Shown here: positions 1 to 64,000 of the stretch, piece after piece | How the letters are laid out: every line of letters starts with the position of its first letter | Position numbering within the stretch: position 1 is the stretch's first letter | Origin: a virus | Length of the DNA stretch: 64,000 bases | Virus record (IMG/VR): IMGVR_UViG_3300045988_125079 | Coordinates: 1-64,000 of that record | Reading direction: 5' to 3' (one strand) | Made by a program: the position numbers and the translations under genes | Notes under the pieces: generated by a model | Told to the model about the DNA's origin: nothing | Databases searched by the model: none | What the model saw: only the letters and a program-made list of their open reading frames with translations

Positions 1-147
1 GAATTTTCCATAAAAATGCAAGAGCTTCTATAAAAATTTCTAAAAGTCTATATATTTCGATATAACGTCATAAATTTTGGCTAGTTTTTCAATTGATAAC
101 ATTTTGACATATATAAATCTCTAAAAATCTATAAGAAATTTGCAAAA

Positions 148-170
148 TTGGTGTAGTGATTGGTGTAGTA
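148..170. repeat. tandem direct repeat TTGGTGTAGT(G/A) x2 just 3' of int; candidate att/arm-type site
   Basis: ttggtgtagtg (148-158) and ttggtgtagta (160-170) read directly. They end 2 nt before the int stop codon. The A/T-rich tract 6-139 repeats TCTATAAAAAT-like words. Confidence 0.35.
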
Positions 171-172
171 GA

Positions 173-1333
173 TCAGGATGTTTTCTTAAAAAAATCATCG
201 ATGTTAGATTCTTGCATGACGTGGCTATATACATCTAGTGTTATTTGTGCCGTCGCGTGCCCCATAAGATATTGAACAGATTTTATATCCATCCCTGATT
301 GAATCATTCTTGAGCAAAACGTATGACGGAACGTATGAGGAGTGATGTGCAGCTCTTTGCCTTTATGACATGCATTGTATCCATTTATAATAGTGTCTAA
401 ATGCTGATCTACATGTTTTACCATCTGTGGACTTCCACGGTTCGTGAGAAAAAGAAATCCTACATACCCATCGACCATCGGCTCATTTTTTAATTGTTTT
501 CTATTTGCGATGACATTTTCAAAGCACTTAACAGCGATAGGCGACAACGGGATAATTCTATTACCTCTTTCTGATTTTGGAGTATCAATATAATATTTGT
601 TTTCGTAATCCCATTGTAACTGATGTGTTATTTTAATCCTCTTATTTTGCAGATCAACATCATTAAATGTCAGACCACATAATTCGCTTGCTCGGATACC
701 AGTTTCATATAGAATCATAATTTCATCGAGTCTTTTTATATAGACTTTGCTTTTACTCGTTTTTATGAATTCTATAAGCGAATTATAATCTTCTGTTTTT
801 ATCACTGATTTTTCCGAATGAGGTTTACCTACAATTTCAGAGAGATTAAACGAAAACGGATTGCAATCAATATTTTTTTCTCTACATGCCAAATCGAACG
901 CAGGTCTTATCAAAGAGAGAACAGAATTAACCGTTCCAAAGCAATAACCAGATTCATATAATTCTTTCGTCCACAGAAGAGCGTCGGAATAATTGATATC
1001 CGATATTATCCTTTGCCCAAATTCAAGCTGAGATAATAGTCTTAAATATCGCTTACGTTCTTTTTTTGTACCTTTTTTCCACGCATGCTCACGAATTGAA
1101 CAGTAGGTCTCCACAAGATTGATTACACTTGTTTTTGAACCATTTAAGTTTTTATTTAGAGCAACATTTATTAAAATGTCCTTCTCTTTCTCTCTAAGCT
1201 CCTTTAATGATCCAGCATACACAGAATGTCGTTTTCCGAACTTATCCGTCCAACGATATTGGTACAGTCCATCTTTACGTTGCGATTCACCTTCTTTCAA
1301 TACTTTCCCTTTATTGTCTTTTCTTCTTTTCAT
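173..1333 (-). CDS. int: tyrosine integrase (Tn916/phage-integrase family, N-terminal arm-binding region)
   Basis: C-terminal HTFRHTF...LMGH...VYSHV matches the R-H-R-Y catalytic signature. N-terminus is basic (KDGLYQYRWTDKFGKRH). ATG start, TGA stop. Confidence 0.9.
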   Translation of the reverse strand: MKRRKDNKGKVLKEGESQRKDGLYQYRWTDKFGKRHSVYAGSLKELREKEKDILINVALNKNLNGSKTSVINLVETYCSIREHAWKKGTKKERKRYLRLLSQLEFGQRIISDINYSDALLWTKELYESGYCFGTVNSVLSLIRPAFDLACREKNIDCNPFSFNLSEIVGKPHSEKSVIKTEDYNSLIEFIKTSKSKVYIKRLDEIMILYETGIRASELCGLTFNDVDLQNKRIKITHQLQWDYENKYYIDTPKSERGNRIIPLSPIAVKCFENVIANRKQLKNEPMVDGYVGFLFLTNRGSPQMVKHVDQHLDTIINGYNACHKGKELHITPHTFRHTFCSRMIQSGMDIKSVQYLMGHATAQITLDVYSHVMQESNIDDFFKKTS

Positions 1334-1404
1334 GGTAAAGCTCCTTACTCAATATAAAGAGCTCCGATGCGACATTTTAATTATATCACATCAGAGCTTG
1401 AGGT

Positions 1405-1599
1405 TCAAACAGAATATGTTTGATCTATGTATTTTTCCAGGGCTTTGCGCTTAATAAGGCGTTTTTTACCAACCCATAGAACTAAAGTATTATGTTCATC
1501 GTCCGTGATTTCACGCAACTTGCATACTCCAATTCCGGTATAAGCTGCAGCCTCCTCTAATGTAAGAGTAGTTTTTTCCCATAGTGGAATCGCTTTCAT
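1405..1599 (-). CDS. xis: excisionase-family HTH DNA-binding protein
   Basis: MKAIPLWEKTTLTLEEAAAYTGIGVCKLREI resembles the excisionase/MerR-like HTH. The internal ATG at 1599 overlaps the folD stop (TGATG). Sits directly upstream of int. Confidence 0.6.
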   Translation of the reverse strand: MKAIPLWEKTTLTLEEAAAYTGIGVCKLREITDDEHNTLVLWVGKKRLIKRKALEKYIDQTYSV

Positions 1600-2423
1600 T
1601 TTATCACATTCTCCATTTTCTCCGTCCCATACTTTGCCACGCACATATTATATAAGAGCATGGCGCGAGTCATCAGGCCAACGCCGCCGATGCGAGGGGT
1701 TACCTTGATATTCTCCATCTCATAAACAGCGTCAGCGCAATCACCGTGTTGCTTTCCGTTTTCATCATAGTTGATGCCAACATCGATGCAGATCTCTACT
1801 CGATCAAGACCAAGCGGTGTGATGAAATTACGTTTTCCGACTGCAGAGATGATCACGTCGACCATATCCAATGCAAGAGCCGTGCACTTCATAAAACTTC
1901 CGCTGCTATTTACAGAAATCACATTACAATGGCGCTTAATCAGCATATCAACCAGTGGACGACCAACAATATCAGACTGACCACATACAAGCACATTCTT
2001 GCCATCCAGATCGTAACCGATGGAGTCAAAAATCTTCATAACGCCCAACGGAGTACACGGCTGAAATTTGGATGTGGAATTAAAGCCATCAATATCAAGT
2101 TCATCTGGAATACAAATATTTTTGGGATCGATATGTTTTGGCAACGGAAGCTGAACAATGATACCGTCCACATATTCCCAGTTATAATCTTCTAAGATCT
2201 TGTTGTTCAACTCATCTTCAGTAATACTTTCCGGCAGTTTAATAAGCTCCGCTTCGATTCCAACCTCTTCACAGTCACGCAGCTTACCGCGAATATAAGC
2301 GTTGGATGCAGGGTTGTCCCCTACTTGATAAATATGTAAAATAGGAGCATAGTCATCTTCTGCGATGACATTCTTAATTTTGTTTTTGATATCTTGTGTA
2401 ATAGATTTGCAATCAATAATCAT
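1596..2423 (-). CDS. folD: bifunctional methylene-THF dehydrogenase/cyclohydrolase FolD
   Basis: Motifs NPASNAYIRGK, VQLPLPKHID, DGFN, PCTPLGV, GQSDIVGRPL and PRIGGVGLMT are typical of FolD. Confidence 0.9.
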   Translation of the reverse strand: MIIDCKSITQDIKNKIKNVIAEDDYAPILHIYQVGDNPASNAYIRGKLRDCEEVGIEAELIKLPESITEDELNNKILEDYNWEYVDGIIVQLPLPKHIDPKNICIPDELDIDGFNSTSKFQPCTPLGVMKIFDSIGYDLDGKNVLVCGQSDIVGRPLVDMLIKRHCNVISVNSSGSFMKCTALALDMVDVIISAVGKRNFITPLGLDRVEICIDVGINYDENGKQHGDCADAVYEMENIKVTPRIGGVGLMTRAMLLYNMCVAKYGTEKMENVIK

Positions 2424-2617
2424 TGTGAACCTCCTTTATACTCACTACTATACAGAATATTTCGTAGCTGATTGATAAAATCATTTACAACGCATTCACT
2501 GCAATCTAAATTAGCCGTACATATGCCACAGCTATCAGTATAATGGTACAGTAGATCTTCGATTGATTTTTTATAATATTCTGTTTGGTCTTTATAAAAC
2601 CCTAATTCTTCAGCCAT
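2420..2617 (-). CDS. hypothetical small Cys-containing protein
   Basis: Co-directional ORF with a stop-start overlap to folD. Contains CGIC...CSEC. Confidence 0.45.
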   Translation of the reverse strand: MAEELGFYKDQTEYYKKSIEDLLYHYTDSCGICTANLDCSECVVNDFINQLRNILYSSEYKGGSQ

Positions 2618-2810
2618 GTTCTTTCGCTTTCTTTTTGTTCATCACTTCAATACAATGATTATCATATTCATCAATAGCATCCCACGAAACTTGATAACTG
2701 CAACGTGGATCTGTTTTCATTAAATCGTTAATGTATTTTGCTTGAGCGATAGCTTCGTCTCGTGTATACAGCAAAGACATAATCAATTTAATATATCGTT
2801 TTCTTGTCAC
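2610..2810 (-). CDS. hypothetical protein
   Basis: Co-directional ORF overlapping both neighbours by a few nt. No motif recognised. Confidence 0.45.
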   Translation of the reverse strand: MTRKRYIKLIMSLLYTRDEAIAQAKYINDLMKTDPRCSYQVSWDAIDEYDNHCIEVMNKKKAKEHG

Positions 2811-3235
2811 AGCAAATACCTCATTCCACTCAAATATTTTTCCTTCAGCCGTGGCGTCAGTGTATCCACCTGTGACAGATGATCTTTCATGTCGGCCAGC
2901 TTAACAAACCATGCGCAGAGACCATATTTTTTGAAGTTCAGATAATGAATCTTCTCGCAATAATTATCATAATTTGCTTCGTCTGGCTTCGTTAGAAGTT
3001 TTAGTGCTTTCTTAAAATTCTTTGGCAGGCCACTTGGATCATAGTCTGTGTCCTCTAACAAGTCATGCATAATAGCCAAACAACGGCAATCATTTTTCAG
3101 GCTGTCTGGAATAGCAGCGTTTGCAGACACAAAGTTCATAACACGAACAGCATGTTCAAATGTTTTGTCGTCATAATACTGGCGTGCAATTTTTAGTGCA
3201 TCGCCAAGAACGACATAATTTTTATCAAGACTCAT
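2807..3235 (-). CDS. HD-domain protein, RelA/SpoT-type (p)ppGpp-hydrolase-like (small alarmone hydrolase candidate)
   Basis: FEHAVRVMNF ... LAIMHDLLEDTDYD matches the H..HD..ED signature of SpoT/Mesh1-type hydrolase domains. 142 aa, single domain. Confidence 0.65.
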   Translation of the reverse strand: MSLDKNYVVLGDALKIARQYYDDKTFEHAVRVMNFVSANAAIPDSLKNDCRCLAIMHDLLEDTDYDPSGLPKNFKKALKLLTKPDEANYDNYCEKIHYLNFKKYGLCAWFVKLADMKDHLSQVDTLTPRLKEKYLSGMRYLL

Positions 3236-3248
3236 TTAATTCACCATC

Positions 3249-3401
3249 TTATAAATATTTTTCATAATCATATGGAACGCAGCCGAATCTGTTGATATAC
3301 TTTACTGCTCTATGATGATTCTTTTTGCGAACCTTTTTAGAACGACCGTGTTCTATAAGATGATACATCCTAAGTATTTCTTTTAATGACATCTTGCGCA
3401 T
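3249..3401 (-). CDS. hypothetical small basic protein (50 aa, below the ORF-track cutoff)
   Basis: Hand translation gives MRKMSLKEILRMYHLIEHGRSKKVRKKNHHRAVKYINRFGCVPYDYEKYL. It fills an otherwise empty gap. Confidence 0.3.
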   Translation of the reverse strand: MRKMSLKEILRMYHLIEHGRSKKVRKKNHHRAVKYINRFGCVPYDYEKYL

Positions 3402-3430
3402 TTTTACACCACCTTATAAAAGTCTAGTTC

Positions 3431-3793
3431 TTAATACATCACGCCTCGATCGTTTGATAAATAGCAGCCCTCTAATGAGCTTGCAATTTTGTGGTATCTA
3501 TTATCAAGCTCAACAAGAAATGTGTTTATCATCTCATTATAAATATGTGCGGCCTCTTCGTAAGTGTCGGCAAATGCATAATATGATTGATTTGTATTCA
3601 CGCTGATTGTGCGATTTTTTGTTTTAAACTTCGACTTCCAATAATTCTTGTCATGAATAGTCCCTTGTACCGGCTTGCAATTGATACCGGCCTTCGTATC
3701 GTCAAATCGAAAGCCAACACACCACACTTCTTTATCGTCTGGAACAGACATAAGTGTATAAGTCATATTATTTATCATCCTTAAAACATACAT
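3431..3793 (-). CDS. hypothetical protein
   Basis: Co-directional 120-aa ORF. No motif recognised. Confidence 0.5.
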   Translation of the reverse strand: MYVLRMINNMTYTLMSVPDDKEVWCVGFRFDDTKAGINCKPVQGTIHDKNYWKSKFKTKNRTISVNTNQSYYAFADTYEEAAHIYNEMINTFLVELDNRYHKIASSLEGCYLSNDRGVMY

Positions 3794-3795
3794 TC

Positions 3796-4014
3796 TTAAT
3801 CGTCAAAAACTTCTTCTCTCAAAACAGGCTCATCGTGACTCTCTACACGACTGCCGCATTCTGGACATTGTGTTTGATAAAACAAAATCATATTCAATGA
3901 CCTCACAATCCAAACACCTTCCGAATCAGACCAAAATTCACAACCACAACCACATTTAAAATGATATGCAAGTTCTTTTGGAGTCTGCTTATGCTGAATA
4001 ATTTTAATCGCCAT
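3796..4014 (-). CDS. small zinc-ribbon protein (paralog group MA[IV]KI[IV].H...C..C.C.F)
   Basis: FKCGCGCEFW ... QCPECGS. GAAGGAGAAG RBS before the ATG. N-terminus is alignable with 4014..4346 and 4820..5092. Confidence 0.55.
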   Translation of the reverse strand: MAIKIIQHKQTPKELAYHFKCGCGCEFWSDSEGVWIVRSLNMILFYQTQCPECGSRVESHDEPVLREEVFDD

Positions 4015-4346
4015 TACTCTTCTCCTTCACTTAAACTTTTTAAGACTTTCTGTATTCTGTAATACCTACCAAACGGTGTCTCAAAAATAACTCTCAGCCG
4101 CTCAAAAAGTGTTGGTTTACCGAATACTTCATTATAATCTGCAATATCGATTTGTTTAGCAGTCTCGCCGCATTCAGGGCAAGTGTATCGCAACTCGAAA
4201 TTAGCAGCTGTGGCATAATAGTCTTTGTAGATTGAATCAAATGTATCGTCGGCATAAAAATCACAATGACAATAAGGACATTTAAACTCGATAGCAAATT
4301 TCTGAGGTTCTGGCTCATGGCCGTGCTTGACAATCTTAACAGCCAT
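4014..4346 (-). CDS. small zinc-ribbon protein (paralog)
   Basis: Internal ATG at 4346 is preceded by GGAGGT. MAVKIVKHGHEPEPQKFAIEFKCPYCHCDFY ... CPECGE. Confidence 0.55.
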   Translation of the reverse strand: MAVKIVKHGHEPEPQKFAIEFKCPYCHCDFYADDTFDSIYKDYYATAANFELRYTCPECGETAKQIDIADYNEVFGKPTLFERLRVIFETPFGRYYRIQKVLKSLSEGEE

Positions 4347-4566
4347 CTGGCACCTCCACGGTAAAGATATTTTTGGTTGCTTCTTTCCAAGAAATAAACT
4401 CAGCCCCAGCAACTTCCGCTCTACATCTATAGCACGCAATCACATTATTCTCAGGAATATCCAAATTAGGATTTTCAAAAGAAGCCACTCGAATCTTAGT
4501 TATGTAACCGCAATTCTTACATGGAAATACGATTACCGGATTTTTCAAACTATCAGTCTTATGCAT
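4336..4566 (-). CDS. small zinc-ribbon protein
   Basis: CKNCGY ... CYRCRAE (two CxxC pairs). Co-directional. Confidence 0.5.
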   Translation of the reverse strand: MHKTDSLKNPVIVFPCKNCGYITKIRVASFENPNLDIPENNVIACYRCRAEVAGAEFISWKEATKNIFTVEVPDGC

Positions 4567-4575
4567 ATCTACGCC

Positions 4576-4815
4576 TCAATTTACATACACGTTATTAGCT
4601 CCGTAAATAAACCACAATTCTCTTTCCGAGAGCAAGTTTTCTTTAGACAGAGCGAACTTGATAACTTCATCGATAACTTCATCATCTGTATGTATCTCGT
4701 TATATTCTGCCGTGTCGCAAACCTTGTAAGTTTTGCCATCTTTATCTTGAAGCAATGTTCCCTCACCAAGTTTTGACGGAGCTGTTTCCTTTTCTTCTTG
4801 AATATGTGCTTTCAT
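4576..4815 (-). CDS. hypothetical protein
   Basis: ATG at 4815 is preceded by AGGTGA. The longer track start would overlap the upstream gene. Confidence 0.45.
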   Translation of the reverse strand: MKAHIQEEKETAPSKLGEGTLLQDKDGKTYKVCDTAEYNEIHTDDEVIDEVIKFALSKENLLSERELWFIYGANNVYVN

Positions 4816-4819
4816 ACTA

Positions 4820-5092
4820 TCACCTACAATATGCGTGTAAAAAGGCAGATTCTCTTGCAAGTAATCTCATTCTAATTCCACAAGTACATTTATATTCAGG
4901 ACATTGTATTTCTGCCGGACGCCCTATATTATCATAATTTTTTATCGTCTCTCTAACAGGTCGTGCCGGTAAAGGCCATACATGAAATTCAGATCTTTTA
5001 GCTTCGAATATACATCCGCAAGAATCACAAGTCACTTTATATAAATTTTCAGAATCTTTTGCCTGATGTGTTCCATGCTTTATAACATTCAT
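4820..5092 (-). CDS. small zinc-ribbon protein (paralog)
   Basis: ATG at 5092 is preceded by GGAGGAGGAA. MNVIKHGTHQAKDSENLYKVTCDSCGCIFE ... CPEYKCTCG. Confidence 0.55.
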   Translation of the reverse strand: MNVIKHGTHQAKDSENLYKVTCDSCGCIFEAKRSEFHVWPLPARPVRETIKNYDNIGRPAEIQCPEYKCTCGIRMRLLARESAFLHAYCR

Positions 5093-5129
5093 ATTCTTTA
5101 TTCCTCCTCCACCCACCACTACCGAATAT

Positions 5130-5429
5130 TTACGTTACTTTTTCAAAGGTAAAAACCGTGTGTTTGGTCGTGATTTCTACGGAACTTTCATCGGTCGCAA
5201 TATCCACAGATACTACAGGAGATGTATGCATTCCACCATAATATGGATTACCATCATTGTCTTTGACATATCTGAATTGCGCAATCCAACCAATCGGAAT
5301 CGGGCGGAACTGCATTGTCATACCAACCCATTCAGGATACCATCCATCAAGACGTTTCCTGCCCGTATCGGCATAGACAGCATTCTTTAAAACGTAATTA
5401 CCTTTTGGCATTTGAATAATATCGTTCAT
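5130..5429 (-). CDS. hypothetical protein
   Basis: ATG at 5429 is preceded by GAGAGGTGGGA. No motif recognised. Confidence 0.45.
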   Translation of the reverse strand: MNDIIQMPKGNYVLKNAVYADTGRKRLDGWYPEWVGMTMQFRPIPIGWIAQFRYVKDNDGNPYYGGMHTSPVVSVDIATDESSVEITTKHTVFTFEKVT

Positions 5430-5730
5430 AAATTCCCACCTCTCGTTCTTCTTCATTCCAATGTGCAATACCATATTTATCACGAATACAATTCAATTCT
5501 GTGAGAACTTTTTTATACTGCGGATCACTCGGTTCTGTTCCGAACATTTTCGTCTCTACATTACCAAGTTCTGCGACATACGAATACCCACCATCTCTCA
5601 GTTTCGTCCCAAGAGCAATCAATTCGTCATCACTTTGTACCGATTCGTCATAGATACCATTTTCATCATAGTATTTAACACGTCTTTCTACATATGGGGA
5701 TTTAACTGTATATCCAAAACTACATCGCAT
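5398..5730 (-). CDS. hypothetical protein
   Basis: ATG at 5730 is preceded by AAGGAG at 8 nt spacing and lies downstream of the dut stop. Confidence 0.45.
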   Translation of the reverse strand: MRCSFGYTVKSPYVERRVKYYDENGIYDESVQSDDELIALGTKLRDGGYSYVAELGNVETKMFGTEPSDPQYKKVLTELNCIRDKYGIAHWNEEEREVGIYERYYSNAKR

Positions 5731-5749
5731 AAGCAATACTCCTTGATTA

Positions 5750-6280
5750 TTAAACACCAGTGCTTCCGAAACCCTTATCACCACGCTCAGTTTCGTTCAA
5801 TTCATCAACAACATCGAACTGTGCCTGATAATACGGAACAAACATGAACTGTGCGATACGATCACCATGGACGATTTCCTGGGGCATATCAGAATGGTTG
5901 TAGAGCGGAACCATGGCCTCTCCCCGGTAGTCTTGGTCAATAACGCCGACACAGTTTGCCGGAGCCAGTCCCTTCTTTGTAGCCAAGCCACTACGGGCAT
6001 AACCAAGAATTGCCCAACCTTCAGCTGGAGCAAAACGCAGTCCGGTACCAATCATACGAGTCTCGTGCGGACGCATATAAATGATAGGATTACCATGCTC
6101 GTCAAACAGGTCAGCCTTATTCGCTGGGATATATGCATATACATCGGCACAAGCAGCATTTGCAGAGCCGTAAGTCGGCAGATGAGCATCATCATACAGT
6201 TTGTTAACCTTGATGTTTGGATGGTAAGCGGCACGATAAACGGCATCACTAATTTTGACAGTTTTATTTCCTAAATCCAT
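5750..6280 (-). CDS. dut: dUTP diphosphatase (trimeric dUTPase)
   Basis: Motifs GSANAACADVYA, ARSGLA, VIDQDYRGE, GDRIAQ and RGDKGFGSTG. ATG at 6280 is preceded by AAAGGA. Confidence 0.9.
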   Translation of the reverse strand: MDLGNKTVKISDAVYRAAYHPNIKVNKLYDDAHLPTYGSANAACADVYAYIPANKADLFDEHGNPIIYMRPHETRMIGTGLRFAPAEGWAILGYARSGLATKKGLAPANCVGVIDQDYRGEAMVPLYNHSDMPQEIVHGDRIAQFMFVPYYQAQFDVVDELNETERGDKGFGSTGV

Positions 6281-6809
6281 ATTGTTTTCCTTTCTCTTCT
6301 GGAGCCCACCAAAGGACTGGTTTATTTTGCAATGCACTCTCATAGATATTGATTACCCGCTGGTTGGAACTTCCCATATATGGCAGAGAAATATCTCGTT
6401 GAGATTCAATGTATGGACCATCTACAAGTACATTTACAAGGGGAAGAATGTTATTAAAATCATTCCAACTTTGAACAATTTCTTCCCATGTATATCCTGT
6501 CCACATCCAAATATTTTTCGTCAAGCCAAATTCGTCCCATATACGCCGGCAAATCTGTTTAACTTCTTTTCTATTTTCTGGATATAACGGGTCTCCGCCA
6601 GTGAGCGTAAGACCTTGAATATAATCAGGTCGAAGTAAATCTACAATTTTATCGAGCGTTTTATCTGTGAATGGCTGACCACCATTCGGGTCCCATGTGG
6701 TAGGATTTTGACAACCGGGGCAGTGATGATTACAACCCTGCACGAACAATGTGACTCGCACCCCTTCACCATTCGCTATATCACATGGAACGATTTTAGC
6801 GTAATTCAT
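6264..6809 (-). CDS. nrdG: anaerobic ribonucleotide reductase activating protein (radical SAM)
   Basis: GCNHHCPGCQN is a CxxxCxxC cluster near the N-terminus. Size and position, in the same co-directional cluster about 1.3 kb downstream of nrdD (six small ORFs between), also fit. Confidence 0.9.
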   Translation of the reverse strand: MNYAKIVPCDIANGEGVRVTLFVQGCNHHCPGCQNPTTWDPNGGQPFTDKTLDKIVDLLRPDYIQGLTLTGGDPLYPENRKEVKQICRRIWDEFGLTKNIWMWTGYTWEEIVQSWNDFNNILPLVNVLVDGPYIESQRDISLPYMGSSNQRVINIYESALQNKPVLWWAPEEKGKQYGFRK

Positions 6810-6810
6810 G

Positions 6811-7011
6811 TCAAATCAACCTCGTCCACATACTTGCACAAGCGATAATAAAAACATTCAGTGCAACGCAACCATACATTCCATTCTTCTTATTACTTCG
6901 GAAAATATATGTAGAGGCATCATACAAAATCTGCTCGGAGCGAATTACCGTTGCGGTTAAAAGCAAAATAATATAAGCTTTGGCCATAAGCCAAGCAATC
7001 TCAGTCAGCAT
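6811..7011 (-). CDS. small hydrophobic (membrane) protein
   Basis: The 66-aa product is dominated by two hydrophobic stretches. Co-directional. Confidence 0.4.
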   Translation of the reverse strand: MLTEIAWLMAKAYIILLLTATVIRSEQILYDASTYIFRSNKKNGMYGCVALNVFIIACASMWTRLI

Positions 7012-7016
7012 TCACG

Positions 7017-7292
7017 TCACTCCCTTTCATGATAACTCTCACTCCAATCTATCGCTTGTCCACACTGTCCGCAGAACGAATTTTCTGCGCCGTCCTCATT
7101 ATATAAATATTCGCCACTACCACAGTTCGGACAAGCTAGAATACTTTTATCGCCATCAGGATATGGGCTACGAAGGATCTTCAATTGCAACGCATTTATC
7201 CCAATACAGCAAGCTTCTTCAACCGGATCAATTGTCTCATAATGCTCTCGATGTTTAGGATCAAGAATTTCAATCGCACGTTCAATAGTCAT
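7017..7292 (-). CDS. small zinc-ribbon protein
   Basis: CPNCGSGE ... CGQCGQ. Confidence 0.5.
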   Translation of the reverse strand: MTIERAIEILDPKHREHYETIDPVEEACCIGINALQLKILRSPYPDGDKSILACPNCGSGEYLYNEDGAENSFCGQCGQAIDWSESYHERE

Positions 7293-7510
7293 TTGCTTGC
7301 TTTTGCTCCTTTGATATATTTTTCAATAAGGACCAAGACTAACCAGATGCCAGTTGCGATTCTTAGCTCAAAATTCAATCTAAACAATTTAAAAATCACC
7401 CAGATAAGAGCAGATGTTATAATCCATGATGTAAAATAAGTGGCTACTAAAATCAAAAGAACAGCAGTGAACGATCTAACTGCATTAAAAAATTTTTTCC
7501 ATGAATTCAT
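7289..7510 (-). CDS. small membrane protein
   Basis: Two predicted hydrophobic helices. Stop-start overlaps with both neighbours. Confidence 0.45.
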   Translation of the reverse strand: MNSWKKFFNAVRSFTAVLLILVATYFTSWIITSALIWVIFKLFRLNFELRIATGIWLVLVLIEKYIKGAKASK

Positions 7511-7689
7511 TTTAAAATCTCCTGATTATTCGGAATATCGATTGGATTTCCCCACCCACCAGTTGAATGAATCTCAGGCGCTGGGTATTTTGATTCATCA
7601 ATAAAACACACATCTGACCACGTTTTACCGTCATCGAAGCTAATTTTATCAATTATAAATTTAGTTACTTGCAACTTTGACCTCCTCAT
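7507..7689 (-). CDS. hypothetical protein
   Basis: Co-directional 60-aa ORF. Confidence 0.4.
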   Translation of the reverse strand: MRRSKLQVTKFIIDKISFDDGKTWSDVCFIDESKYPAPEIHSTGGWGNPIDIPNNQEILK

Positions 7690-7870
7690 GCGAGATGGAT
7701 TTATTGGCCCACATCACACATTCTTCAAGTGCGTTCAGTGCCAATGCTTTCTCACGGCTTGGTTTGCAGTTTGTATCAATACATTTCTCAAGCCAAGCGG
7801 CATCGTGAACAATACCATTGATACGTTCTTGCTGCTCTTGTGTAATCGGTACTGATTCAAAACAATTCAT
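7661..7870 (-). CDS. hypothetical protein
   Basis: ATG at 7870 is preceded by GAGGGGG. Confidence 0.4.
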   Translation of the reverse strand: MNCFESVPITQEQQERINGIVHDAAWLEKCIDTNCKPSREKALALNALEECVMWANKSISHEEVKVASN

Positions 7871-7883
7871 AGATGATACCCCC

Positions 7884-8123
7884 TCAATCTTCCTGTGCAT
7901 GAACATGAGCAATTTCTACTTTTTGATCGCTTAAAAATATTGAAGCCTTACCATTTAAGATATCGACTCCTGTATTCACATGATCGCCATCTTCGTTCTT
8001 CCAGGGTTCAGCTTTAATATAAAGTCTGCCACAAAACCAGAAAGGGTCTCCAAAGTTCAATGACGCGAACATTACGATATCTCTTAAACTTTTACGAACT
8101 TCCATAATATAAAACCTACCCAC
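7884..8123 (-). CDS. hypothetical protein
   Basis: Co-directional ORF. Start is uncertain (8123 or 8105). Confidence 0.4.
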   Translation of the reverse strand: MGRFYIMEVRKSLRDIVMFASLNFGDPFWFCGRLYIKAEPWKNEDGDHVNTGVDILNGKASIFLSDQKVEIAHVHAQED

Positions 8124-8150
8124 CCACCCTTCGCTTTATGCGAATATTAT

Positions 8151-10352
8151 TTAATTATCGCTTAAATGAACTACTCGATCTCGAATCTCCTGCGTGCGCC
8201 CTTGGTTCCAGAAATTACTTCCGATGTATCCGCAGGTGCGTCGCGCGACATTCATTTTGTTTTGGTCACGATTACCACAGTTAGGACATTCCCATACAAG
8301 TCGGTGTGTTGTTTCATCCTCCACGATCTTGATCTCGCCGTCATAGCCGCAGACCTGACAGTAATCGGATTTGGTGTTCAGCTCCGCATACATGATGTTG
8401 TCATAGATGAACTGCAGCACACTTATGACGGCTTCCAGATTGTCCTGCATGTTGGGCACTTCCACATAGCTGATGGCACCGCCCGGAGACAGCTTCTGGA
8501 ACTCGGCCTCGAATTTCAGTTTGGTAAAGGCGTCGATGGGCTCTGTCACATGGACATGATAGCTGTTGGTGATATAGTTCTTGTCGGTGATGCCGGGCAC
8601 GATGCCGAAGCGCTTCTGCAGGCACTTGGCGAACTTGTAGGTGGTGGATTCCAGCGGGGTGCCATAGAGGGAGTAGTCGATGTTCTCGGCCTTTTTCCAG
8701 GCGTTGCACTTGTCGTTCATGTGCTGCATCACGCTCAGAGCAAAGGGCTTTGCACCGGCATCGGTGTGGCTCTTGCCGGTCATATACTTCACGCACTCAT
8801 ACAGACCGGCATAGCCCAGACTGATGGTGGAGTAGCCGCCGAACAGCAGCTTGTCGATCTTTTCGCCCTTCTTCAGTCGGGCCAGTGCGCCGTGCTGCCA
8901 ATGAATAGGGCTCATATCAGAAATGGTACCGAGCAACCGTTTATGACGAGCCTGCAATGCGCGATGGCAGATATCCAGTCGTTCATCAAAGATTTTCCAG
9001 AATGCGTTCATATCCCTACCAGAGCTACATGCCACGTCCACCAAATTGATGGTGACAACACCCTGATTGAACCGACCGTAGTATTTCTGACCCTTGACCC
9101 AGTTTCCTGCATTTGCTACATTTTCAGTAGTTCGATCAGGAGTAAGGAACGAACGGCACCCCATACTTGTCCACACACCGCCTTTGAGCTCCTTCATAAC
9201 CTTCGCAGAAATATAATCAGGAACCATACGTTTTGCGGTACACTGCGCTGCCAACTCAGTCAAGTGATAATATTTAGAATCTGGATGGATATTATCCTCA
9301 TCAAGAACATAAATCAGCTTCGGGAATGCAGGAGTAACATACACACCAACTTCATTTTTGACACCTTTGATACGCTGTTTTAACATCTCTTCGACAATAA
9401 CAGCCAAGTCATCACGAGTCTGACCTGCAGGAACCTCGTCCAGATACATAAACACAGTGATAAAAGGAGCCTGACCGTTAGTAGTCATAAGGGTGATAAC
9501 CTGATACTGAATTGTCTGGACACCACGAGAAATCTCAGCCCTTAGACGACGATTTACAATACGGTCGATAGCTTCCTGCGATGGCATTTTCTTGATATCA
9601 TCATTCTGAAGCATCTCATAGAACTCAGTGTGAACTTCGTTTGCAATCTTCTTACGTGAAATATCCACAAAAGGAGCTAAATGAGATAGTGTAATGCTCT
9701 GGCCGCCGTACTGGTTGGATGCCACCTGTGCAATGATCTGGGTGGCGATGTTGCAGGCGGTGGAGAAGCTGTGGGGTTTATCAATGCCAGTGCCGGAAAT
9801 GACGGTGCCGTTCTGCAGCATGTCCTCCAGATTCACTAGATCGCAGTTGTGCATGTGCTGGGCAAAATAATCTGCATCATGAAAGTGAATCAAACCATCT
9901 TCATGGGCCTTGACGATCTCCGGGTCAAGCAGCAGACGGGCGGTCAAATCTTTGGATACTTCACCAGCCATGTAGTCGCGCTGTACGCTGTTCACGGTGG
10001 GGTTCTTGTTACTGTTTTCCTGGTTGATAGCGTCATTTTTTGCATCGATGATTTCAAGAATAGTGGCGTTTGTTTTTTCTTTTTCGCGGATCTCCTGGCG
10101 AAGCTTTCGCCAATGACTATATGCTTCAGCGACATCTGTAAACGGACTGTTTTTTAACTGCTCGACAACAATATCCTGAATCTGTTCAACAGAGAGCGTG
10201 TCTTTAATGCCTGCAATACGGTCAGCGATAGCATGAGAAACACGAGAATCAATACCGCCGCGAGTAGCAGTCATTGCCTTTTCGATAGCGTTTACAATTT
10301 TATCTTTATCGAATAAAGCTTTTGCTCCGTTTCGCTTAATAACATATTCCAT
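8151..10352 (-). CDS. nrdD: anaerobic ribonucleoside-triphosphate reductase (class III)
   Basis: N-terminal ATP-cone (VIKRNGAKALFDKDKIV). C-terminal Zn site (CQVCGY...CPNCG). Glycyl-radical motif RRTCGYIGS. Confidence 0.95.
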   Translation of the reverse strand: MEYVIKRNGAKALFDKDKIVNAIEKAMTATRGGIDSRVSHAIADRIAGIKDTLSVEQIQDIVVEQLKNSPFTDVAEAYSHWRKLRQEIREKEKTNATILEIIDAKNDAINQENSNKNPTVNSVQRDYMAGEVSKDLTARLLLDPEIVKAHEDGLIHFHDADYFAQHMHNCDLVNLEDMLQNGTVISGTGIDKPHSFSTACNIATQIIAQVASNQYGGQSITLSHLAPFVDISRKKIANEVHTEFYEMLQNDDIKKMPSQEAIDRIVNRRLRAEISRGVQTIQYQVITLMTTNGQAPFITVFMYLDEVPAGQTRDDLAVIVEEMLKQRIKGVKNEVGVYVTPAFPKLIYVLDEDNIHPDSKYYHLTELAAQCTAKRMVPDYISAKVMKELKGGVWTSMGCRSFLTPDRTTENVANAGNWVKGQKYYGRFNQGVVTINLVDVACSSGRDMNAFWKIFDERLDICHRALQARHKRLLGTISDMSPIHWQHGALARLKKGEKIDKLLFGGYSTISLGYAGLYECVKYMTGKSHTDAGAKPFALSVMQHMNDKCNAWKKAENIDYSLYGTPLESTTYKFAKCLQKRFGIVPGITDKNYITNSYHVHVTEPIDAFTKLKFEAEFQKLSPGGAISYVEVPNMQDNLEAVISVLQFIYDNIMYAELNTKSDYCQVCGYDGEIKIVEDETTHRLVWECPNCGNRDQNKMNVARRTCGYIGSNFWNQGRTQEIRDRVVHLSDN

Positions 10353-10369
10353 AAGGCATTACCTCCTTA

Positions 10370-11308
10370 TCAATAATAGTGCTGGGCGCTCATCATGTTA
10401 GCAGCATAATTTTCATACCAATATGCCTTTTCCATGTCCTGCTCTGCACTCACATCTGGCTTGTTACCCAAACGGAAGCGATACTTGTAGGCGTTGCAGA
10501 TACAGAACCAGCGAACAGCATCATCACCATACAGTTTACGCATATTCTCGATGCATTCAGTTCCATTATAATGAGCGGGGCCATTTACATACTCATACTG
10601 CTGTGCTTTTGGCTGCTCTGCAGACGTCTCATCCTCTTCACGCTCATCGATGCCGGCATAATCACAGCTCTCACAATCATTATCACACTCATCCTCAGTG
10701 TCTTCATCTTCCGACTCATCCTCGTCATAATGGCAAATACAATTGCCATTATTGGTCATTTCGCCACACTCGCACTCGCTGCAGTTATGATCACATTCAG
10801 CATCATCCATGTCGATCTCCTGCAGACTAATAGAATAAGCCAGATCATTCGGTCCAAGTAAATCAATATCTTCAATACCAAAATCATGGCCCAACGCACG
10901 AAGCATATCAAAATCCATATTTGTCAGATTAGTATAGTTCAGACGACCAATGCGGTGACCGCGCTCATCCTTTTCCCCAGTATCAAGAACTTCAACACAA
11001 TTTTTGGGAGTTTCACTTTCTTCGTCTTCATTTTGGGTACTAATGATAGATTCATATAGATCATAATGGTCCTTATAGATATCAGCTAACAGATTGTACC
11101 ATACGGGGCTTTCGTCACGAATGCTCCATTCAATAACATCTTCAGTCCATTCATTTTTGCCAAGAATCTTCATGGCTTTTTCATTCAGATCGTGATAAGA
11201 TTTACATGCAGCTAAAACCAGCGGAACGGCCATTTTATCAGTGTGATAAATCAACCGTAAAAATCCATTTTCCATAATGACATCGCAATTTTCAACATTA
11301 AACTTCAT
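10370..11308 (-). CDS. acidic Cys-rich protein with DUF3310-like C-terminal domain
   Basis: C-terminus PAHYNGTECIENMRKLYG...FCICNAYKYRFRLGNK...DMEKAYWY resembles the phage DUF3310 motif as I recall it. The middle is D/E/C-rich. Confidence 0.5.
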   Translation of the reverse strand: MKFNVENCDVIMENGFLRLIYHTDKMAVPLVLAACKSYHDLNEKAMKILGKNEWTEDVIEWSIRDESPVWYNLLADIYKDHYDLYESIISTQNEDEESETPKNCVEVLDTGEKDERGHRIGRLNYTNLTNMDFDMLRALGHDFGIEDIDLLGPNDLAYSISLQEIDMDDAECDHNCSECECGEMTNNGNCICHYDEDESEDEDTEDECDNDCESCDYAGIDEREEDETSAEQPKAQQYEYVNGPAHYNGTECIENMRKLYGDDAVRWFCICNAYKYRFRLGNKPDVSAEQDMEKAYWYENYAANMMSAQHYY

Positions 11309-11320
11309 ATGTACTCTCCT

Positions 11321-12010
11321 TTACTTCTCGACTGGTTTATATACATCTGCCAGCTTCGGGTGACGGCCACAGCAACGGCTACCTTCAGGACAGAACGGAT
11401 ACTTCGGATTAGCCTCACAGGAAGGAACCATCCACGCGGCCAACTCAGGACATACAGTGGCAACCTGTTCCTTAATAGCCATGAACATGGACCGAATTTC
11501 AGCTTGAGCACGGGTACATAGCCGTAAGTGACTCATCTCGATCAACGACCGCGCATTGATTGTGACATAGAACTTAGTGCAGCACGCATTCGGCAGAACA
11601 GCGCGAGCATCCTCGTTGGCTGCATTATGATATTTTTTTAGGATATAATAATCAGCTGCGATACTTCCCATCATATCTTTAAAAACATCTGCATCTTCAT
11701 CGCTGAACGGATTCACATAATCAAAGTTGTCCATAGCTACATATCTTTGTGACTGCACGCTCAAGCTGATGTGACGATGCCGACTTAACTGGGCCAGAAG
11801 CGCACGGCTCACACCGGTTACACAGAACGTAAACGAGATGTGTTCAAGCACAGAAACGTGATTCGTCGCCTTACATCCCCTTACGATTCGATAGTTTTCA
11901 GTCGGCTGAGAATCATAACAGACACTCGCTGCCAATTCTGCGATAGACAAAGGATTTTTATCTCCATCCTTTTTTACCGGCTGTGAATACGCTACTAGTT
12001 CGACTTTCAT
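11321..12010 (-). CDS. thyX: flavin-dependent thymidylate synthase
   Basis: RHRHISLSVQSQRY is the ThyX signature RHRxxSxxxxSxRY. Confidence 0.9.
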   Translation of the reverse strand: MKVELVAYSQPVKKDGDKNPLSIAELAASVCYDSQPTENYRIVRGCKATNHVSVLEHISFTFCVTGVSRALLAQLSRHRHISLSVQSQRYVAMDNFDYVNPFSDEDADVFKDMMGSIAADYYILKKYHNAANEDARAVLPNACCTKFYVTINARSLIEMSHLRLCTRAQAEIRSMFMAIKEQVATVCPELAAWMVPSCEANPKYPFCPEGSRCCGRHPKLADVYKPVEK

Positions 12011-12200
12011 TTACTGTCCCCTCCCTAATAAAATCATCTACCGTTTTCTCCCCTGTTAGCACTTGCTTCATCTGTTCTGGGGATAATTTATATGTAATAA
12101 CATCGCCACATTCATAATCGTATCGTTTTAATTGACGATAATATTCTGCTACAGCTCGTTCTTTACGTCCGAGTTCTCTCTGATCAATTCCTGAAAACAC
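11958..12200 (-). CDS. hypothetical protein
   Basis: Co-directional ORF. No motif recognised. Confidence 0.4.
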   Translation of the reverse strand: MFSGIDQRELGRKERAVAEYYRQLKRYDYECGDVITYKLSPEQMKQVLTGEKTVDDFIREGTVNESRTSSVFTAGKKGWR

Positions 12201-12220
12201 AGGAACCTCACCTCCCTCCC

Positions 12221-12418
12221 TTATTCTGAATTTACCTTTTCTATTTCAATCTCATACTGATATTTTCCATTTTTAGGAAATGCTATACTAGTTCCGCATG
12301 CCCAAAGGAAATAAAAATCATCAATCTCGCCAACAATTTCTGCCTTCTGAGAATAGCGGAGCTTCCAACATAATCCTTCATCGGGGTTCTTTATTTTTAG
12401 ATATCGGCGTATCCACAT
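12221..12418 (-). CDS. hypothetical protein
   Basis: Co-directional ORF. Confidence 0.35.
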   Translation of the reverse strand: MWIRRYLKIKNPDEGLCWKLRYSQKAEIVGEIDDFYFLWACGTSIAFPKNGKYQYEIEIEKVNSE

Positions 12419-12584
12419 AACGTGCCCTCATCAATATTTCTGAGAGAGCTTCTTCAGCGTTTCGGAGATTATCAATTGCACAATCGATAAACTCAGGCTC
12501 ACAAAACTCAAAGTGATTCCAAGCAATTTCAAGTTCTTTGAGATCTCCTTTAAATCCACTTTTGATTCGTTCTTCATGACTCAT
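12378..12584 (-). CDS. hypothetical protein
   Basis: Co-directional ORF. Confidence 0.35.
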   Translation of the reverse strand: MSHEERIKSGFKGDLKELEIAWNHFEFCEPEFIDCAIDNLRNAEEALSEILMRARYVDTPISKNKEPR

Positions 12585-12816
12585 ACACCGTTCCTTTCAG
12601 TACCTCGAAATATGGATTGCCATCTCGTTTTTCCAGCTGAGTCAATTGGCCATCGTCGGCCACAGAATAAAGTCGGAAATTTTTATAAATCTTATCGCCT
12701 TTGATCGTAGCTAGAGACGTGATGATGTAGTTTATATTGTGTTCTTCTGTGCCATCCGTAAGTTGAACTTCAAGTCGTTCTTTCTTTGGGATAGCCAGTT
12801 TTCGGAAGTCATTCAT
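12574..12816 (-). CDS. hypothetical protein
   Basis: Co-directional ORF. Confidence 0.4.
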   Translation of the reverse strand: MNDFRKLAIPKKERLEVQLTDGTEEHNINYIITSLATIKGDKIYKNFRLYSVADDGQLTQLEKRDGNPYFEVLKGTVYES

Positions 12817-13196
12817 GCAATTCCTTCCCGTTCAGCTTTCCACTGAGCATACTTATCATAAGCAATCTTCTGAGCAAGCTCTTTGTTTTCAGCGGTAACA
12901 TAAATAGTCCATGTCATACCCTCATTGAAAAGAGTGTCCTCAAAATAATCAGGTTTCCACTCCCCGTCTTTAATATCTTCGATGTCTCTGTCAGAATGGC
13001 ATACGATCCAATCCCCATTTTTTTCGTAGTGATAAACCTTCCAGATCCCAATCGGATTTATAATACTATCCTCATACTCTTCGACATCACCGTCGTAGGC
13101 CGCAGCGATTCTTTCTGCTTTTTCTTTATCTTCAGTGATAGTAATAATCCGATAATCCGAATATTCACCTTGGGTCACTGCATAATAAGTTTTCAT
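12813..13196 (-). CDS. hypothetical protein
   Basis: Co-directional 127-aa ORF. Confidence 0.45.
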   Translation of the reverse strand: MKTYYAVTQGEYSDYRIITITEDKEKAERIAAAYDGDVEEYEDSIINPIGIWKVYHYEKNGDWIVCHSDRDIEDIKDGEWKPDYFEDTLFNEGMTWTIYVTAENKELAQKIAYDKYAQWKAEREGIA

Positions 13197-13206
13197 ATCT
13201 GCTCCT

Positions 13207-14577
13207 TTAGCCGTAACTCACTTCGTTCTTATCGTCTCGGAATCGTACAAACGTCGGGAATTGCAGAGACTCAAGGCCGGTCTTTTTGTCCATCGTAACC
13301 TCTTTGTACTTTAATTCGACGATGCGTCCGATATAATCACCCGGATTCGCCCACACGGTAGCTCTTGTAGCATCATCAAAACCGGAACCAACACGAAGCT
13401 CGTTGTCCTTGTAGCCAACAACCAGAGCACCCATCGTACCAGCCAGGCGGTTCTGACCTTCTTCAATCGCGGTGATTCGCAGATCAACAGTATAAAAACG
13501 CTTGATTTTAAGACAGCCAGTGTGACGCGCCCGCTTATAAGGAACCGATGTATTAAGCATGAGCCCTTCCCAATCATGTTTGACTGCATAATCGAGCCAC
13601 TGAGGAATCTCATTTTGATCAGTTCCTTCATATACCATCGGCACAACCTCGATATTTTTAAGTCCTTTCTGCTCGATCATAGCAGCTAAACCTTCAAGCC
13701 ACTTGCGACGAAGCTTATATGGAGTGACAAAAGAACCATCTTCATAAGGGATGTTGCCTTTACCATTCTCAAATTCATCAGTGGGAATCAAATCAAACAC
13801 CACAAATTTGATCTGGCTTTTGTCTCCATCCGAATTCAGAATGCCCGTACCAACCCGGAATGCTTCTCCATCCGACAAACCCTCGTCATTGCGATAAACA
13901 AGCTCACCATCGTAGACGTATTCATCAATCAGCGATTCATCGCCAAGCTCATTGATGATGTCATCCTTAATATGATCGAGGCCGGTAAACTCCTTACCTT
14001 GACGAGAAATGAACTTGCCACGGTAGAAGGTGCCACGGTTCCCGTTGATTTTACGGCTCAGACTAAACCACGTATTCGGTTTAAGATTTACTTTATCAAT
14101 CGGATATCCTTGCTGAACTTCCCAAACTGGAATGACCACTTTGCCAAAAATCTTATTGACTGTAGCAGCCTCGATGCCGAGCGGCAGATTCTTTGTGAAC
14201 ACCCGCATAAGGAAGTCTTTGTGTGAAGCATTCCAATAGATGTAACTAACTGCCATTGAGATATCTTCGTCTGCTCCGGTGTTGTGCTCTGCGAGATACA
14301 GGCAAATGTCTTGGAAAGTGTGCGGCATATCGTCACGGATAAGTACCTTCTTGTTGATCTTCGCCTTAGAAATTCCTGTTGTGATCTGCGGATCGAGAAT
14401 AAAATCAAGGAAGAAAAATAACGGATTCTCACCGATCTCGTTCTTTGCATCCAACAGGATTGTTGCCTTATCGGTCTTTTTTGTGGCCTTCTGGAGCTTT
14501 TGGGTCAGTGTTTCTAGCTTGTCCAACAGCACACCGTCCAGAATCAGCTCTCCTTCGAAATCAAGTGATGATGTCAT
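13207..14577 (-). CDS. ATP-dependent DNA ligase
   Basis: Motif I variant SRKINGNRG, then YDGELVY, FVVFDL, WEGLMLN and LKIKRF. OB-domain tail ends FPTFVRFRDDK. Confidence 0.85.
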   Translation of the reverse strand: MTSSLDFEGELILDGVLLDKLETLTQKLQKATKKTDKATILLDAKNEIGENPLFFFLDFILDPQITTGISKAKINKKVLIRDDMPHTFQDICLYLAEHNTGADEDISMAVSYIYWNASHKDFLMRVFTKNLPLGIEAATVNKIFGKVVIPVWEVQQGYPIDKVNLKPNTWFSLSRKINGNRGTFYRGKFISRQGKEFTGLDHIKDDIINELGDESLIDEYVYDGELVYRNDEGLSDGEAFRVGTGILNSDGDKSQIKFVVFDLIPTDEFENGKGNIPYEDGSFVTPYKLRRKWLEGLAAMIEQKGLKNIEVVPMVYEGTDQNEIPQWLDYAVKHDWEGLMLNTSVPYKRARHTGCLKIKRFYTVDLRITAIEEGQNRLAGTMGALVVGYKDNELRVGSGFDDATRATVWANPGDYIGRIVELKYKEVTMDKKTGLESLQFPTFVRFRDDKNEVSYG

Positions 14578-15130
14578 CTTCAGTCCCCTTTCTTATTCGT
14601 TTTGGCTTTTGCGGTAGTTCATAATGGGTCAGCGCTTCACGCATTTCGTGGAGAAGAAACGTATGGATCAACCATGATGTAGTATCTGGCTCACAGAAGA
14701 TAATCTGGCAGTTATATCGAGCAAGCTATGTGGTGAGACTGCCCAGCAGTGAAGCGGGTGTCATTTTACTGCGATATGCACCGCGATTGATCTTTTCCCA
14801 TGAACCGTTTTCAATGAGTATGTAAGTTTTTGCTCCGGCCGCTGCCGCCCTGTCGAACTCTTTAGCGAACCGAATTCGATTCGTTGTGAAGTTACCACAG
14901 ATCTCAGTTAAATCAGCCTTACGTTCAATGGTCACCTTGTCTGCTAGTGAGAATTTTTCTCCATTTGGCAGTGTTACTTCAGCACTATAATCACCGAAGT
15001 TCAATCGCTTACGCATATAAGCACACGGAAACGAATTGAGTCGCTGATGCAGAAGTGGAGTATCCTTTTCGCGGTCATCCACAATAATCACCATTGACTT
15101 GAGAATTTGAGTGATTTCGTTATATGTCAT
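14561..15130 (-). CDS. ERCC4 (XPF/Mus81)-type nuclease with an in-frame TAG at 14726-14728 (recoded, or a nonsense pseudogene)
   Basis: GDYS...IERKADLTE is the GDxn-ERKxxxD nuclease motif. After the TAG the frame stays open for 54 more codons (LARYNCQIIFCEPDTTSWLIHTFLL...). It ends at a TGA that overlaps the ligase start. Confidence 0.6.
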
Positions 15131-15157
15131 TCATTCACCTTCTTTCAAAGCACCACG

Positions 15158-18100
15158 TCATCTAACGTGTACGTATTTACGAAGAATCGTTTCTTTGTCG
15201 GTCTTAGATTGAATCCACTGACCTTGCTCGTCTTTTGACCAACGGCCTTCTTCTCGTTCTTCGTCGATTCGAAGGATGTCACCTTTTTCGATCGGAGCGG
15301 CCTCAAGAGTACGGGCTTTCACCTTAAGCCGGCGCTGTTGACCGGTTTTAAGAACATAAGCCGTAACCGTTTTGTTGGAGAACTTGCCGTCGATATCCAA
15401 AACATAGACATAAGAATCCTTGAGCTTTGGCATTGTAAGCTGAATGTAACCTAAATGGTCACCCTCATACTTAATTCGATCCTTGATAGAAGTCTTGATT
15501 GGATTTTCATGCTCACAGATGTATCGAATCACATCCAGCCAATCTACATTGACATATTTCTTCTCGGTCTCTTTCTCGCAGAGCGTGAGCATTGTATCGT
15601 GCGGAATGTAAGCATCAAGAGTAATCTTGTTGAGCTGCTTTGCACCAAAATACTTATTGAAGATTTCGACCTGCCACAGAAGATTATTCGGAGATTCGTC
15701 AAACTCAGAGAAAAAATTGAGCTTGATAAGGATTTCCAATTGCCGACTGTCTGCGATTTTTCTTTTTTGGTTCATCAACAACAAGTCAATGAAAGAATCG
15801 AATTTATTGTTGCGGAGCTTATAAAACTCACGACTGAGCCGCTTGTTCAAATATTTGATAGACTCCATTCCCTGATAGATTTTCTTATCTGTCTTATCGT
15901 AGACATATTCATCCCGGGAATGGCGGAACTTGATCGGCATGATCTGGATGCCACGTTCATTCGCAAGCTTGGTCGCATTGACGATTTTTTCTTGCGTGTC
16001 CGCAGTGTTCAGAAGCGCTGTTACAAATTCGTGAGTGTAGTAATAACGATAATACGCACAATAATATGTAAGAATCGAGTACCCTGTAGCATGGTTCAAA
16101 CCAAACTGATAAGAAGCCGAATTTTCAATAACCTGCAAGAATTCTTTTGCTTCTGTCTCAGCCGTTTCTATTGGTTTCGTTGAGTGATTACAATAACCAT
16201 TCAGGATACGGGGCATTGCCGCATCCAACTCCGCCTTGTTCTTATGACCGATTGCACGACGAACACTATCTGCATCACCGCCGCTCATATCACAGAACTG
16301 TTGGAGGAATGCAATAGTCTGTTCCTGAAAGACAAGCCAACCCAAGCTATCTTTTAACAGCTCGTCGATTTCAGGTGATGGGTTGTGATTTGCTTCGTGC
16401 CGGAAGAGCTTATCTCTGTAAGAAGCACCGCCGGGTCGAATAGCTGCTGTGACCAAGCTCAAATCTGCAATGCTGTGAACATCATATTTTTTGAGCGAAT
16501 CAAAAGCGAAGTCTTCAACGAACTGGAAAATACCAACTGGAGACGTTTTCATATCAGCCCAAACCTTCTGGTCATCGAAGTTCATCTCCCAGGTGTGTGG
16601 GTACGGAATATCAGCCAGCTTACAGGTCTTATCAATAACAGACACTGTATCAAGACCGAGGATATCGTACTTTGCCAGACCGACTGCATGAGACGCTTCC
16701 ATGTCAAGACACAGAATAGGCAGATCGTCTTTATCTTGGAAGACACCATACCTTTTATAGAGGTCGATTGGAGCGATGATAACGCCAGCCGGATGATGAG
16801 ACAGCGACACAATTGTTCCCTGCAATCCATCAAAGTAGTAGAAGATATCAGGATAGTCTGCACGACACTTTTCAGCATTTGCATCGTATTCCTTTTTCAC
16901 TTTTGCGATTCGATCAAGGGAATAAGGATTCTTGGATTCATCTACATCTGGGTTTTCTCGCTTCCAGACTTTAGCAAGGGCTCGTCCAATCTCGTCGATT
17001 GTCGCCTTCCCTGCCAGAGTGCCCATAGCCAGAACGTATGCACATTTTTCGCGACCAAACGATTCAAAAATGTGGTTATAAATCATGGGGCGATAAGCAT
17101 CCGGCACATCGATATCAATATCACCAATCTCAACACGGTTTTCATTACAGAATCGTGAGAACACTAGATTCCAGCGAGCCGGGTCAACATCGATAATGTC
17201 TGTGACGAATGCACACCGAGAACCTGCAACGGAACCACGACTCGGTCCGAATGGGATGCCTTCATTTTTACCCCAGATCATTAAGTCGCTCATAGAAAGC
17301 ATAAAGCCTAGCATGTTGGTTTTCTTGAAGACCGTAAGCTCTTCTTCTACATCCGCTCTAAACTGTGCGACTTCATGTTCAGGAATGATACCTCGATGAA
17401 TTTTGTCGTTCAGCATATCATGGGCACGTTTGATATAAACCCTGGCATCTGATTCAGAGGTTCCGGTCAAAATGGGATACCGCGCCTTTGTGCTTAGAGT
17501 GAAATCATTGACACTATCGGCCATCCGATTCGTATTCTCAATTGCTTCCATCCAGACTTCACGAGGGAGCGCATCTTGCACAGTGAACGCATTGACCAGT
17601 TCATTATAAGATTTGAAGGTTAAATCAAATTCGTCCTCGCCAGTGAACTCGATTCCCTTGCCCATCATAAGGATCTTGCGGCACTCTGCTTTATACGCAT
17701 TCAGACTGTGGGTGTCAGTTGCAGCAATCAGTGGCTTGTGATATTTCTTAGAAAGCTCCCAGAGATACTGGTTATATTCCTTTTGATCGTCACAATCGTG
17801 ATATTGAATCTCATAATAATCATAGGTCTCGCATAGTTTGTCATAGACTTCCTGACGAAATCCATCACATTCTGACGTGTATTTACGAAGTGGACTTGCC
17901 AGACAGGCAGAGATTTTGATAATGTTATCAGACAAACCAAAGAACTCTTCAAAAGTAATGCGCGGCTTATAATACTTGTGGTCAGCATCATAAGATGTAC
18001 CCATTACTTTGTTTAGCTCCAGAACACCACGAGCATTTTTGCAAAGAAGAATCGTATGGAAGTTGTCGCGAACTTTATAGCGCCCGGCATCCATCATTTT

Positions 18101-18409
18101 ACCGATTTCCTCTTGCGCTTCCTGCGGGTCCCATCCCTGATAAGATTCATAAACCTCGTCTGGAATCTCTGGATAGTGATATATCTCAGAAGTAAGATAC
18201 ACCTCGCAACCAACGATAAACTTCAACCCCTTCTTTTCTGCGTACTGTTTCTTTTCAGTCCAGTTAAGGTTGTAACCATGGTTGGTAGAAGCAATCGCTT
18301 TCATCCCGTAAGAAGCAGCGAGATCAACATAGTCTTCCCATTTTGTACAAGAATCAAGGAGCGAACCTTTATCGTCGTGCAAATGGTATACAACATAGTT
18401 TTGCTCCAT
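15158..18409 (-). CDS. dnaE: DNA polymerase III alpha-subunit-like replicative polymerase (PHP + pol domains)
   Basis: N-terminal PHP (VYHLHDDKGSLLDS, STNHG). PSRGSVAGS finger motif. KYDILGLDT. 1083 aa. Confidence 0.9.
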   Translation of the reverse strand: MEQNYVVYHLHDDKGSLLDSCTKWEDYVDLAASYGMKAIASTNHGYNLNWTEKKQYAEKKGLKFIVGCEVYLTSEIYHYPEIPDEVYESYQGWDPQEAQEEIGKMMDAGRYKVRDNFHTILLCKNARGVLELNKVMGTSYDADHKYYKPRITFEEFFGLSDNIIKISACLASPLRKYTSECDGFRQEVYDKLCETYDYYEIQYHDCDDQKEYNQYLWELSKKYHKPLIAATDTHSLNAYKAECRKILMMGKGIEFTGEDEFDLTFKSYNELVNAFTVQDALPREVWMEAIENTNRMADSVNDFTLSTKARYPILTGTSESDARVYIKRAHDMLNDKIHRGIIPEHEVAQFRADVEEELTVFKKTNMLGFMLSMSDLMIWGKNEGIPFGPSRGSVAGSRCAFVTDIIDVDPARWNLVFSRFCNENRVEIGDIDIDVPDAYRPMIYNHIFESFGREKCAYVLAMGTLAGKATIDEIGRALAKVWKRENPDVDESKNPYSLDRIAKVKKEYDANAEKCRADYPDIFYYFDGLQGTIVSLSHHPAGVIIAPIDLYKRYGVFQDKDDLPILCLDMEASHAVGLAKYDILGLDTVSVIDKTCKLADIPYPHTWEMNFDDQKVWADMKTSPVGIFQFVEDFAFDSLKKYDVHSIADLSLVTAAIRPGGASYRDKLFRHEANHNPSPEIDELLKDSLGWLVFQEQTIAFLQQFCDMSGGDADSVRRAIGHKNKAELDAAMPRILNGYCNHSTKPIETAETEAKEFLQVIENSASYQFGLNHATGYSILTYYCAYYRYYYTHEFVTALLNTADTQEKIVNATKLANERGIQIMPIKFRHSRDEYVYDKTDKKIYQGMESIKYLNKRLSREFYKLRNNKFDSFIDLLLMNQKRKIADSRQLEILIKLNFFSEFDESPNNLLWQVEIFNKYFGAKQLNKITLDAYIPHDTMLTLCEKETEKKYVNVDWLDVIRYICEHENPIKTSIKDRIKYEGDHLGYIQLTMPKLKDSYVYVLDIDGKFSNKTVTAYVLKTGQQRRLKVKARTLEAAPIEKGDILRIDEEREEGRWSKDEQGQWIQSKTDKETILRKYVHVR

Positions 18410-18418
18410 GAATCCTCC

Positions 18419-19519
18419 TTAAAACAAATCGTCTATACCGACCACGCTTGGGTCTTTTGCAGAATAGAATGTCTGTTTATTGATGCAATCACGAAGATAT
18501 TCACAAGTTTTACGATGCCCACACAGATTGGTACAGAAGAAGTTTGGCTTGCCGTTCTTCTCTTCAATCTCACGTGCAGGCCATTCGCCACTGCGTTTTC
18601 GCTCCTCGAACTCGTCCGCTGTTTCGTTTATGTAATCAATACATTCTTTGCGCAATTCATCGGTGACAGGATATGGTCTAACATAAGTAGTCAATTTGAA
18701 CTGGCAGCGAATATCTTCCGGCAGATCATTGATATCGTTCGACTCGATAAATGCCTGGGTAACAATTTCGATCTGCTCACTGTCATACCCGGCGGCTTTC
18801 ATCTTGGAGCGAACGGTTGACCGTAGCGTATAGCCAACTTTGCAACGGTCCAAAATCTTTTCAGCTGGTTTTGCTCGTTTTCCAAATCCGGTTTCGTATG
18901 TAATCTTGCAGTATTTCACCATGAGCCAACAAGGAACGGCTGTTTTGAATCCTGCCTGTTCAAGTGCCAGAGTGTACGCGACCAGCTGACGGCCATAGTG
19001 AAGCAGATCTTCGTCCTTAAACTGACTAGAGGTTTTGATATCCAATACTTGCAACCGGCCATCTGGTAAAATACGAATCAAATCAGCATAGCCTTGGAGA
19101 TACCGGTTTTCGCCCAGTTTCAATATCAGAAGCTTCTCGATTTCATATTTCCCCTTCGGACTCACCCAATCGCGAGCCATGCAACGCATATTAGAAACCC
19201 ATCGGTCTCTGATTCCATTACCGCCATCTCGTGTTTTGGGAAAATCGACACCAAGCATGTCGAGTTCTTCTAATCCTGTTTCAATGGCCAGACCAATATC
19301 AGCTTCAGTATTTTTACCTTCGATAATTCCCTCAAGCACGTCATGGCAAATACTGCCGAGATATGAATACACATTCTGAGCTTGATCACGCGGCTCGATA
19401 TATGTAAGATACGCATTATACGGGCAATCATGGACTGTACCTAATTTCGAATAGCTATACACATGAGCGCCCTTGTCATACAACGCTTGCAGCTCAGGGG
19501 CAATGACTCTCTGTCCCAT
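18419..19519 (-). CDS. PD-(D/E)XK nuclease, RecB/Cas4-like with C-terminal Cys cluster
   Basis: GYADLIRI...VLDIKTS gives the D...D/ExK motif. C-terminal FFCTNLCGHRKTCEY plus N-terminal CPYNAY. Confidence 0.7.
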   Translation of the reverse strand: MGQRVIAPELQALYDKGAHVYSYSKLGTVHDCPYNAYLTYIEPRDQAQNVYSYLGSICHDVLEGIIEGKNTEADIGLAIETGLEELDMLGVDFPKTRDGGNGIRDRWVSNMRCMARDWVSPKGKYEIEKLLILKLGENRYLQGYADLIRILPDGRLQVLDIKTSSQFKDEDLLHYGRQLVAYTLALEQAGFKTAVPCWLMVKYCKITYETGFGKRAKPAEKILDRCKVGYTLRSTVRSKMKAAGYDSEQIEIVTQAFIESNDINDLPEDIRCQFKLTTYVRPYPVTDELRKECIDYINETADEFEERKRSGEWPAREIEEKNGKPNFFCTNLCGHRKTCEYLRDCINKQTFYSAKDPSVVGIDDLF

Positions 19520-19524
19520 TCACA

Positions 19525-20544
19525 TCACTCCTTTACCCATTTCACATACTTTGTTAATCCTTCTTTGTAAGCCTCACGGCCAAGATCTGCGATATTCATC
19601 TTGGAACCTTCTGGAACAAGTCCATCTGACCATATGTAACCCACTTGAGTTTTAAGAATCAGATTGTTTGTGATAAGTTTTTTACACTCATTCACAAGAT
19701 GTTCTTCTTCTAGTCCTTCGTCGTAAGCCAGAATGACCTTTTTAGGAAACAACTTTCGAATATATTTGGCTTGAGTTTCTGATACATGGCAACCACACGT
19801 TGCAAGCGCAATATTACATCCGAAGGAATCACATTGTTGGACAGCCTTTTCTGATTCGAACAAGACAATATTTCCTGTTTCTTGAATACGATGATAGTTT
19901 TCTGTATAGCCGAATAATGTTCGACTACGAGGACATGGAATCAATGGATGCCAGCGTTTTTCATGTTCGCATTCATAATTGGCACGACCCATAAGTCCAA
20001 CAAGCTCACCACTAACTGAGCGCTCAGGAATAGTGATTCGATTTGAAATCTCGTCATAACCTACGCCGAATTTTTCTTGTGTCTCCAAGCTAATACCGTC
20101 TTTTATAAATTGAAGGTTGAATTTACCTGCATATGGCTCAAGCGTTTCTTCTGGATATATTTTCAAATCCTCTAACTCATCTGAATAATCCGGCGATAAC
20201 TTCAAAAAGAAACCACCGAATGGCCAGTGAGTTTTGATATTAAGTTCGTCCATCGAAATTTCAGCTTTAACTGCAGCAAACTTCAAAGCATCGGGGAAAG
20301 AGCATCGCTTGACGTCCATAATCAAGCTGAAAATATTACCTTTTTGATTCGTAGAAAAAACAAAAAAGCGAAGGGTTTTACAGTCAACGAGACAACTTGT
20401 AGGGTTGCGTTGCTCTTCGCGAGCAAACCGCAAATTATTCTTCTGAGGGTTAAATTTGATATTTTCAAACCCAAGAGCTTCAAGGATTTGGATGATTTTG
20501 TCTGGCTGGTTTTCAAGCTTAGACATCAATACGTTGACATCCAC
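19525..20544 (-). CDS. DNA primase (TOPRIM type)
   Basis: LFESEKAVQQ (Toprim Glu) and ILAYDEGLEEE (DxD-like). Lies between helicase and nuclease. Confidence 0.6.
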   Translation of the reverse strand: MDVNVLMSKLENQPDKIIQILEALGFENIKFNPQKNNLRFAREEQRNPTSCLVDCKTLRFFVFSTNQKGNIFSLIMDVKRCSFPDALKFAAVKAEISMDELNIKTHWPFGGFFLKLSPDYSDELEDLKIYPEETLEPYAGKFNLQFIKDGISLETQEKFGVGYDEISNRITIPERSVSGELVGLMGRANYECEHEKRWHPLIPCPRSRTLFGYTENYHRIQETGNIVLFESEKAVQQCDSFGCNIALATCGCHVSETQAKYIRKLFPKKVILAYDEGLEEEHLVNECKKLITNNLILKTQVGYIWSDGLVPEGSKMNIADLGREAYKEGLTKYVKWVKE

Positions 20545-20565
20545 ATAACCACCCCTCCCTTCAAC

Positions 20566-22035
20566 TCATCTGCGGTCGTACATTCCATGATCGTTTGTGA
20601 TCGTGCAATATCCAAGTTCACGCCAAGTGTTCCACGCACCGTCAAACTGGAAAATAATTGTCTGTCCATCTTCATCGTTTCGAGTTTTGTTAAGGAATCC
20701 GACGACGTAGGTTTTATCTTTATCCAGCGTGATTGGCATTTTTACTTTGGGATTATCCTTAGAGCGATAATATGGATCACAATCGAACTTTTCACCGGTA
20801 TATTCGTCTTGCCATAATCTTCTGACCATTAAAAGTTCGCTAACGACCTCTTTAATCTGTTTTGAGTTGCTCAAACACGATGCGTCAAGCCAGCGTTGAT
20901 TCGTAGTATGTAAGGCTAACTGAAACGTACTGATAAAAGCGATTTGTTCTTTATTGACGATATTAAAAATACGTCGGCTGTTCATAAGAAGTGCTTGCCA
21001 CATTTTATCGTCAACTTCATCATCGCTCTTAAACGTATCGTAAACGATAGCTTTCGTTCCAGTTCGTGCCAGCCGCTTAATATGCTTCAATAATTTGTTT
21101 GTGTTGTTTTCGAACATTTTTACAAAGCGAATATTGCTATATCTTTCTTTTGTAATTTGAGCAGCCTTTCGAAGCATGATCCAATCTTCGTCAGAAAAGT
21201 GTCCCATTTTTAATTTCTTTCGAGTGATTTTCCAGTAATTTAATTCTTTCGTAAGAATATGAACTAAGAGCATATTTTTGTATGCCTTAGACATCATCTC
21301 ATTTGAAACAATGGCGACATTTATACCTTTATCAGCAAACGGAATCACCATCATTTCAAAAATGAAGCTGCTCTTACCAGCGCCGCTGTGGCCGGCAAGC
21401 ATGTACATATCACCAATTGGAGCACCAAGCGTCAGATAATTTAAAAGAGGAGCGCCAGACGCATAACTGATTCCTTGATCTTGACCTTCGTTACATTGTT
21501 GAAGATAATTTTCATCAACGACAAGCGATTCAATTTTTGCTTCTTGGCCGGTCGTTAAAGAAACATTATTGTTCAATAACTCAAAAGCTTCATAAACCTC
21601 TTCGTTAGTTGAATTATCAAACCGTTCCGGATGGCTCAACATGTCTTCATAGCGAATGGCTAGAATTTTTAATGAGTTCATCTTTGCGATTTGATCGAAA
21701 TATCCATCGGTGTTATCTACATCAAGCAAATCCATCATTCGTTTACAGGCTTCCCAGCCGTTCAACTCTTGATAATGCTTTCGTAATGTAGGTTTATCTG
21801 CCAGATATGTATCAACTGTGATATTATCGATATTTTGAAATCCCTGCTGACGGATACCGCGGCCTACCAAGAAATAAAAAACCGGCTCTTCACACGAAAG
21901 GGTTTTATCGGTTCCGACGTTTACATTCTTGTAATCATCATATCGCTGCGGATCTTTCCAGAGACAGAAAACAAAGCTCGCTTCAGTTTGTTCACGATTT
22001 GCTTCGATTTTTTCAATCGTCTTGTTTAGATCCAC
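20566..22035 (-). CDS. replicative DNA helicase (DnaB-like)
   Basis: Walker A LAGHSGAGKSSF. RecA-like C-terminal domain. 489 aa. Confidence 0.8.
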   Translation of the reverse strand: MDLNKTIEKIEANREQTEASFVFCLWKDPQRYDDYKNVNVGTDKTLSCEEPVFYFLVGRGIRQQGFQNIDNITVDTYLADKPTLRKHYQELNGWEACKRMMDLLDVDNTDGYFDQIAKMNSLKILAIRYEDMLSHPERFDNSTNEEVYEAFELLNNNVSLTTGQEAKIESLVVDENYLQQCNEGQDQGISYASGAPLLNYLTLGAPIGDMYMLAGHSGAGKSSFIFEMMVIPFADKGINVAIVSNEMMSKAYKNMLLVHILTKELNYWKITRKKLKMGHFSDEDWIMLRKAAQITKERYSNIRFVKMFENNTNKLLKHIKRLARTGTKAIVYDTFKSDDEVDDKMWQALLMNSRRIFNIVNKEQIAFISTFQLALHTTNQRWLDASCLSNSKQIKEVVSELLMVRRLWQDEYTGEKFDCDPYYRSKDNPKVKMPITLDKDKTYVVGFLNKTRNDEDGQTIIFQFDGAWNTWRELGYCTITNDHGMYDRR

Positions 22036-22616
22036 AAATCGTCACCTCCAAGTAAACTGCTTACGTCATTCCCTTTATGCACTGTGCCAACGTCTGATAA
22101 ATCAACCATCGTATCCAGATCAGGACGAGACTCTTCCTTAACTGTTTTTTCAGTCTTATTTTTCTCGCGGCGGTACACGGCAGCAATGTTATTTCGAACA
22201 ATGGCCATTAAATAATTGGCTTTCGCTGTATCATCAGAAAAATTCTTGTTCGTGATTGCCCATTGAATTGCGGTACGTTTCTCATCCAAAGTCATCTGAA
22301 TGATTTCATCAGAATAGAACTCCAATTCCTTTAGCCGGCGGAACACCACTGTTGGCATCGGTTGTCCTCCATTAAGATCATAACCAATCAAGCCAGCAAT
22401 CGTGTCACACAATTTTTTATAAGACTCTGCAGTCCGCCCGGGCTTCTTTTGAGGCTTGGGTTTCTCCTTCCGAGCTTTTTCCTTCCGACGACCTTCAAGC
22501 CACGCCTGATAAACGGCTTCAGACTGAAAATATCTATTGTTGGGAGCCTTGTAGAATTGCTCTTTTAGACCTTCAACTCCCGTGGCCATACATTTGACCA
22601 TTTTTGATTTCGCCAT
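22026..22616 (-). CDS. hypothetical replication-module protein
   Basis: Lies between helicase and ATPase. Has a basic K/R-rich linker. No motif recognised. Confidence 0.45.
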   Translation of the reverse strand: MAKSKMVKCMATGVEGLKEQFYKAPNNRYFQSEAVYQAWLEGRRKEKARKEKPKPQKKPGRTAESYKKLCDTIAGLIGYDLNGGQPMPTVVFRRLKELEFYSDEIIQMTLDEKRTAIQWAITNKNFSDDTAKANYLMAIVRNNIAAVYRREKNKTEKTVKEESRPDLDTMVDLSDVGTVHKGNDVSSLLGGDDLWI

Positions 22617-22689
22617 ATTTCCTACCTCAAACTGCCCACCATCCCACCACTACGCAAATTAGTTGGTCGTCAAAATACTATAGGTTGTA

Positions 22690-23814
22690 TCAACTGACCA
22701 AAAAATAAGCGCTCTTCAGTTCGTTGATAGGAAACGCCGGATCACTAAACTTCAGATTGACCTTGTCTCGAATCGCTTTGATCTGAGCTTTGACATCATC
22801 AGAGGCATTGCCGTAACGATCCTGAATAGCACTGACCCACTCAGCGCGATGAGGTTCATCTTGAGCTGCACCAACATACTGCTTTGCACGCTCGGCCTGT
22901 ACGGATTCGACTTCCTTCTTATCTGCCGCCTGCTTCTTCATGTCGGCTTCATAAGAGCGACCACCCTTATCATGTTCTGCCTTAATTGCGTCAGTCAGAG
23001 CTTTGATGAATTCATCCGCATCCAGAGGAATACGGTCTACAATATCAGCAAAACGACTCTTAGAATCGACGGAGAAGTTGTCATCACGGAAGCAAATCAC
23101 ACGACGCTCAGACTTAACCTTGCCGACAATTTCTTCTTTTCCGTTGACAACATTCTTACGACCAGTTTTTACCTTATCAATGTCACGATCAACATAAGCG
23201 ACACCAACGACATCAACCTTGTTCTTCAGTGAGTTAAAATACCGCTTGTCCATATTGGTGGACAGCATAGAATAGCTTGCCAGCGTCACAGGATCAGTAA
23301 TGTCAGTCTTCTTGGTATGACCAATAATAATCGGGCTGATACCAACACGCTTTAGTTCCCACAGACGGTCAACAACAATTTCAGTTGCTTTATCAGTAGG
23401 CCCATTAAAGCCACCATAACATGCCTTAAAAGACTTGGTTCTCTTATCAGCAGGACAATCGCGGTTCCAAAGTCTAACAGTTTCCTCTTCCGCCATCTGC
23501 ATCAGCTCATCAATAGTATCAATGACAACGACCTTTAAATCCTGATAATCAGAAAATCGATTTTCAATAATATCCATCGTGACATCATCGAAATGTTCCC
23601 AGTCCCATACAGGCTCCTGAACAATGCCCTCGATAGTAGCCTGGTCTGCTTCCTTACCGCATGTCAGGAAGATATAGCCTTCGTCGCCAACCATCTTTTC
23701 ACAGACCTGTTTGATCACAGTAGTTTTACCGATGCCGCCTTCACCCATCAGATAGATGCTGTAATCGAGCGGATTCAGGCTAATTTCGGTTTTCTTACCA
23801 TATTTACGCGCCAT
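22690..23814 (-). CDS. P-loop ATPase (RecA-like/Sak4-like fold candidate)
   Basis: Walker A MGEGGIGKTT and Walker B VVVIDTIDE. Confidence 0.65.
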   Translation of the reverse strand: MARKYGKKTEISLNPLDYSIYLMGEGGIGKTTVIKQVCEKMVGDEGYIFLTCGKEADQATIEGIVQEPVWDWEHFDDVTMDIIENRFSDYQDLKVVVIDTIDELMQMAEEETVRLWNRDCPADKRTKSFKACYGGFNGPTDKATEIVVDRLWELKRVGISPIIIGHTKKTDITDPVTLASYSMLSTNMDKRYFNSLKNKVDVVGVAYVDRDIDKVKTGRKNVVNGKEEIVGKVKSERRVICFRDDNFSVDSKSRFADIVDRIPLDADEFIKALTDAIKAEHDKGGRSYEADMKKQAADKKEVESVQAERAKQYVGAAQDEPHRAEWVSAIQDRYGNASDDVKAQIKAIRDKVNLKFSDPAFPINELKSAYFLVS

Positions 23815-23857
23815 TATGTACTCTCCTTTTTATTCATTCCACGGAAGATCAACCAAC

Positions 23858-24976
23858 TTAAAACATAGTGTCGATATCATCATCACCGTCTTCCGATGCC
23901 TCGACTACAGGATCAGCCTTTGTCTTGATCTTAGCCTTGGAACCGCCCTTCATCATATCGTCCACACTCTCATCGGATACCGGGACCCAGACCTCATCTT
24001 CGAACTCGCGAGCGGTAAAGTCAGACTCAGCGGCAGTCTTACAAGTTTCAAACTCTCCCGTCAGAATAGGCTTTACCAGACGCAGCTCATTGATACGCTG
24101 ACCATAAATTGGACCTCGACGGAAATCCTCCAGCTTAGAAATACCTAATTCAATCTGCTCCTTCTGCTGCTCGCTTAGAGTATCCTCGCTAAATTCAACC
24201 TCTTCAGCACCATTAACGACAGCAAGCTGCCAATTCATATGTACAGGATTACGAGACTTAGTTTCCAGATAACGCATCTTGTAATCATGGATAGCCTTGT
24301 GCTTCGGCTTGTCCATATCAAAGACTGCGGTATTAAAAACGGTATCGATTTTGAACATCTTACGAGCAGCATCCACCTTAGACCACATCGGGGTGTAACA
24401 GTGCATAGTAATCTTGCCGCCAGTCTTCAGGTCACTCTTATCCATGCTGTCCTTGTCGTAGTACAGATCCAGATTCATGGTTAGATGCGGAGTATCATTC
24501 TTGCCTGGCATGAACACATTCTGAATCTGAAATTCACGATAGACTTGATTGCTGTACTTACCAGTACCGGGACGCAGATTAAAGTTGCCAGTGACGACAA
24601 TATCGTCTTCATAACCAGCCAGAGCAGCTTCCAGATACTCAATCATATCCCACTCAGTAATGAATTCCTTGTGTTCACCAAGATTCACTGTAAACTTCTT
24701 GGTGCCAGAAACCATCTTGATAACGTCTTCATCCAGACGGTCATCCCATGCGACTTCAATGTTGTTGCCATCGACGTCGCGAGTCTTAATTGTATCATTC
24801 TTAAAGCCATTCAGCGTGACGTAGCCCATATTAGTGCCAGCCTTAACTCCAAAATTGATAGTAGCCTTTTCATTGGAACCAAAAGTTTCACGTTTCACCA
24901 TTGGAGCCTTTCGAGAAACGGAAACTTTACCGCAAAAATTAAAACGTGCATAAACGTCGTTCTTCTTATCTGCCAT
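23858..24976 (-). CDS. single-stranded-DNA-binding-like protein (non-canonical)
   Basis: Acidic C-terminal tip EDGDDDIDTMF resembles SSB tails. Position in the replication module fits. The fold is not verifiable here. Confidence 0.45.
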   Translation of the reverse strand: MADKKNDVYARFNFCGKVSVSRKAPMVKRETFGSNEKATINFGVKAGTNMGYVTLNGFKNDTIKTRDVDGNNIEVAWDDRLDEDVIKMVSGTKKFTVNLGEHKEFITEWDMIEYLEAALAGYEDDIVVTGNFNLRPGTGKYSNQVYREFQIQNVFMPGKNDTPHLTMNLDLYYDKDSMDKSDLKTGGKITMHCYTPMWSKVDAARKMFKIDTVFNTAVFDMDKPKHKAIHDYKMRYLETKSRNPVHMNWQLAVVNGAEEVEFSEDTLSEQQKEQIELGISKLEDFRRGPIYGQRINELRLVKPILTGEFETCKTAAESDFTAREFEDEVWVPVSDESVDDMMKGGSKAKIKTKADPVVEASEDGDDDIDTMF

Positions 24977-25000
24977 ATGTACCTCCTGTTATGTAAAAAA

Positions 25001-25249
25001 TTAGTAATCAGCTTCTTCTGTGGTTTTATTTTCCCAAGAAGGCAAAATCGTGCCGAACTGAATAATTTTTGGCTCATGCTTACAGCGAGAAATAAATTCA
25101 TCGGCCAATTTGTCGATGCAATCTGAACAAAGAACAAATCGCATTCGATCTCCATCACGTTTACTTCCATACGGAAAAACGACTTGCTGTTCGCCCAAAA
25201 CGTCTTCATCGATATCGCTTAAGGTTTTACCACAAAAATTGCAAATCAT
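25001..25249 (-). CDS. small zinc-ribbon protein
   Basis: CNFCGK ... CSDCIDK. Confidence 0.45.
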   Translation of the reverse strand: MICNFCGKTLSDIDEDVLGEQQVVFPYGSKRDGDRMRFVLCSDCIDKLADEFISRCKHEPKIIQFGTILPSWENKTTEEADY

Positions 25250-25349
25250 ATTATGTCTCCTATCTAATTTGATTTGTTACTATCGCATTAGATTCGGAGA
25301 TGCTCGTCCATATAGCATCGGTAGTCCCCTTTCGTTTTTTATTTATAAA

Positions 25350-26075
25350 TCACTTCAGTTCTATGATATCAACAAAAAGCATCACATAGTCATCAGTGTA
25401 TTTATCTCCATGAAAGTGGCCAAAATACCACATCGGTTTTTTATTCGCCGGGAATTGCTCGTAAAGATCATCAAAAAACTCTTCTGTTGACGTATCAACC
25501 GTACTCTGGTCAATGCAATCCAGGAACAACTCTTTTGGTTCAAAACGTAGCGGACAAGTATGGGTCAACATAATGTCAATAGGAAAGTCATGTACCATCA
25601 ATCTGACAAGACCCTTAATTAATTCATTTGGTTGTTCATCCGGCCACCAATTCCAGTGATTTTGCAGTCGGTAATACTTATCAACAGAATAAGCGCCACC
25701 ACATACCAAAGCATTCAGCCAACGCTCAGGTGTTTTGATTTTATAAATTGCACCGTCAATAGCAAAATACTGATTAGGATATTCTGGATTCCACATCATT
25801 GATCCTTGAATAGAGCCTTCAGAAACATCTACCTGTTTATATCCATCCGATTCACTCGGCCTCCGTTCATGGTTACCGTGGATACAGAACATCTTGATAG
25901 GGAGTTTAGCGGCTTCATTTTTGAGAGAAATTTCTTCTTTGGATTTTGCCCCATAGTAATTCAGGCCAACATCACCGAGACAGATCAACCAATCGTCGGT
26001 TGTTGTTTTATGGTTGTTGCAAAAGTTTTCGATACTCCAAAAGCGCCATGGATCACCATGAATATCACCTGTCAT
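25350..26075 (-). CDS. metallophosphoesterase (calcineurin-like Ser/Thr phosphatase family)
   Basis: GDIHGD, GDVGLNY, GNHE and THTCP motifs. ATG at 26075 gives the usual MTGDIHGD start. Confidence 0.85.
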   Translation of the reverse strand: MTGDIHGDPWRFWSIENFCNNHKTTTDDWLICLGDVGLNYYGAKSKEEISLKNEAAKLPIKMFCIHGNHERRPSESDGYKQVDVSEGSIQGSMMWNPEYPNQYFAIDGAIYKIKTPERWLNALVCGGAYSVDKYYRLQNHWNWWPDEQPNELIKGLVRLMVHDFPIDIMLTHTCPLRFEPKELFLDCIDQSTVDTSTEEFFDDLYEQFPANKKPMWYFGHFHGDKYTDDYVMLFVDIIELK

Positions 26076-26232
26076 ATAAACGCTCAAATTTAAACACCTC
26101 TTTCAATATATCATCACAGTTGTTTTCGTATTTGCATCCAGAACAGTCTAAACCGTCATCGGCACGCTTAACACAAGTGTCCACAAGTTCTTTATATTTT
26201 GTTTCCATCAATTCAAGCTTAACTCTATTCAT
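26065..26232 (-). CDS. hypothetical small protein (55 aa, below the track cutoff)
   Basis: Hand translation gives MNRVKLELMETKYKELVDTCVKRADDGLDCSGCKYENNCDDILKEVFKFERLYDR. Confidence 0.3.
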   Translation of the reverse strand: MNRVKLELMETKYKELVDTCVKRADDGLDCSGCKYENNCDDILKEVFKFERLYDR

Positions 26233-26318
26233 ATTACTGTCACCTTTTTACCATTACCCGAATAGAATTTAATTCTTCACCCGTGAATATCTTTTATTCT
26301 CCTTTGATTTTATTTTTT

Positions 26319-26393
26319 TGGTTGCGCCAGCAAGGATCGAACTTGCGTATGGCTGAGTCAAAGTCAGCTGCCTTACCACTTGGCTATGACGCA
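26319..26393 (-). tRNA. tRNA-Gln (anticodon UUG), CCA encoded
   Basis: Hand-folded cloverleaf. Acceptor UGCGUCA/UGGCGCA, anticodon loop CUUUGAC, T-arm GCAAG-UUCGAUC-CUUGC. Confidence 0.85.
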
Positions 26394-26438
26394 TCATATA
26401 AGGCGGTACCCAGTGCTACCTGAGCACCGCCGAGAGTT

Positions 26439-26543
26439 TTACATCTTAGGAGTAGGACGATTGAAGAAATGTCCTGCCAAGAACGACACGATCATTAATG
26501 CTCCAACAATCCAAATTGCTTTACTGATTTCAATCCAGATCAA
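26439..26543 (-). CDS. candidate 34-aa hydrophobic peptide (TTG start)
   Basis: GGTGA lies 6 nt before a TTG. Product (M)IWIEISKAIWIVGALMIVSFLAGHFFNRPTPKM. Directly follows the SBP-OmpA gene. Confidence 0.25.
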   Translation of the reverse strand: MIWIEISKAIWIVGALMIVSFLAGHFFNRPTPKM

Positions 26544-26554
26544 TCTGAATCACC

Positions 26555-28141
26555 TCAGTTCTCAATTCGCATGAAACTGATATCGGTAGACTGATACACA
26601 CTTGCATCGCCGCTCAGAGTGCCAGCCGCCTTATCTGCCTGATACTTTGCGTTGCCGGAACCAGTGACAATCAGTCGATTCTGATCAATGCCCTGAGAAG
26701 CTAGATAATTCGCAACGGTCTGCGCACGATTCACAGATAGCTGAACACCAAAATCGGTCTGAACATCTGCATTGATATTGCCGTTGATGACGATCATGGT
26801 GCCATCCAGAGTCTTAGCGATGTCAACGAAATCATTCAGAACAGAAGCAGCACTTGCCTGATCGGTAAACACAGAAGAATCCGGTACGAAAGTCACATTG
26901 GCGGTCTTACTCAGCATGGAATCATAGTCCAAATTGCCAGTGACCTGCTGAGTGATGTTTGCACGGGTCTCGTCGCTTACAGTTACCTTTGTAGTAGCAT
27001 TTGCAGCAGAAGTAGACTTGAAATCACTCTTGAGCGCATCGATATATGTAGTATCAAACAGCGTATTTACGAGATCACGATTAACGGTTTCACCCAGACC
27101 CTCCCAAATATCGCACATCTGGTTATAAATCATCGGAGCGGTATCATTCAGAATATTGTAGTTGTCTTTCCAGCTTGCCATCTTAGCGTTTGCATAAGTC
27201 GCATCAATATCGGCATCAGAAGAAGTAGAGTACATCGGGAACACTTCACGAGCTGCATTGTAATTGATAGGCTGGTCATAAGACATCAGAATGCCCTGAA
27301 CGAACTTCTTGACGGTATCTTCATGAGCCGCTGCCCAATCTGCGTCAAACACAATACCGTCCATAACCAGAGAGGAGGAAGACTTCGTATCAAACACGAC
27401 AGTGCTATTGGTGTAAGTCTTGGCCTGAGTCAAATAAGGTTCCCATGTTGCAGCTACATCAATCTGACCAGCGAAATATGCCTTAGCGGTATCGTCTGCG
27501 GTGCCGAACATAATCAGATTGTTCATGATAGTCGCCTTGTCAGCATCAGACAGACTGGAATTATTAACGAACCAAGCAACCAGAGTCTCCGCCTCAGAGA
27601 ACTCAGGGACACCGATCTTGGCATTGACCCACGAATTCACATCCGCAAACTGAGTGGAAGCGATAATACCATCGCCGCCGTAGCTGTAGTTGGTAAAAAT
27701 TGGCATGATAACATTCTTGCCAGCGTCAGTGAACTTCTGAGACAGGAATGCGACACGGTTCGTAGTATAGCCAGCAGCCTGCAGATCACCAGAGATCAGA
27801 GCGTTACTGGACTCAGTAGCGTCGTTGATGACATTGATATTCACCTTGATGCCGAGCTGATCAAACACAGAACCGGGCTGAGTAGTGAGACCACCATTTG
27901 CCGTAATGCAGCTCAACCACCCCGCCCACTCATCCAGAGACAGATTGATCGTATCATCCCCAGCGGAATTAGACGGCTTATCTGTACTGATAGAAGTGCT
28001 CGGCTTTGATGTAGTCGGCTTCTTCTTATCGAACTTAATCACGCCGCTCTTGATGCTGCCAACGACACCAATAGCAACAGCCACCGCAAGAACCACGCCA
28101 ACAACAGCACGGCCAGCCTTAGTCAATTTGAACTTAGACAT
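26555..28141 (-). CDS. membrane-anchored NitT/TauT (NMT1)-type substrate-binding domain fused to a C-terminal OmpA/MotB-like domain
   Basis: N-terminal TM (AVVGVVLAVAVAIGVVG). SBP-like core. C-terminus NRAQTVANYLASQGIDQNRLIVTGSGNAKY matches the OmpA_C motif. Confidence 0.7.
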   Translation of the reverse strand: MSKFKLTKAGRAVVGVVLAVAVAIGVVGSIKSGVIKFDKKKPTTSKPSTSISTDKPSNSAGDDTINLSLDEWAGWLSCITANGGLTTQPGSVFDQLGIKVNINVINDATESSNALISGDLQAAGYTTNRVAFLSQKFTDAGKNVIMPIFTNYSYGGDGIIASTQFADVNSWVNAKIGVPEFSEAETLVAWFVNNSSLSDADKATIMNNLIMFGTADDTAKAYFAGQIDVAATWEPYLTQAKTYTNSTVVFDTKSSSSLVMDGIVFDADWAAAHEDTVKKFVQGILMSYDQPINYNAAREVFPMYSTSSDADIDATYANAKMASWKDNYNILNDTAPMIYNQMCDIWEGLGETVNRDLVNTLFDTTYIDALKSDFKSTSAANATTKVTVSDETRANITQQVTGNLDYDSMLSKTANVTFVPDSSVFTDQASAASVLNDFVDIAKTLDGTMIVINGNINADVQTDFGVQLSVNRAQTVANYLASQGIDQNRLIVTGSGNAKYQADKAAGTLSGDASVYQSTDISFMRIEN

Positions 28142-28169
28142 GTTATTCTCTCCTATTTGATTTTTAATT

Positions 28170-29000
28170 TTATTTCTTGGACTGAGTATTCAATCCAGAC
28201 GATTTAGTAAAGGCATTGATATCCTTAATGTCGTATGTGATGGGTTTCGCAGTCCCCTTCTTTAGACTCTCCAGATAATCATTCACCTTATAATCAGCAG
28301 TTTTCGCATTGGCCTTATCCAATTTACCATCACGACTTGATTGATACAGGACCTTTGCGCCAGCTGCTTTCTCGCGACTCTCCTGCAGACCATCACGAGT
28401 AGCATTGAGCATCTTATCTGTACCAGTAGCAGAACGAAACTTACCAACAGAATCATATGCGGCCGAAATCTGCTCATTAGCCTGCATCTCGGAGACGACA
28501 TCTTTACTCTCACGTTTTAGAGCTGCCAGCTGATTTTCTAACTTTTCTTTGATGTTTTTCATTTCTTCAACTGCCGGGCGCATTTTAGCATACTGCTGAG
28601 ACAGATTCTCCATAGCGTCCATTTCTTCCTGAAGATTACGAGCAAAAATAGTAGCAGACTCTTCGTCGCCACGACTCATAGCGGACTTAGCGCGTTTATC
28701 GTAATCTTCAGCTCGTTTCTGCGCGGAGGCGAACTGATCTTGAATCGTCTTGAGCTTGCCAGTTAAATTTCTCAGAGTGTAGCACGCATCGTTATATTGA
28801 TCGGTTGCCTCATCAATCTTCTGTGCATAGATTGCCTTGGCTCCTTCAGGAGTCTTAGCTGTGTCCTGCACAAACTTTTGAAGAAATCCACCAGCGAGAG
28901 TCTTAATTTGCTCTCTCCAAGACGGGAACAGAACCAGACTGATTACAAATGCACCACTGACACAAATGACCACAAACTCAGGAATGGTTAAAGAAAACAT
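28170..29000 (-). CDS. PspA/IM30 (ESCRT-III-like) family protein with N-terminal TM segment
   Basis: Long coiled coil with a PspA-like pattern (AKSAMSRGDEESATIFARNLQEEMDAMENL...). TGATG overlap with the upstream gene. Confidence 0.6.
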   Translation of the reverse strand: MFSLTIPEFVVICVSGAFVISLVLFPSWREQIKTLAGGFLQKFVQDTAKTPEGAKAIYAQKIDEATDQYNDACYTLRNLTGKLKTIQDQFASAQKRAEDYDKRAKSAMSRGDEESATIFARNLQEEMDAMENLSQQYAKMRPAVEEMKNIKEKLENQLAALKRESKDVVSEMQANEQISAAYDSVGKFRSATGTDKMLNATRDGLQESREKAAGAKVLYQSSRDGKLDKANAKTADYKVNDYLESLKKGTAKPITYDIKDINAFTKSSGLNTQSKK

Positions 29001-29650
29001 CAGACGCCCTCCTTCCCGGCGGGCTCCGTCTTATCCTCTTCGATAAACTCCTCAATGGAAGAAATCATTTTGAGTTCATCCTGAACTGTATTGGTGATCT
29101 TTTCAATGGCCGCACTAGCTTCAACGTTGCGATTCGTCAAAGCCTCGATCTGTTCCTTCATAGATTCGATCTGCTGGTCGTTGCCCTTCATCTCATCAAA
29201 CAACGCATTCATCTTATCGTTACCAACAGCTCGCAGAAGCTCCTTGCGCTGCTTCGCATCAGAGATAATCGCGGTTGCATCATATCCCAGTGTCGCCATC
29301 AGATTTTTTACTGTGGCACGCTTAGTCTTGGTGGGCATCTCAGACGGGAATGTATCGATCACATCTTTGATTTTGTAGACAGTAACTGCATCAGCAGGAT
29401 TCATACCATTGGTCTCGTAAACCGCCTGAACATCGATGGTGTCGCCCTCAGGAACCTCGGCCTGAACCGGTTCATCTATTGGGAGATCTTCGTTAATATA
29501 GTGGTCACCAACGTCACCACAAGCGCGAAGCTCATTCGTAGTATCCGGCATATCATACTCAGAAGCAGCTACACCCTCAACAAGACCGAGTTTTTCAAAA
29601 AAACTTTTCTTTGCCATAATTTTCTCCTCTTTAATCTTCTTCTCCGACAT
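29000..29650 (-). CDS. acidic coiled-coil protein with amphipathic N-terminus
   Basis: KKSFFEKLGLVEG N-terminal helix. C-terminal coiled coil. No family recognised. Confidence 0.5.
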   Translation of the reverse strand: MSEKKIKEEKIMAKKSFFEKLGLVEGVAASEYDMPDTTNELRACGDVGDHYINEDLPIDEPVQAEVPEGDTIDVQAVYETNGMNPADAVTVYKIKDVIDTFPSEMPTKTKRATVKNLMATLGYDATAIISDAKQRKELLRAVGNDKMNALFDEMKGNDQQIESMKEQIEALTNRNVEASAAIEKITNTVQDELKMISSIEEFIEEDKTEPAGKEGV

Positions 29651-29807
29651 CTATTGATTCATAGTGGTCGTCTTTAAATTCATTAAAGCCGCCACCAAAA
29701 TACCAGCCGCGATTTTCTATAAATGCTAAGAATTCATCTACAACGTCATTCAAACTGACAGTGGTTGGAACGTTCAGACAGCCATCTATTTCGATTTCGT
29801 GTGTCAT
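29641..29807 (-). CDS. hypothetical small protein (55 aa)
   Basis: AAGGAGG RBS before the ATG at 29807. Product MTHEIEIDGCLNVPTTVSLNDVVDEFLAFIENRGWYFGGGFNEFKDDHYESIDVGEED. Confidence 0.4.
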
Positions 29808-29816
29808 GTGTCCTCC

Positions 29817-30569
29817 TTATGAAAATTTCCACTTAAAAATCTTCTTGATACAAGCGTTTGTGATCCAATCAAACAAAATACTGAAAACCACAATCGCCAA
29901 TATTCCAACAAACACCAACGTTGTGCGACCACGAGCAGACGAAGTATAGATCAGATATCCGATACCATACTTTGCATTCACCGTTTCCGCTACTGCGATG
30001 TAGGTCCAACCGATGGCGTACATTGTAGCGAATGACTGACAAATAGATGGAGCAGCCATCGGAAGAATGATTCGTGTAACCATGCTAAACTTCCCTGCCC
30101 CATCAATACTAGCTGCTTCAATCACATCGTCTCTGACATCATCCAAAGCAATCAGTACACTTGGTAACATGAATACGAAGCTGGCCACAAACAGAAAAGC
30201 AATTTTCATCTGTTCCCCTATGCCGAACCACATCGTAAGCAGCGGATAAAAAGCAGTCACTGGCAAAAATCTCATTGCCCGAATCGCTGGATACAACAGG
30301 TTTTGAATCGGATGACAGATTTTCATCAGGCAGCCAAGTGGAACTGCAATACCGGCACTCAGAAGAGCTGCTGCTGTAATACGAATCAATGAATATCGAA
30401 ACGCTTTGAGCATCGTGCCATTCTGTATCAACAGAAAGAACTCACGGAACACAGCACCTTTCTGGGGAACAAAAATTGGCGAAGTCAGAGCCGCGCCAAT
30501 GTCCCAGATAATCGCCAACAGAATCAGAAGAATCACACGATAGATCCAATCTTTCTTCGTCGTTTTCAT
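29817..30569 (-). CDS. ABC transporter permease (NitT/TauT-type, EAA loop)
   Basis: About six TM segments. EAASIDGAGKFSMVTRIILPMAAP is an EAA motif. Confidence 0.85.
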   Translation of the reverse strand: MKTTKKDWIYRVILLILLAIIWDIGAALTSPIFVPQKGAVFREFFLLIQNGTMLKAFRYSLIRITAAALLSAGIAVPLGCLMKICHPIQNLLYPAIRAMRFLPVTAFYPLLTMWFGIGEQMKIAFLFVASFVFMLPSVLIALDDVRDDVIEAASIDGAGKFSMVTRIILPMAAPSICQSFATMYAIGWTYIAVAETVNAKYGIGYLIYTSSARGRTTLVFVGILAIVVFSILFDWITNACIKKIFKWKFS

Positions 30570-30796
30570 TATTCAGTTTTCTCCTTTGGTGGGTCTTCTG
30601 GCAGAGGCATCCAATGTGTAACATGATTTAAATACCAGCATTCATTTGCATCACACCACTGGTTGTCATCATCAAGATAACCTTTGCGCTGTCCGCATTC
30701 TTCGTCATAAATCCAAACGACATCACTCGAAGCCCATTTCTTATCTTCTTTAGGTGGTAAGGAGGTTTTTACAGAGATCCAATCACTTGTTTTCAT
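30569..30796 (-). CDS. DUF551-like phage protein
   Basis: WISVKTSLPPKE ... HVTHWMPLPEDPP. ATG at 30796 is preceded by GAGGT. Confidence 0.5.
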   Translation of the reverse strand: MKTSDWISVKTSLPPKEDKKWASSDVVWIYDEECGQRKGYLDDDNQWCDANECWYLNHVTHWMPLPEDPPKEKTE

Positions 30797-30829
30797 TTTG
30801 AATACCTCATAATATTTAATTTTCAAAAA

Positions 30830-30901
30830 TGGCCTGTACCGGAATTGAACCGATGTCTCCGCCGTGAAAGGGCAGCATCTTCACCTCTTGACTAACAGGC
30901 C
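30830..30901 (-). tRNA. tRNA-Glu (anticodon UUC)
   Basis: Hand fold. Acceptor GGCCUGU/ACAGGCC, anticodon loop CUUUCAC, T-loop UUCAAUU. No encoded CCA. Confidence 0.85.
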
Positions 30902-30907
30902 ATATGA

Positions 30908-30993
30908 CGCGGCGAATCCGATTCGAACGGATGGAGGTTTAACCCTCAGAAGTTTTCAAGACTTCCGCATTAGACCAACTATGCTACCGCCGC
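30908..30993 (-). tRNA. tRNA-Ser (anticodon UGA), long variable arm
   Basis: Hand fold. Acceptor GCGGCGG/UCGCCGC, anticodon loop CUUGAAA, variable arm UGAGGGUUAAACCUCC, T-loop UUCGAAU. Confidence 0.85.
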
Positions 30994-31010
30994 ATATAAA
31001 AGAGGATTAT

Positions 31011-31529
31011 TCACCCTCTAGTTTTTCTTCTATCAATTTCTTTATTAACAGCGTCTAAGAAGTTTATCCAGTTCGCTTTGTCAAACTCATCTCCGAAATC
31101 AAAGAAACCATTCTTACGCTCTTCTAAATCTCTCTGGAAGCACCATAACGTTTTATCGCTCAGCTCGCCTAGATGTGGCGTAATGAAATCGATCACAAGA
31201 CTTGGCATATAGGTTCTGCGTCCTACCGCATATCTAACAGCACAATTGCAAACAGCACCGAAATTATCATTGGCAGGGTCTACCATTCCTTTAGGAGCAT
31301 CTGCCCTCAAATCATCCACGCTACATTCAAGGGCTTCGGCGAATTTTGCTAGTTGCGTTTCCTTCTTTACGCCACGCTTTTGCTTTTCAACAGCGCTGAC
31401 ATACGCACCGGTCGCTCCAACTATCCTTGCAACGTCTTTCTGTCTGATACCAAGTTCAAGCCTGCGCTTCCTGATTTTCTCCCCTACTGTCATACTCGTC
31501 CAGTTCCTTTCTGATTTGCTGGCGTTCAA
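31011..31529 (-). CDS. XRE-family HTH transcriptional regulator with C-terminal unknown domain
   Basis: GEKIRKRRLELGIRQKDVARIVGATGAYVSAVEKQKRG. The track start at 31529 is a TTG codon. An ATG alternative lies at 31493. Confidence 0.7.
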   Translation of the reverse strand: MNASKSERNWTSMTVGEKIRKRRLELGIRQKDVARIVGATGAYVSAVEKQKRGVKKETQLAKFAEALECSVDDLRADAPKGMVDPANDNFGAVCNCAVRYAVGRRTYMPSLVIDFITPHLGELSDKTLWCFQRDLEERKNGFFDFGDEFDKANWINFLDAVNKEIDRRKTRG

Positions 31530-31686
31530 TTTGCTTCAATCTCGCCTTTGCCAGCTTGCGATTGCCAGCCTTGCGGATAGCCCAGTTGTTGCGGTGATTC
31601 GCCCAGCAAGCGTATCTATGGCTAAATTCACTCTGATCATACCAGCCTTTACCAATAAGACCTTTATACGTCTGTTGTTGTTTCAT
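31456..31686 (-). CDS. hypothetical basic protein
   Basis: Co-directional ORF. Confidence 0.4.
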   Translation of the reverse strand: MKQQQTYKGLIGKGWYDQSEFSHRYACWANHRNNWAIRKAGNRKLAKARLKQIERQQIRKELDEYDSRGENQEAQA

Positions 31687-31996
31687 CGTCGTTAACCTCC
31701 CACCAAATTTCGTTTTCAGGAACGAATTTGTCTTGAACTGGAGAGAAGTTCATCCAGTCAAAAGAAATCATCGACTGAGCCTTATCTTTAGTTAAGTGGC
31801 GAGTGATTTTATTATGTTTCCAATTTGTCTTCAGTCGTTCTTCGACCGCTGTATATGTAATAGGGTTGATTTTCATCTGATAAACGTTTTTAATCGTACC
31901 AGATTTTATCGTGTCGTACAGATTGATTGCTTTGTAAAAATCATTAGAAGTAACGCACTTTATGTAATCATCAGGTTTGAATTTTACGACGTTCAC
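31664..31996 (-). CDS. hypothetical protein (GTG start)
   Basis: The track ORF extends over the suppressor tRNA. A GTG at 31996 is preceded by AAAGGAG at 8 nt spacing and lies just downstream of the tRNA 3' end. Confidence 0.5.
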   Translation of the reverse strand: MNVVKFKPDDYIKCVTSNDFYKAINLYDTIKSGTIKNVYQMKINPITYTAVEERLKTNWKHNKITRHLTKDKAQSMISFDWMNFSPVQDKFVPENEIWWEVNDDETTTDV

Positions 31997-32019
31997 AAAC
32001 TCAGCTCCTTTTGTTTTCT

Positions 32020-32095
32020 TGGCACGCCTGTTTCGATTCGAACGAAAATCCACTGGGTTTAGAGCCCATTCCTTTACCAATTAAGGTACAGACGC
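32020..32095 (-). tRNA. suppressor tRNA, anticodon CUA (reads UAG), CCA encoded
   Basis: Hand fold of 76 nt: GCGUCUG UA CCUU AAUUGGUA AAGG A AUGGG CUCUAAA CCCAG UGGAU UUUCG UUCGAAU CGAAA CAGGCGU G CCA. U33 and A37 are present. One A27-G43 mismatch. Confidence 0.8.
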
Positions 32096-32264
32096 TCATA
32101 TAGCTGTCTTTCCAGCCGCCATCGGTTTATGTTTTTGTTCCGCAGAACTACTAACAATACCATCACATCAGCCGCACGCGCTAATGCTGGCTACAATAGT
32201 TGCAACTCGAAAACTACTTACCGCGTGGTGCAACCGGCGGGTTACGATCAGATTAGATTAGTAC

Positions 32265-32798
32265 CTAATCTTCATTTGAGATAAGTTTAATATCCATGAC
32301 TCTGCATGGCAAATTATAAAACTTGCACCATTTCTTTACTGAGTTTCCAGTAACATTAAACATTCTTCCGATTTGATCAAATGGAGTGTCTCTAATTAAT
32401 TTTTTCAGATTTTCTCTTGTTGGCCAACAACTATGAAGTTTATTTTTATGACAGGAAACACAGAGCTTTGCTTTTCTGTCGATAATCACTCCACATACTT
32501 GACATCGATTTATTTTTTCTTCACACCAATATGAACCATCTTCATATTGATGACACATACCAAAGTCTTCGTGCAGCATGTGGAAACGAGTATGGTCGCT
32601 TTGGGTTGCAAATACTATAAGATTTTCTGGACGATTATCGTTTCGGATATGGTTTATATGATGAACCACTTCTTCACGTTTCAACGGCCTCCCTATTTTT
32701 TGCTCTGCAACCAAAACATGTTCATACACCATTCCACTGGTATTTGCATGTAAATGATTTGGGCACCAAACTAATATGTAACCATTTGCTATTGCCAT
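32265..32798 (-). CDS. HNH homing-endonuclease-like protein
   Basis: MAIANGY...EEVVHHINHIRNDNRPENL is an HNH motif, followed by a Zn ribbon CQVCG...CVSCH. ATG at 32798 follows GGGAGG. Ends in TAG, with an in-frame TAA 4 codons later. Confidence 0.85.
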   Translation of the reverse strand: MAIANGYILVWCPNHLHANTSGMVYEHVLVAEQKIGRPLKREEVVHHINHIRNDNRPENLIVFATQSDHTRFHMLHEDFGMCHQYEDGSYWCEEKINRCQVCGVIIDRKAKLCVSCHKNKLHSCWPTRENLKKLIRDTPFDQIGRMFNVTGNSVKKWCKFYNLPCRVMDIKLISNED

Positions 32799-32821
32799 AT
32801 GATAAACCTCCCGCCAGTAAC

Positions 32822-32900
32822 TGGTGTGATCGATGGGGCTCGAACCCACGAAAACCCTCTGATTAAAAGTCAGATGCTCTACCAACTGAGCTACGATCAC
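32822..32900 (-). tRNA. tRNA-Lys (anticodon UUU), CCA encoded, enlarged variable loop
   Basis: Hand fold. Acceptor GUGAUCG/CGAUCAC, anticodon loop CUUUUAA, T-arm GUGGG-UUCGAGC-CCCAU, 8-nt variable region. Confidence 0.8.
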
Positions 32901-33352
32901 ATATACAAACCACAGAGGGATGTCACCTGTGGTCTTTTGTCCTGGCTTTAACGGGTCAGGCGTCCGGCATTTACCGTTACTCTTCAGAGCACTATTGGCG
33001 ATATGCTTATCCACTGCGGTTCTCAAACTCGATCATCCTTTTTGGTCAAGCCTCTTCCGGGTTATAGCCGCGCTACATAAGGTTTTCAATGTTATTCCTT
33101 CATTACTGTTTTCGAGCTGGTGAGACTTACGCACAGTTGCGCTCGGAATGCGGATCTTACATCGTCAGGGCACGCAGTTTGACCAAGCTTGCTACATCGG
33201 TCCCTGATCAGGAGTGTGACTGCCTCGCTAATCCTGTTGCAAACATCATCGATAATATCATTTGGGTCTGTGGATTTATCTCAGACGGAAAACGCATTAT
33301 CAATCGGAGGGAATTATGAACTCAAATTCAATTATCAAATCAACTTGCACAT
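32901..33352 (-). ncRNA. candidate large structured non-coding RNA between tRNA-Phe and tRNA-Lys
   Basis: 452 nt with no minus-strand ORF of 60 aa or more. Visibly more G/C than neighbouring genes. Drawable stems include CCACAG...CUGUGG (32910-32932), CGAGC[CGCA-ACUG-UGCG]...GCUCG (33113-33145) and the palindrome CCUGAUCAGG (33202-33211). Confidence 0.3.
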
Positions 33353-33427
33353 TGGTGGTCCCGGCCTGAATTGAACAGGCGCACACGGAGCTTCAATCCG
33401 CTGCTCTACCAACTGAGCTACAGAACC
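33353..33427 (-). tRNA. tRNA-Phe (anticodon GAA), CCA encoded
   Basis: Hand fold. Acceptor GGUUCUG/CGGGACC, anticodon loop UUGAAGC, T-arm GCCUG-UUCAAUU-CAGGC. Confidence 0.85.
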
Positions 33428-33432
33428 GTAAT

Positions 33433-33987
33433 TTATATCGTCAACCATTCTTCATTTGTATAATTTTTTATATCGCTAGATTTAAATGGCAAATTATAAT
33501 ACTTGCACCAGTTCTTTATGCAATTTCCAGTTACATTGAACTGTCTCCCTATTTGTTCAAAAGGAAATGATCTTATCAGATTTTTCAAAGTTTCTCTTTT
33601 AGGGCGTCCGTCTCGTCCTTCCTCCCTGTAACATTCTCGGCACAGAGTAGCTCCAGGATATATAACACAACCGCAACGCACACAATGATTGATTTTTAAT
33701 GGGTTGCTTTTACACGAAACCGTTCCATCAATATCAAATGTACATAAAGTAAAATCTTCTTCATTCATATGGAAAATCGAATGATCCTTTTTGGTCTTAA
33801 AAATCATTAAGTTGTCTGGATTATTATTGGACCGATTATGATCAATATGATGCACTACTTCTTCAGCAGTTAGATATCTTCCAAGTTTCTTTTCTGCAAC
33901 TAAAACATGTTCATATACCATTCCACTAATATTCGCATGTGGATGATTAGGCATATAAATTCGAACATATCCGTTAGCATATCCCAT
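33433..33987 (-). CDS. HNH homing-endonuclease-like protein (paralog of 32265..32798)
   Basis: MGYANGYVRIYMPNHPHAN...EEVVHHIDHNRSNNNPDNL. Zn ribbon CVRCG...CRECY. C-terminal HTH-like FEQIGRQFNVTGNCIKNWC. Confidence 0.85.
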   Translation of the reverse strand: MGYANGYVRIYMPNHPHANISGMVYEHVLVAEKKLGRYLTAEEVVHHIDHNRSNNNPDNLMIFKTKKDHSIFHMNEEDFTLCTFDIDGTVSCKSNPLKINHCVRCGCVIYPGATLCRECYREEGRDGRPKRETLKNLIRSFPFEQIGRQFNVTGNCIKNWCKYYNLPFKSSDIKNYTNEEWLTI

Positions 33988-34009
33988 GATTTTATCCTCC
34001 TAATTTATT

Positions 34010-34076
34010 TGAAGAAGTAGGATTCGAACCTACACTCGGGCTTTCGACCCAGCTCTACCAGTTAAGCTATTCTCCC
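34010..34076 (-). tRNA. tRNA-like element with aberrant anticodon arm (possible pseudo-tRNA)
   Basis: D-arm GCUU-AACUGGUA-GAGC and T-arm GUAGG-UUCGAAU-CCUAC look canonical. Only 18 nt lie between them (GGG-UCGAAAG-CCC). G1-A72 is mismatched. 67 nt. Confidence 0.35.
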
Positions 34077-34191
34077 ATATAAACGGCAGGTTTTGTTACG
34101 CCCCTGCCTTGGCGCTCACCATTTATCAGCCATGCGGTAAACGACGGGGCTTATGTAATCGACCCACGAACCTACGCCCATGGATTTTAAA

Positions 34192-34290
34192 GACCTTTGA
34201 CCTGTATTCGTTATTATTTGACCGTTGATAAAAGTTTAACCTTTGAACTTTCAACCTTTAATCTTTAAATAAATAAACTTTAACCTTTCC
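34192..34290. repeat. cluster of AACCTTT-core direct repeats (iteron/operator-like)
   Basis: gacctttga (34192-34200), aagtttaacctttgaa (34232-34247), gaactttcaaccttta (34245-34260) and aaactttaacctttcc (34275-34290), all in an A/T-rich non-coding stretch. Confidence 0.4.
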
Positions 34291-34350
34291 GAAGAATTTG
34301 AGTCAATTACGTGTTGGCCCTCAGGACAACTCCTCCTCTTGACTCGATGT

Positions 34351-34420
34351 TTTTGAATATCGGAATCGAACCGACAAGACAGATTTTATGTCTGCGCCTT
34401 AACCATTTGGCTAATTCAAA
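34351..34420 (-). tRNA. tRNA-like element with non-canonical anticodon loop
   Basis: Acceptor UUUGAAU/AUUCAAA and T-arm GUCGG-UUCGAUU-CCGAU. The best anticodon hairpin is AGACA-UAAAAUC-UGUCU, which lacks U33. The variable region is almost absent. Confidence 0.35.
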
Positions 34421-34598
34421 ACCCAAGTATTGTTAGAATATATTTATACTTGATCTTCATATAGGCTTATCAGGCCGCTTTTATATGTGACTATTTGCTT
34501 CTTTATTTATTTGATTTCACTCTAGCGCCGCCGTCATTGGCAAAGAGCGAACAATTACAGTTTGTCGTTTTCAATAAACAGTGAATATGTATCAATGA

Positions 34599-35240
34599 TT
34601 AGTATTCGATTGTGATTTCGGTAGTTGCATTAGATTCAGATAAAACCGCGTCAACCTCAGCTTTGAAACTATTGATTTCGTCGGCCAGATTTTCCTTAGT
34701 TTTTTTAATGTTAATACCGTCAATCAGAATCATAGTTTCGCGCTCAATGTAACCATCTCGCATATCGCGAATTGCATCAGGAGACATCCCGTCTTTGTCG
34801 GCGGGGTTATTGCTTCGAATGACAAAATCATCCGCACGATCACTCAGGCGAGAATTCGTAGTTTCAATTACACTGACTGCATTGGAATACTGTCGCTCCA
34901 TCTGATTAAGCAGATCACTCAAGAAGTCGATTCCGTGCTGATTCATCCAAATAATTTGAGCGATAGTGTAGTCCTTACCGCATACAGTGCGATGGGTAAC
35001 AGCGTTAGACTCGGAGATAGCGCGCTTAATAGCATTCAGGCGAGCAATTAGGTCTTTGATTTTATCCAGTGAACTCTGACCATTTGCCTTATACTCTTCA
35101 ATGGTGACACCACCAAGCTTCTTCATGCTCTGCTTAGCAGCTCCGCAGAAAACAGCTTCACGAGTCAGCTTAGAAATCCGGTCTTCCAAAACGTTAATTT
35201 CAGCCAGTGCACGATGAATTGTCATAGTTTCAGTAGTCAT
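34599..35240 (-). CDS. hypothetical protein (coiled-coil rich)
   Basis: 213-aa ORF flanked by tRNA genes. AAAGGAGAA RBS. No family recognised. Confidence 0.55.
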   Translation of the reverse strand: MTTETMTIHRALAEINVLEDRISKLTREAVFCGAAKQSMKKLGGVTIEEYKANGQSSLDKIKDLIARLNAIKRAISESNAVTHRTVCGKDYTIAQIIWMNQHGIDFLSDLLNQMERQYSNAVSVIETTNSRLSDRADDFVIRSNNPADKDGMSPDAIRDMRDGYIERETMILIDGINIKKTKENLADEINSFKAEVDAVLSESNATTEITIEY

Positions 35241-35292
35241 AGTCGTTCTCCTTTAAAATATATAATCTTTAATGCGGTAGCCCGCTATTCAA

Positions 35293-35368
35293 TGGTGCTG
35301 GGGGTGGGGCACGATCCCACAACCTGAAAATTACAAATTTCCTGCGCTACCAATTACGCCACTCCAGC
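35293..35368 (-). tRNA. tRNA-Thr (anticodon UGU), CCA encoded, atypical T-loop
   Basis: Hand fold. Acceptor GCUGGAG/CCCCAGC (one A-C mismatch), anticodon loop UUUGUAA, T-arm GUGGG-AUCGUGC-CCCAC. Confidence 0.7.
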
Positions 35369-35998
35369 TTATGATGTGAGCATGTCTGCCCACATATTTA
35401 AAATGGATTCGATTGGATCTTTCGTAACAAACCCATTCAATTTTGATTCTTGCGATTGAACCGCCAAGTGATTTTTATATGTATCAAAGTACCTAAGCAC
35501 CTGTTGATGAATGCTATTTGTTGTCCTTCCGTCCTTTAAGTACCGACGGTACTTCCCTGCTCCAATTTGATATCGAAGCAATGCTGACGAATCGTTTTCT
35601 GTGAACTGTTTATGATATGCAAGGAGCGCTACTCCGCACCGAATTCCAATCTCGTCATCCAACAATTCCCTCATTGAATTGATACCAAGCGTCCGATGTA
35701 AAAAATCAAAGTTAACTTCATTAACCTGCATCAAACCGTAGTCAATCGTACCGTTAGAATTTTTATGTGTCAGTCCACTTTGAAAACGACTTTCATTATA
35801 TATAACAGCAACAGTCAAACTGTAATCAACGTCATATTCGTTACATATCTCCGCTGTATATCTTTTTAAGTCAGGAGACCAGTTTTCATATTCTTCAATT
35901 GGATTTTCCGCATTAGCAGCCGTTGAAACGACGGCAACGCAAAACAACATAACTATTACCGCACAAATCCATTTTGTAATTGTAATTCTGTACTTCAT
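35369..35998 (-). CDS. lytic transglycosylase (SLT domain) with signal/TM N-terminus
   Basis: VIYNESRFQ ... DYGLMQVN gives the catalytic ES and GLMQ motifs. Hydrophobic N-terminus. Confidence 0.8.
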   Translation of the reverse strand: MKYRITITKWICAVIVMLFCVAVVSTAANAENPIEEYENWSPDLKRYTAEICNEYDVDYSLTVAVIYNESRFQSGLTHKNSNGTIDYGLMQVNEVNFDFLHRTLGINSMRELLDDEIGIRCGVALLAYHKQFTENDSSALLRYQIGAGKYRRYLKDGRTTNSIHQQVLRYFDTYKNHLAVQSQESKLNGFVTKDPIESILNMWADMLTS

Positions 35999-36025
35999 GC
36001 CAACTGTTATTATCTACCCTATACA

Positions 36026-36055
36026 TTTTTTAAGAGAAAGAGCCTCTCGGCTCTT
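36026..36055 (-). terminator. rho-independent terminator candidate
   Basis: AAGAGCC-GAGA-GGCUCUU (7-bp stem, tetraloop) followed by UCUCUU on the minus strand, 11 nt after the stop of 36066..37100. Confidence 0.55.
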
Positions 36056-36065
36056 AGTCTTATCA

Positions 36066-37100
36066 TTAAATTTTTTTAGCTTTAGATGCCATCATACAAT
36101 AATCTGCGTAAGTCATCTCACTGCCGTATGATTTCATATGGCTTATTACATAATCAGATCCGTAAGTCAATTGATCCAGTCTCATCTGGTGAAAACTTTT
36201 TAATTTTCGAATCACGGAACTTCTTATATAAATATCTTTATACGGAGAATTATCTGGCAAAAGCATCGAAGCTTCTTTTTCGAAACTTATTAATTTGTGT
36301 GCGTAATGTACACTTATCTGATCCTGAACCATATTTCTTCTAACGACATTACGCACTAGATATGGACTATCTACATATTCAACTATTCGTGTTGTTTGTT
36401 TATCGCCAAGGTTTACAATTGCTTCATATCCAGTGCTAATGACTGAATTCCAAATTGTACGAAACGCAAAATCATTATCGATTGTAACAGTTTTAACTGA
36501 ATGATCTTCTTTATTTACATCTGTTTTTAAAAGATCTCTTATACTGTCAAAGTCAAATTGGTAATATAACAAAATAACAACCGTAGCTGTCATTGCGTAT
36601 CGTCCACCGTAAAATAAGTTTTGAACATAATTCATAAAGGATTCTTCGTCTTCAAAAATGAAATCGCTTTCATATTTATCATTTTTCTGAATCGCTTCAA
36701 CTTGTTTTGCGGTTATTTCTGATTTCGTACCAAAAGCATTCTTTTTAGGACTTGTCCTATTAACCATAACTCCATGGGTTTTATATGTTCGTGCATTAAT
36801 ATATTGATTTTCATAGCACCATAACACATAACTTTTCATTACGGCTGCAAGCCTTCTTTGTGTTCCGGAACATAAACTATTAAACCATAAAAGATATACA
36901 TCGTCCATTTCTGGAGAACCCAACGAAAATTCGCAAAAATCCTTGTTGTACCTTTTTTCAATAGGCCCAGTATGTCTGAAAACAGACAATACCGTATTCT
37001 CCCTGGATTTTTGTGTCTTGCCTGTTTCGCCCTGACCAACGTAAAAATCAATGAATTCGGCCTTTCTATCACGATTATAGATTTTATCATCTACATTCAT
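36066..37100 (-). CDS. hypothetical protein (own promoter and terminator)
   Basis: 344-aa ORF. The N-terminal third faintly resembles integrase core-binding (SAM-like) regions, but no catalytic RHRY was seen. Confidence 0.55.
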   Translation of the reverse strand: MNVDDKIYNRDRKAEFIDFYVGQGETGKTQKSRENTVLSVFRHTGPIEKRYNKDFCEFSLGSPEMDDVYLLWFNSLCSGTQRRLAAVMKSYVLWCYENQYINARTYKTHGVMVNRTSPKKNAFGTKSEITAKQVEAIQKNDKYESDFIFEDEESFMNYVQNLFYGGRYAMTATVVILLYYQFDFDSIRDLLKTDVNKEDHSVKTVTIDNDFAFRTIWNSVISTGYEAIVNLGDKQTTRIVEYVDSPYLVRNVVRRNMVQDQISVHYAHKLISFEKEASMLLPDNSPYKDIYIRSSVIRKLKSFHQMRLDQLTYGSDYVISHMKSYGSEMTYADYCMMASKAKKI

Positions 37101-37141
37101 TTCAGTTACTCCTCACACAGTGCGGTTTGTGTATTATTTAT

Positions 37142-37170
37142 ATTTTACACTATGTAAGAAGGTTTTGCAA
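37142..37170 (-). promoter_or_regulatory. sigma70/sigmaA-like promoter (TTGCAA-17-TAAAAT)
   Basis: -35 at 37165-37170 and -10 at 37142-37147, read on the minus strand, about 40 nt upstream of the ATG at 37100. Confidence 0.5.
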
Positions 37171-37192
37171 TGAAAAGATTTAAAATCTACGG

Positions 37193-37609
37193 TTATGCGA
37201 TAGCTTTTGGGTTGGTAGTTTGAGCCACCACATTCAGAAGCGGACATTGAATCATCATGGCGTTCACAGCCTTTGCCCAGTTTGCTTCAGTAAAAATGCC
37301 AATCGGCTCACTAAGCTGCAAATTGCGAATCGTATCTCTGCCCTCAACGACAAGAGTAGAGTCTTTCTTTAACCCTTCAACTTCGCCAGCCTTATAATCA
37401 ACATGAACAGGATTGCGACTGGCGGTTCGTTTTGTTGTAAACGGAATGACCTCGCATTGTCCAGATTTTTTGTTGTAAATATTGTTGGATACGATTAGAT
37501 ATGGATGAATTCCAATATACTTATGTACACTGGTTTTCGCTTCGCTTTCAGCTACATAGCCAAACCTAATCTCTCCGATCTTTGGGACGCTCTTGCCAGC
37601 CATGAACAT
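37193..37609 (-). CDS. MazF/PemK-family (CcdB/MazF fold) endoribonuclease-like protein
   Basis: GEIRFGYV...IGIHPYLIVSNNIYNKKSGQCEVIPFTTK...STLVVEGRDTIRNLQLSEPIGIF follows the PemK pattern. ATG at 37609 is preceded by AAGGAGG. Confidence 0.6.
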   Translation of the reverse strand: MFMAGKSVPKIGEIRFGYVAESEAKTSVHKYIGIHPYLIVSNNIYNKKSGQCEVIPFTTKRTASRNPVHVDYKAGEVEGLKKDSTLVVEGRDTIRNLQLSEPIGIFTEANWAKAVNAMMIQCPLLNVVAQTTNPKAIA

Positions 37610-37651
37610 ATTTATGACCTCCTTGTTTATGGCTTGTCTTTTCATGGTCCC

Positions 37652-37680
37652 ATTATATCACTCTAAAGGGTAGTTGTCAA
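37652..37680 (-). promoter_or_regulatory. perfect-consensus sigma70 promoter TTGACA-17-TATAAT
   Basis: TTGACA (37675-37680) and TATAAT (37652-37657) on the minus strand with an exactly 17-nt spacer, upstream of the MazF-like gene. Confidence 0.65.
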
Positions 37681-37704
37681 CCGTTTGTGACTATTTGTGA
37701 TGAT

Positions 37705-38037
37705 TTATTTAAATCTACCTTTTAGAAGTTCAAACCTTATAGATTCTTTTGAAAGATCGGATTTTGTAATAACCTCAGTTTTTCTCCCATTTTCAAAGAT
37801 CTCGCATTGGAATTTATTTCCAGTTATAACAAATCCAGCCTCTTCTTGTAACTCAGGGTTAACATTATAAAGTGTCCCCCAAATCGCGTAGCTTTTCTTT
37901 CTTTTTATCAATTCAAGATTTTGGGACCGTATTCTAACATAAAGACCATTATCTTCATCACCTCCTCCCCATATAAATATATTTGAAAATGACATAAGAT
38001 AATTAAAAAACTCTTCCGCAGTAAAAGTCTTTATCAT
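37705..38037 (-). CDS. hypothetical protein
   Basis: 110-aa ORF with AAAGGGG RBS. A TTGATT-17-TAAAAT-like promoter can be read in 38038-38148. Confidence 0.5.
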   Translation of the reverse strand: MIKTFTAEEFFNYLMSFSNIFIWGGGDEDNGLYVRIRSQNLELIKRKKSYAIWGTLYNVNPELQEEAGFVITGNKFQCEIFENGRKTEVITKSDLSKESIRFELLKGRFK

Positions 38038-38148
38038 TTTTTTGTTTCCCCTTTAAACAACCGCATTTTGTTAATTCTCTGCGGACTTCTCTTTTCGGTT
38101 GTTATTTTACCATATTATAGTTGTAAAATCAATAGAATTAGTTGTTCT

Positions 38149-38547
38149 TTATCTCAGCTTCTGCATCCACTTCCGCGAAATCTCGTTCTGATGTAGATAA
38201 TAAGTAACTCCCGTCACGTCATTCACAACCACATCATCATACGGGATACCCTTTTCATTAAGGTGAGCGATGAACCAACGCTTGGTCAGATAACACATCG
38301 GAGTTTTCCAAGGGTCGCCATAATCCAGTTTGCATTTTTTACAAGCATTATAATGGTTGCCGCACATATCCCACCACTCTTTACGAACACGCTCTCGCAT
38401 CCGCAGCACGTCTGGTGTGCCGACATATCCCATCTCTTCAACAGCTTTATGTACGGCTTTCTTCTGTTTGATGGATTGACCGGCATTGATGCCCGCACTG
38501 GCACCCAAACCCAACAGACCTAAAACGAACGAAGCAGCTCCACTCAT
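38149..38547 (-). CDS. membrane-anchored hypothetical protein
   Basis: N-terminal hydrophobic GAASFVLGLLGLGASAGINAG. Confidence 0.5.
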   Translation of the reverse strand: MSGAASFVLGLLGLGASAGINAGQSIKQKKAVHKAVEEMGYVGTPDVLRMRERVRKEWWDMCGNHYNACKKCKLDYGDPWKTPMCYLTKRWFIAHLNEKGIPYDDVVVNDVTGVTYYLHQNEISRKWMQKLR

Positions 38548-38564
38548 GATGTTTTCCTCCTTGA

Positions 38565-38870
38565 TTATTCCATTGCAGTTTCAAGATCAAAAGTCGCACT
38601 CTCGAAGTCTCCATCAAGAGCATAAAGTATATTTTCAATATGATTAGATGCGCTAGAAAGATAATCACAGGCTCGGTCTGCTTTATCATATCTTTCACCA
38701 TCCTGAAGATTTTCTGGGATATTGTCTCGATAATTTTCTTCTTCATCCAAAATGTTATCGATTGTATCCTTTGTATTTTCTAAATCTTGCAATAAGTCAT
38801 TCATCTTTTGCTCAAGCTCATTTAGATGGTTAATAGTACCTTGAATTGCTTTTCTACGTTCTTTATTCAT
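38565..38870 (-). CDS. acidic coiled-coil hypothetical protein
   Basis: Co-directional 101-aa ORF. Confidence 0.5.
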   Translation of the reverse strand: MNKERRKAIQGTINHLNELEQKMNDLLQDLENTKDTIDNILDEEENYRDNIPENLQDGERYDKADRACDYLSSASNHIENILYALDGDFESATFDLETAME

Positions 38871-38879
38871 TATTATTCC

Positions 38880-39506
38880 TTATTCAAACAGATCATTACG
38901 AATCCTTGGACGATATACACGATTTTCAGACCAGTCAATTGCTTTTTGGACCTTCCCTGTTCCCCAATCTCTTAAGGTGAAATAAGCAATACCTTCTAAA
39001 AGCTCTTTGATATCTTTACAATCACGTCGTTTCATTCTAGCTTTTTTCAACTCATTCTCAAGATAGCATCGTCTTACTGCGTTCGAATTTTGGAGTTCTA
39101 TTGCATGTTCAATGTCTGTGATCTCCAAACATGCCTCTTTTAATTCTTTACAGATGTCATTATATGTATCATTCAATCGCCCCAGAGTATCGTCAACGGC
39201 TAAAAGTCCTGCTTTTACTCCAGCCAATCTTTCTGAGTCCGGAACTTTTGTACGCACTCCTTCGACATGTTCGAACTCGTTATCTTCAATTTCGCAGGGT
39301 GGAACTGTTCCGCCATTTTCTGCGATCTCTTTCTTAGTAACAGCCCGATATCCTTTTCCTCGAAAAATATTAGGAAAACAATTTAACTGCTTTTTTACCC
39401 TGTCTTCATCGTAAACACAGGCTTCACTCAGTTTTGGAGTTTCAACTAGAACATTATCCTTGGTTCTCTTTAAAAACGTGGTCCCATTTGTGATAACATA
39501 ATCCAA
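38880..39506 (-). CDS. hypothetical protein
   Basis: Co-directional 208-aa ORF. Confidence 0.5.
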   Translation of the reverse strand: MDYVITNGTTFLKRTKDNVLVETPKLSEACVYDEDRVKKQLNCFPNIFRGKGYRAVTKKEIAENGGTVPPCEIEDNEFEHVEGVRTKVPDSERLAGVKAGLLAVDDTLGRLNDTYNDICKELKEACLEITDIEHAIELQNSNAVRRCYLENELKKARMKRRDCKDIKELLEGIAYFTLRDWGTGKVQKAIDWSENRVYRPRIRNDLFE

Positions 39507-39548
39507 AAATTATCATCCTCCTACCTTATTATAATAGAGGTCTACAAA

Positions 39549-40157
39549 TTAATGTTCCTTTAACACTACTGACTGTCCTTTTTCAAGTGCCCAACAATTT
39601 TTGCCTGCATAAGCGCAATCTTCACAATGACCAGAACATTCACACGCATCTGTAGGAGCTTCACATATACCATTCTTGAATGAAATGTATGCAACTGGAA
39701 GATTGTAGGGATTATTCATATTATAATTGGGCCAAAAAGAAAACAGAATATGTAAATTATTGGGTATTTTATTATCTGTAGCCAAATACTCGTTGATAAG
39801 ATCATATTTTTTAGTGAATGCCAAAAACTGGGTGCGAGGCAACTTAATTGCAATTCGACACATCATTTCAAAATAGCGCCTGTCCACGATGTCGCCACTT
39901 ACATGCCATCTAAAATAAAAAGACCCATAGGCGGCCGCAGTTGCTTGAACTTCAAAGCCGTCAGGGTCTGATAACCACAAATTCAAATTGTTGTCATAAG
40001 CGTTCCGCACAACACCTCTCCAGTCGAAATGACGGACATAACATGTCTTTGCGCATGGAACGCCCGGAGCACACGTTGCAATACGAGGCATCGAAATTGA
40101 TTTGATACTCCCCATTTTGCTGTTTGCGTTCGACACTGACAGCTTTAACATATTCAA
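39549..40157 (-). CDS. Cys-rich phage protein (GP88-family-like, tentative)
   Basis: N-terminal SMPRIATCAPGVPCAKTCY and C-terminal CECSGHCEDCAY. Family assignment is from memory only. Confidence 0.4.
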   Translation of the reverse strand: MNMLKLSVSNANSKMGSIKSISMPRIATCAPGVPCAKTCYVRHFDWRGVVRNAYDNNLNLWLSDPDGFEVQATAAAYGSFYFRWHVSGDIVDRRYFEMMCRIAIKLPRTQFLAFTKKYDLINEYLATDNKIPNNLHILFSFWPNYNMNNPYNLPVAYISFKNGICEAPTDACECSGHCEDCAYAGKNCWALEKGQSVVLKEH

Positions 40158-40225
40158 TTCTTCACGGCCTCTCTCCGAAGCCGCACTCCTTCCTTATTAT
40201 AATAGCACTGTATTAGTCCAATAAT

Positions 40226-40372
40226 TTAGATATCTAGAACCGGTTCATCAGGCACCAAAGGATCGAATCTCGCTTCCACGTCCAAATCGTAATGATATGG
40301 GATGCCAAGACGATCTAGTTCTTCCTTGAAAATTTCAGCCAATTCATCCGGTGTATAGTCTTCGATTTTCAT
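40226..40372 (-). CDS. hypothetical small acidic protein (48 aa)
   Basis: Hand translation gives MKIEDYTPDELAEIFKEELDRLGIPYHYDLDVEARFDPLVPDEPVLDI. Starts 2 nt after the upstream stop. Confidence 0.3.
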   Translation of the reverse strand: MKIEDYTPDELAEIFKEELDRLGIPYHYDLDVEARFDPLVPDEPVLDI

Positions 40373-40373
40373 T

Positions 40374-41159
40374 TCACACTACCTTTAATGCCATTCGATT
40401 GATAGTAACAACTAACTCGTTGACACGGTTTCTATCGATGGTGTCCGGCAAAGCAGTGTTCGCCTTATCGTACTGCAGGCGTTTTTCATATTCTTTGTGG
40501 AAATCTTTTACATCATGCTTGATATAACCGTTTGTAGCCTGGAATTCACCGTTTCGAGCCATCATCAATAGGTCGTGGTTTTCCGCTCGATTCGTAATGA
40601 TTTCACCCTTTTCCAAGATGTCAAATACCGTGAGATAAAGACGAATCATATTCATGATGGTTTTGTTCATTCGCTTCTTGGTGATCTGATCTTCTGGGTG
40701 TTGATTACACCATTCGCCCAAAGTGACTGCCTTCTTGAACAATTTATCTGCAAAGCCACCAAACGAATACACGACCTGTCTGGACAGGAACAACTTCTTA
40801 TTATCTATCAAAAGCTTTGTGGCCGGATGATAGCTTATAACGAGATCATCAACATTTCCAAGCTGCTCCAGCATGTTCGGATTGCCGCTACACATGAGCT
40901 TAACTGCTTTATTGAAGCTAAATACCGTTGTATCAGTGGTTTCATCGACCCAGTGATCGAACGTGTCCATGCCAAGCAGCTCATATTCTGTATTAAGCGC
41001 GACACCACGGATATCCACATCAGATCCTGCTACATTCGTTCCATAAGCATGGCTACCGCCAATAGTCAGAAACATCAAATGCTTGCTTAGGTGTGGATCA
41101 GTACGTAGAAAATCATACGGTTTGCTATCAATAATACGTTGTAATTCTTCTCGTGTCAT
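40374..41159 (-). CDS. Pol-beta-superfamily nucleotidyltransferase
   Basis: GGSHAYGTNVAGSDVDIRGV gives the GS...DxD motif. ATG at 41159 is preceded by AAAGAGGTGG. Confidence 0.7.
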   Translation of the reverse strand: MTREELQRIIDSKPYDFLRTDPHLSKHLMFLTIGGSHAYGTNVAGSDVDIRGVALNTEYELLGMDTFDHWVDETTDTTVFSFNKAVKLMCSGNPNMLEQLGNVDDLVISYHPATKLLIDNKKLFLSRQVVYSFGGFADKLFKKAVTLGEWCNQHPEDQITKKRMNKTIMNMIRLYLTVFDILEKGEIITNRAENHDLLMMARNGEFQATNGYIKHDVKDFHKEYEKRLQYDKANTALPDTIDRNRVNELVVTINRMALKVV

Positions 41160-41250
41160 TTTTACCACCTCTTTACGTTTTAGATTATTAACATCACAGC
41201 AATAAAACAAAATGCCCACATCGGAACAATTAACCATACCCAATCAAGGC

Positions 41251-41281
41251 AAAAATCAATAAATTGAGATAATAATCTCAA
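41251..41281 (-). terminator. weak A/U-rich rho-independent terminator candidate
   Basis: UUGAGAU-UAUU-AUCUCAA followed by UUUAUUGAUUUUU, 11 nt after the stop of 41293..42132. Confidence 0.35.
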
Positions 41282-41292
41282 AATAAAGTTCA

Positions 41293-42132
41293 TCATAACC
41301 CTGTTTGCACCGTATCAAATTCGATCGTCTCTCCTGTTTCTTTATTGACACCATACCCTACCACATGAACGATATAAGCCGGCCAGCGCTCTTTGTTTTC
41401 ATCAATGGCGATACGAACAGTACCTTTGAAATTTTTGATCCAAGTTACACACCAAGGCTTTTCAAGATGATCATTGTATTTTGGATTAAACTTTAAGACG
41501 GAGACCAAATCAGCCACACATACCATACCGGCATCTGCGCAGAATTCGCCCAGTTTAACCTTCGTTTCTGGCACGAATGTAGTACAACCCCAATCACCGT
41601 AGTAAGTATTGGACTCTATTCCAATGATGCCATGGCTGCTGATATCGCAACATTCAAATTTTCTCCGCTCGTCATTTGACATATTATGAGACAGATAACA
41701 TGGATCTGTAATGATAATATCCCCATCAAACTCCATAATACCATCTTCTGCTTCAAGATAACGATCTTTATATTCTAAGAATTCTTCATATTTTTCTGCC
41801 ATATCTCGCAGTTTTTCAAATTCCTTCGAGATTTTCTTCAGCGTTTCATCGGGATCTGCACCCCTTTCGATATCATGCTTAATATACCATTTCACAAAAA
41901 AAGAGCCACTATCCGTTTCTGTAACCAATCTATGTACATCGAAACTGTCTGGTTCCTCGTTAAGCTTTGCAAGCGCCTCAAACAGTTTTATCTCGACATC
42001 AACAACACGACGATCAATAGTGCTCTTAACCCATTCAGGAATTCGATTCCATTCATCTACCAATGCCTGTGGATAATCTTTAAACTGTTCATGATATTCT
42101 TTATTCTTCTGTTCTACCCATTCATGTGTCAT
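41293..42132 (-). CDS. hypothetical protein
   Basis: ATG at 42132 is preceded by AGGAGAA. Confidence 0.5.
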   Translation of the reverse strand: MTHEWVEQKNKEYHEQFKDYPQALVDEWNRIPEWVKSTIDRRVVDVEIKLFEALAKLNEEPDSFDVHRLVTETDSGSFFVKWYIKHDIERGADPDETLKKISKEFEKLRDMAEKYEEFLEYKDRYLEAEDGIMEFDGDIIITDPCYLSHNMSNDERRKFECCDISSHGIIGIESNTYYGDWGCTTFVPETKVKLGEFCADAGMVCVADLVSVLKFNPKYNDHLEKPWCVTWIKNFKGTVRIAIDENKERWPAYIVHVVGYGVNKETGETIEFDTVQTGL

Positions 42133-42134
42133 AT

Positions 42135-42650
42135 TTATTCTCCTATCAGATTCGGATTCGTTGAATTCCAAATTTCTTGAGACGTATTTTCGCCATCATC
42201 CGACAGTTTATCGACCCAAGCATTGAGCACCTCACGGTACACTGTCATATTTGGACAAAAATGACTGTTGGTGAATACCGGCATATCGTCATTGCACAGA
42301 ATTCTCATGATAGCAGCACACACAGCGGCGGATCTCGATACACCAGCAGCACAATTCACGCAGAACCAATCGGTCTTATCTGCTTCGTGGTTATCCAAGA
42401 CAAAATTTACAATATTCCTAGCTTGAACATTCGTAATACATGTACCTTCCAGATTGGTGGTACAATCATCAAACTTCAGTGGTAAGAACGTAATGTTGCC
42501 TTCGCACTTCTGAAAATTGATATGATAACCATTCGCCTCAGTAATAGAGATAAACCGAATTCGTTCAAAATGCGATTCTTGAATAAACTTTTCTGCTTCG
42601 TCGGCGCTCATAACGGAGAACTTCCATTTGCCACGATACATGGTAATCAT
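42135..42650 (-). CDS. Cys-based (dual-specificity/PTP-like) phosphatase
   Basis: VNCAAGVSRSAAV is the CX5R(S/T) P-loop. ATG at 42650 is preceded by GGAGGG. Confidence 0.7.
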   Translation of the reverse strand: MITMYRGKWKFSVMSADEAEKFIQESHFERIRFISITEANGYHINFQKCEGNITFLPLKFDDCTTNLEGTCITNVQARNIVNFVLDNHEADKTDWFCVNCAAGVSRSAAVCAAIMRILCNDDMPVFTNSHFCPNMTVYREVLNAWVDKLSDDGENTSQEIWNSTNPNLIGE

Positions 42651-42651
42651 T

Positions 42652-43230
42652 TTATCCCTCCTCGATACCGAATAGTTCTTCGCCAAATAAGAAAAACTCT
42701 CCGCCAGTCAGTTCGTCATTCACGTCATTTAATTGATCAAACCTAAAATGAGACGGATCAATATTGATATGTTTGAAACCGGCCTCTGGCATATCCAAGT
42801 CATCACCATAACTGGAAATATAATCATCCAGACATTCGTAATACTGATAGCAACTGTTATAAATCTCCTGTTCATCATAATCAATCGTCATTTCTCCACA
42901 AGCAAAATGCAACTGATCATTCATTCCAAACTCGGAAATAGCAATCAAGCCGTCACTACCATTTACATTGTCCTTTTTAATGACTCCATTTGGATACACA
43001 TCTTCAAAATAAGACCAATCAGATGAATCAACGCCACCACCGTTCTGTTCGATATGATGCTTCAACTTGAGAATTAGGTCATCTTTTGTTGTGCAGCTCC
43101 CCCAGTTAACGAATTGTATGAGTTCATCTGCAATTGTTAAAGACGGCCATGTGTATGCACCCCAACGATAATGAATCGTAGCGATATCTTCGCCAAAAGC
43201 GTGAATCTTAACAACTAACGGTTGACTCAT
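42652..43230 (-). CDS. hypothetical protein
   Basis: Co-directional 192-aa ORF. Confidence 0.5.
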   Translation of the reverse strand: MSQPLVVKIHAFGEDIATIHYRWGAYTWPSLTIADELIQFVNWGSCTTKDDLILKLKHHIEQNGGGVDSSDWSYFEDVYPNGVIKKDNVNGSDGLIAISEFGMNDQLHFACGEMTIDYDEQEIYNSCYQYYECLDDYISSYGDDLDMPEAGFKHINIDPSHFRFDQLNDVNDELTGGEFFLFGEELFGIEEG

Positions 43231-43544
43231 TATTTCAATTTCCCTTCTTGATATAATCTTCTTTTATATTCTCGAACTTTTCGAATCGTCTTTGCCCGTT
43301 CTTCTCGATCTTGCTTATAATTCATCCAATGATTTTTTATGTACTCATCGTTTTTTGCTTTTGATTCTTCATTTACAATCAACAAAATAGTTTTATGAGA
43401 TACATTATACTCTCGTGCAAGTTTTCGAAGTGAATATGTACCAGTTTGATATTTACGAAGTATTTCTGTCTTTTTTTCGGAAGTTAATTTTACACGCCGA
43501 TCTTGTTGCTCAGACAAGCGAATATTCTGCCACTTACTCGCCAT
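43230..43544 (-). CDS. small HTH DNA-binding protein
   Basis: TEILRKYQTGTYSLRKLAREYNVSHKTILLIV. The start is uncertain (track start 43718 overlaps the upstream gene). Confidence 0.45.
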   Translation of the reverse strand: MASKWQNIRLSEQQDRRVKLTSEKKTEILRKYQTGTYSLRKLAREYNVSHKTILLIVNEESKAKNDEYIKNHWMNYKQDREERAKTIRKVREYKRRLYQEGKLK

Positions 43545-43866
43545 CTTCCTCAACCACCGGTCCAAAGTATTCGCCAAGCACTTCATCCCAAATTTCGTTT
43601 TCAGGGACATTGCAATCAAACTCATCCATAAAACGACTGGCGAGATAGTCAATATCTTCAATTGCATCATCGTAAGATACACCGTATTCCTTTTCAAACG
43701 CGTTCTTATCGCCGTCAAGCCATTCTAGGCGCTCATCAATAAATCGCTTTGCATCCATTTCACGATAGTGTGCTTCCTGATACCGATACGCCGCTTCAAT
43801 CTGATCTTCATTCATGACATAAGATGCTCCAGTAACACTGCTTACAACCACGATGTCTTTATCCAT
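43534..43866 (-). CDS. acidic hypothetical protein
   Basis: Co-directional 110-aa ORF. Confidence 0.5.
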   Translation of the reverse strand: MDKDIVVVSSVTGASYVMNEDQIEAAYRYQEAHYREMDAKRFIDERLEWLDGDKNAFEKEYGVSYDDAIEDIDYLASRFMDEFDCNVPENEIWDEVLGEYFGPVVEEDGE

Positions 43867-43868
43867 AA

Positions 43869-44036
43869 TTATCCCTTTACTGCCTCAATACACACTAACT
43901 CATCTTCATAGTCGTTCATTTCGTTTTCATCGTACATAATCTTAGCAATTTTTTCAGCTTCTTCTTTTGAGTTTGCTTCAACAACGGTTTCATAATATCT
44001 AATTGCTGAAGCATAAACCGTATATTTATATTTCAT
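43869..44036 (-). CDS. hypothetical small protein (55 aa)
   Basis: Hand translation gives MKYKYTVYASAIRYYETVVEANSKEEAEKIAKIMYDENEMNDYEDELVCIEAVKG. TAATG overlap with the upstream stop. Confidence 0.3.
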   Translation of the reverse strand: MKYKYTVYASAIRYYETVVEANSKEEAEKIAKIMYDENEMNDYEDELVCIEAVKG

Positions 44037-44299
44037 TAAAAATACTCCTTCAGTGTTTCCTCCAAATATTCAAATCCGTTATAATCTTCAATGATTTCAT
44101 AATGCCCTGGTTCTACCCATCCACCACAGCACAAACACAAAACTCGATCGTCATTAAAAATAATGCCAAAGTGAATATCATCCGGTTCATCGAGATCCTT
44201 AAATTTAATCAGGCTCCTTGCTTCCATCTTTACACCGTCCAACAATTGTCTTATACTCCAGCAATATGACTTGCCATCATGTCCGCTGTGTGTGTCCAC
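44036..44299 (-). CDS. hypothetical protein (start uncertain)
   Basis: Co-directional ORF. An internal ATG at 44227 would remove the overlap with the HD gene. Confidence 0.4.
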   Translation of the reverse strand: MDTHSGHDGKSYCWSIRQLLDGVKMEARSLIKFKDLDEPDDIHFGIIFNDDRVLCLCCGGWVEPGHYEIIEDYNGFEYLEETLKEYF

Positions 44300-44811
44300 A
44301 ACACATTCTGAAATTGACCAATGGCTCGATTATAATACTTCCATTCGTTTGTATCTGTCTCATAGGCACCCATATGCCATCGAATGCATGCAACTTCTTC
44401 CTCTGTCAGGGTGATAACACTCGCCAGCATACAGATGGATTTTTCGCCATGATGACTGAAAATAGAATCGTTCAGATACTCATATGTTCCTTTATCCGGA
44501 ATAAAAAGATACTGATCTGTTTTGCAAACATCATGCAACAGCCCAATTAGATACGGAGAGCGTGGATTTCCCCATTTCAGTCCTAACTTATCTGTCAGCG
44601 AAACAAGAGCCTTAACAACAGCGATGCTATGCTCTGCCAAACCACATGGATGAGAACCATGATATTTTGCAGATGCAGGAGCTACCCAAAAATTATGATG
44701 ATTTAGCCACTGAGTGAGTTTCATATAATCATCCCATGTTAAATACTTTTTCAAATCTTCATAAATTTCGTTTTTGAGTTCAACTTGCTTCTTTTCAATT
44801 TCTTCGTTCAT
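44251..44811 (-). CDS. HD-superfamily phosphohydrolase
   Basis: KYHGSHPCGLAEHSIAV ... LIGLLHDVCK gives H...HD. Confidence 0.7.
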   Translation of the reverse strand: MNEEIEKKQVELKNEIYEDLKKYLTWDDYMKLTQWLNHHNFWVAPASAKYHGSHPCGLAEHSIAVVKALVSLTDKLGLKWGNPRSPYLIGLLHDVCKTDQYLFIPDKGTYEYLNDSIFSHHGEKSICMLASVITLTEEEVACIRWHMGAYETDTNEWKYYNRAIGQFQNVLWTHTADMMASHIAGV

Positions 44812-44813
44812 TT

Positions 44814-45029
44814 TTATTCTCCTTTGCTTTTTAAAATATCTTTACGTACCCAACTTTCAAAACTCTCTACTACTTCATCGTCAAGCTCGTATTGATAATA
44901 AAAATCAACTTCACCATGAACATCAATACGATACATAGCCATAACGAAACCGTATTTTTCATTTGAAGCGTTAACATATCCGATTGTGCAATATCCTTTA
45001 TGTTGCTCGCATTGATCAAGTTTCCACAT
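44814..45029 (-). CDS. hypothetical protein
   Basis: Co-directional 71-aa ORF. Confidence 0.4.
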   Translation of the reverse strand: MWKLDQCEQHKGYCTIGYVNASNEKYGFVMAMYRIDVHGEVDFYYQYELDDEVVESFESWVRKDILKSKGE

Positions 45030-45038
45030 ATAAACCTC

Positions 45039-45302
45039 TTAATCCTGACAAATATCTCCGTCCTCAAATCGAACCGAGGCTACATAGTTTTCATCATTCT
45101 TTTTATATCCAACAGTTTGAATATTGCCAAATGTTGAATTATATTCCGTTATTGATACCAAATTATTCCAGTCTACATTCACACCATCTTCAGAAAAGAA
45201 GATGCCGATACCAGGATAATCTTCTGTTTCACCAGTTGGACGGCACACAAGGTATCCACCGGGAATCTTGATTTTCATATCTATTTCATTAATAGGGATC
45301 AT
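45039..45302 (-). CDS. hypothetical protein
   Basis: Co-directional 87-aa ORF. Confidence 0.4.
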   Translation of the reverse strand: MIPINEIDMKIKIPGGYLVCRPTGETEDYPGIGIFFSEDGVNVDWNNLVSITEYNSTFGNIQTVGYKKNDENYVASVRFEDGDICQD

Positions 45303-45332
45303 ATTATCATCTCCAACAAAAGCATGATTCCA

Positions 45333-45536
45333 TTACTCAACATCTTCGAACTCACAATTTTCTTCATCTAGCTCATCACTGTCGGTAATGTATTCAAGAG
45401 TTCCAAGGGGAATTTTAGTGATATGTTCTTTCGCATATTTAATAGCTTCATCAATATTCATACTATCAGGAACATCAATAAAACTATTATAAACGGCCAT
45501 ACAATTTACAGTTACAGCCAATCTTTTCATACTCAT
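45333..45536 (-). CDS. hypothetical acidic protein
   Basis: Co-directional 67-aa ORF. Confidence 0.4.
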   Translation of the reverse strand: MSMKRLAVTVNCMAVYNSFIDVPDSMNIDEAIKYAKEHITKIPLGTLEYITDSDELDEENCEFEDVE

Positions 45537-45619
45537 CTGCTCCTTTATTATGTTTTATTGTTTTGTATTGGCAGCGGTTATGCCTGCCCCAGTACCGCCA
45601 ATCACCTGGCATACGATTT

Positions 45620-45820
45620 TTACTTTAGCATCCCTTCGATCTTGTCAACCAAGGTCCAATACTCCATACCATAGAGACACGCTTCGTTATCGCCCTCATG
45701 TCGTTCAGCTTGCTCGTTAGAATCTTCGCACGGAACTTCAATCCCCTTCTGATACAGAAGGTCATCAAAGAGATCGACAATTCGTGCAGCAAGTTCTCTT
45801 TTCTTGTCCATCTGATTCAC
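45620..45820 (-). CDS. hypothetical acidic protein
   Basis: Co-directional 66-aa ORF. Confidence 0.4.
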   Translation of the reverse strand: MNQMDKKRELAARIVDLFDDLLYQKGIEVPCEDSNEQAERHEGDNEACLYGMEYWTLVDKIEGMLK

Positions 45821-45825
45821 TCATT

Positions 45826-46014
45826 TTACTCCTCAAAGTCAATATCAAAAGAAGTAGTTCCGTCTTCGTTTTCCCGATAATTCATTTCAGCGAGAGAGTC
45901 CATACACTCCTTTAACTTCTTTTGCGTGTTCTCTACATCCGGATGGCTTAGAAGATACTGGAGTCGTTTTGCTCCATCAGCACTCAAAATAATATCTCCA
46001 TTAACGTAGTGCAT
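45826..46014 (-). CDS. hypothetical protein
   Basis: Co-directional 62-aa ORF. Confidence 0.4.
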   Translation of the reverse strand: MHYVNGDIILSADGAKRLQYLLSHPDVENTQKKLKECMDSLAEMNYRENEDGTTSFDIDFEE

Positions 46015-46015
46015 T

Positions 46016-46582
46016 TTATTCCTCGTTTACAATTTCGATTTGACACATCTTCATGGCGGCAAGTGCATTCTTGTGAGACTCAGGAGTAACGCCGGCACAG
46101 CAGCTTGCATCCACAATGATAGGTACCGACGGTAGAGCAGCTTTGAGCAGCATTGCATTAGAGATCACGCAGATATCAGTACAGAGACCAACCAGAGTAA
46201 TAGAAGTGATGTCCGCACTGGTGCACCAAAAAACATCTTTCAGATCACTTGCCAACCGGAATGATCCAAATGTGAATTTATCGTAAACCGGATTATTTTC
46301 ACACCAGTCTTCATCGGGGATCGTTGCATCGACCTCATCGACAAGCTGCCAGCCTCGTGTACCGCGCAGACAATGTTTAACAGGAAGGCGCTTGCCCTCT
46401 TGGGTTTCGAGATAATTGTTATGGTGAGTATCCCGGGTATACAGGACCTTACCTTTCCAACTCTTGATCTTCTCCACAACCTTCGGCACAATTGCCTGAG
46501 CTTCTGGAGTGCCAAGAGCGCCGGTCACAAAATCGTTCTGCATATCCACAACAATCAGAATATCAGCCTTTGTCTTTTCCAT
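46016..46582 (-). CDS. pncA: isochorismatase-family cysteine hydrolase, nicotinamidase-like
   Basis: ILIVVDMQNDFV, DTHH, K... and LVGLCTDICV (catalytic Cys) follow the PncA pattern. Confidence 0.75.
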   Translation of the reverse strand: MEKTKADILIVVDMQNDFVTGALGTPEAQAIVPKVVEKIKSWKGKVLYTRDTHHNNYLETQEGKRLPVKHCLRGTRGWQLVDEVDATIPDEDWCENNPVYDKFTFGSFRLASDLKDVFWCTSADITSITLVGLCTDICVISNAMLLKAALPSVPIIVDASCCAGVTPESHKNALAAMKMCQIEIVNEE

Positions 46583-46594
46583 AAGAACTCTCCC

Positions 46595-47794
46595 TTAATT
46601 GTATTTCCAAATATATCCACCTGCTGATTTTTGTTTTCCTTTACAGCAGTTATAAATATTCGAGTGTTTGATGTTGTAATAGTTCGCAGCATCCGTCATA
46701 CTGCCCCATTCTTTAATTAAATTTCCAGTTTTATCATATTGGAGTACCTTTCGCTTTCCGCCGATATGCTCTTCTTTGCTTTTCGCAAACGCCACAACGT
46801 CATCAACGTCAAGTCCGTCCTCGTCATAAGCCCAAGCGTATCCTTTTGCCATATAAGCTTTCCGGTTACAGCACTCAGAAATTGCTCCATCACTTCCATT
46901 TACGGCTATAGCAGCTTCTGTTATTGTGTCATACCGCGCAACAATTTCTTTAGAATTCACATCTATTTGACAGACTTTTGCCCGATATCGTTTGTGTTTA
47001 TGAACACGCATTTCTTTTTCATGATATTCGTATTTATCAATACATTCTTCATTGAGCATTTGTTGGTAGAATTTTTGAAATATTTCTTCGATACGATTAA
47101 AATGAGTGTATTTAATATAAAGGATTGGAATTTTATGTTCTTCGCAATAATCGGATTTTATTTTGTCCAATCGTTTTCGTTCTTCAAGATTCTTTTCTTT
47201 TTGCTCTTTACATTCACCATTGAATGTAAATGGGTAATAATGCTGTTCGCCTTGTAATTCTACAAGAAACAGTAACTTTTTACTCTCATGGTGAAATATC
47301 GCGAAGTCAAAAGGTAAAGCTCTTGTATCTATACAATCAGCAAATTTATATTGCTGAATATATAAGATATTATTTTCAGACAGATATTGTTGCAGAATAT
47401 ATTCTGCTTTTGAAGAAACACAGCCGCATGATATTGTTTGCCCTGTAGTTAAAGCAGATATTGATACATAAGCGTATCTCCCACAGTCACATTCACATGT
47501 CCATATGGTTCTTTTTCCCGGTTTTCGTACAGGGCATAAAGCCACTAATTTACCAAAACGCTGACCAGTAACATCAACAAACTTAATCTTTGATGTGTTC
47601 TCACTTTGAAAACATCCACATGATCGTGTATGTCCAGATTTTAAATGTGTGCCGGCAACGACAACTTCGTTTCCACAATCGCATTTACAAATCCAATGTG
47701 GTTTATGTTGACCAGACGGTGTTATTCTGTCTTCTGCAGGTCCTATAACTGTTAATCGACCAAATTTTTGACCTGTTAAATCCTCCCTACTCAT
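46595..47794 (-). CDS. homing-endonuclease-like protein (Zn-binding repeats + PD-(D/E)XK-like core + NUMOD1-like repeats)
   Basis: Two full G(Q)(K/R)FG(R/K)L(T/V)V...W.C.CDCG...SCGC repeats plus a third SCGC Cys-motif. FDFAIF...VELQGEQHY. Two C-terminal modules EAA..N......I..CC..K...A.GY.W.Y. Confidence 0.5.
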   Translation of the reverse strand: MSREDLTGQKFGRLTVIGPAEDRITPSGQHKPHWICKCDCGNEVVVAGTHLKSGHTRSCGCFQSENTSKIKFVDVTGQRFGKLVALCPVRKPGKRTIWTCECDCGRYAYVSISALTTGQTISCGCVSSKAEYILQQYLSENNILYIQQYKFADCIDTRALPFDFAIFHHESKKLLFLVELQGEQHYYPFTFNGECKEQKEKNLEERKRLDKIKSDYCEEHKIPILYIKYTHFNRIEEIFQKFYQQMLNEECIDKYEYHEKEMRVHKHKRYRAKVCQIDVNSKEIVARYDTITEAAIAVNGSDGAISECCNRKAYMAKGYAWAYDEDGLDVDDVVAFAKSKEEHIGGKRKVLQYDKTGNLIKEWGSMTDAANYYNIKHSNIYNCCKGKQKSAGGYIWKYN

Positions 47795-47828
47795 AAATCA
47801 CTCACTTTCTATTGTAATTTTTTACAAT

Positions 47829-48581
47829 TTACTTGACCCAGTTTCTCATAAAGGTAGGCATTGGAAGCATTTTAAACATATTTGCATTGTGAAGCCTATC
47901 GATTTTTGCTGCCGTTTCAGTATCCCCACCAAAGTCTCCAGTACGAATATACTTATCCAGAAATTCGTATGTGAATCCAAGATTGTCTTCGTCCGTTTTA
48001 CCACTCAACCCATCCTGCGGAATTTTGTTGATAAACTTATCAGGCAAGCCAAGCAAAGTTCCAACCGCCTTAACTTCGGTTACTGTTAAATCGCCCAATG
48101 GACTAAATTGACCAACAGTGTCACCAAAAACACTTCCATACCCGGTGTACCGCTCACTATAGTTCGAATTATTGCTCACCCGCCCATTCCTGCTCTGTGC
48201 CACCATGAACAGAGTTGCCATACGGATGCGAGCCGGCAAATTCACACGAGCCTGCTTGGTATCCACGATCCCACCAGTACGGCCAGATTCCAGCAGTGTA
48301 TTCACCGTGCCCGCGATATTGATCTCATGTGAGTCGATGTCGAGGTACTTCACTACCTCACGCGCCACATCAATATCGCTCTGAACACCCTGCGGCATCA
48401 GAACACCAATGACGCGATCCTTGCCAATGGCCTCACAGCACAGAGCCGCCACAATAGTAGAATCCTTGCCACCAGAGATTCCGACGACTGCGTTGCACTC
48501 AGGGCCGTTCTTACGGAAGTAGTTGCGAATCCAGTTGATCAATTCTTCCTTAGTTTTCTTTGCATCGAATGTATAATTCAT
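47829..48581 (-). CDS. nadE: NH3-dependent NAD+ synthetase
   Basis: VVGISGGKDSTIVAAL is the SGGxDS PP-loop. Size fits NadE. Confidence 0.9.
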   Translation of the reverse strand: MNYTFDAKKTKEELINWIRNYFRKNGPECNAVVGISGGKDSTIVAALCCEAIGKDRVIGVLMPQGVQSDIDVAREVVKYLDIDSHEINIAGTVNTLLESGRTGGIVDTKQARVNLPARIRMATLFMVAQSRNGRVSNNSNYSERYTGYGSVFGDTVGQFSPLGDLTVTEVKAVGTLLGLPDKFINKIPQDGLSGKTDEDNLGFTYEFLDKYIRTGDFGGDTETAAKIDRLHNANMFKMLPMPTFMRNWVK

Positions 48582-48594
48582 AATTCATTCCTCC

Positions 48595-49065
48595 TTACAG
48601 TTTCCACAGCTCCACATCAACACCCTGGAATGCAGCATCAATATTCTTTTTGACCGTATCCCAGTTTGCACCGCCACGGACACAGCCGATCTTATACGGC
48701 ATTGCTACCTTGAGGTTTCCAGCACGAGCGATATCTGCAACGGTACTGAGCGCTTTTGTCAGAGCATCGATAGAGGTGTACTGCTTCCCGTTATAACCGA
48801 AATCTTCCTGACCGAAACAGTTAGCGATCCAGCGGCTCCCCTCTTCATTCACAGGAACTAGCTGTGCTACACCGAGATTCTGAGCAGGATCATTCATACA
48901 GCGCTCACATAGATCACGATACTGTTCGTATACGGCTGGATACCGTTCACGAACTTCTTTAGCAACACCGGACCCCATAACACCCTGACAATTGACCTGA
49001 TGACAGATAATGTCAGCATCAGAATCAAATACGTTGCCCTCTTTGATCACAACAGCCATCAGCAT
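48595..49065 (-). CDS. macro-domain protein (ADP-ribose binding/processing)
   Basis: DADIICHQVNCQGVMGSGVAKEVRERYP ... IGCVRGGANW. Confidence 0.8.
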   Translation of the reverse strand: MLMAVVIKEGNVFDSDADIICHQVNCQGVMGSGVAKEVRERYPAVYEQYRDLCERCMNDPAQNLGVAQLVPVNEEGSRWIANCFGQEDFGYNGKQYTSIDALTKALSTVADIARAGNLKVAMPYKIGCVRGGANWDTVKKNIDAAFQGVDVELWKL

Positions 49066-49278
49066 TCACCTCCGATTCAACTCTTTGATTCCAAAATATT
49101 GCGCTCCTCGTTGACTACGCAAATTAAACTGCTCAAGCTCTGGGGTCCATACAACCACATCCATCTCATCAAAAGCCCCTGCATGAATTAACTTCAGAGC
49201 TTCTTTTCTATCGCATTTGCGAATAACTTTTCCATCGTACCAAAAGCGAATTAAGTTATCAGTGGGTTTATAAATCAT
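49066..49278 (-). CDS. hypothetical protein
   Basis: ATG at 49278 shares one nt with the NAMPT stop (TGATG). Confidence 0.4.
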   Translation of the reverse strand: MIYKPTDNLIRFWYDGKVIRKCDRKEALKLIHAGAFDEMDVVVWTPELEQFNLRSQRGAQYFGIKELNRR

Positions 49279-50756
49279 CAAAACTTTCCTTCCCACAGTC
49301 GATCGCGAACTTCTTTCAGACTGTACTCTTTTACCATCTCGCCATTACGGAATACAGTCTGCAACAGGTTGCCGTCGGAATGAGCAGCGTGATCCATCAA
49401 GCCATCTGTATAGGTCAGTTTTCCAGAATCATCCTTGGTGACATAGCACATACCCTTCAGACTCTTCTTAAAGTGATCAGTGTCGGTTTTGGGGTCTTTG
49501 AAGATTTGAATCTCCTTGCCATTGACCACTCCATAAGTTGCCTTAACTGCCATGCCAAAAGTATCGCGGGTAAACGGCTTCAACTGACCATTCTGCTCGA
49601 TGCACTGCATGGAAAAAGAACCAACACCGAGACTGACATTATTGCAGGCGAAGCCGTGTGCTTTGAGTTCGGCATAAATCTTTTCACAGCGCTGCACAGT
49701 AATCGAATCCCCGTATAGTGCCTTCACATGCGGGTCGAGCACCTTGTAGCCCTTACTGTTGACTGTGCCACCGAAGATATCCCACAGATGGTAAACAGTC
49801 TGCGTGACGATTTCTACCGGATCACCAGAGTCGCCACGAATCAGCAGCGTGCCATTGTGCGCCATAATCTCGTCTTTGAGCTGGGGTAGGATATTATCGA
49901 CCAGATTCCAATAGTCGTAGGAATCAGATACCATACTGAAGCTCATATTGGGATACAGCTCAGTCAGCGCCCGGCGGATGAAAGTGATCTCGTCTCCATC
50001 GACAGCGAAGTTAGAACACATCACACTATGCTCGGTGCTAATAGCGCCAAACGCAACGGGCTCCTTAGTGCAATCACAGCGATACATTTCTTCCAGATAC
50101 GGAATCGCAGGAACAGTGGCCGTATTCAAAAAGCTCAGACACCACCCAGCGCTGGATTTGACAGCAGACTGCATACACTCCTGACCACGGAAACTGAAAT
50201 CGCCCAGAGCACGAGCATGAGGCACGCCATCCTCCACGGTTTCATCGTAATATTTGTCCACGATATCGCGGTACAGGGTGCCGACCGTTGCAGAAATCAT
50301 CGGATGCCACAGCTCAGAGCTCATAAAGGATTCGAGGAACTGCGGAACCCATGCGAAATCAGGATGCGTATTGCTCATCTCAAGGAACGGCACATGAATC
50401 GGGCAGCGAGTGCCCTCGGGCAGTGCTTTGATCTCGACAGGAAGATAGCCCAGGTCATGCAGGGCAGCAATCTTATCGATATCATAAGCGTCTTTGCCAA
50501 TGGTTGCGTCCAGGACACGCTGATAATTTGAGACAACCCACTCCTTTGGGAAATCAAAAAACCAACGTTTAAAATAATTCTGCAGATAATTCTTGCAGAA
50601 CGCCTGAACACCAAACACGACGACTTCATCCACGCCATCCAGACGGCTCATACGAGGAGTAAAGTAACTGACCAGCTTGGTAGTGCCAGCCGGGAACTGC
50701 TTACTGTGAGTTGTCTTGTAGAAGTCACACAACAGCATCGGGTTAATATTGATCAT
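49278..50756 (-). CDS. nadV: nicotinamide phosphoribosyltransferase family (NadV/NAMPT-like; could be a NARP1 Namat-type enzyme)
   Basis: N-terminus NPMLLCDFYKTTH, 492 aa, type-II PRTase pattern throughout. Confidence 0.85.
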   Translation of the reverse strand: MININPMLLCDFYKTTHSKQFPAGTTKLVSYFTPRMSRLDGVDEVVVFGVQAFCKNYLQNYFKRWFFDFPKEWVVSNYQRVLDATIGKDAYDIDKIAALHDLGYLPVEIKALPEGTRCPIHVPFLEMSNTHPDFAWVPQFLESFMSSELWHPMISATVGTLYRDIVDKYYDETVEDGVPHARALGDFSFRGQECMQSAVKSSAGWCLSFLNTATVPAIPYLEEMYRCDCTKEPVAFGAISTEHSVMCSNFAVDGDEITFIRRALTELYPNMSFSMVSDSYDYWNLVDNILPQLKDEIMAHNGTLLIRGDSGDPVEIVTQTVYHLWDIFGGTVNSKGYKVLDPHVKALYGDSITVQRCEKIYAELKAHGFACNNVSLGVGSFSMQCIEQNGQLKPFTRDTFGMAVKATYGVVNGKEIQIFKDPKTDTDHFKKSLKGMCYVTKDDSGKLTYTDGLMDHAAHSDGNLLQTVFRNGEMVKEYSLKEVRDRLWEGKF

Positions 50757-50775
50757 TTCAAATCCTCCTTAAATC

Positions 50776-50940
50776 TCAGCTTTTATCGGCATTCACAAGC
50801 GTTCTTAATGCAACAATCCCCATTGAACACGCTTCATACTTCTGTACATCTTTTTCGTCAAAGCAGTTAAATCCAGCTCTCATATCAGAAAGTGTATGAA
50901 TCGCATTCCAAACTTCTTCTTCGGTGTATTTATATGCCAT
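50776..50940 (-). CDS. hypothetical small protein (54 aa)
   Basis: Hand translation gives MAYKYTEEEVWNAIHTLSDMRAGFNCFDEKDVQKYEACSMGIVALRTLVNADKS. Confidence 0.3.
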   Translation of the reverse strand: MAYKYTEEEVWNAIHTLSDMRAGFNCFDEKDVQKYEACSMGIVALRTLVNADKS

Positions 50941-50963
50941 ATCTATTCAACCCATTTTAGAAC

Positions 50964-51245
50964 TTAACTTTTATCGTTAATCCTCCAGTCCAATTTTTGA
51001 CCACATTGTCTGCAGTAGTGATCATATTGACCAATTAACGTTGTATTGCACTTTGGGCATCTGTAGCTTTCATATTTTGGATCGACTACGACTTTCTTGC
51101 TCTCAATCCGATTGAAGTAATCACTCAAAACATCACTTATCATTGCTTTTTCAGACCAGTATGCATCTCCGTATTTGATACTTTTCGTTAAGCGCTGATA
51201 TGCACTAAGGATTTCACCTTTTGCATACTTCATATCAGTCCTCAT
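50964..51245 (-). CDS. small zinc-ribbon protein
   Basis: CPKCNT ... CRQCGQ. Confidence 0.5.
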   Translation of the reverse strand: MRTDMKYAKGEILSAYQRLTKSIKYGDAYWSEKAMISDVLSDYFNRIESKKVVVDPKYESYRCPKCNTTLIGQYDHYCRQCGQKLDWRINDKS

Positions 51246-52062
51246 CCCAACGATGCTCCAATACAGTAATTTTGTCGTGCTTTCCAGTGAAGATACTGTC
51301 CGTAGTGTAAACCCCGTGAATCAGTTCCGGATCGTCAAACAGATGGCCGCGTTCCTTATCCAGGATACTGTTCTCGCAGTGGCTGACATACATATCGATA
51401 TTACCAGCACCCAGTTCCTTCAGCTTCTTGGCCGAATAGAACATGGTACCGCCGTAAGAGCAAATATCGTCAATCATCAGAACCTTTTCGCCAGGCTTCA
51501 CTTCGCCAACGACATCCAGACCGAGAATCTTACCAGTCGCCCAATCGCGCTTTTTATCGCCATGGATAATATAGGCACTGCACTTTGCTCGATCCAGTGC
51601 CCAGTGAACAGTTTCCTCGTATCGTTTCATTGCCCCTGCATCTGGGAAGTAGATCACATCCGGCTTGCTCTCCTCGATTACCTGACAAATCTCACGAATC
51701 GGAGTGTGTACTTCACACCGATCGATCAGAGCGGGAGCCACGTCGCTATGAGGATCAAATACAACAACGCGGCTGAATTCACATCGATTGATCTCCTCTG
51801 CGAACCACTTGAGAGTGAATACATCATCGTCACTATGAACGCGATCCATACGGGCGTTCGGAATATACGGCATAAACAGCTCGACTTCTCCCCCGTTATC
51901 TTTTACATCCTTTGCAATCATAACGACGGCGGGAAGTTCAGCCATAGATTCAAATGTCCAGACGATGCTGATCACATTCAGATAATTGATAGCTCTATAC
52001 TTCTTGATCAGCGGAGTGCCGTCAGGGAAAGAATCGATTTTATAATAATTTGCTTTAACCAT
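51235..52062 (-). CDS. prs: ribose-phosphate pyrophosphokinase family (Prs-like; could be a NARP1 Adps-type enzyme)
   Basis: PRTase loop VLMIDDICSYGGTM. N-terminal Prs-like half (FMPYIPNARMDR). Confidence 0.8.
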   Translation of the reverse strand: MVKANYYKIDSFPDGTPLIKKYRAINYLNVISIVWTFESMAELPAVVMIAKDVKDNGGEVELFMPYIPNARMDRVHSDDDVFTLKWFAEEINRCEFSRVVVFDPHSDVAPALIDRCEVHTPIREICQVIEESKPDVIYFPDAGAMKRYEETVHWALDRAKCSAYIIHGDKKRDWATGKILGLDVVGEVKPGEKVLMIDDICSYGGTMFYSAKKLKELGAGNIDMYVSHCENSILDKERGHLFDDPELIHGVYTTDSIFTGKHDKITVLEHRWDED

Positions 52063-52073
52063 ATCGAACCTCC

Positions 52074-53177
52074 TTAAACTGCGTAATGCAGGCTACGCCC
52101 ACCACGACGTTCAAACATAATATACTTAACCGTTTCCTTTTCAAATGCAGCGTAGTCTGCCTTTTCCCACTCATAATCTCGGTCATAGGGATTTTCGACT
52201 CTGAGATTCTCACCAGAAATCTTACACTTACCAGTCTGCTGATCGAATTCAATATTATCCGTATTGAACCGAATCAAGTAGCTGTCCTTGCCCACAATCG
52301 GGGTGAAGTAATCAGAATAATCATGACCGCCATTAAACAAATCATAACTACCATGGCTAATAGACTTTTTACCGCTTTCAGTTACTGCCGTGACAGTATA
52401 GGCCATGTCGTCCAGATTGATGATGTTCAGATCCATGATGGCATCCTTAAATGGGGTACCGAGATTCAGCTCGAAAGCGATGGACCGCAGACAATCGTAA
52501 TTCAGAGTGACACGAGAAGAGAACTGAATAACAGATTCAATTTCGCCATAATACTTTGGATCAAGCTTGTCCTGCAGATAAGTACGAATCTCTTCAGCCT
52601 GCGGATAATCGAAGCGAAAATGATAATGGAAACGACCCGGACGGTTTACCAGATAATCATTCAGACTTCGCAGTTCATTGCACGTGACCACAAACAATTT
52701 CTTGCCTGCGGTAGTGCCGTCGAATAGACTCAGCATAGTATCCTGTGGCGTATTGTCATCTGTTTTGCGGAATGTTTTATCAAACTCGTCAAACAGAACC
52801 ATAACTTCCTGCGTGATTGATTCAATAAAACTTGCAATACCGGGGACGTATTCACTTACCAAAATGACAGGATAGCCCTCATCAATAGCGGCCTTAGCGA
52901 TCATTTTAGCAGTCATAGACTTACCGATACCCTTATCACCGCTGAGAATCACACCAAGATTTCGAGTAAACACTTTAAACGTACTCATTACCTTGGCTGC
53001 CTTTTCACTGGCGACACCATACACCTTTTCATCAACAACCATATCAGGACGACGAACCAGATAAAAACCGGTCATTTTGGAGAAACAGATGTCATATGTG
53101 CCTGCTGGAATTTGGTCATAAGCCTGCATGTCATCGCCGTACAGATGTAAACGGCCAGAGCTTTCAACAATTTTCAT
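52074..53177 (-). CDS. classic-clade AAA+ ATPase
   Basis: Walker A SGDKGIGKSM, Walker B VLFDEFDK, and VNRPGRFHYHF sensor/arginine-finger region. Confidence 0.8.
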   Translation of the reverse strand: MKIVESSGRLHLYGDDMQAYDQIPAGTYDICFSKMTGFYLVRRPDMVVDEKVYGVASEKAAKVMSTFKVFTRNLGVILSGDKGIGKSMTAKMIAKAAIDEGYPVILVSEYVPGIASFIESITQEVMVLFDEFDKTFRKTDDNTPQDTMLSLFDGTTAGKKLFVVTCNELRSLNDYLVNRPGRFHYHFRFDYPQAEEIRTYLQDKLDPKYYGEIESVIQFSSRVTLNYDCLRSIAFELNLGTPFKDAIMDLNIINLDDMAYTVTAVTESGKKSISHGSYDLFNGGHDYSDYFTPIVGKDSYLIRFNTDNIEFDQQTGKCKISGENLRVENPYDRDYEWEKADYAAFEKETVKYIMFERRGGRSLHYAV

Positions 53178-53188
53178 ATTGGCACTCC

Positions 53189-53575
53189 TTAGTTCAGCTC
53201 TTCCAGCTTCTTCATTAGGTCGTCGATGCCCATATCTTCCAACTCTTTATCCTTCTTCTTAGCTACGATCTTCATAATTTTATCGCGCTGTGCCTTCTTC
53301 TCGGCTGCGCTCGCACGAGCCTCGGACTCGGCCAGCTTGACGGATACGATATACTTGACCAGCTCAATCTTGTTTGCCAGTTCGGTATCCTCGGCGCTCT
53401 TAGCCGCCAGCAAAGAGTCTTCGTCGGCGGTTTTCTTCTGGCGGTTCAAAGCTTTAAAGATCGCATCCAGAGCCTCAACGTTCAGATCCCACAGATCTTC
53501 AACAGTCATAACACCCTTATAGGTGAAGCGATAGCGGTTACGAGTTGCGATCTCAAATAAATTCTTCTCCATCAT
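53189..53575 (-). CDS. hypothetical coiled-coil protein
   Basis: Co-directional 128-aa ORF upstream of the AAA+ gene. Confidence 0.5.
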   Translation of the reverse strand: MMEKNLFEIATRNRYRFTYKGVMTVEDLWDLNVEALDAIFKALNRQKKTADEDSLLAAKSAEDTELANKIELVKYIVSVKLAESEARASAAEKKAQRDKIMKIVAKKKDKELEDMGIDDLMKKLEELN

Positions 53576-53585
53576 AATTCTCCTT

Positions 53586-53849
53586 TTACAATAACGAGTG
53601 ACAAGTTAGCCGCTTAGAATTCTCAAACATATCATCAGACCACAGCCAATTCATAGTATCTTCTTTAAGCTGATATCGGTCTTCTCTATATCCACCAATT
53701 GTCACAATTTTCCCGCAGAATTTTTTCATGTCTGAAACAAATCCAACTTTAATATCAGGGCATGGCCCAGATCGCATGCTATATATTTTCAGTTGTTCTA
53801 AATTCTGTTTTACACGCACCCTATCCCCAGGTTTGTAGCGATATTCCAT
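53586..53849 (-). CDS. CxSLL-tail SH3-like small protein, paralog 1
   Basis: MEYRYKPGDRVRV ... WLWSDDMF ... CHSLL-stop. ATG at 53849 forms a TAATG overlap. Confidence 0.7.
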   Translation of the reverse strand: MEYRYKPGDRVRVKQNLEQLKIYSMRSGPCPDIKVGFVSDMKKFCGKIVTIGGYREDRYQLKEDTMNWLWSDDMFENSKRLTCHSLL

Positions 53850-54022
53850 TATGATTCCCCATTCGTCATGTTCCTTCCACAATGAGGGCAGAACCGAGAT
53901 AAATGTTCATAATAATGTTGTGCTAAAATGTTATAGCGACAATCAGCGTCGTATCCACATTTTTCACAAAAATGCCATCCGTTTTCATCTTCCACCCATG
54001 TAGAAATATCGTTCTCGTTCAT
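53849..54022 (-). CDS. small zinc-ribbon protein (57 aa)
   Basis: Hand translation gives MNENDISTWVEDENGWHFCEKCGYDADCRYNILAQHYYEHLSRFCPHCGRNMTNGES. Confidence 0.4.
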   Translation of the reverse strand: MNENDISTWVEDENGWHFCEKCGYDADCRYNILAQHYYEHLSRFCPHCGRNMTNGES

Positions 54023-54031
54023 AGAATCTCC

Positions 54032-54298
54032 TTATAATAATGATTTGCAAGATAACAGATTTGCTAAGCCTAAAAACATCTCATCTGTCCATAGGATATT
54101 GTTTTGAGCTTCTTCTATGACATATCGATTTAAAACATACCCCATGACCGTCACAGTTTTCCCCTCAAAAGGTTTTCTTGCTTTAAAAGATCTTTTTACG
54201 ACAACTCCAAAATCTTGGGATAACATCTTATAATTATGACCTTCTTCGAAGCAATCTATCACGCGAACATGGTCTCCGGGTTTATATTGATATCCCAT
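54032..54298 (-). CDS. CxSLL-tail SH3-like small protein, paralog 2
   Basis: MGYQYKPGDHVRV ... ILWTDEMF ... CKSLL-stop. AAAGGAGAG RBS. Confidence 0.7.
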   Translation of the reverse strand: MGYQYKPGDHVRVIDCFEEGHNYKMLSQDFGVVVKRSFKARKPFEGKTVTVMGYVLNRYVIEEAQNNILWTDEMFLGLANLLSCKSLL

Positions 54299-54308
54299 AA
54301 TCTCTCCT

Positions 54309-54575
54309 TTACAGCAGTGACCGACACGTAAAAGGATTAGCCAGACCGACAAACATATCATCAGACCAAATAGTGTCTTTATTTGACTCTTCGATCATGT
54401 ATCCGCCCAGTCTATATCCGGAAATCGTTACAACTTTCCCAGCAAGACGTTTTCTTGTCGGCAACGACACTCCGATTGTCAGAATGCTTTTACCAGAAGA
54501 CATATAATGGTTTTTCCCTGGTTCAAATTTATCTATCACGCGAACTCTATCCCCAAGCTTATATTTGTAATCCAA
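54309..54575 (-). CDS. CxSLL-tail SH3-like small protein, paralog 3
   Basis: MDYKYKLGDRVRV ... TIWSDDMF ... CRSLL-stop. Confidence 0.7.
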   Translation of the reverse strand: MDYKYKLGDRVRVIDKFEPGKNHYMSSGKSILTIGVSLPTRKRLAGKVVTISGYRLGGYMIEESNKDTIWSDDMFVGLANPFTCRSLL

Positions 54576-56645
54576 TTAAATCACCACTTTCAGAACTCGC
54601 TCAGTAGCTCCCTGCACCTTGACAATGAAGGAGTCATGCTTTGTCTCAGAGAAACCAACGCCAGACAGCTGGTCATCGACAGACTGGACCGCCATCTGAG
54701 AACCGAGAGCTTCAAACACCCGCTTATGCTGCAGAAGTTCTGCTTTCAGAAATTCGTTGTAGAATCCGTTCGGCTTTTCAGGGTTGACACAATCCTTCAG
54801 CATAAAGAAGTAGTGACGGTTGCCGTTTCCGGTCTGCTCGTCCCAGTAGTTTGGAGAGTACATGGCCACAGAAACAGGAACGAACTGGTTGGAATTCACA
54901 CTCCAGATTTCGCGGGTGCTGGTAGAACTGGGCAGCTGCTCCTTGATAGAGAACTTGCCATCCTTCAGCGTGACCTTTGCCACGGCGACATTCTGACCCT
55001 GATGCAGCGGCTTATCGTAGTTAAACGAGTAGATGTTGCCATCGAACTCGATCTCAGCACGGAAACCGGTTTTTCCGCCACGACCAGCGAAACAATGAAC
55101 ATAGAAACTGTATTCGCCCTCCTTCATCTTTTTGATATCAGGCCAGGTGATGTTCTCGACTGCGACACGATTACGACCAGGCTGCATGATGTCAACATCC
55201 AGAACACCGCCCGTAGTGTAATTACGTTTTGCGCCAAAATAGATGTGGTTCTTATCGGGTTCAATGCAATGAGCATCCTCATCGTTTTCGTCCCACTCGC
55301 ACGACATATCATTCCACTGAATAGAGAAACGCAGAACGCCGTCGATTTTACCGCCAGCATTTTTGACGTTCTCCCGGATCTGGCTGTCAGTCACGTTACC
55401 CGTATATGCCCAACTAAAACCGTTCGCCCACTTGAACATAGATGGCGCAGCCTTATCCTGCGGCGCAATCAGAGACACCATATTCTTCTCGAAACGATTC
55501 TCCATGAACAGTTCCAGCCCAGTCGCAGTCGGAAGCACGTCCTTGATGAACTTGTCGATGCCGATTTCCTCTGCACGACCAAACTTCTTAGGATCAATCG
55601 CAACAGTCTTAGCCATTGCTTCAAACGGATTTGTAGCACCAGCAATACGAGGAGCAGCGTCACGATTACAGAACAGGATATTGTTGGCAGTGATATCGTC
55701 CAGAGTAGCAAACCGACGACCCAGACTGTTCATATAACCCAGCTCAGTGACGGTTTTCTGTGCATCCTCCAGCATCTTCTTGGTGAAAATCGCCTTGGGA
55801 CGCTTATAGTTAGCTGGTGCAACCACCTTTTCAAAAGCAGTCACAGCAGAATCCACATCCATACCTTCACTCAGATTAATAAGCAGAGTACCGATTGCAG
55901 TGTTACGAATACGAAGCTGTCCCATATCGCCCCATGCCGGTGCCAGCCAAACATAAGCGGCCTTGTTCTCAGCCGGAGTATTGTCATATTCAATCTTGTT
56001 AGTCTTAAATACCTTGACGGCGTTTTCAAATTCCTTACCGCGATACAAACTATTCTGTGCAATCAGCTCCAGAACAGTATCAACAGCATCCATGGTCAGT
56101 TCTTCCAGAGAACGCTTGTATACGTTTGCGGAATCACGCCACTGAGCCATCTTGGTAGCCACATCATCAGGCCGCACAACGAAACGCTGCGGAATCTTGA
56201 CTGCGAAATGATCCCAAGTACGCACATCCTTGTGGTTTTCATCGTACTCATAGTTCATCTCGGTGCCGAACATATTACCAGAACCGATCATATTGCGACT
56301 GACAAAGTACGGATTCACAATAGTGCGGCTCTTCACATAAGCATCCAGAGCGTCCACAACAGGCTGATACTTGGCAGACTTTGCATCGAAATTCCACACA
56401 GTAATCATTTTTCCATCATCAAACGCCACCAGCTTGCCGATATTCTTCACAAAACGGCGGCAGCAGGAACAATCATACTCACGGCGCTTACGGAACAGCT
56501 CATTCATACCGGCCGGGAAGCTGTCAAGATACAGATTGTACAGTTCATCCTCGTCTGCATCGGTGATAAACAGTGGATTCTCACCCTTCACCATCTCATT
56601 GAAGTGGTCCTGCAGAAGTGCGCGAAATTCCTTAAAATCAGACAT
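54576..56645 (-). CDS. large hypothetical protein (689 aa), compositionally G/C-shifted
   Basis: Uninterrupted 689-aa ORF. N-terminal REYDCSCCRRF motif. No family recognised. The antisense strand is also stop-free, which I read as a codon-bias artefact. Confidence 0.6.
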   Translation of the reverse strand: MSDFKEFRALLQDHFNEMVKGENPLFITDADEDELYNLYLDSFPAGMNELFRKRREYDCSCCRRFVKNIGKLVAFDDGKMITVWNFDAKSAKYQPVVDALDAYVKSRTIVNPYFVSRNMIGSGNMFGTEMNYEYDENHKDVRTWDHFAVKIPQRFVVRPDDVATKMAQWRDSANVYKRSLEELTMDAVDTVLELIAQNSLYRGKEFENAVKVFKTNKIEYDNTPAENKAAYVWLAPAWGDMGQLRIRNTAIGTLLINLSEGMDVDSAVTAFEKVVAPANYKRPKAIFTKKMLEDAQKTVTELGYMNSLGRRFATLDDITANNILFCNRDAAPRIAGATNPFEAMAKTVAIDPKKFGRAEEIGIDKFIKDVLPTATGLELFMENRFEKNMVSLIAPQDKAAPSMFKWANGFSWAYTGNVTDSQIRENVKNAGGKIDGVLRFSIQWNDMSCEWDENDEDAHCIEPDKNHIYFGAKRNYTTGGVLDVDIMQPGRNRVAVENITWPDIKKMKEGEYSFYVHCFAGRGGKTGFRAEIEFDGNIYSFNYDKPLHQGQNVAVAKVTLKDGKFSIKEQLPSSTSTREIWSVNSNQFVPVSVAMYSPNYWDEQTGNGNRHYFFMLKDCVNPEKPNGFYNEFLKAELLQHKRVFEALGSQMAVQSVDDQLSGVGFSETKHDSFIVKVQGATERVLKVVI

Positions 56646-56934
56646 TGTTATTCTCCTTTGCTTTCATATAATTTTTGAGAAAAATACTCAAAAGTTCATC
56701 GGTGACTTCAAATCCTTGCCAGATTCGAGAGCTCTTATCTGTTCCAACTTGAGCATATAAATTTGTATTGCAATCAACCTCAATTGTAGAATCCGGATAT
56801 TTTTCAATCTCGTCATACTCATCAATTGCACTATTATTTATATAAAGATCAGCCTCATTTCTGCTATCAAAAAAACGAGGGAATTCGCACGATCCTTCAG
56901 AATCATATTCAAAAACACACCAGATCTTGTTCAT
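56638..56934 (-). CDS. hypothetical acidic protein
   Basis: Co-directional 98-aa ORF. Confidence 0.45.
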   Translation of the reverse strand: MNKIWCVFEYDSEGSCEFPRFFDSRNEADLYINNSAIDEYDEIEKYPDSTIEVDCNTNLYAQVGTDKSSRIWQGFEVTDELLSIFLKNYMKAKENNNV

Positions 56935-56943
56935 ATAACCACC

Positions 56944-57210
56944 TCATAATAATGACTTGCATCTAAACTGATGAGTTATTTTTTCAAACATTTCATCGCA
57001 CCAGAGCCAATTACACTCTTTTATTTTATACGATCCAAAAGATGAAATATGGTCAATATGAACTAATTTCCCACGCATTGCCATCATCTCTTCAATAACA
57101 TAATCGCTTTCCTGTTCAGCATATGGCCCAGATTTCATACAATAAAGATGACCCATACTTAAATCTTTACGGACACGAACTGTATCTCCAGGCTTATATA
57201 GATAATCCAT
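56944..57210 (-). CDS. CxSLL-tail SH3-like small protein, paralog 4
   Basis: MDYLYKPGDTVRV ... WLWCDEMF ... CKSLL-stop. AGGAG RBS. Confidence 0.7.
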   Translation of the reverse strand: MDYLYKPGDTVRVRKDLSMGHLYCMKSGPYAEQESDYVIEEMMAMRGKLVHIDHISSFGSYKIKECNWLWCDEMFEKITHQFRCKSLL

Positions 57211-57221
57211 ATTTTCACTCC

Positions 57222-57482
57222 TCACAAGAGAGACTTACATACAATTCGACCCTCCGGTTCAAACATTTCATCTGTCCAATGCCAATTAATTTCGTTTAAG
57301 AGATATTGACCGCATGAAAATCCCTTGATATGGACAAACTGACCACGGAATTTCATCATATCGTCATTGGTGCTATTTGAACCATACTTGTAATCAGGGC
57401 CAGATTTCATACGGTACGATTGTTTGGTACTCAAATCGGCTCGAACCCGAACTCTCTGTCCAACTTTATATTTGTAATCCAT
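57222..57482 (-). CDS. CxSLL-tail SH3-like small protein, paralog 5
   Basis: MDYKYKVGQRVRV ... WHWTDEMF ... CKSLL-stop. Confidence 0.7.
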   Translation of the reverse strand: MDYKYKVGQRVRVRADLSTKQSYRMKSGPDYKYGSNSTNDDMMKFRGQFVHIKGFSCGQYLLNEINWHWTDEMFEPEGRIVCKSLL

Positions 57483-57490
57483 ATTTCACC

Positions 57491-57763
57491 TCAAAGAAGA
57501 GACTTGCATGTAAGTGGCGTTAACGGTTCAAACATTTCATCGACGAAATAATTGCACTTACCATCTTCGATGATCTTGTACTTTCCATTTGCTTTATGAG
57601 AAATATGAACTATCTTTCCTGCCCAATTTGTTCTAATGCTGTATGTAGCGTAAGTGCTTGCATATCCTGGACCAGACTGCATTTGATATACATGTCCACC
57701 TTCAAGATGCTGCTTTACTTTAACAGCCTGTCCATTCCTGTATTTATATTTACTTTTCGACAT
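57491..57763 (-). CDS. CxSLL-tail SH3-like small protein, paralog 6
   Basis: KYKYRNGQAVKV ... YFVDEMF ... CKSLL-stop. Confidence 0.7.
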   Translation of the reverse strand: MSKSKYKYRNGQAVKVKQHLEGGHVYQMQSGPGYASTYATYSIRTNWAGKIVHISHKANGKYKIIEDGKCNYFVDEMFEPLTPLTCKSLL

Positions 57764-57783
57764 TTTCTTTTACCTCCCAAAAT

Positions 57784-57876
57784 TTACAAAAGACTCGTAC
57801 AGTAAATAAATTTTGCAGGCACGAGCATTCCATCACGTACTTGTACCGCATCGCCAACTTTATACATACACGCCAT
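57784..57876 (-). CDS. 30-aa miniature member of the CxSLL family
   Basis: Hand translation gives MACMYKVGDAVQVRDGMLVPAKFIYCTSLL-stop. It keeps only the N-terminal YKVGD.V.V strand and the C-x-S-L-L tail. Starts 4 nt after the recombinase stop. Confidence 0.4.
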   Translation of the reverse strand: MACMYKVGDAVQVRDGMLVPAKFIYCTSLL

Positions 57877-57879
57877 TTT

Positions 57880-58686
57880 TCATTCTCCATCAAACCAATC
57901 AGAAACTCGATCCGACATCCTGTCCATCTTTTCCTGTGCAGCCTTACAATACCTCATTGTGATTCTTTCATCGCTATGATTCAATTTCATCTGGAGAAGC
58001 TGCAGAGTATTTCCTTCGTCTTGAGTCCCCTCTGCACTCTTTAGCGCTGCCATTGCATATGTTTTTCGCATTGTATGTGTAGACAATTCAATATCAAGGC
58101 CGCACATTTTACCGGCATTTTTCAGGATACCATATATCGATCGAACATTAAGCGAACCGCCCTTCTGGCTCTGGAATAAAAACACATCTCGTGAGACTTC
58201 AAAATGCTGCTCGTCGTAATATTCTTTCAAAACTTCGGCAGCCATTTTAGGAATTTTACAGATATTTCGCTTTCCTGTTTTCTGCTCAAAAACATCAAGA
58301 TGGCTCTTTACTTTACCATTTAGTGTATAAACATCTTCCGTCTTTAGTTTTACAAGATCGCTGCAACGAAGACCGACAGAACAACCAAGAATGAACAGCG
58401 TTTTATTCCTGATTCTATATCCGACCTTACCGTTTTTACCAAGATAATCTACTACTTTTTTGAACTCCTCTTTAGATTGAATCGGACTAGCCGGAGTCGG
58501 CTTCTTTCGTCCATCGCAAGTGTAAAGACTTGTTGTTTTCGTCTTCTTTTGTTTTTTTCGAGCAGCTGTTACGGCGTCACGAATCATCTGCTGCAATTCA
58601 TCTTCAGATAACGTAATATGAGCTTCGTCAGAAGAATTAGGAAATATAATCAGCTTATCTTTTTCTTTTACCGCTGCTTCTGCCAT
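57880..58686 (-). CDS. tyrosine recombinase, catalytic domain only (no core-binding domain)
   Basis: GLRCSDL (Arg), HTMRKTY (HxxR), LNHSDERITMRY (His/Tyr). 268 aa with a Lys-rich N-terminal tail. Confidence 0.8.
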   Translation of the reverse strand: MAEAAVKEKDKLIIFPNSSDEAHITLSEDELQQMIRDAVTAARKKQKKTKTTSLYTCDGRKKPTPASPIQSKEEFKKVVDYLGKNGKVGYRIRNKTLFILGCSVGLRCSDLVKLKTEDVYTLNGKVKSHLDVFEQKTGKRNICKIPKMAAEVLKEYYDEQHFEVSRDVFLFQSQKGGSLNVRSIYGILKNAGKMCGLDIELSTHTMRKTYAMAALKSAEGTQDEGNTLQLLQMKLNHSDERITMRYCKAAQEKMDRMSDRVSDWFDGE

Positions 58687-58713
58687 ATTGTAGCCTCCTT
58701 ATATGTGTTACAT

Positions 58714-58968
58714 TTACAGCAAACTTCGACACGAAAACGGTGCAGCACCTTCAAGCATTCCGTCCGACCAGAGATAGTTTCCATCATCTATATCGAGAAT
58801 ATAAAATCCACTTTTGTATCCTACGATTTTAGTAGTCATCCCTTCATAACTCGACATATGTAAACCAAGTCCGCAGTAATTCCCAGGACACGGTCCAGAT
58901 ACCATTGGAAGATTTTTTACCGGAGATTCTATTTTGACTTTTTGTCCAATTTTATATTTGTAATTCAT
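58714..58968 (-). CDS. CxSLL-tail SH3-like small protein, paralog 7
   Basis: MNYKYKIGQKVKI ... YLWSDGML ... CRSLL-stop. Confidence 0.65.
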   Translation of the reverse strand: MNYKYKIGQKVKIESPVKNLPMVSGPCPGNYCGLGLHMSSYEGMTTKIVGYKSGFYILDIDDGNYLWSDGMLEGAAPFSCRSLL

Positions 58969-59039
58969 ACTATACCTTTCTTTCACACTCTCTTCTAATT
59001 GGTTGGAGGCCAGAGAGGAGTTCAAAGCGAGAGGATTTA

Positions 59040-59270
59040 ATTTGATTGGCGAAGCGATAAATTAAATACGAACGATTTGAATCCGCGCGTCCGCCGAAGG
59101 ATCAAGGGCGACTCCAGCTTCGCTGGGTCGCCTGCGATCCGCAGGTCGGACCTGGCTGAATGCCAATGCGGGTGGAAGATCCCCGATGCGCTCCTCCCGG
59201 AGGGCGAGCGAGGGGATCGACATGCCTTACCATTATCTCAACAGTTGGAATCTCCAGCTGCCTAAATTTC
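59040..59270 (-). ncRNA. GC-rich hairpin-dense non-coding block 3' of the RT cassette
   Basis: No minus-strand ORF. Perfect stems: CCUGCG-GAU-CGCAGG (59131-59145), GGCGAC/CCAGC-GAA-GCUGG/GUCGCC (59107-59132), GAUCCCC...GGGGAUC (59178-59218). Confidence 0.4.
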
Positions 59271-59299
59271 ATTTAGTATTCAAGAGAGATCAAACAGTT

Positions 59300-59662
59300 T
59301 TACTTTTCAACAATAGAATCCGAATCATCTATTTCTTCTGACTCTTCATCGAGAGCGTCATCTAGTTCCAATAAATACTGATTCAAGGCGTCTCGGCCAG
59401 CCTCAAGCATTGCTCGATGGATTTCAGGTTCTGCATCCTTTAAAAGATCCCCACAAAGTGCAAGATCCTCAGCTTCAAACCCCGTAGATTCCATATCCTT
59501 GATGGCATCCGCGACATCTGAAGGGGCCCAAAATACCATAGCACGATGTTCGTCTTCATCGAGGACTTCAACATCGTCATTTACCACTGCTCTCACATAA
59601 TCAGCGACATTTTCAAGCAGCTCAGGTGGCACAGAACCGTCACGACACATAATTTCAATCAT
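59300..59662 (-). CDS. highly acidic 120-aa protein
   Basis: AAGGAGG RBS. ATG at 59662 lies 13 nt after the RT stop. About 37 D/E versus 8 K/R by hand count. Confidence 0.55.
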   Translation of the reverse strand: MIEIMCRDGSVPPELLENVADYVRAVVNDDVEVLDEDEHRAMVFWAPSDVADAIKDMESTGFEAEDLALCGDLLKDAEPEIHRAMLEAGRDALNQYLLELDDALDEESEEIDDSDSIVEK

Positions 59663-59675
59663 AAATCCTCCTTTG

Positions 59676-60908
59676 TTATGCGGCATCTTTTGGACGAAGA
59701 TCGTCTTTAATCATAGCCATCACATCAACATGGTATTTGTTGTTGGCTTTTGAAATCAACGCTTTGATTTTGTCTTTTTCTACCATTTTATAATAGCTGA
59801 TAAGACCATTAAGCTCCTGAACGTCTTCAATTGTCCAAGGAGCATTTTCCTTTTTACAGCGGATATAGTTGGACATCATAATCTTGAATGTCTTGATGTT
59901 ACGCCATCCAACCGTGATTTCATTGTTCTGATTCCACATCAAGCCGAGCACCCAGTTTTTACTCGAATGACGATTGCCGTAATGAGTTTTTTCTTCATTC
60001 AGAGTAAATGGAGCATGGATATACGCCAGAATATTTTTGATTACATCCTGCATCTCCATATAGTCAAAACTCAAATAACAACTAATCGTGATATCATCCG
60101 CATATCTTGTATAAGTAAAATCACGAGTAATGCCATCTTTCATTTTGAAACCATGACGAATTTTTCGACTCAGCAAATGATCAAATGGAATCATCATGAC
60201 ATTCGTAAGCCAAGGACTCAAGGGGCTTCCCTGCGGTAATCCATTGCGAAGAAAAGCAATCTTTAATGCATCACTCAACGCTTCATGGCCGCCGAATGGA
60301 TCTTGCATGATAAGAGCGAACGGATAAATCACACTCAACATTCCCATAACAAACTCTGGATTAGAGCTGGGGAAAAATCCGTGAAAGTCGAATTTTACAG
60401 ACCAGTTATTTTCATAAATAACCTGCTCTTTTTCTCCTGTTGTCGGGTTCGTTTTAGTCCGCACATGCCCTTCCTGATGTTTTTTCACAGCAGTCAAAGT
60501 AGACCGATGCGGAACATAAGCATGTGCCGCAGTATGATAGTCTGCAAGCATAAAGCTTTTTAACAACGTTTGCAGTTCGTTCAATGCGTCACTAAGGATT
60601 TTGTCTGGAGCATCAATTGGCCGCATGCCACCTGTTTTTTTGGGAATTTCATAGTGAGTATAGTGAACAGACATATCCGGTTCAGATTCGAGCTGTTCGT
60701 ATTTCTTATTAAACGCTTCGAGTTCTCGAATCATTCGGTTAATATCTGTCATGGCTCTCAAACGTGGGGTAAGTTCGTCTCTACAAACAGTCACAGTCGA
60801 AGTAACATCTTCTCGATATTTCAATTTCTCAGACTCGATAATGCCTGCAAGAATCTCATCGATTGTGATCTGTCTCGTTTTAGGGGCTGCTTTGTATGTA
60901 ATATACAT
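59676..60908 (-). CDS. stand-alone reverse transcriptase (retron/UG-DRT-like size and motifs)
   Basis: IPKKTGGMRPIDAP, KFDFHGFFPS, GLPQGSPLSPWLTN, RYADDITIS, LNEEKT, VLGL. 410 aa with no extra nuclease or maturase domain visible. Confidence 0.9.
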   Translation of the reverse strand: MYITYKAAPKTRQITIDEILAGIIESEKLKYREDVTSTVTVCRDELTPRLRAMTDINRMIRELEAFNKKYEQLESEPDMSVHYTHYEIPKKTGGMRPIDAPDKILSDALNELQTLLKSFMLADYHTAAHAYVPHRSTLTAVKKHQEGHVRTKTNPTTGEKEQVIYENNWSVKFDFHGFFPSSNPEFVMGMLSVIYPFALIMQDPFGGHEALSDALKIAFLRNGLPQGSPLSPWLTNVMMIPFDHLLSRKIRHGFKMKDGITRDFTYTRYADDITISCYLSFDYMEMQDVIKNILAYIHAPFTLNEEKTHYGNRHSSKNWVLGLMWNQNNEITVGWRNIKTFKIMMSNYIRCKKENAPWTIEDVQELNGLISYYKMVEKDKIKALISKANNKYHVDVMAMIKDDLRPKDAA

Positions 60909-60929
60909 ATTATCTTCCTCTTATCGTGA

Positions 60930-61165
60930 TCTAAATAGGTCTCAGCTCATTCCAAGCCTGATCGCAGTGCGGATCTTGACTATGTTGTTGAGCGATACAT
61001 CGTAAAATTTCACCCTGCAGTGACGCTGATGACGTCGACTACCTGGAGGATGGCCGTTGCCTCCGCGGTACCTCCATGGCCATCGGCGGCTCGCGGGGCA
61101 CCTCCCTCGTTCTACCTTTGCGAACCAATCGGATCTCCGGTTGGACTGTGGTTAACAGTAATTCA
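60930..61165 (-). ncRNA. GC-rich structured leader upstream of the RT (candidate RT-associated ncRNA)
   Basis: About 235 nt between the E1 stop and the RT RBS with no minus-strand ORF. GAUGGCC/GGCCAUC (61049-55 / 61078-84). Competing GGAGG/CCUCC pairings (61044-49, 61061-65, 61071-76). GAUC-CGC-ACU-GCG-AUC hairpin (60960-60975). Confidence 0.45.
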
Positions 61166-61185
61166 TCACGATTTTATTTCAAATT

Positions 61186-61860
61186 TTAACTTGCAATAAC
61201 ACTATGCTGATAAGGATCAACAACAATCATCTTGTTGACTTTATTCTTCCCCATAGCAAATCCGATGAAATTCGTAACAGCCTGACAGCAGATTTCACGA
61301 ACTGTCGGAGCAAGTCCCTGAACAACGCCACATGCAGAAACGGGCGTACTTGCCGTGGCTTCTTCGTGAGTGAAATCCATAGAATTTTTGAGATTTTCCT
61401 TCATGGATTCATCCATCCAATCAGCCGCCCAACACTGAGCGTCGTAAAGACCGGTTCGGATATCAAACACGCCCTTAATATTGGGATTATATTTGTTCTT
61501 CTCCATGAAATCTTTTCGAATTTCAATGTTGTCAACAGCCAGGAAAACATATCCCTGAACCTGTTCACCATGCCAACCATTGGGTTTGATGATGATATCG
61601 TCCTTCGCGTCAGGATTAATCATGCAGATGAGATTTGCAACAGCTTCAACCTTCGGATGACCAATATCCTGCTGGAAAAACATTTGGTTCACGATATTCT
61701 TCGATTCAACGATGTCCATATCCCAAAGCGTAAAATTAGTGAGGCCGTATCGAGCCAACAGCTCAGCCACAGTCGAACCAACAGAACCACAGCCAATGAT
61801 ATGCACCTGGCCACGAATTTCTTTAGGATTGAAAATCATCTCAATCTTGCTCAGATTCAT
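61186..61860 (-). CDS. ThiF/MoeB/E1-like adenylyltransferase (minimal, 224 aa)
   Basis: VHIIGCGSVGSTVAELLARYGL..FTLWDMDIVESKNIVNQ...DIGHPKVEAV gives a GxGxxG Rossmann fold plus the Asp and Arg/Lys pattern of E1-like enzymes. Confidence 0.8.
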   Translation of the reverse strand: MNLSKIEMIFNPKEIRGQVHIIGCGSVGSTVAELLARYGLTNFTLWDMDIVESKNIVNQMFFQQDIGHPKVEAVANLICMINPDAKDDIIIKPNGWHGEQVQGYVFLAVDNIEIRKDFMEKNKYNPNIKGVFDIRTGLYDAQCWAADWMDESMKENLKNSMDFTHEEATASTPVSACGVVQGLAPTVREICCQAVTNFIGFAMGKNKVNKMIVVDPYQHSVIAS

Positions 61861-61877
61861 TTGTTTATCCTTTCTTT

Positions 61878-62840
61878 TTAATCCTGAAATGCATCAATGT
61901 CGTTATAATACGGCCAGCAACTCGAATTACCGACTGCTTCCAATTCTTCAGGATGCTCTTCGTAATACTTGGCGAGATTGCTTTTTGCCGGCACTTTCGG
62001 AGCGGCGCTGCCAGTTACCGTCTTCTTCGACTCTTCTTTTTTTGTCCCGACCAACGGGGTTTTCGGGTACGTAACGGTGGAGCCGTATACCTTACTTGCA
62101 CCCGCGCCTCCTGCAGAATATCCTCCATTGCTTCCAATTGCGTTTGCGCTGTAATTGGTATTTCCGGTCCAATTCCCTGTCGCGCCATATACAGGTGTTG
62201 TGGCAATTTTGTTCTTAACAATCTGGTCTGCGTTTTCGAGAAATCGAGAAGAATCAAAATCACCAACGGTGACATTCACATCCTCTCCTTCATAGATAAC
62301 GTTTGCCTTCAGATCAATAACCCGAACATTATACTCACGCCGCTTGTTCCAAATCATAAAGATTTCATAGCTATCCATCGGCATAGTATCAACGAAACGC
62401 CACTGGTCTTCCATATCTGTAGCACTCGGGGTGACTCCCATATTGACATGAGAATGACCTTGAAAATGCAGACTGTTAAAATCCTCATCGGGCAGCTTCG
62501 CGTACCACATAGAATACTCTCCCCAATCGGTATTCACGGTCGCTCCCGTGACAGTCTGGGGATAAAGCAGAATCTTAGTAATCTGAAAGTGAGTATCATC
62601 GATTCGATTCACCGTGCCACACCACGCGACTTCGGACGAGAAGTGGTTAATCAGAGCGAACATCTGATGATATGCTTCGTAGGTGAAATTCACTGTGATT
62701 GCATTCTTCTGCTTTACTGCAGGAAATTCTGCGCTATATGTAAACTTATCACTGCGGATATAATTCATAGCCATCAGCTGTTCATAAAGCTTCTGTGCTG
62801 CGTTCTTTGCGTACTCCTGTGAAATCTTAATCGGCTTCAT
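61878..62840 (-). CDS. JAB/MPN (JAMM) metallopeptidase with G/S/T/Y-rich C-terminal extension
   Basis: Upstream Glu (SSEVAWCG) and GHSHVNMGVTPSATD, which is HxHx7Sx2D. Confidence 0.8.
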   Translation of the reverse strand: MKPIKISQEYAKNAAQKLYEQLMAMNYIRSDKFTYSAEFPAVKQKNAITVNFTYEAYHQMFALINHFSSEVAWCGTVNRIDDTHFQITKILLYPQTVTGATVNTDWGEYSMWYAKLPDEDFNSLHFQGHSHVNMGVTPSATDMEDQWRFVDTMPMDSYEIFMIWNKRREYNVRVIDLKANVIYEGEDVNVTVGDFDSSRFLENADQIVKNKIATTPVYGATGNWTGNTNYSANAIGSNGGYSAGGAGASKVYGSTVTYPKTPLVGTKKEESKKTVTGSAAPKVPAKSNLAKYYEEHPEELEAVGNSSCWPYYNDIDAFQD

Positions 62841-62854
62841 TTATATCTCCCCTT

Positions 62855-64000
62855 TCAAGCAGCCGCCGTTTCCTTTTCTTTCTTTAAGATTTCGAACACC
62901 TCTGCGACTGTATAAAGATTACCAGCATCGTCCTCAAGATATTTCTTGGTAGAAATGGTTCGTTCATTGAACAGATCATGCATCAATTCGGAAACCACCG
63001 TAGAATCACCCCAGTTCAGGTAAGAACTGGAGCAGATAATAGTAGTAAGAGTCCCAATGAAATCATGATTCTGAGATAACGATTCAAAGGTCGCTTCATA
63101 GCCACCGTAGCAAGCATGGCGATCAATGTGCGGCTGACGGATACGATTTTCCATCATCTCCGGATGATCTTCCATATCACACTGAGTGACAACACGAACA
63201 CGATCATCAGAATTCACGCGCCATTCACAATATGTGCGGATCTTAAAGCGATGTTCTTTCCAAATAGCGCAGAAGAATTCTTTCGTTTCCTCAAAAGAGT
63301 ACGGGCTCTTCTGATAGATGTAGTTTCGTGCATCCCGTTTGTTCTCGACACTGTGCCGGAAAGCGCCTTCATCACAGTCATTCAAAAAGCCGGTGTAACC
63401 AACATACAGGTTGTCATCGCTCTTTCGGAGAAAGCTCAGAACTTTATTCGCTTTCAGATAATTTACAATAGCTGCCTCGTCTTCGTCTGTACAGCAAGCA
63501 CGATTACGAATTGCTTCAAGACGAATCTGCGCATCGTCCAGCTTGCTCCGATACTGGCGAATCTGATCGAAAGTATCCGTGATCCGACGTTCATAGCTGC
63601 GGATTTCTTCTTCTCCGCGACTAATAATCGAGTCATAATTGGCACTGCAGAATCCCTTCAGGCTTGCAGCCAATTTCTTTCCATAGAAATCGCCAGCGTC
63701 ATAGATCTTCTGCATGGCATCGCAGAACTTGGCATCCTCTTGATTGTATAAAAACTGGATAATGGCCTTTTCTTCTTCTGTAATCGGCACTTTCTTAAAG
63801 CACCAAGGAGTCAGACGGGGAAAACAACTCGCCGCCATATGCATAGCCTGCATAATTTTTTGACGGCCAACAAAGATGATAGTTCCCTTCTTTTTCTCAT
63901 TCTGGTAAACCGTTACATCACCAGCCTTATCAATGTACTGTGAGACATCATCAAGTTTCTTCCAGCCGAGCTTCTTATAATCCTCGTTATATTCTTCGCT
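62855..64000 (-). CDS. hypothetical protein, ORF open to the window edge (5' partial)
   Basis: The frame of 62855..63853 continues without a stop through 64000 (…GDVTVYQNEKKKGTIIFVGRQKIMQAMH…). No family recognised. Confidence 0.5.
   Translation of the reverse strand, partial: SEEYNEDYKKLGWKKLDDVSQYIDKAGDVTVYQNEKKKGTIIFVGRQKIMQAMHMAASCFPRLTPWCFKKVPITEEEKAIIQFLYNQEDAKFCDAMQKIYDAGDFYGKKLAASLKGFCSANYDSIISRGEEEIRSYERRITDTFDQIRQYRSKLDDAQIRLEAIRNRACCTDEDEAAIVNYLKANKVLSFLRKSDDNLYVGYTGFLNDCDEGAFRHSVENKRDARNYIYQKSPYSFEETKEFFCAIWKEHRFKIRTYCEWRVNSDDRVRVVTQCDMEDHPEMMENRIRQPHIDRHACYGGYEATFESLSQNHDFIGTLTTIICSSSYLNWGDSTVVSELMHDLFNERTISTKKYLEDDAGNLYTVAEVFEILKKEKETAAA

What the first reader, a model, noticed from the sequence alone, without database searches (positions are those of the whole stretch)
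59676..61185. Stand-alone reverse transcriptase with a ~235-nt GC-rich structured leader (retron/DRT-like layout) carried by a phage
- **RT motifs.** The 410-aa ORF has complete RT motifs: IPKKTGGMRPIDAP, FDFHGFFPS, LPQGSPLSPWLTN and YADD. I see no maturase, endonuclease or DGR-type (I/LGxxxSQ) signature.
- **Upstream leader.** On the same strand, 60930-61165 contains no ORF and is visibly richer in G/C than the flanking genes. It can be drawn into several strong helices. These include GAUGGCC/GGCCAUC and at least three mutually exclusive GGAGG/CCUCC pairings.
- **Known parallels.** A non-coding RNA immediately 5' of a small RT is the organisation of retrons (msr-msd) and of DRT2/DRT9-type defence RTs.
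- **What does not fit.** Here the cassette sits in a phage accessory region. It is followed by an acidic protein and a second structured block, and preceded by an E1/JAB pair. I cannot match that combination to any described class.
Basis: partly seen in the sequence, partly recalled or inferred. Interest (0 to 1): 0.8.

Follow-up and report, generated by a model that had tools for sequence, protein, structure and literature searches.

The report
Phage retron with two template RNAs
A family of large gut phages carries a retron-type reverse transcriptase flanked by two template RNAs (three or four in some relatives) whose copied parts evolve unusually fast, a layout I could not find described for retrons.

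Summary
ORF 59676-60908 (-) is an intact reverse transcriptase whose best matches in PADLOC, NCBIfam and the PDB are all retron RTs, though below every curated family cut-off.

- **The leader is a retron-style ncRNA.** It has an 8-bp a1/a2 inverted repeat (61172-61165 / 60930-60923), an invariant G right after a1 (61164), and two covarying stem-loops.
- **The "second structured block" is a second ncRNA of the same design** (59291-58988). It lies downstream of the acidic protein gene.
- **A covariance model of the msr core finds exactly these two sites in 64 kb.** It finds two per locus in all 12 relatives tested with at least 60% RT identity.
- **More distant lineages (38-44% RT identity) carry two to four units.**
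- **The a1/a2 helix covaries.** Seven base pairs hold in 20 of 20 units, with 2-4 pair types per position.
- **The templated parts evolve fast.** msd1 diverges by 22%, against 11.5% at four-fold sites of the RT gene. msd2 keeps long hairpins through compensatory changes.

No known retron effector is present. A Ubl/JAB/E1 cassette is always immediately upstream. DRT2, DGR and group II intron readings fail. Function is inferred only: probably phage counter-defence or phage-phage competition acting through the msDNAs. I file it as a new variant of retrons.

The parts
60923..61172 (-). ncRNA1 (msr1-msd1), from the first base of a1 to the last base of a2; 250 nt
   Evidence: An a1...G / TTAG...a2 pattern scan finds it with 0 mismatches. 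The msr-core covariance model hits 61174-61116 at 57.6 bits, E 1.5e-9. It is present upstream of the RT in all of L001-L069.
61165..61172 (-). a1 of ncRNA1 (ATCGTGAT)
   Evidence: It pairs with a2 in the MFE fold. Helix positions 1-7 are canonical pairs in 20/20 units from 10 lineages, with 2-4 pair types per position.
61164..61164 (-). Invariant G immediately 3' of a1: predicted branching G (2'-OH primer) of ncRNA1
   Evidence: It is the only invariant column in the 20-unit alignment and is G in 20/20 units. Its role as a primer is inferred from retron biology.
61145..61159 (-). msr1 stem-loop SL1 (ACUGU-UAACC-ACAGU)
   Evidence: Present in the MFE fold. All 4 pairs of this helix show changes on both sides, and 94% of cells are paired.
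61126..61143 (-). msr1 stem-loop SL2 (CAA-C-CGG-AGAU-CCG-A-UUG), the probable RT recognition hairpin
   Evidence: Present in the MFE fold and supported by covariation. The SL2 sequence is shared between the units of one phage in several lineages: 15-24 nt identical in L003, L070 and L075.
60931..61115 (-). msd1: predicted reverse-transcribed template. GC-rich, hypervariable and weakly structured. Its 3' end is the conserved TTTAG just before a2.
   Evidence: It is 58% identical to L001 at 61000-61100, where the flanks are 96-100%. Diversity peaks at 0.27 against a background of 0.02-0.06. Mean pairwise identity is 0.778 against 0.954 for the RT gene. Mean fold z-score is -0.4. The boundary with msr is approximate.
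60923..60930 (-). a2 of ncRNA1 (ATCACGAT). It ends 14 nt before the RT start codon, with the RBS in between.
59676..60908 (-). Retron-type reverse transcriptase, 410 aa
   Evidence: Pfam RVT_1. Best PADLOC hits are RT_II-A 1.3e-38, RT_XIII and RT_I-A. NCBIfam retron_St85_RT scores 149 bits, below its cut-off of 235. The top 12 PDB hits are all retron RTs. The thumb motif VLG aligns to the retron VTG.
59300..59662 (-). Acidic 120-aa protein (MIEIMCRDG...). An upstream in-frame ATG at 59686 overlaps the RT stop.
   Evidence: Only 9 homologues were found, all 105-124 aa. The AF2 model has pLDDT 81 and no fold match in the PDB or BFVD. It was not seen in the RT 38-44% lineages examined, so it is not part of the conserved core.
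58988..59291 (-). ncRNA2 (msr2-msd2): a second retron-style unit. a1' is 59290-59282, the predicted branching G is 59281, SL1' is 59276-59262, SL2' is 59260-59242, msd2 is about 59231-58995, and a2' is 58994-58988.
   Evidence: Recognised. The pattern scan finds it. The covariance model hits 59291-59232 at 42.9 bits, E 1.5e-6. a1'/a2' covary between lineages: TCTCTCTT, ATCTCTTTT, ATCACTTT and ATCATTTT, each with its complement. The msd2 mean fold z-score is -4.1. 17 pairs keep pairing through changes on both sides.
61186..61860 (-). ThiF/E1-like adenylyltransferase: the last gene of a conserved upstream Ubl/JAB/E1 cassette. Association only; no function shown.
   Evidence: Pfam ThiF 3.4e-20. 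The RT lies about 300-400 nt downstream of the E1 in 80/80 of the best E1 relatives in IMG/VR. The E1-RT order (with one inserted ORF in L079) is kept in lineages with 38-44% RT identity.
61878..62840 (-). 320-aa protein with a JAMM/JAB-type metal motif. Association only.
   Evidence: The motif EVAWCG...HSHVNMGVTPSATD is read in the translation. There is no HMM or PDB hit.

Best explanation
This is a phage-borne retron-type retroelement in which one reverse transcriptase serves two separate template RNAs.

**Shown by sequence and comparison.** ncRNA1 lies in front of the RT gene and ncRNA2 lies behind the acidic-protein gene. Each has:
- an a1/a2 inverted repeat closing the RNA;
- an invariant G right after a1;
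- two msr stem-loops;
- a GC-rich central segment ending in UUAG just before a2.

**Inferred from how characterised retrons work.** The RT docks on the msr hairpins; SL2 is the likely specificity element. It uses the 2'-OH of the invariant G as primer. It copies the RNA from the base 5' of a2 back towards the msr. The products are two different branched RNA-DNA molecules (msDNAs):
- msDNA-1, from a fast-evolving, poorly structured template;
- msDNA-2, from a template that keeps long hairpins.

**Function (inference only).** No toxin-like retron effector is present. The RT-plus-several-ncRNAs core is what is conserved across very divergent lytic-type gut phages. The templated parts are the fastest-evolving DNA in the neighbourhood. 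I therefore think the msDNAs themselves are the working product in a conflict with host immunity or with competing mobile elements. Most likely they act as abundant nucleic-acid decoys or binders for host sensors or nucleases. The upstream Ubl/JAB/E1 cassette and, in this lineage, the acidic protein may be partners.

**How the confidence splits.** I put about 0.9 on the anatomy (a retron-type RT with two retron-style ncRNAs), about 0.7 on one RT making two msDNAs, and about 0.35 on the decoy or counter-defence role. The single figure given is for the statement as a whole.
For: **RT identity.** All best matches are retron RTs, and the catalytic residues are invariant in the family.

**ncRNA anatomy.**
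- In the a1/a2 helix, positions 1-7 are paired in 20/20 units with 2-4 pair types each, and the following G is invariant.
- For SL1/SL2, 85% of cells are paired against 26-40% in slid controls. The covariation score is 0.656 against at most 0.134, and 0/500 shuffles reach it.

**Two units per RT.**
- The covariance model finds exactly two sites in the 64-kb window (E 1.5e-9 and 1.5e-6; the next best is E 1.4). Both are on the RT strand.
- It finds two per locus in all 12 relatives tested with at least 60% RT identity.
- There are 2 units in L070, L153 and L083, and 3 full units plus 1 partial in L075-L078.

**Same RT for all units.** SL2 is identical or nearly so among the units of one phage in L003, L070 and L075 (15-24 nt). 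L153 shares only a 13-nt post-SL2 linker; its SL2 is similar, not identical. SL2 differs between lineages.

**Fast-evolving templates.**
- Mean pairwise identity among 39 close phages: RT 0.954, msr1 0.958, msd1 0.778, msd2 0.897.
- Divergence at RT four-fold sites is 0.115.
- msd2 is structured (mean z -4.1, 21/22 below -1.64), with compensatory changes.

**No known effector.** PADLOC, Pfam, PHROGs and NCBIfam find none next to the RT.

**Long-term retention.** The RT occurs in contigs that are mostly 70-150 kb, with replication and NAD-salvage genes.
Against: - No msDNA has been observed; reverse transcription and branching are inferred.
- msd1 does not form the stable hairpin typical of retron msd (mean z -0.4).
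- The RT scores below the curated cut-off of every named retron family. It also deviates at two motifs I recall as retron hallmarks: AVKKH where Ec83 has NAKIH, and VLG for VTG.
- Characterised retrons are defence systems with a toxic effector. None is recognisable here, so the decoy or counter-defence role has no direct support.
- Fast msd evolution could be a mutational by-product rather than selection.
- No sigma-70-like promoter was found in front of either ncRNA, so the transcription units are unknown.
- Conserved linkage to the E1 cassette could reflect common descent of related phages rather than function.
Confidence: 0.55

Rival explanations
1. It is a classical tripartite retron used by the phage as an abortive-infection or superinfection-exclusion system. 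The msDNA-RT complex holds an unrecognised effector in check until a competing phage or satellite is sensed. The effector would be the acidic protein or the Ubl/JAB/E1 cassette products.
For: - All characterised retrons work this way (abstracts listed; Mestre et al., PMC7736814).
- The acidic gene is apparently translationally coupled to the RT.
- The E1 cassette sits next to the RT in 80/80 of the best E1 relatives, and the link holds at 38% RT identity.
- Retrons often ride on prophages (PMC7736814).
Against: - The acidic protein was not seen in the RT 38-44% lineages examined, and no known toxin fold matches it.
- No PADLOC effector model hits any neighbour.
- The carrier looks like a large lytic-type phage with its own replication machinery, for which killing its own host cell has no obvious benefit.
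- Two to four templates per RT is not a feature of known tripartite retrons in the literature I could search.
Confidence: 0.25
2. The msDNAs are recombination donors. The phage uses retron-made single-stranded DNA to rewrite or diversify DNA, either its own msd loci or target genes elsewhere. This would be a natural counterpart of retron recombineering, or a DGR-like process without adenine mutagenesis.
For: - msd1 diverges about twice as fast as the RT gene's four-fold sites.
- Its length changes by more than 100 nt between close relatives.
- Hypervariable small paralogous genes and a tyrosine recombinase lie just downstream.
Against: - Neither ncRNA has any similarity to the rest of the 64-kb window (blastn-short, word 7).
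- An adenine-wildcard pattern of msd1 matches only its own site in IMG/VR.
- Variability within msd1 is patchy, with conserved islands, rather than uniform over the presumed cDNA.
- The recombinase and the small paralogs were not seen downstream of the RT in the L070, L075, L079 and MAG loci examined.
Confidence: 0.1
3. It is a DRT2- or DRT9-like defence RT, whose ncRNA is copied into concatemeric or homopolymeric cDNA rather than msDNA.
Against: - NCBIfam Drt2 scores 40 bits against a cut-off of 390, and Drt3a 25 against 200. Retron models score 90-149 bits.
- The top PADLOC hits shown are all retron-type RT models.
- No reading frame stays open across ncRNA1 variants.
- The a1/a2 plus G architecture is the retron one.
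Confidence: 0.03
4. It is a degenerate group II intron or a DGR reverse transcriptase with its template repeat.
For: RVT_1 RTs in phages are most often DGR RTs. The group II RT/maturase model gives a weak hit of 75 bits.
Against: - The group II model's cut-off is 300 bits.
- Rfam finds no intron domains in 58500-61700, even at E up to 10.
- No DGR RT appears among the PDB hits.
- No TR/VR pair exists in the window or in IMG/VR for the pattern tested.
Confidence: 0.02

Closest known systems
Bacterial retrons (msr-msd-RT; for example Retron-Eco1/Ec86, Ec78, Ec83; the 13 types of Mestre et al. 2020, PMC7736814)
   Same: - The RT belongs to the same clade by every profile and PDB comparison.
- The ncRNA is closed by a1/a2 inverted repeats, with a G right after a1.
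- The msr stem-loops are lineage-specific.
- The ncRNA sits directly upstream of the RT gene.
- msd2 has long hairpins.
   Different: - There are two to four ncRNA units per RT instead of one.
- No recognisable effector is present, and none of the 13 types has Ubl/JAB/E1 neighbours.
- The carrier is a large phage, about 120-150 kb, with its own replication module, not a bacterial defence island.
- msd1 is unstructured and hypervariable.
- The RT is about 90 aa longer, with an N-terminal extension and a finger insertion. It scores below the family cut-offs.
Engineered retron arrays ('multitrons'; PMC10370050)
   Same: One retron RT reverse-transcribes several msd templates arranged in an array.
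   Different: Those arrays are laboratory constructs for multiplexed editing. Here the arrangement is natural, each unit has its own a1/a2 pair, and the purpose is unknown. I read only the title, the abstract and a term search of that paper.
Retron-like RTs noted in other large phages (Staphylococcus jumbo phages MarsHill/Madawaska/Machias, gp206; bioRxiv 10.1101/2020.12.14.422802)
   Same: A retron-type RT domain encoded by a large lytic phage, with no DGR features and unknown function.
   Different: That protein is 501 aa with a roughly 200-aa N-terminal domain. The passages I read describe no ncRNA. No sequence comparison was made here.
DRT2 / DRT9 defence reverse transcriptases
   Same: A small RT plus an adjacent structured ncRNA, with no separate effector gene.
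   Different: The RT clade is different. The ncRNA has the retron a1/a2-G design, and there is no conserved open frame.
Diversity-generating retroelements of phages
   Same: Phage-borne RT, with localised hypervariability in near-identical genomes.
   Different: No TR/VR pair was found, and the RT is not of DGR type. I did not search specifically for an Avd gene. The hypervariable DNA is the template itself.

Membership tests
Retron | RT belongs to the retron clade of prokaryotic RTs | tested here: met
   - Best PADLOC models: RT_II-A 131 bits, RT_XIII 125, RT_I-A 103.
- NCBIfam best hit is retron_St85_RT at 149 bits, below its cut-off of 235.
- The top 12 PDB hits are retron RTs.

It is in the clade but in no curated sub-family.
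Retron | ncRNA flanked by inverted repeats a1/a2 next to the RT gene | tested here: met
   The helix has 7-12 bp. Positions 1-7 are canonical pairs in 20/20 units from 10 lineages, with 2-4 pair types per position.
Retron | Conserved guanosine at the 3' end of a1 (the branching G) | tested here: met
   G is invariant in 20/20 units. Its use as a 2'-OH primer cannot be tested here.
Retron | msr stem-loops that co-evolve with the RT | tested here: met
   SL1/SL2 covariation: 85% of cells paired against 26-40% in slid controls, and 0/500 shuffles reach the score. SL2 is shared among the units of one phage in several lineages.
Retron | msd forms a stable stem-loop | tested here: inconclusive
   msd2 does: mean z -4.1, and 17 pairs with compensatory changes. 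msd1 does not: mean z -0.4, and little covariation.
Retron | Production of multicopy branched RNA-DNA (msDNA) | not testable with these tools
   Needs nucleic-acid gels or cDNA sequencing.
Retron | Tripartite system with a cognate effector (types I-XIII) | tested here: not met
   No PADLOC, Pfam or NCBIfam effector is next to the RT. None of the 13 types has E1/JAB or this acidic protein (PMC7736814). An unrecognised effector cannot be excluded.
Retron | One ncRNA per RT (the implicit architecture of described retrons) | tested here: not met
   There are two units in the window and 2-4 in relatives.
DRT2 (UG2) | RT matches the Drt2 family; the ncRNA template yields an open frame when concatenated | tested here: not met
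   Drt2 scores 40 bits against a cut-off of 390. No frame is consistently open in ncRNA1. Concatenated frames were not tested explicitly.
Diversity-generating retroelement | TR/VR repeat pair differing at adenines; DGR-type RT | tested here: not met
   No repeat of either ncRNA occurs in the window. The A-to-N pattern finds only itself in IMG/VR. No DGR RT is among the best matches. The rest of the phage genome outside the window could not be read.
Group II intron | Ribozyme domains I-VI around an RT/maturase | tested here: not met
   Rfam finds no intron match in 58500-61700 at E up to 10. The group II RT/maturase model scores 75 bits against a cut-off of 300.

The most novel reading that the evidence does not exclude
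The phages carry a natural, expandable array of retron templates (2-4 units, each with its own a1/a2 'address' but a shared RT-docking hairpin). The fast-changing msd segments would be a library of single-stranded DNA effectors, acting as decoys, aptamers or guides against host immunity or rival elements, and working together with the always-adjacent ubiquitin-like conjugation cassette. That would be a phage offensive use of retrons, mechanistically distinct from the toxin-antitoxin logic of all characterised retrons.
Probability: 0.25. Interest if true: 0.9.

Novelty: new variant of a known kind. Interest (0 to 1): 0.78.

Why it matters
**Biology.** As far as I could find, retrons are described as bacterial defence systems with one RT, one ncRNA and a toxic effector. 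Here a retron-type RT is kept over long evolutionary distances (38-100% identity) by abundant large gut phages. It has several templates per enzyme, no recognisable toxin, and templated DNA that is the fastest-evolving sequence in its neighbourhood. If the msDNAs are made, retrons are also a phage tool, which raises the question of what single-stranded DNA does for a virus.

**Technology.** Each unit has a distinct a1/a2 pair, and in several lineages the units share one RT-recognition hairpin. This is the design principle of engineered multiplexed retron editors. These phages therefore offer tested-by-nature parts: compact ncRNA scaffolds tolerant of very different inserts of about 150-230 nt.

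**Open link.** The strict linkage to a Ubl/JAB/E1 cassette is a further, untested connection between two conflict systems.

Tried and rejected
- **Rfam.** An E-value search of 58500-61700 gave only four chance-level hits. The gathering-threshold search of the whole window gave tRNAs only.
- **Close phage relatives.** Megablast of the locus against GenBank phages found nothing. tblastn of the RT found one unannotated faecal contig at 62% identity.
- **A shared fold for msd1.** RNAalifold and an all-against-all covariation scan on 37 close ncRNA1 sequences found only small local hairpins. The central part has no conserved structure.
- **Coding potential of ncRNA1.** No frame is consistently open.
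- **Template-target relation.** blastn-short of both ncRNAs against the window found only themselves. Two adenine-wildcard patterns against IMG/VR gave zero hits and self only.
- **The acidic protein.** No Pfam, PHROG, NCBIfam or PADLOC hit. The AF2 model (pLDDT 81) has no Foldseek match with E at or below 0.001 in the PDB or BFVD.
- **The JAB-like protein.** No PDB sequence hit.
- **Promoter and terminator scan.** Nothing above the shuffled expectation.
- **GATC enrichment in the ncRNAs.** About 2-3.5-fold, and partly due to a2 itself. Not pursued.
- **MAFFT alignment of units from all lineages.** It misaligned them, so the a1/a2 helix was scored on an anchored, ungapped register instead.
- **A second E1 query to reach E1 genes without an RT.** It returned only five loci and added nothing.
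- **One script timed out** and was rerun on a sample.
- **Literature.** Eight searches found no description of multi-ncRNA retrons or of this phage retron. The library lacks most subscription journals.
Full report
**What is at the coordinates**

It matches Pfam RVT_1 at 2.9e-16.

Its neighbours on the same strand are as follows.
- Upstream: a ThiF/E1 protein (61186-61860; ThiF 3.4e-20), a 320-aa protein, and a longer protein cut by the window end.
- Downstream: an acidic protein, a small ORF and a tyrosine recombinase.
- The 320-aa protein carries a JAMM-type motif, EVAWCG...HSHVNMGVTPSATD, but has no HMM or PDB hit.

Two GC-rich blocks stand out from a background of about 40% GC. One is at 61000-61149 (0.63-0.64) and the other at 59050-59249 (0.58-0.66).

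The window is the replication and nucleotide-metabolism part of a large phage. It holds a DNA polymerase, DnaB-like helicase, ligase, NrdD, NAMPT and a tRNA cluster. No close relative exists among GenBank phages. One unannotated faecal contig encodes a 62%-identical RT.

**What kind of RT**

- All top PADLOC models shown are retron-type RT models (RT_II-A 1.3e-38, RT_XIII 1.3e-36, RT_I-A 4.6e-30), out of 62 families matched.
- In NCBIfam the best model is retron_St85_RT, at 149 bits against a curated cut-off of 235. Group II RT/maturase scores 75 against 300, Drt2 40 against 390, and Drt3a 25 against 200.
- The 12 best PDB chains are all retron RTs (Ec83, Ec78, Ec86, Ec67, Kva2), followed by Cas6-RT-Cas1 and one unnamed RNA-directed DNA polymerase.
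- In those alignments the retron thumb triplet VTG aligns with VLG here. The NAKIH of Ec83 aligns with AVKKH. That these are retron hallmarks is my recollection, not a tool result.
- The catalytic Y-x-D-D and the finger and palm motifs are invariant in 19 homologues down to 41% identity.

The enzyme is therefore a probably active member of the retron clade, outside every curated sub-family. It has an N-terminal extension of about 75 aa and an insertion at 148-166.

**The leader is a retron-style ncRNA**

The MFE fold of 60909-61185 pairs AUCGUGAU (61172-61165) with AUCACGAU (60930-60923). As a single-sequence fold it is only marginally better than shuffles (z -1.8).

Comparative data decide the matter. 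IMG/VR holds 80 loci that encode relatives of the RT at 41-100% identity, on contigs that are mostly 70-150 kb. In the alignment of their upstream regions, AATCGTGAT-G-AAT and TTTAG-ATCACGAT are conserved down to about 60% RT identity. The segment between them is not.

**The second structured block is a second unit**

I extracted the intergenic DNA after the acidic gene from the relatives. It has the same design with a different repeat.
- In the window: GATCTCTCTT-G-AAT ... ATTAG-AAGAGAG.
- In other lineages: ATCTCTTTT/AAAAGAGAT, ATCACTTT/AAAGTGAT and ATCATTTT/AAAATGAT.

A simple scan looked for an 8-mer followed by G and, 120-420 nt later, TTAG followed by the 8-mer's reverse complement. On the minus strand of the window it finds these two sites plus two one-mismatch chance matches that lack the G-AAT/TTTAG-A context. 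It finds both units in all of L001-L069 but two, where a1 or the TTAG context deviates.

The true start of the next small gene is ATG 58968. ncRNA2 (59291-58988) is therefore intergenic.

**Statistics of the conserved structure**

*The a1/a2 helix.* I anchored 20 units from 10 lineages on the G and on the first base of a2, so no alignment choice is involved. Helix positions 1-7 are canonical pairs in 20/20 units, with 2-4 different pair types at each position. The G is invariant. a2 is preceded by AG in 19 of 20 units.

*The two stem-loops after the G.* These were scored on a 14-sequence MAFFT alignment.
- 85.4% of cells are paired, against 25.8-40.4% when the partner is slid by 1-3 columns.
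- The covariation score is 0.656, against at most 0.134 in the slid controls.
- 0 of 500 shuffles reach the observed score.
- All four SL1 pairs, and four of seven SL2 pairs, change on both sides.

*Covariance model.* A model of this msr core, run without filters, finds exactly two sites in the 64-kb window.
- 61174-61116: 57.6 bits, E 1.5e-9.
- 59291-59232: 42.9 bits, E 1.5e-6.
- The next hit has E 1.4.

The model finds two per locus in all 12 relatives tested with at least 60% RT identity. The window units were in the seed alignment, so their own scores are partly circular. The absence of further hits, and the hits in loci outside the seed (for example L001, L004, L031, L038, L081), are not.

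**More distant lineages**

| Lineage | RT identity | Units found |
|---|---|---|
| L070/L073 | 43-44% | 2, sharing a 24-nt SL2 |
| L153 group | about 42% | 2 |
| MAG contig L083 | 44% | 2, the second weakly detected |
| L079, L082 | 43-44% | at least 1 upstream |
| L075-L078 | 41-42% | 1 upstream plus 2 full units downstream, each with its own a1/a2, plus a 4th copy of the hairpins with almost no msd |

In L075-L078 all four copies carry the same CCGGTATTACCG hairpin on the RT strand.

The longest identical stretch between the msr regions of units from one phage is 15-24 nt in L003, L070 and L075. It is only 6-7 nt in the window, the L014-L022 group and L057, where only the shape and loop resemble each other. 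The average between major lineages is 6.3 nt.

The natural reading is one RT recognising a shared hairpin on several templates. That is an inference.

**How the parts evolve**

Against L001 (RT protein 100% identical), the window is 96-100% identical in the flanks. It is 58% identical at 61000-61100 and 76% at 59100-59200.

Mean pairwise identity among 39 close phages:

| Segment | Mean pairwise identity |
|---|---|
| E1 gene | 0.969 |
| msr1 | 0.958 |
| msd1 | 0.778 |
| RT gene | 0.954 |
| acidic gene | 0.957 |
| msr2 | 0.958 |
| msd2 | 0.897 |

- Four-fold degenerate sites of the RT gene differ by 0.115 on average.
- msd1 therefore diverges about twice as fast as nearby synonymous sites. Gaps count as differences, so this is an upper estimate.
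- msd2 diverges at about the synonymous rate.
- The msr parts evolve well below it.
- Nucleotide diversity peaks at 0.27 in msd1, against 0.02-0.06 around it.

msd2 is strongly structured. Its mean z-score against dinucleotide shuffles is -4.1, and 21 of 22 sequences fall below -1.64. In its consensus fold, 17 pairs keep pairing through changes on both sides.

msd1 is not structured (mean z -0.4). It shows only small local hairpins, and its length changes by over 100 nt between close relatives.

**What it is not**

- *Not protein-coding.* No frame is conserved in ncRNA1.
- *Not DRT2-like or DRT3-like,* by RT score.
- *Not a group II intron.* There is no ribozyme match, and the maturase score is low.
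- *Not a DGR, as far as could be tested.* Neither ncRNA resembles anything else in the window. An adenine-wildcard pattern of msd1 matches only its own site in IMG/VR. The part of the genome outside the window could not be inspected.

**Partners**

*The acidic protein.*
- It has only nine detectable homologues.
- It gives a confident but unmatched fold: pLDDT 81, with no Foldseek hit at E 0.001 or better.
- It was not seen in the RT 38-44% lineages examined, so it is not part of the conserved core.

*The upstream cassette.*
- The full gene order (about 130 aa, a roughly 80-aa protein, about 450-500 aa, the JAMM-motif protein, E1, ncRNA1, RT) is seen in the RT 38-44% lineages; the ~450-500 aa-JAB-E1-ncRNA1-RT part is seen in all lineages examined.
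- The roughly 80-aa protein gives a weak ubiquitin hit (E 0.0095, below cut-off).
- This order holds in MAG contigs assigned to Oscillospiraceae and Acutalibacteraceae at 38-44% RT identity.
- The RT follows the E1 in 80 of the 80 best E1 relatives in IMG/VR.
- This may be functional coupling or simply shared ancestry. I could not retrieve E1 relatives that lack the RT to tell the two apart.

**Comparison with the literature**

The classification of Mestre et al. defines 13 retron types by RT clade, ncRNA and effector. None has these neighbours (PMC7736814).

Eight full-text searches found no report of retrons with several ncRNAs, or of this phage family's retron. The nearest items are:
- a retron-like RT noted without an ncRNA in Staphylococcus jumbo phages;
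- engineered retron arrays for multiplex editing (PMC10370050).

The searchable library lacks most subscription journals, so absence of evidence is limited.

**Mechanism and confidence**

*Shown:* the RT clade, two retron-style ncRNAs with covarying a1/a2 and msr hairpins, multiplicity across lineages, differential evolution of msd1 and msd2, and the absence of known effectors.

*Inferred from established retron biochemistry:* priming from the 2'-OH of G61164 and G59281, copying from the base 5' of a2, and two msDNAs.

*Speculative:* the biological role. I favour a conflict function carried by the msDNAs themselves, as decoys or binders of host or rival factors. My reasons are that the only conserved core is the RT plus its templates, and that the templated DNA is where change is concentrated.

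The main rivals are:
- a classical effector-coupled exclusion system with an unrecognised effector;
- a recombination-donor role.

Hypervariability could also be a neutral by-product of RT-made DNA recombining back into its own gene.

**Verdict**

It is best filed as a new variant of retrons: phage-borne, multi-template, and without a known effector. Interest is high for retron biology and for retron engineering. Everything about function awaits an msDNA experiment.

Noticed in passing
window 32020-32095 (-), within the tRNA cluster 26319-35368: ARAGORN calls one of the 8-9 phage tRNA genes with anticodon CTA, which reads the amber codon. This hints at TAG suppression or recoding in part of the genome. 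The genes around the RT all end in TAA.
   Followed up: no
window 56944-57763 and 58714-58968 (-), flanking 57880-58686: Four paralogous genes of about 85-90 aa (M.YKYKxGDxVxV...DEMFE...C(K/R)SLL) flank a tyrosine recombinase. The centre of the copy at 58800-58900 is only 59-68% identical between phages that are 96-100% identical around it. Another lineage (the L153 group) has a different array of small paralogs at the same place after ncRNA2.
   Followed up: partly
window 61186-64000 (-) and loci L003, L070, L075, L082, L084, L171: A conserved cassette lies upstream of the retron: about 130 aa, about 80 aa (weak ubiquitin hit, E 0.0095), about 450-500 aa, a JAMM-motif protein, then the ThiF/E1. 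The ~500-aa gene runs off the window end.
   Followed up: partly
window 54576-56645 (-): The 689-aa protein (phrog_1735; DUF8224 in a relative) has local patches of only 64-66% identity (around 55300 and 56000) between otherwise near-identical phages.
   Followed up: no
L075-L078, about 6880-7000 in locus coordinates: A fourth copy of the SL1/SL2 hairpins has an a1/a2-like repeat but almost no msd between them. It looks like an 'empty' unit, and a tRNA-like sequence (read by eye, not run through ARAGORN) follows it.
   Followed up: partly
window 60923-61172 and 58988-59291: GATC occurs 8 times in the two ncRNAs, against 2.3 expected from the window-wide rate. Across 20 units the excess is about 1.7-fold, partly because a2 of ncRNA1 contains GATC.
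   Followed up: partly
window 49278-50756 (-); locus L171 18362-21326: A nicotinamide phosphoribosyltransferase gene is present. In a relative it is followed by Macro-domain and NAD-synthase genes. From my own knowledge, such an NAD-salvage set is linked to phage counter-defence.
   Followed up: no
window 46595-47794 (-): An HNH/homing-endonuclease-like gene sits inside the replication module.
   Followed up: no
L019, L031, L038 (RT +1216 to +1719 in L019): In some close relatives an extra 167-aa ORF (MAKPRKENMMIKQYKN...) is inserted between the RT and the acidic gene. The cassette content between the two ncRNAs is therefore variable.
   Followed up: no

What the first reader, a model, noticed from the sequence alone, without database searches (positions are those of the whole stretch)
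61186..64000. Minimal E1-like adenylyltransferase plus JAB peptidase pair without a recognisable ubiquitin-like protein or E2
- **E1-like protein.** 61186..61860 is a 224-aa ThiF/MoeB/E1-type Rossmann protein (IIGCGSVGS...DMD...N..Q...DIG..K).
- **JAB peptidase.** 61878..62840 carries the full JAMM motif (E...HSHx7SxxD), followed by a low-complexity G/S/T/Y tail.
- **Missing partners.** E1+JAB pairs are the enzymatic core of bacterial ubiquitin-like conjugation modules such as CBASS Cap2/Cap3, Bil/Bub operons and PRTRC cassettes. No beta-grasp protein ending in GG and no E2 fold is evident among the neighbours I can read.
- **Upstream gene.** The upstream ORF (62855 onward) is open at the window edge and unassignable.
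- **Possible role.** In a phage, this pair could reverse or hijack host Ubl-based immunity, or modify phage proteins.
Basis: partly seen in the sequence, partly recalled or inferred. Interest (0 to 1): 0.65.

Follow-up and report, generated by a model that had tools for sequence, protein, structure and literature searches.

The report
Phage ubiquitin-like module beside a retron
The E1-like enzyme and JAB peptidase are real, and they belong to a conserved module of large gut phages that also holds a ubiquitin-like protein ending in Asn-Ala (just past the window edge), two proteins of unknown fold and a retron-type reverse transcriptase, a combination I could not find described.

Summary
**Observation.** On the minus strand, 61186-61860 encodes a ThiF/E1-type adenylyltransferase. 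61878-62840 encodes a very divergent JAMM/JAB peptidase whose E..HxHx7SxxD residues are invariant in homologues.

**The pair is not minimal.**
- A 95.6%-identical phage contig shows what lies beyond coordinate 64000, upstream on the same strand:
  - the rest of the edge gene, a 490-aa protein ('p490');
  - a 76-aa protein, a confident beta-grasp model matching SUMO and ubiquitin;
  - a 145-aa protein ('p145').
- Ubl family members end at a conserved K-x-D-N-A. After it comes nothing, a 1-4-residue variable tail, or an in-frame p145 domain. This is the signature of a processed Ubl, with Asn-Ala in place of Gly-Gly.
- Directly downstream of E1 lie a retron-like ncRNA and a retron-type RT.
- p145, Ubl, p490, JAB and E1 occur in 31 of 31 non-redundant loci and the RT in 29 of 31. 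No other gene family exceeds 16 of 31.

**Gaps.** No E2/UBC fold was found. p490 has no known relative but keeps an invariant His/Cys pair.

**Interpretation.** This is most likely a phage-borne, E2-less Ubl processing, activation and removal system coupled to a retron. Its biological role is unknown. No description was found in the papers searched.

The parts
62855..64000 (-). C-terminal 381 codons of 'p490'. This is a ~490-aa protein of unknown fold that runs off the window edge; its start is about 327 nt beyond 64000. Its C-terminal domain carries the invariant motif P-x-P-H400-I-D-x3-C406.
   Evidence: - No stop codon up to the window edge.
- Full length is 490 aa in L003:7534-9006.
- AF2 model has pLDDT 87.7.
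- No PDB match, best E 0.38. In BFVD the only match is an uncharacterised phage protein.
- No Pfam hit.
- 1828 representatives at 50% identity.
- Invariant D32, P174, E186, H400 and C406 across sequences down to 19% identity.
61878..62840 (-). Divergent JAMM/JAB metallopeptidase of 320 aa. The core spans roughly residues 50-200. It is followed by a low-complexity tail and a short conserved C-terminal motif.
   Evidence: - E70, H129, H131, S139 and D142 are invariant.
- The family profile hits Rpn11 with the catalytic residues aligned, E 0.055.
- 8 of 26 members hit Prok-JAB weakly.
- 652 homologues, none carrying a precomputed Pfam domain.
- Only 14 nt separate it from p490 and 17 nt from E1.
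61186..61860 (-). Minimal E1-like (ThiF/MoeB-type) adenylyltransferase of 224 aa. It is an adenylation domain only, with no Cys domain, no UFD and no CxxC zinc motifs.
   Evidence: - Pfam ThiF 72.7 bits.
- NCBIfam and PADLOC E1 models match residues 16-86 only.
- Family invariants are HIIGCGxxGST, DxDxVExxNxxNQMF, K70, VDxIxxR, and a single invariant Cys, C177, in 'SAC'.
- The canonical Arg of the N-x-x-R motif aligns with Gln (alignment to UBA5).
60923..61172 (-). Retron-like non-coding RNA.
- a1 arm at 61165-61172 (ATCGTGAT).
- A conserved G at 61164.
- Two 5' hairpins.
- A variable region.
- a2 arm at 60923-60930 (ATCACGAT), ending 15 nt before the RT start codon.
   Evidence: - A perfect long-range inverted repeat of at least 8 bp occurs in 81 of 102 distinct loci, against 11 of 102 shuffles. 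The arm sequences covary between clades.
- The same a1-G-hairpin-hairpin layout appears in very different sequences.
- The second hairpin has 9 predicted pairs, 7 of them with compensatory changes.
- On its own the window sequence is not more stable than shuffles, z -1.28.
- No Rfam match.
59676..60908 (-). Retron-type reverse transcriptase of 410 aa with a YADD motif.
   Evidence: - Pfam RVT_1 2.9e-16.
- NCBIfam retron St85 family 1.6e-43, 149 bits, below the 235-bit cut-off.
- PADLOC RT_II-A 1.3e-38 and RT_XIII 1.3e-36.
- Present next to the module in 29 of 31 non-redundant loci.
- Also present in three contexts of p490 homologues, one of them about 21% identical to p490.
59300..59686 (-). 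Acidic 128-aa protein that overlaps the RT stop codon. It is clade-specific, so its membership in the module is uncertain.
   Evidence: - Conserved after the RT in the window's wider clade.
- Not found in L045-type loci.
- No family hit.

Best explanation
The E1 and JAB genes are two parts of a conserved phage module, transcribed on the minus strand. Its order is p145, Ubl, p490, JAB, E1, retron-like ncRNA, RT.

**Proposed mechanism.**
1. The 76-aa beta-grasp protein is made as a precursor. Its conserved ...K-x-D-N-A end is followed by nothing, by a short variable tail (Arg in this phage), or by a fused p145 domain in some relatives.
2. The JAB metallopeptidase trims whatever follows the Ala. 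It later removes the Ubl from its targets.
3. The minimal E1 adenylates the exposed C-terminal Ala with ATP. It may hold the Ubl on its single invariant Cys177.
4. The activated Ubl is passed to a target without a canonical E2. Transfer is either direct, as in archaeal SAMP/UbaA, or through p490. The invariant His400/Cys406 pair of p490 makes it the best candidate for a non-UBC carrier or ligase.
5. p145 is the best candidate substrate or partner. It is fused to the Ubl in several lineages and has one invariant Lys.
6. The retron (RT, ncRNA and presumably msDNA) is functionally coupled to this machinery. By analogy with retron-effector systems it acts as a sensor or regulator.

**Shown computationally.**
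- The domain identities of E1, JAB, Ubl and RT.
- The conserved Asn-Ala end with variable tails and fusions.
- The conserved gene set.
- The ncRNA features.

**Inferred.**
- Every biochemical step.
- The roles of p490 and p145.
- The coupling to the retron.
- The biological purpose. Candidates are competition with other phages or mobile elements, or manipulation of host or phage proteins.
For: **Component identities.**
- E1.
- JAB with invariant catalytic residues.
- Ubl:
  - AF2 model with pLDDT 87.2 and beta-beta-alpha-beta-beta-3_10-beta topology;
  - Foldseek full-length matches to SUMO1, ubiquitin, Caldiarchaeum ubiquitin and ThiS, TM about 0.7, probability 1.0;
  - weak profile hits to SAMP2, PF1061 and ubiquilin.

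**Processing signature.**
- K71 and A75 are invariant and N74 nearly so.
- Many members stop exactly after NA. Others add R, LAA, VVM, TGMN, C, A, AQ or RVIV.
- In five loci with distinct sequences the p145 domain follows NA in frame.
- The same pattern, a conserved reactive residue plus up to nine variable residues removed by the operon's JAB DUB, was shown experimentally for BilA/BilC (10.1101/2023.09.26.559546, read).

**Module conservation.**
- 137 loci have p145-Ubl-p490-JAB-E1-RT.
- 8 loci have the fused Ubl-p145 variant.
- L166 has the RT between JAB and E1.
- In 31 non-redundant loci only these families are universal. The next best family is in 16 of 31, and the other high-count clusters are antisense shadows.
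- Three distant p490 homologues, one of them about 21% identical to p490, have the same neighbours.
- Gaps of 14 and 17 nt between p490, JAB and E1 fit one operon.

**Retron features.**
Against: - No biochemical evidence exists for any step.
- The JAB assignment rests on motif conservation and sub-threshold profile hits. No structure model of it was made.
- The E1 family has Gln where all characterised E1-like enzymes I know have the ATP-phosphate-binding Arg (N-x-x-R). Its adenylation activity therefore cannot be taken for granted.
- A C-terminal Asn-Ala has no precedent known to me as the activated end of a Ubl.
- p490 shows no similarity to E2 or E3 folds, so its carrier role is a guess based on two invariant residues.
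- Co-occurrence of the RT with the module could partly reflect shared descent within one large group of phages rather than function.
  - Two of 31 non-redundant loci show no RT. In L149 none lies within about 6 kb of the E1 gene.
Confidence: 0.55

Rival explanations
1. Sulfur-carrier system. The Ubl would be a ThiS/MoaD/TtuB-like carrier. The minimal E1 would adenylate and thiocarboxylate it for a thiolation reaction, for example of tRNA, a nucleotide or a cofactor. JAB would only mature the carrier, as QbsD or Mec+ do.
For: - The E1 is of the short MoeB/ThiF type, without a Cys domain and without an E2.
- By my reading of the motif, its only invariant Cys sits where ThiF Cys184 and MoeB Cys187 sit. 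This is an inference, not aligned here.
- The best NCBIfam hit is ThiF PRK08644.
- The Ubl profile's nearest sequence hits include SAMP2 and PF1061.
- JAMM trimming of a sulfur carrier is established for QbsE/QbsD (own knowledge).
Against: - All known sulfur carriers end in Gly-Gly. This family ends in Asn-Ala.
- None of the following is among the conserved neighbours: rhodanese, cysteine desulfurase, ThiG/ThiH, MoaE, or an Ncs6/TtuA-type gene. The universal partners are p145, p490 and an RT.
- The scores against the ThiF and MoeB equivalog models are far below their cut-offs.
Confidence: 0.12
2. Counter-defence tool. The JAB peptidase, with or without the E1, would act on host Ubl-type immunity. 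It would strip Bil-type Ubl from phage tail proteins or cleave CD-NTase conjugates of type II CBASS.
For: - The module sits in a variable, accessory-looking part of the phage genome. In relatives that region also holds NAD-salvage genes (NAMPT, NMN transporter) and an RNA ligase.
- The E1 N-terminal region scores best against Cap2-type E1-E2 models in PADLOC.
Against: - A stand-alone deconjugase would need none of the following, yet all are strictly conserved together:
  - its own Ubl with a processing signature;
  - an E1;
  - p145 and p490;
  - a retron.
- The JAB is very far from Cap3-type JABs, scoring E 0.03 on a single PADLOC JAB model.
Confidence: 0.1
3. Two unrelated neighbours. The Ubl/E1/JAB genes and the retron would be separate functional units. 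They would travel together only because these phages share ancestry and gene order.
For: - All loci found come from what may be one very broad group of large phages of gut and rumen Clostridia and Bacteroidales.
- L149 keeps the Ubl module with no RT within about 6 kb.
- Extra genes of 83-259 aa are inserted between E1 and RT in some lineages.
Against: - Flanking genes turn over completely between clades, with no other family above 16 of 31 loci. The RT stays in 29 of 31.
- The RT remains adjacent in the three contexts of distant p490 homologues, one of which is about 21% identical to p490.
- In L166 the RT lies inside the module, between JAB and E1.
Confidence: 0.18
4. Divergent PRTRC-type cassette of mobile elements (ParB-related, ThiF-related cassette), adopted by phages.
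For: - It shares a small Ubl-like protein, a JAB protein and a short ThiF protein in one operon, together with uncharacterised partners.
- The E1 gives a weak hit to TIGR03736 PRTRC_ThiF, E 5.1e-6.
- The similarity in gene order is from my memory only.
Against: - The TIGR03736 score is 26 bits against a cut-off of 144.75, and it ranks below many other ThiF models.
- No PRTRC A, B, C, E or F model hits the JAB protein, p490 (tested only as its 332-aa window fragment and as the full-length L003 copy), the Ubl or p145, even at E up to 1.
- No ParB was seen in the annotated contexts.
- PRTRC is not known to include an RT.
Confidence: 0.05

Closest known systems
BilABCD (Bil) ubiquitin-like anti-phage systems of bacteria
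   Same: - One operon encodes a beta-grasp Ubl, an E1 and a JAB deubiquitinase.
- The Ubl is made with a conserved reactive residue followed by a short, non-conserved tail. In Bil the operon's own JAB removes that tail (10.1101/2023.09.26.559546).
   Different: - Bil has a UBC-type E2 (BilB) and an E1 with a catalytic Cys domain. Here there is no E2, and the E1 is a 224-aa adenylation domain only.
- The reactive end is Gly in Bil and Asn-Ala here.
- Bil is a host defence system, whereas this module is phage-encoded.
- Bil has no RT, p145 or p490.
Archaeal SAMP/UbaA/HvJAMM1 and Thermus TtuB/TtuC systems (E2-less Ubl conjugation)
   Same: A small beta-grasp protein, a short MoeB-type E1 and a JAMM peptidase work without a known E2 or E3. 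These are the nearest mechanistic precedent for E1-only conjugation (own knowledge; PMC4443979 appears in the list).
   Different: - Those Ubls end in Gly-Gly and double as sulfur carriers.
- They are cellular housekeeping systems, not operon-linked to an RT.
- The E1 here lacks the canonical Arg of the N-x-x-R motif.
Type II CBASS Cap2/Cap3
   Same: - An E1-type adenylation domain and a JAB peptidase act on a protein C-terminus.
- The E1 N-terminal 70 residues score best against Cap2 models.
   Different: - There is no CD-NTase.
- Cap2 is an E2-E1 fusion of about 600 aa.
- The substrate here is a dedicated beta-grasp protein.
Retrons (ncRNA + RT + effector; types I-XIII of Mestre et al. 2020)
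   Same: - The RT scores best against retron RT models.
- An upstream ncRNA is bounded by a1/a2 inverted repeats, has a conserved G after a1 and has covarying msr-like hairpins.
- Accessory genes are tightly linked to it.
   Different: - None of the 13 described types has an E1, JAB or ubiquitin-like accessory gene. The words ThiF and ubiquitin do not occur in PMC7736814.
- The RT is below the cut-off of the NCBIfam retron families.
- msDNA production is unproven.
- The element is carried by large lytic-looking phages rather than by bacterial defence islands.
Lambda/T1 tail assembly proteins TAPI (Ubl) and TAPK (JAB + NlpC/P60)
   Same: This is a phage-encoded Ubl next to a JAB peptidase. The Ubl is fused to a C-terminal domain that the JAB was predicted to release (PMC1779556).
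   Different: - That system has no E1, sits in the tail gene cluster, and its Ubl ends in Gly.
- Here an E1, an RT and two novel proteins are present, and no tail genes are adjacent.

Membership tests
ThiF/MoeB/E1 adenylyltransferase superfamily (PF00899) | Match to the family model above the curated threshold, over the whole adenylation domain | tested here: met
   72.7 bits against a cut-off of 28.1. Residues 18-209 align to profile positions 22-212 of 238.
ThiF/MoeB/E1 adenylyltransferase superfamily (PF00899) | Nucleotide-binding GxGxxG loop, the DxD...N motif, the conserved Lys, and the Mg-binding Asp of the 'xDN' motif | tested here: met
   HIIGCGxxGST, DxDxVExxN, K70 and VDxIxxR are invariant in 39 family members.
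ThiF/MoeB/E1 adenylyltransferase superfamily (PF00899) | Arg of the N-x-x-R(Q) motif, which contacts the ATP phosphates | tested here: not met
   The position is Gln throughout the family (N-I-V-N-Q-M-F). It aligns with Arg of the UBA5 'NMNRLFF' motif (alignment). The consequence for activity is unknown.
Canonical E1 (Uba1, BilD, Cap2 type) | Catalytic Cys domain or loop that forms the Ubl thioester, and an E2-binding domain | tested here: not met
   At 224 aa the protein has no inserted Cys domain and no UFD. The only invariant Cys is C177 in 'SAC'. Whether it forms a thioester cannot be tested here.
JAMM/MPN+ (JAB) metallopeptidases | Catalytic signature E ... H-x-H-x7-S-x2-D | tested here: met
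   E70, H129, H131, S139 and D142 are invariant in 26 homologues at 32-68% identity. They align with the Rpn11 catalytic residues.
JAMM/MPN+ (JAB) metallopeptidases | Match to curated JAB models (PF01398, PF14464) at threshold, or an MPN fold | tested here: inconclusive
   - The window protein has no Pfam hit.
- 8 of 26 relatives hit Prok-JAB at a best E of 0.0098.
- PDB profile search gives Rpn11 at E 0.055.
- PADLOC JAB scores E 0.03.
Ubiquitin-like beta-grasp modifiers | Beta-grasp fold | tested here: met
   The AF2 model has pLDDT 87.2. There are 66 PDB matches at E<=0.001. The top ones are SUMO1, ubiquitin and Caldiarchaeum ubiquitin, with ThiS lower in the list; TM is about 0.7 for the top matches. 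The gene lies outside the window, at L003:7147-7377.
Ubiquitin-like beta-grasp modifiers | C-terminal Gly or Gly-Gly as the activated end | tested here: not met
   The conserved end is K-x-(D/S/E/N)-N-A. A75 is invariant and many members stop right after it.
Ubiquitin-like beta-grasp modifiers | Precursor form with a removable C-terminal extension | tested here: met
   Variable 1-4-residue tails and in-frame fusions to p145 start exactly after NA. Actual cleavage cannot be tested with these tools.
E2 / UBC conjugating enzymes | UBC fold with an HPN motif and a catalytic Cys, somewhere in the module | tested here: not met
   - The p490 model has no E2 among its top 50 listed PDB matches (of 159 at E up to 10), best E 0.38.
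- No Pfam Prok-E2 or UQ_con hit on p490, p145 or their neighbours.
- A non-UBC carrier is not excluded.
PRTRC cassette | Matches to the TIGR0373x/0374x models for proteins A, B, C, E, F, ThiF and ParB | tested here: not met
   Only ThiF gives a hit, 26 bits against a cut-off of 144.75. Nothing hits the JAB protein, p490 (tested only as its 332-aa window fragment and as the full-length L003 copy), the Ubl or p145 at E up to 1. I could not fetch a real PRTRC locus for direct comparison.
Type II CBASS | A CD-NTase gene plus a Cap2 (E2-E1 fusion) and a Cap3 | tested here: not met
   No CD-NTase or effector model hit. The E1 matches only the adenylation part of the Cap2 models, residues 18-86.
Retrons | RT of the retron clade | tested here: inconclusive
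   The best hits are retron models: St85 family 1.6e-43, RT_II-A 1.3e-38 and RT_XIII 1.3e-36. The NCBIfam score of 149 bits is below the 235-bit cut-off. No phylogeny was made.
Retrons | Adjacent ncRNA bounded by a1/a2 inverted repeats, with a priming G at the end of a1 and structured msr hairpins | tested here: met
   - Inverted repeats of at least 8 bp occur in 81 of 102 loci against 11 of 102 shuffles, and the arms covary.
- A G follows a1 in the loci where the repeat finder placed a1 plausibly.
- One hairpin has 7 of 9 pairs with compensatory changes.
Retrons | Production of branched msDNA | not testable with these tools
   Needs RT-DNA detection in cells that express 59676-61172.

The most novel reading that the evidence does not exclude
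This would be a previously undescribed retron type carried by large gut and rumen phages. Its accessory module is a complete but unorthodox ubiquitin-like system with these parts:
- a Ubl activated at a C-terminal Asn-Ala instead of Gly-Gly;
- a minimal E1 that lacks the canonical ATP-binding Arg;
- a very divergent JAB;
- no UBC-type E2;
- two new protein families: p490 as a non-UBC Cys/His carrier or ligase, and p145 as the substrate.

Ubl conjugation would be switched by, or would act on, the RT-msDNA complex.
Probability: 0.4. Interest if true: 0.85.

Novelty: new variant of a known kind. Interest (0 to 1): 0.72.

Why it matters
**Links between known fields.** If the reading is right, it joins two active areas, bacterial and phage ubiquitin-like conjugation and retrons, in one genetic unit. 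It places that unit on the virus side of the conflict.

**New experimental handles.**
- It would provide a natural E2-less Ubl system with a non-glycine reactive end. That tests how general the Gly-Gly rule and the E1 Arg requirement are.
- It would assign a context to two large unannotated protein families. The p490 family alone has more than 1,800 clusters at 50% identity.
- It would add a new accessory module to the retron repertoire, which is of interest for retron-based genome-editing tools.

**Practical point for the scan.** The apparent 'missing Ubl' was an effect of the window edge.

Tried and rejected
**Family and structure searches that found nothing.**
- Curated libraries (Pfam, NCBIfam, PHROGs, PADLOC) gave nothing for p490 (the two NCBIfam hits on its window fragment, E 0.046 and 0.17, are far below cut-off), p145 and the Ubl. 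For JAB they gave only noise-level hits.
- Profile searches of p145, p490 and the Ubl against PDB sequences gave nothing meaningful for p145 and p490, only coiled-coil noise. The Ubl gave weak SAMP2 and ubiquilin hits.
- p490 as an E2 was rejected, as far as it could be tested:
  - Foldseek against PDB and BFVD;

**PRTRC.**
- The models do not hit.
- A tblastn of the E1 against plasmids, in search of a real PRTRC locus, led to a multiubiquitin/ThiF operon instead.
- Literature searches for 'PRTRC' mostly matched plasmid and promoter names.

**Non-coding regions.**
- The GC-rich stretch 59026-59300 was considered as the retron RNA. It is conserved only in the closest relatives.
- The conserved ncRNA is instead upstream of the RT.
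- Rfam gave nothing at permissive thresholds.

**Other ideas rejected.**
- The CxSLL ends as a DNA recombination site: rejected, because the codons vary synonymously.
- MccB-like peptide-nucleotide synthesis on the C-terminal Asn: considered. It is unlikely because A75 is invariant and is often the last residue, and because the E1 lacks the MccB peptide-clamp domain.

**Literature.** Searches linking retron or RT with ThiF, JAB or ubiquitin found nothing relevant.

Full report
**1. What is in the window**

All genes between 54 kb and 64 kb lie on the minus strand.

| Coordinates | Product | Key evidence |
|---|---|---|
| 62855 to beyond 64000 | 'p490', runs off the window | no stop codon up to 63997 |
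| 62840..61878 | JAB-like protein, 320 aa | see below |
| 61860..61186 | E1-like protein, 224 aa | see below |
| 61185..60909 | 277-nt spacer | holds the retron-like ncRNA (section 4) |
| 60908..59676 | reverse transcriptase, 410 aa | see below |
| 59686..59300 | acidic protein, 128 aa | overlaps the RT stop codon |

- Only 14 nt separate p490 from JAB, and 17 nt separate JAB from E1.
- **E1.** Pfam ThiF scores 72.7 bits against a cut-off of 28.1, over residues 18-209. Relatives among solved structures are UBA5, Uba1, TcdA, MccB, Cap2, MoeB and ThiF.
- **JAB.** The protein has no curated-family hit. It carries E70..H129-S-H131-x7-S139-x2-D142.
- **RT.** Its best scores are against retron models:
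  - NCBIfam St85 family 1.6e-43, below that model's cut-off;
  - PADLOC RT_II-A 1.3e-38 and RT_XIII 1.3e-36.

The window belongs to a large phage of the human gut.
- Its only relative in the phage GenBank collection is an unannotated faecal contig.
- It carries eight tRNAs, including one with a CTA anticodon.

**2. Checking the JAB call**

- 652 homologues were found, none with a precomputed Pfam domain. Almost all come from metagenomes.
- In 26 of them, down to 32% identity, the five JAMM residues are invariant. So are the motifs YPQ, TVxTD and NK.
- The family profile's five best PDB hits are all Rpn11, at E 0.055, with the catalytic Glu, His-x-His and Ser-x-x-Asp aligned.
- Eight of the 26 members hit Prok-JAB weakly.
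- I accept the JAB assignment. It is a very divergent branch, and its fold was not modelled.

**3. Beyond the window edge**

IMG/VR contig 3300045988_136856 (L003) is collinear with window 54001-64000 at 95.6% identity. Window coordinate 64000 corresponds to L003 7861.

L003 shows the following, all on the module's strand:
- p490 is 490 aa (L003:7534-9006).
- Upstream of it is a 76-aa ORF (L003:7147-7377).
- Further upstream is a 145-aa ORF, 'p145' (L003:6589-7026).
- Further still are three more CxSLL genes.

None of the 76-aa ORF, p145 and p490 hits Pfam or NCBIfam.

The 76-aa protein is a beta-grasp protein.
- Its AF2 model has pLDDT 87.2 and the beta-grasp strand and helix order.
- It matches SUMO1, ubiquitin and archaeal ubiquitin over its full length, and ThiS lower in the list. 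TM is about 0.7 for the top matches and probability is 1.0.

**4. The Ubl has a processing signature with Asn-Ala in place of Gly-Gly**

- Across 20 diverse members, K71 and A75 are invariant and N74 is nearly so.
- Many members stop directly after ...K-A-D-N-A.
- Others add R (this phage), LAA, VVM, TGMN, C, A, AQ or RVIV.
- In five loci with distinct sequences the p145 domain follows in frame, exactly after NA (for example ...VVKADNA|AVIKIVGG...).
- BilA shows the same pattern. A conserved reactive residue is followed by up to nine variable residues, and the operon's JAB protein BilC was shown to remove them (10.1101/2023.09.26.559546).
- The fusions also tie p145 functionally to the Ubl. 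p145 has a single invariant Lys, K42.

**5. The conserved unit includes a retron**

*Gene content.*
- HMMs built from the six families were run over about 175 fetched loci. These came from IMG/VR, from MAG contigs binned mostly to Clostridia and some to Bacteroidales, and from ENA and NCBI assemblies.
  - 137 loci have p145-Ubl-p490-JAB-E1-RT.
  - 8 loci have the fused variant.
  - Other loci are truncated at contig ends.
  - One locus (L166) has the RT between JAB and E1.
  - Two loci, one of them L149, have a duplicated p145-Ubl pair and no RT within the stretch held (about 6 kb in L149).
  - One locus (L177) is a decayed copy.
- In 31 loci that are non-redundant at 75% JAB identity, p145/Ubl, p490, JAB and E1 occur in all 31 and the RT in 29.
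  - The next gene family reaches only 16 of 31.
  - The other frequent clusters are antisense shadows of these genes.
- The p490 family has 1828 representatives at 50% identity, nearly all 460-510 aa long.
- Three distant members were looked up, one of them about 21% identical to the window protein. All three show the same order: a gene of about 133 aa, one of 75 aa, p490, a gene of about 300 aa, ThiF, then RVT_1. One of these contigs starts at the p490 gene, so the two upstream genes cannot be seen there.

*The ncRNA upstream of the RT.*
- A perfect long-range inverted repeat of at least 8 bp encloses about 250 nt in 81 of 102 distinct loci, against 11 of 102 shuffles. The arms differ between clades but stay complementary.
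- A G follows the 5' arm in the loci where that arm was placed plausibly. Two hairpins come next.
- The second hairpin has 7 of 9 pairs with compensatory changes.
- In the window the arms are at 61165-61172 and 60923-60930.
- These are the hallmarks of a retron msr-msd RNA. Production of msDNA is untested.

**6. What is missing or odd**

- No E2 was found.
  - The p490 model is confident (pLDDT 87.7).
  - It has no PDB relative (best E 0.38). In BFVD it matches only an uncharacterised phage protein.
  - Its profile does not match three eukaryotic E2s.
- Across p490 sequences down to 19% identity, only D32, P174, E186, H400 and C406 are invariant. H400 and C406 lie in a P-x-P-H-I-D-x3-C-x-G-G-Y motif. 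This suggests a thiol-based active site. It is the only basis for proposing p490 as the carrier or ligase.
- The E1 is an adenylation domain only. It has one invariant Cys (C177).
- The E1 has Gln where the N-x-x-R Arg of characterised E1-like enzymes sits.

**7. Interpretation**

The most economical reading is a self-contained, phage-encoded Ubl system.
- JAB matures the Ubl and removes it from targets.
- E1 activates the C-terminal Ala.
- Transfer occurs without a UBC-type E2, perhaps through p490.
- p145 is a partner or substrate.
- The system is coupled to a retron.

Rivals, each with its confidence in the Rival explanations section:
- a sulfur-carrier pathway, which conflicts with the non-GG end and the lack of any sulfur-transfer neighbour;
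- a counter-defence deconjugase, which would not need its own Ubl, E1 and RT;
- mere co-linearity of two unrelated units;
- a divergent PRTRC cassette, whose models do not hit.

**8. Novelty**

- The retron classification of Mestre et al. lists 13 types. None has E1, JAB or Ubl partners, and the words ThiF and ubiquitin do not occur in that paper.
- Full-text searches that combined retron or RT with ThiF, JAB or ubiquitin returned nothing relevant.
- Every component class is known: E1, JAB, beta-grasp Ubl and retron.
- The following appear new, so I rate this a new variant of a known kind:
  - the combination of these components;
  - the Asn-Ala reactive end;
  - the E2-less set-up with two unannotated families;
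  - the location in a phage.
- The biological role remains open.

Noticed in passing
window 53586-58968 (minus strand); also L003:5627-6358: Eight small ORFs of 30-109 aa, mostly SH3-like by sequence pattern, end in C-x-S-L-L-stop. Three more lie beyond the window edge. The motif's codons differ between copies, so the selection acts on the peptide end and not on a DNA site. They surround a 268-aa tyrosine recombinase (57880-58686). They are absent from distant loci that keep the Ubl/retron module.
   Followed up: partly
window 32020-32095 (minus strand): A tRNA with anticodon CTA (an amber suppressor, called tRNA-Pyl by ARAGORN) sits among eight tRNAs. This suggests TAG read-through or recoding in part of this phage genome. 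The module's ORFs contain no in-frame stop.
   Followed up: no
window 59026-59300 (minus strand): A GC-rich, strongly structured non-coding stretch lies downstream of the acidic 128-aa gene (MFE -96.6 kcal/mol, z -2.68). It is conserved only in the two closest contigs and has no Rfam match.
   Followed up: partly
window 54576-56645 (minus strand): A 689-aa protein (phrog_1735; Pfam DUF8224 on its homologue in L044) is conserved at 84-92% identity between clades. That is far more than its neighbours. Its function is unknown.
   Followed up: no
L045:7816-8436, L122:4945-5565, L123:5820-6440, L173, L169: These are natural in-frame fusions of the Ubl to the p145 domain, found in five loci with distinct sequences. 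In the unfused arrangement the gene order is reversed, with p145 before the Ubl.
   Followed up: yes
L177:6953-9504; L149:4855-10505; L166:5670-11616: These are variants of the module.
- L177 holds a fragmentary, decayed copy on a 244-kb Oscillospiraceae MAG contig.
- L149 has a tandem duplication of p145-Ubl and no RT within 6 kb.
- L166 has the RT between JAB and E1.
   Followed up: partly
L045:11590-12360, L180:11361-12140, L178:10329-10877 and 11572-11823, L181:3261-3605: Variable extra genes of 83-259 aa, with no family hit, are inserted between JAB and E1 or between E1 and RT in some lineages. They may be lineage-specific accessory parts of the module.
   Followed up: no
L044:17805-20801; L045:14235-15751: Related phages carry NAD-salvage genes (NAMPT/NAPRTase, an NMN transporter, a cytidylyltransferase-like gene) and an RNA ligase a few kb downstream of the module. 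This fits an accessory or counter-defence region of the genome.
   Followed up: no
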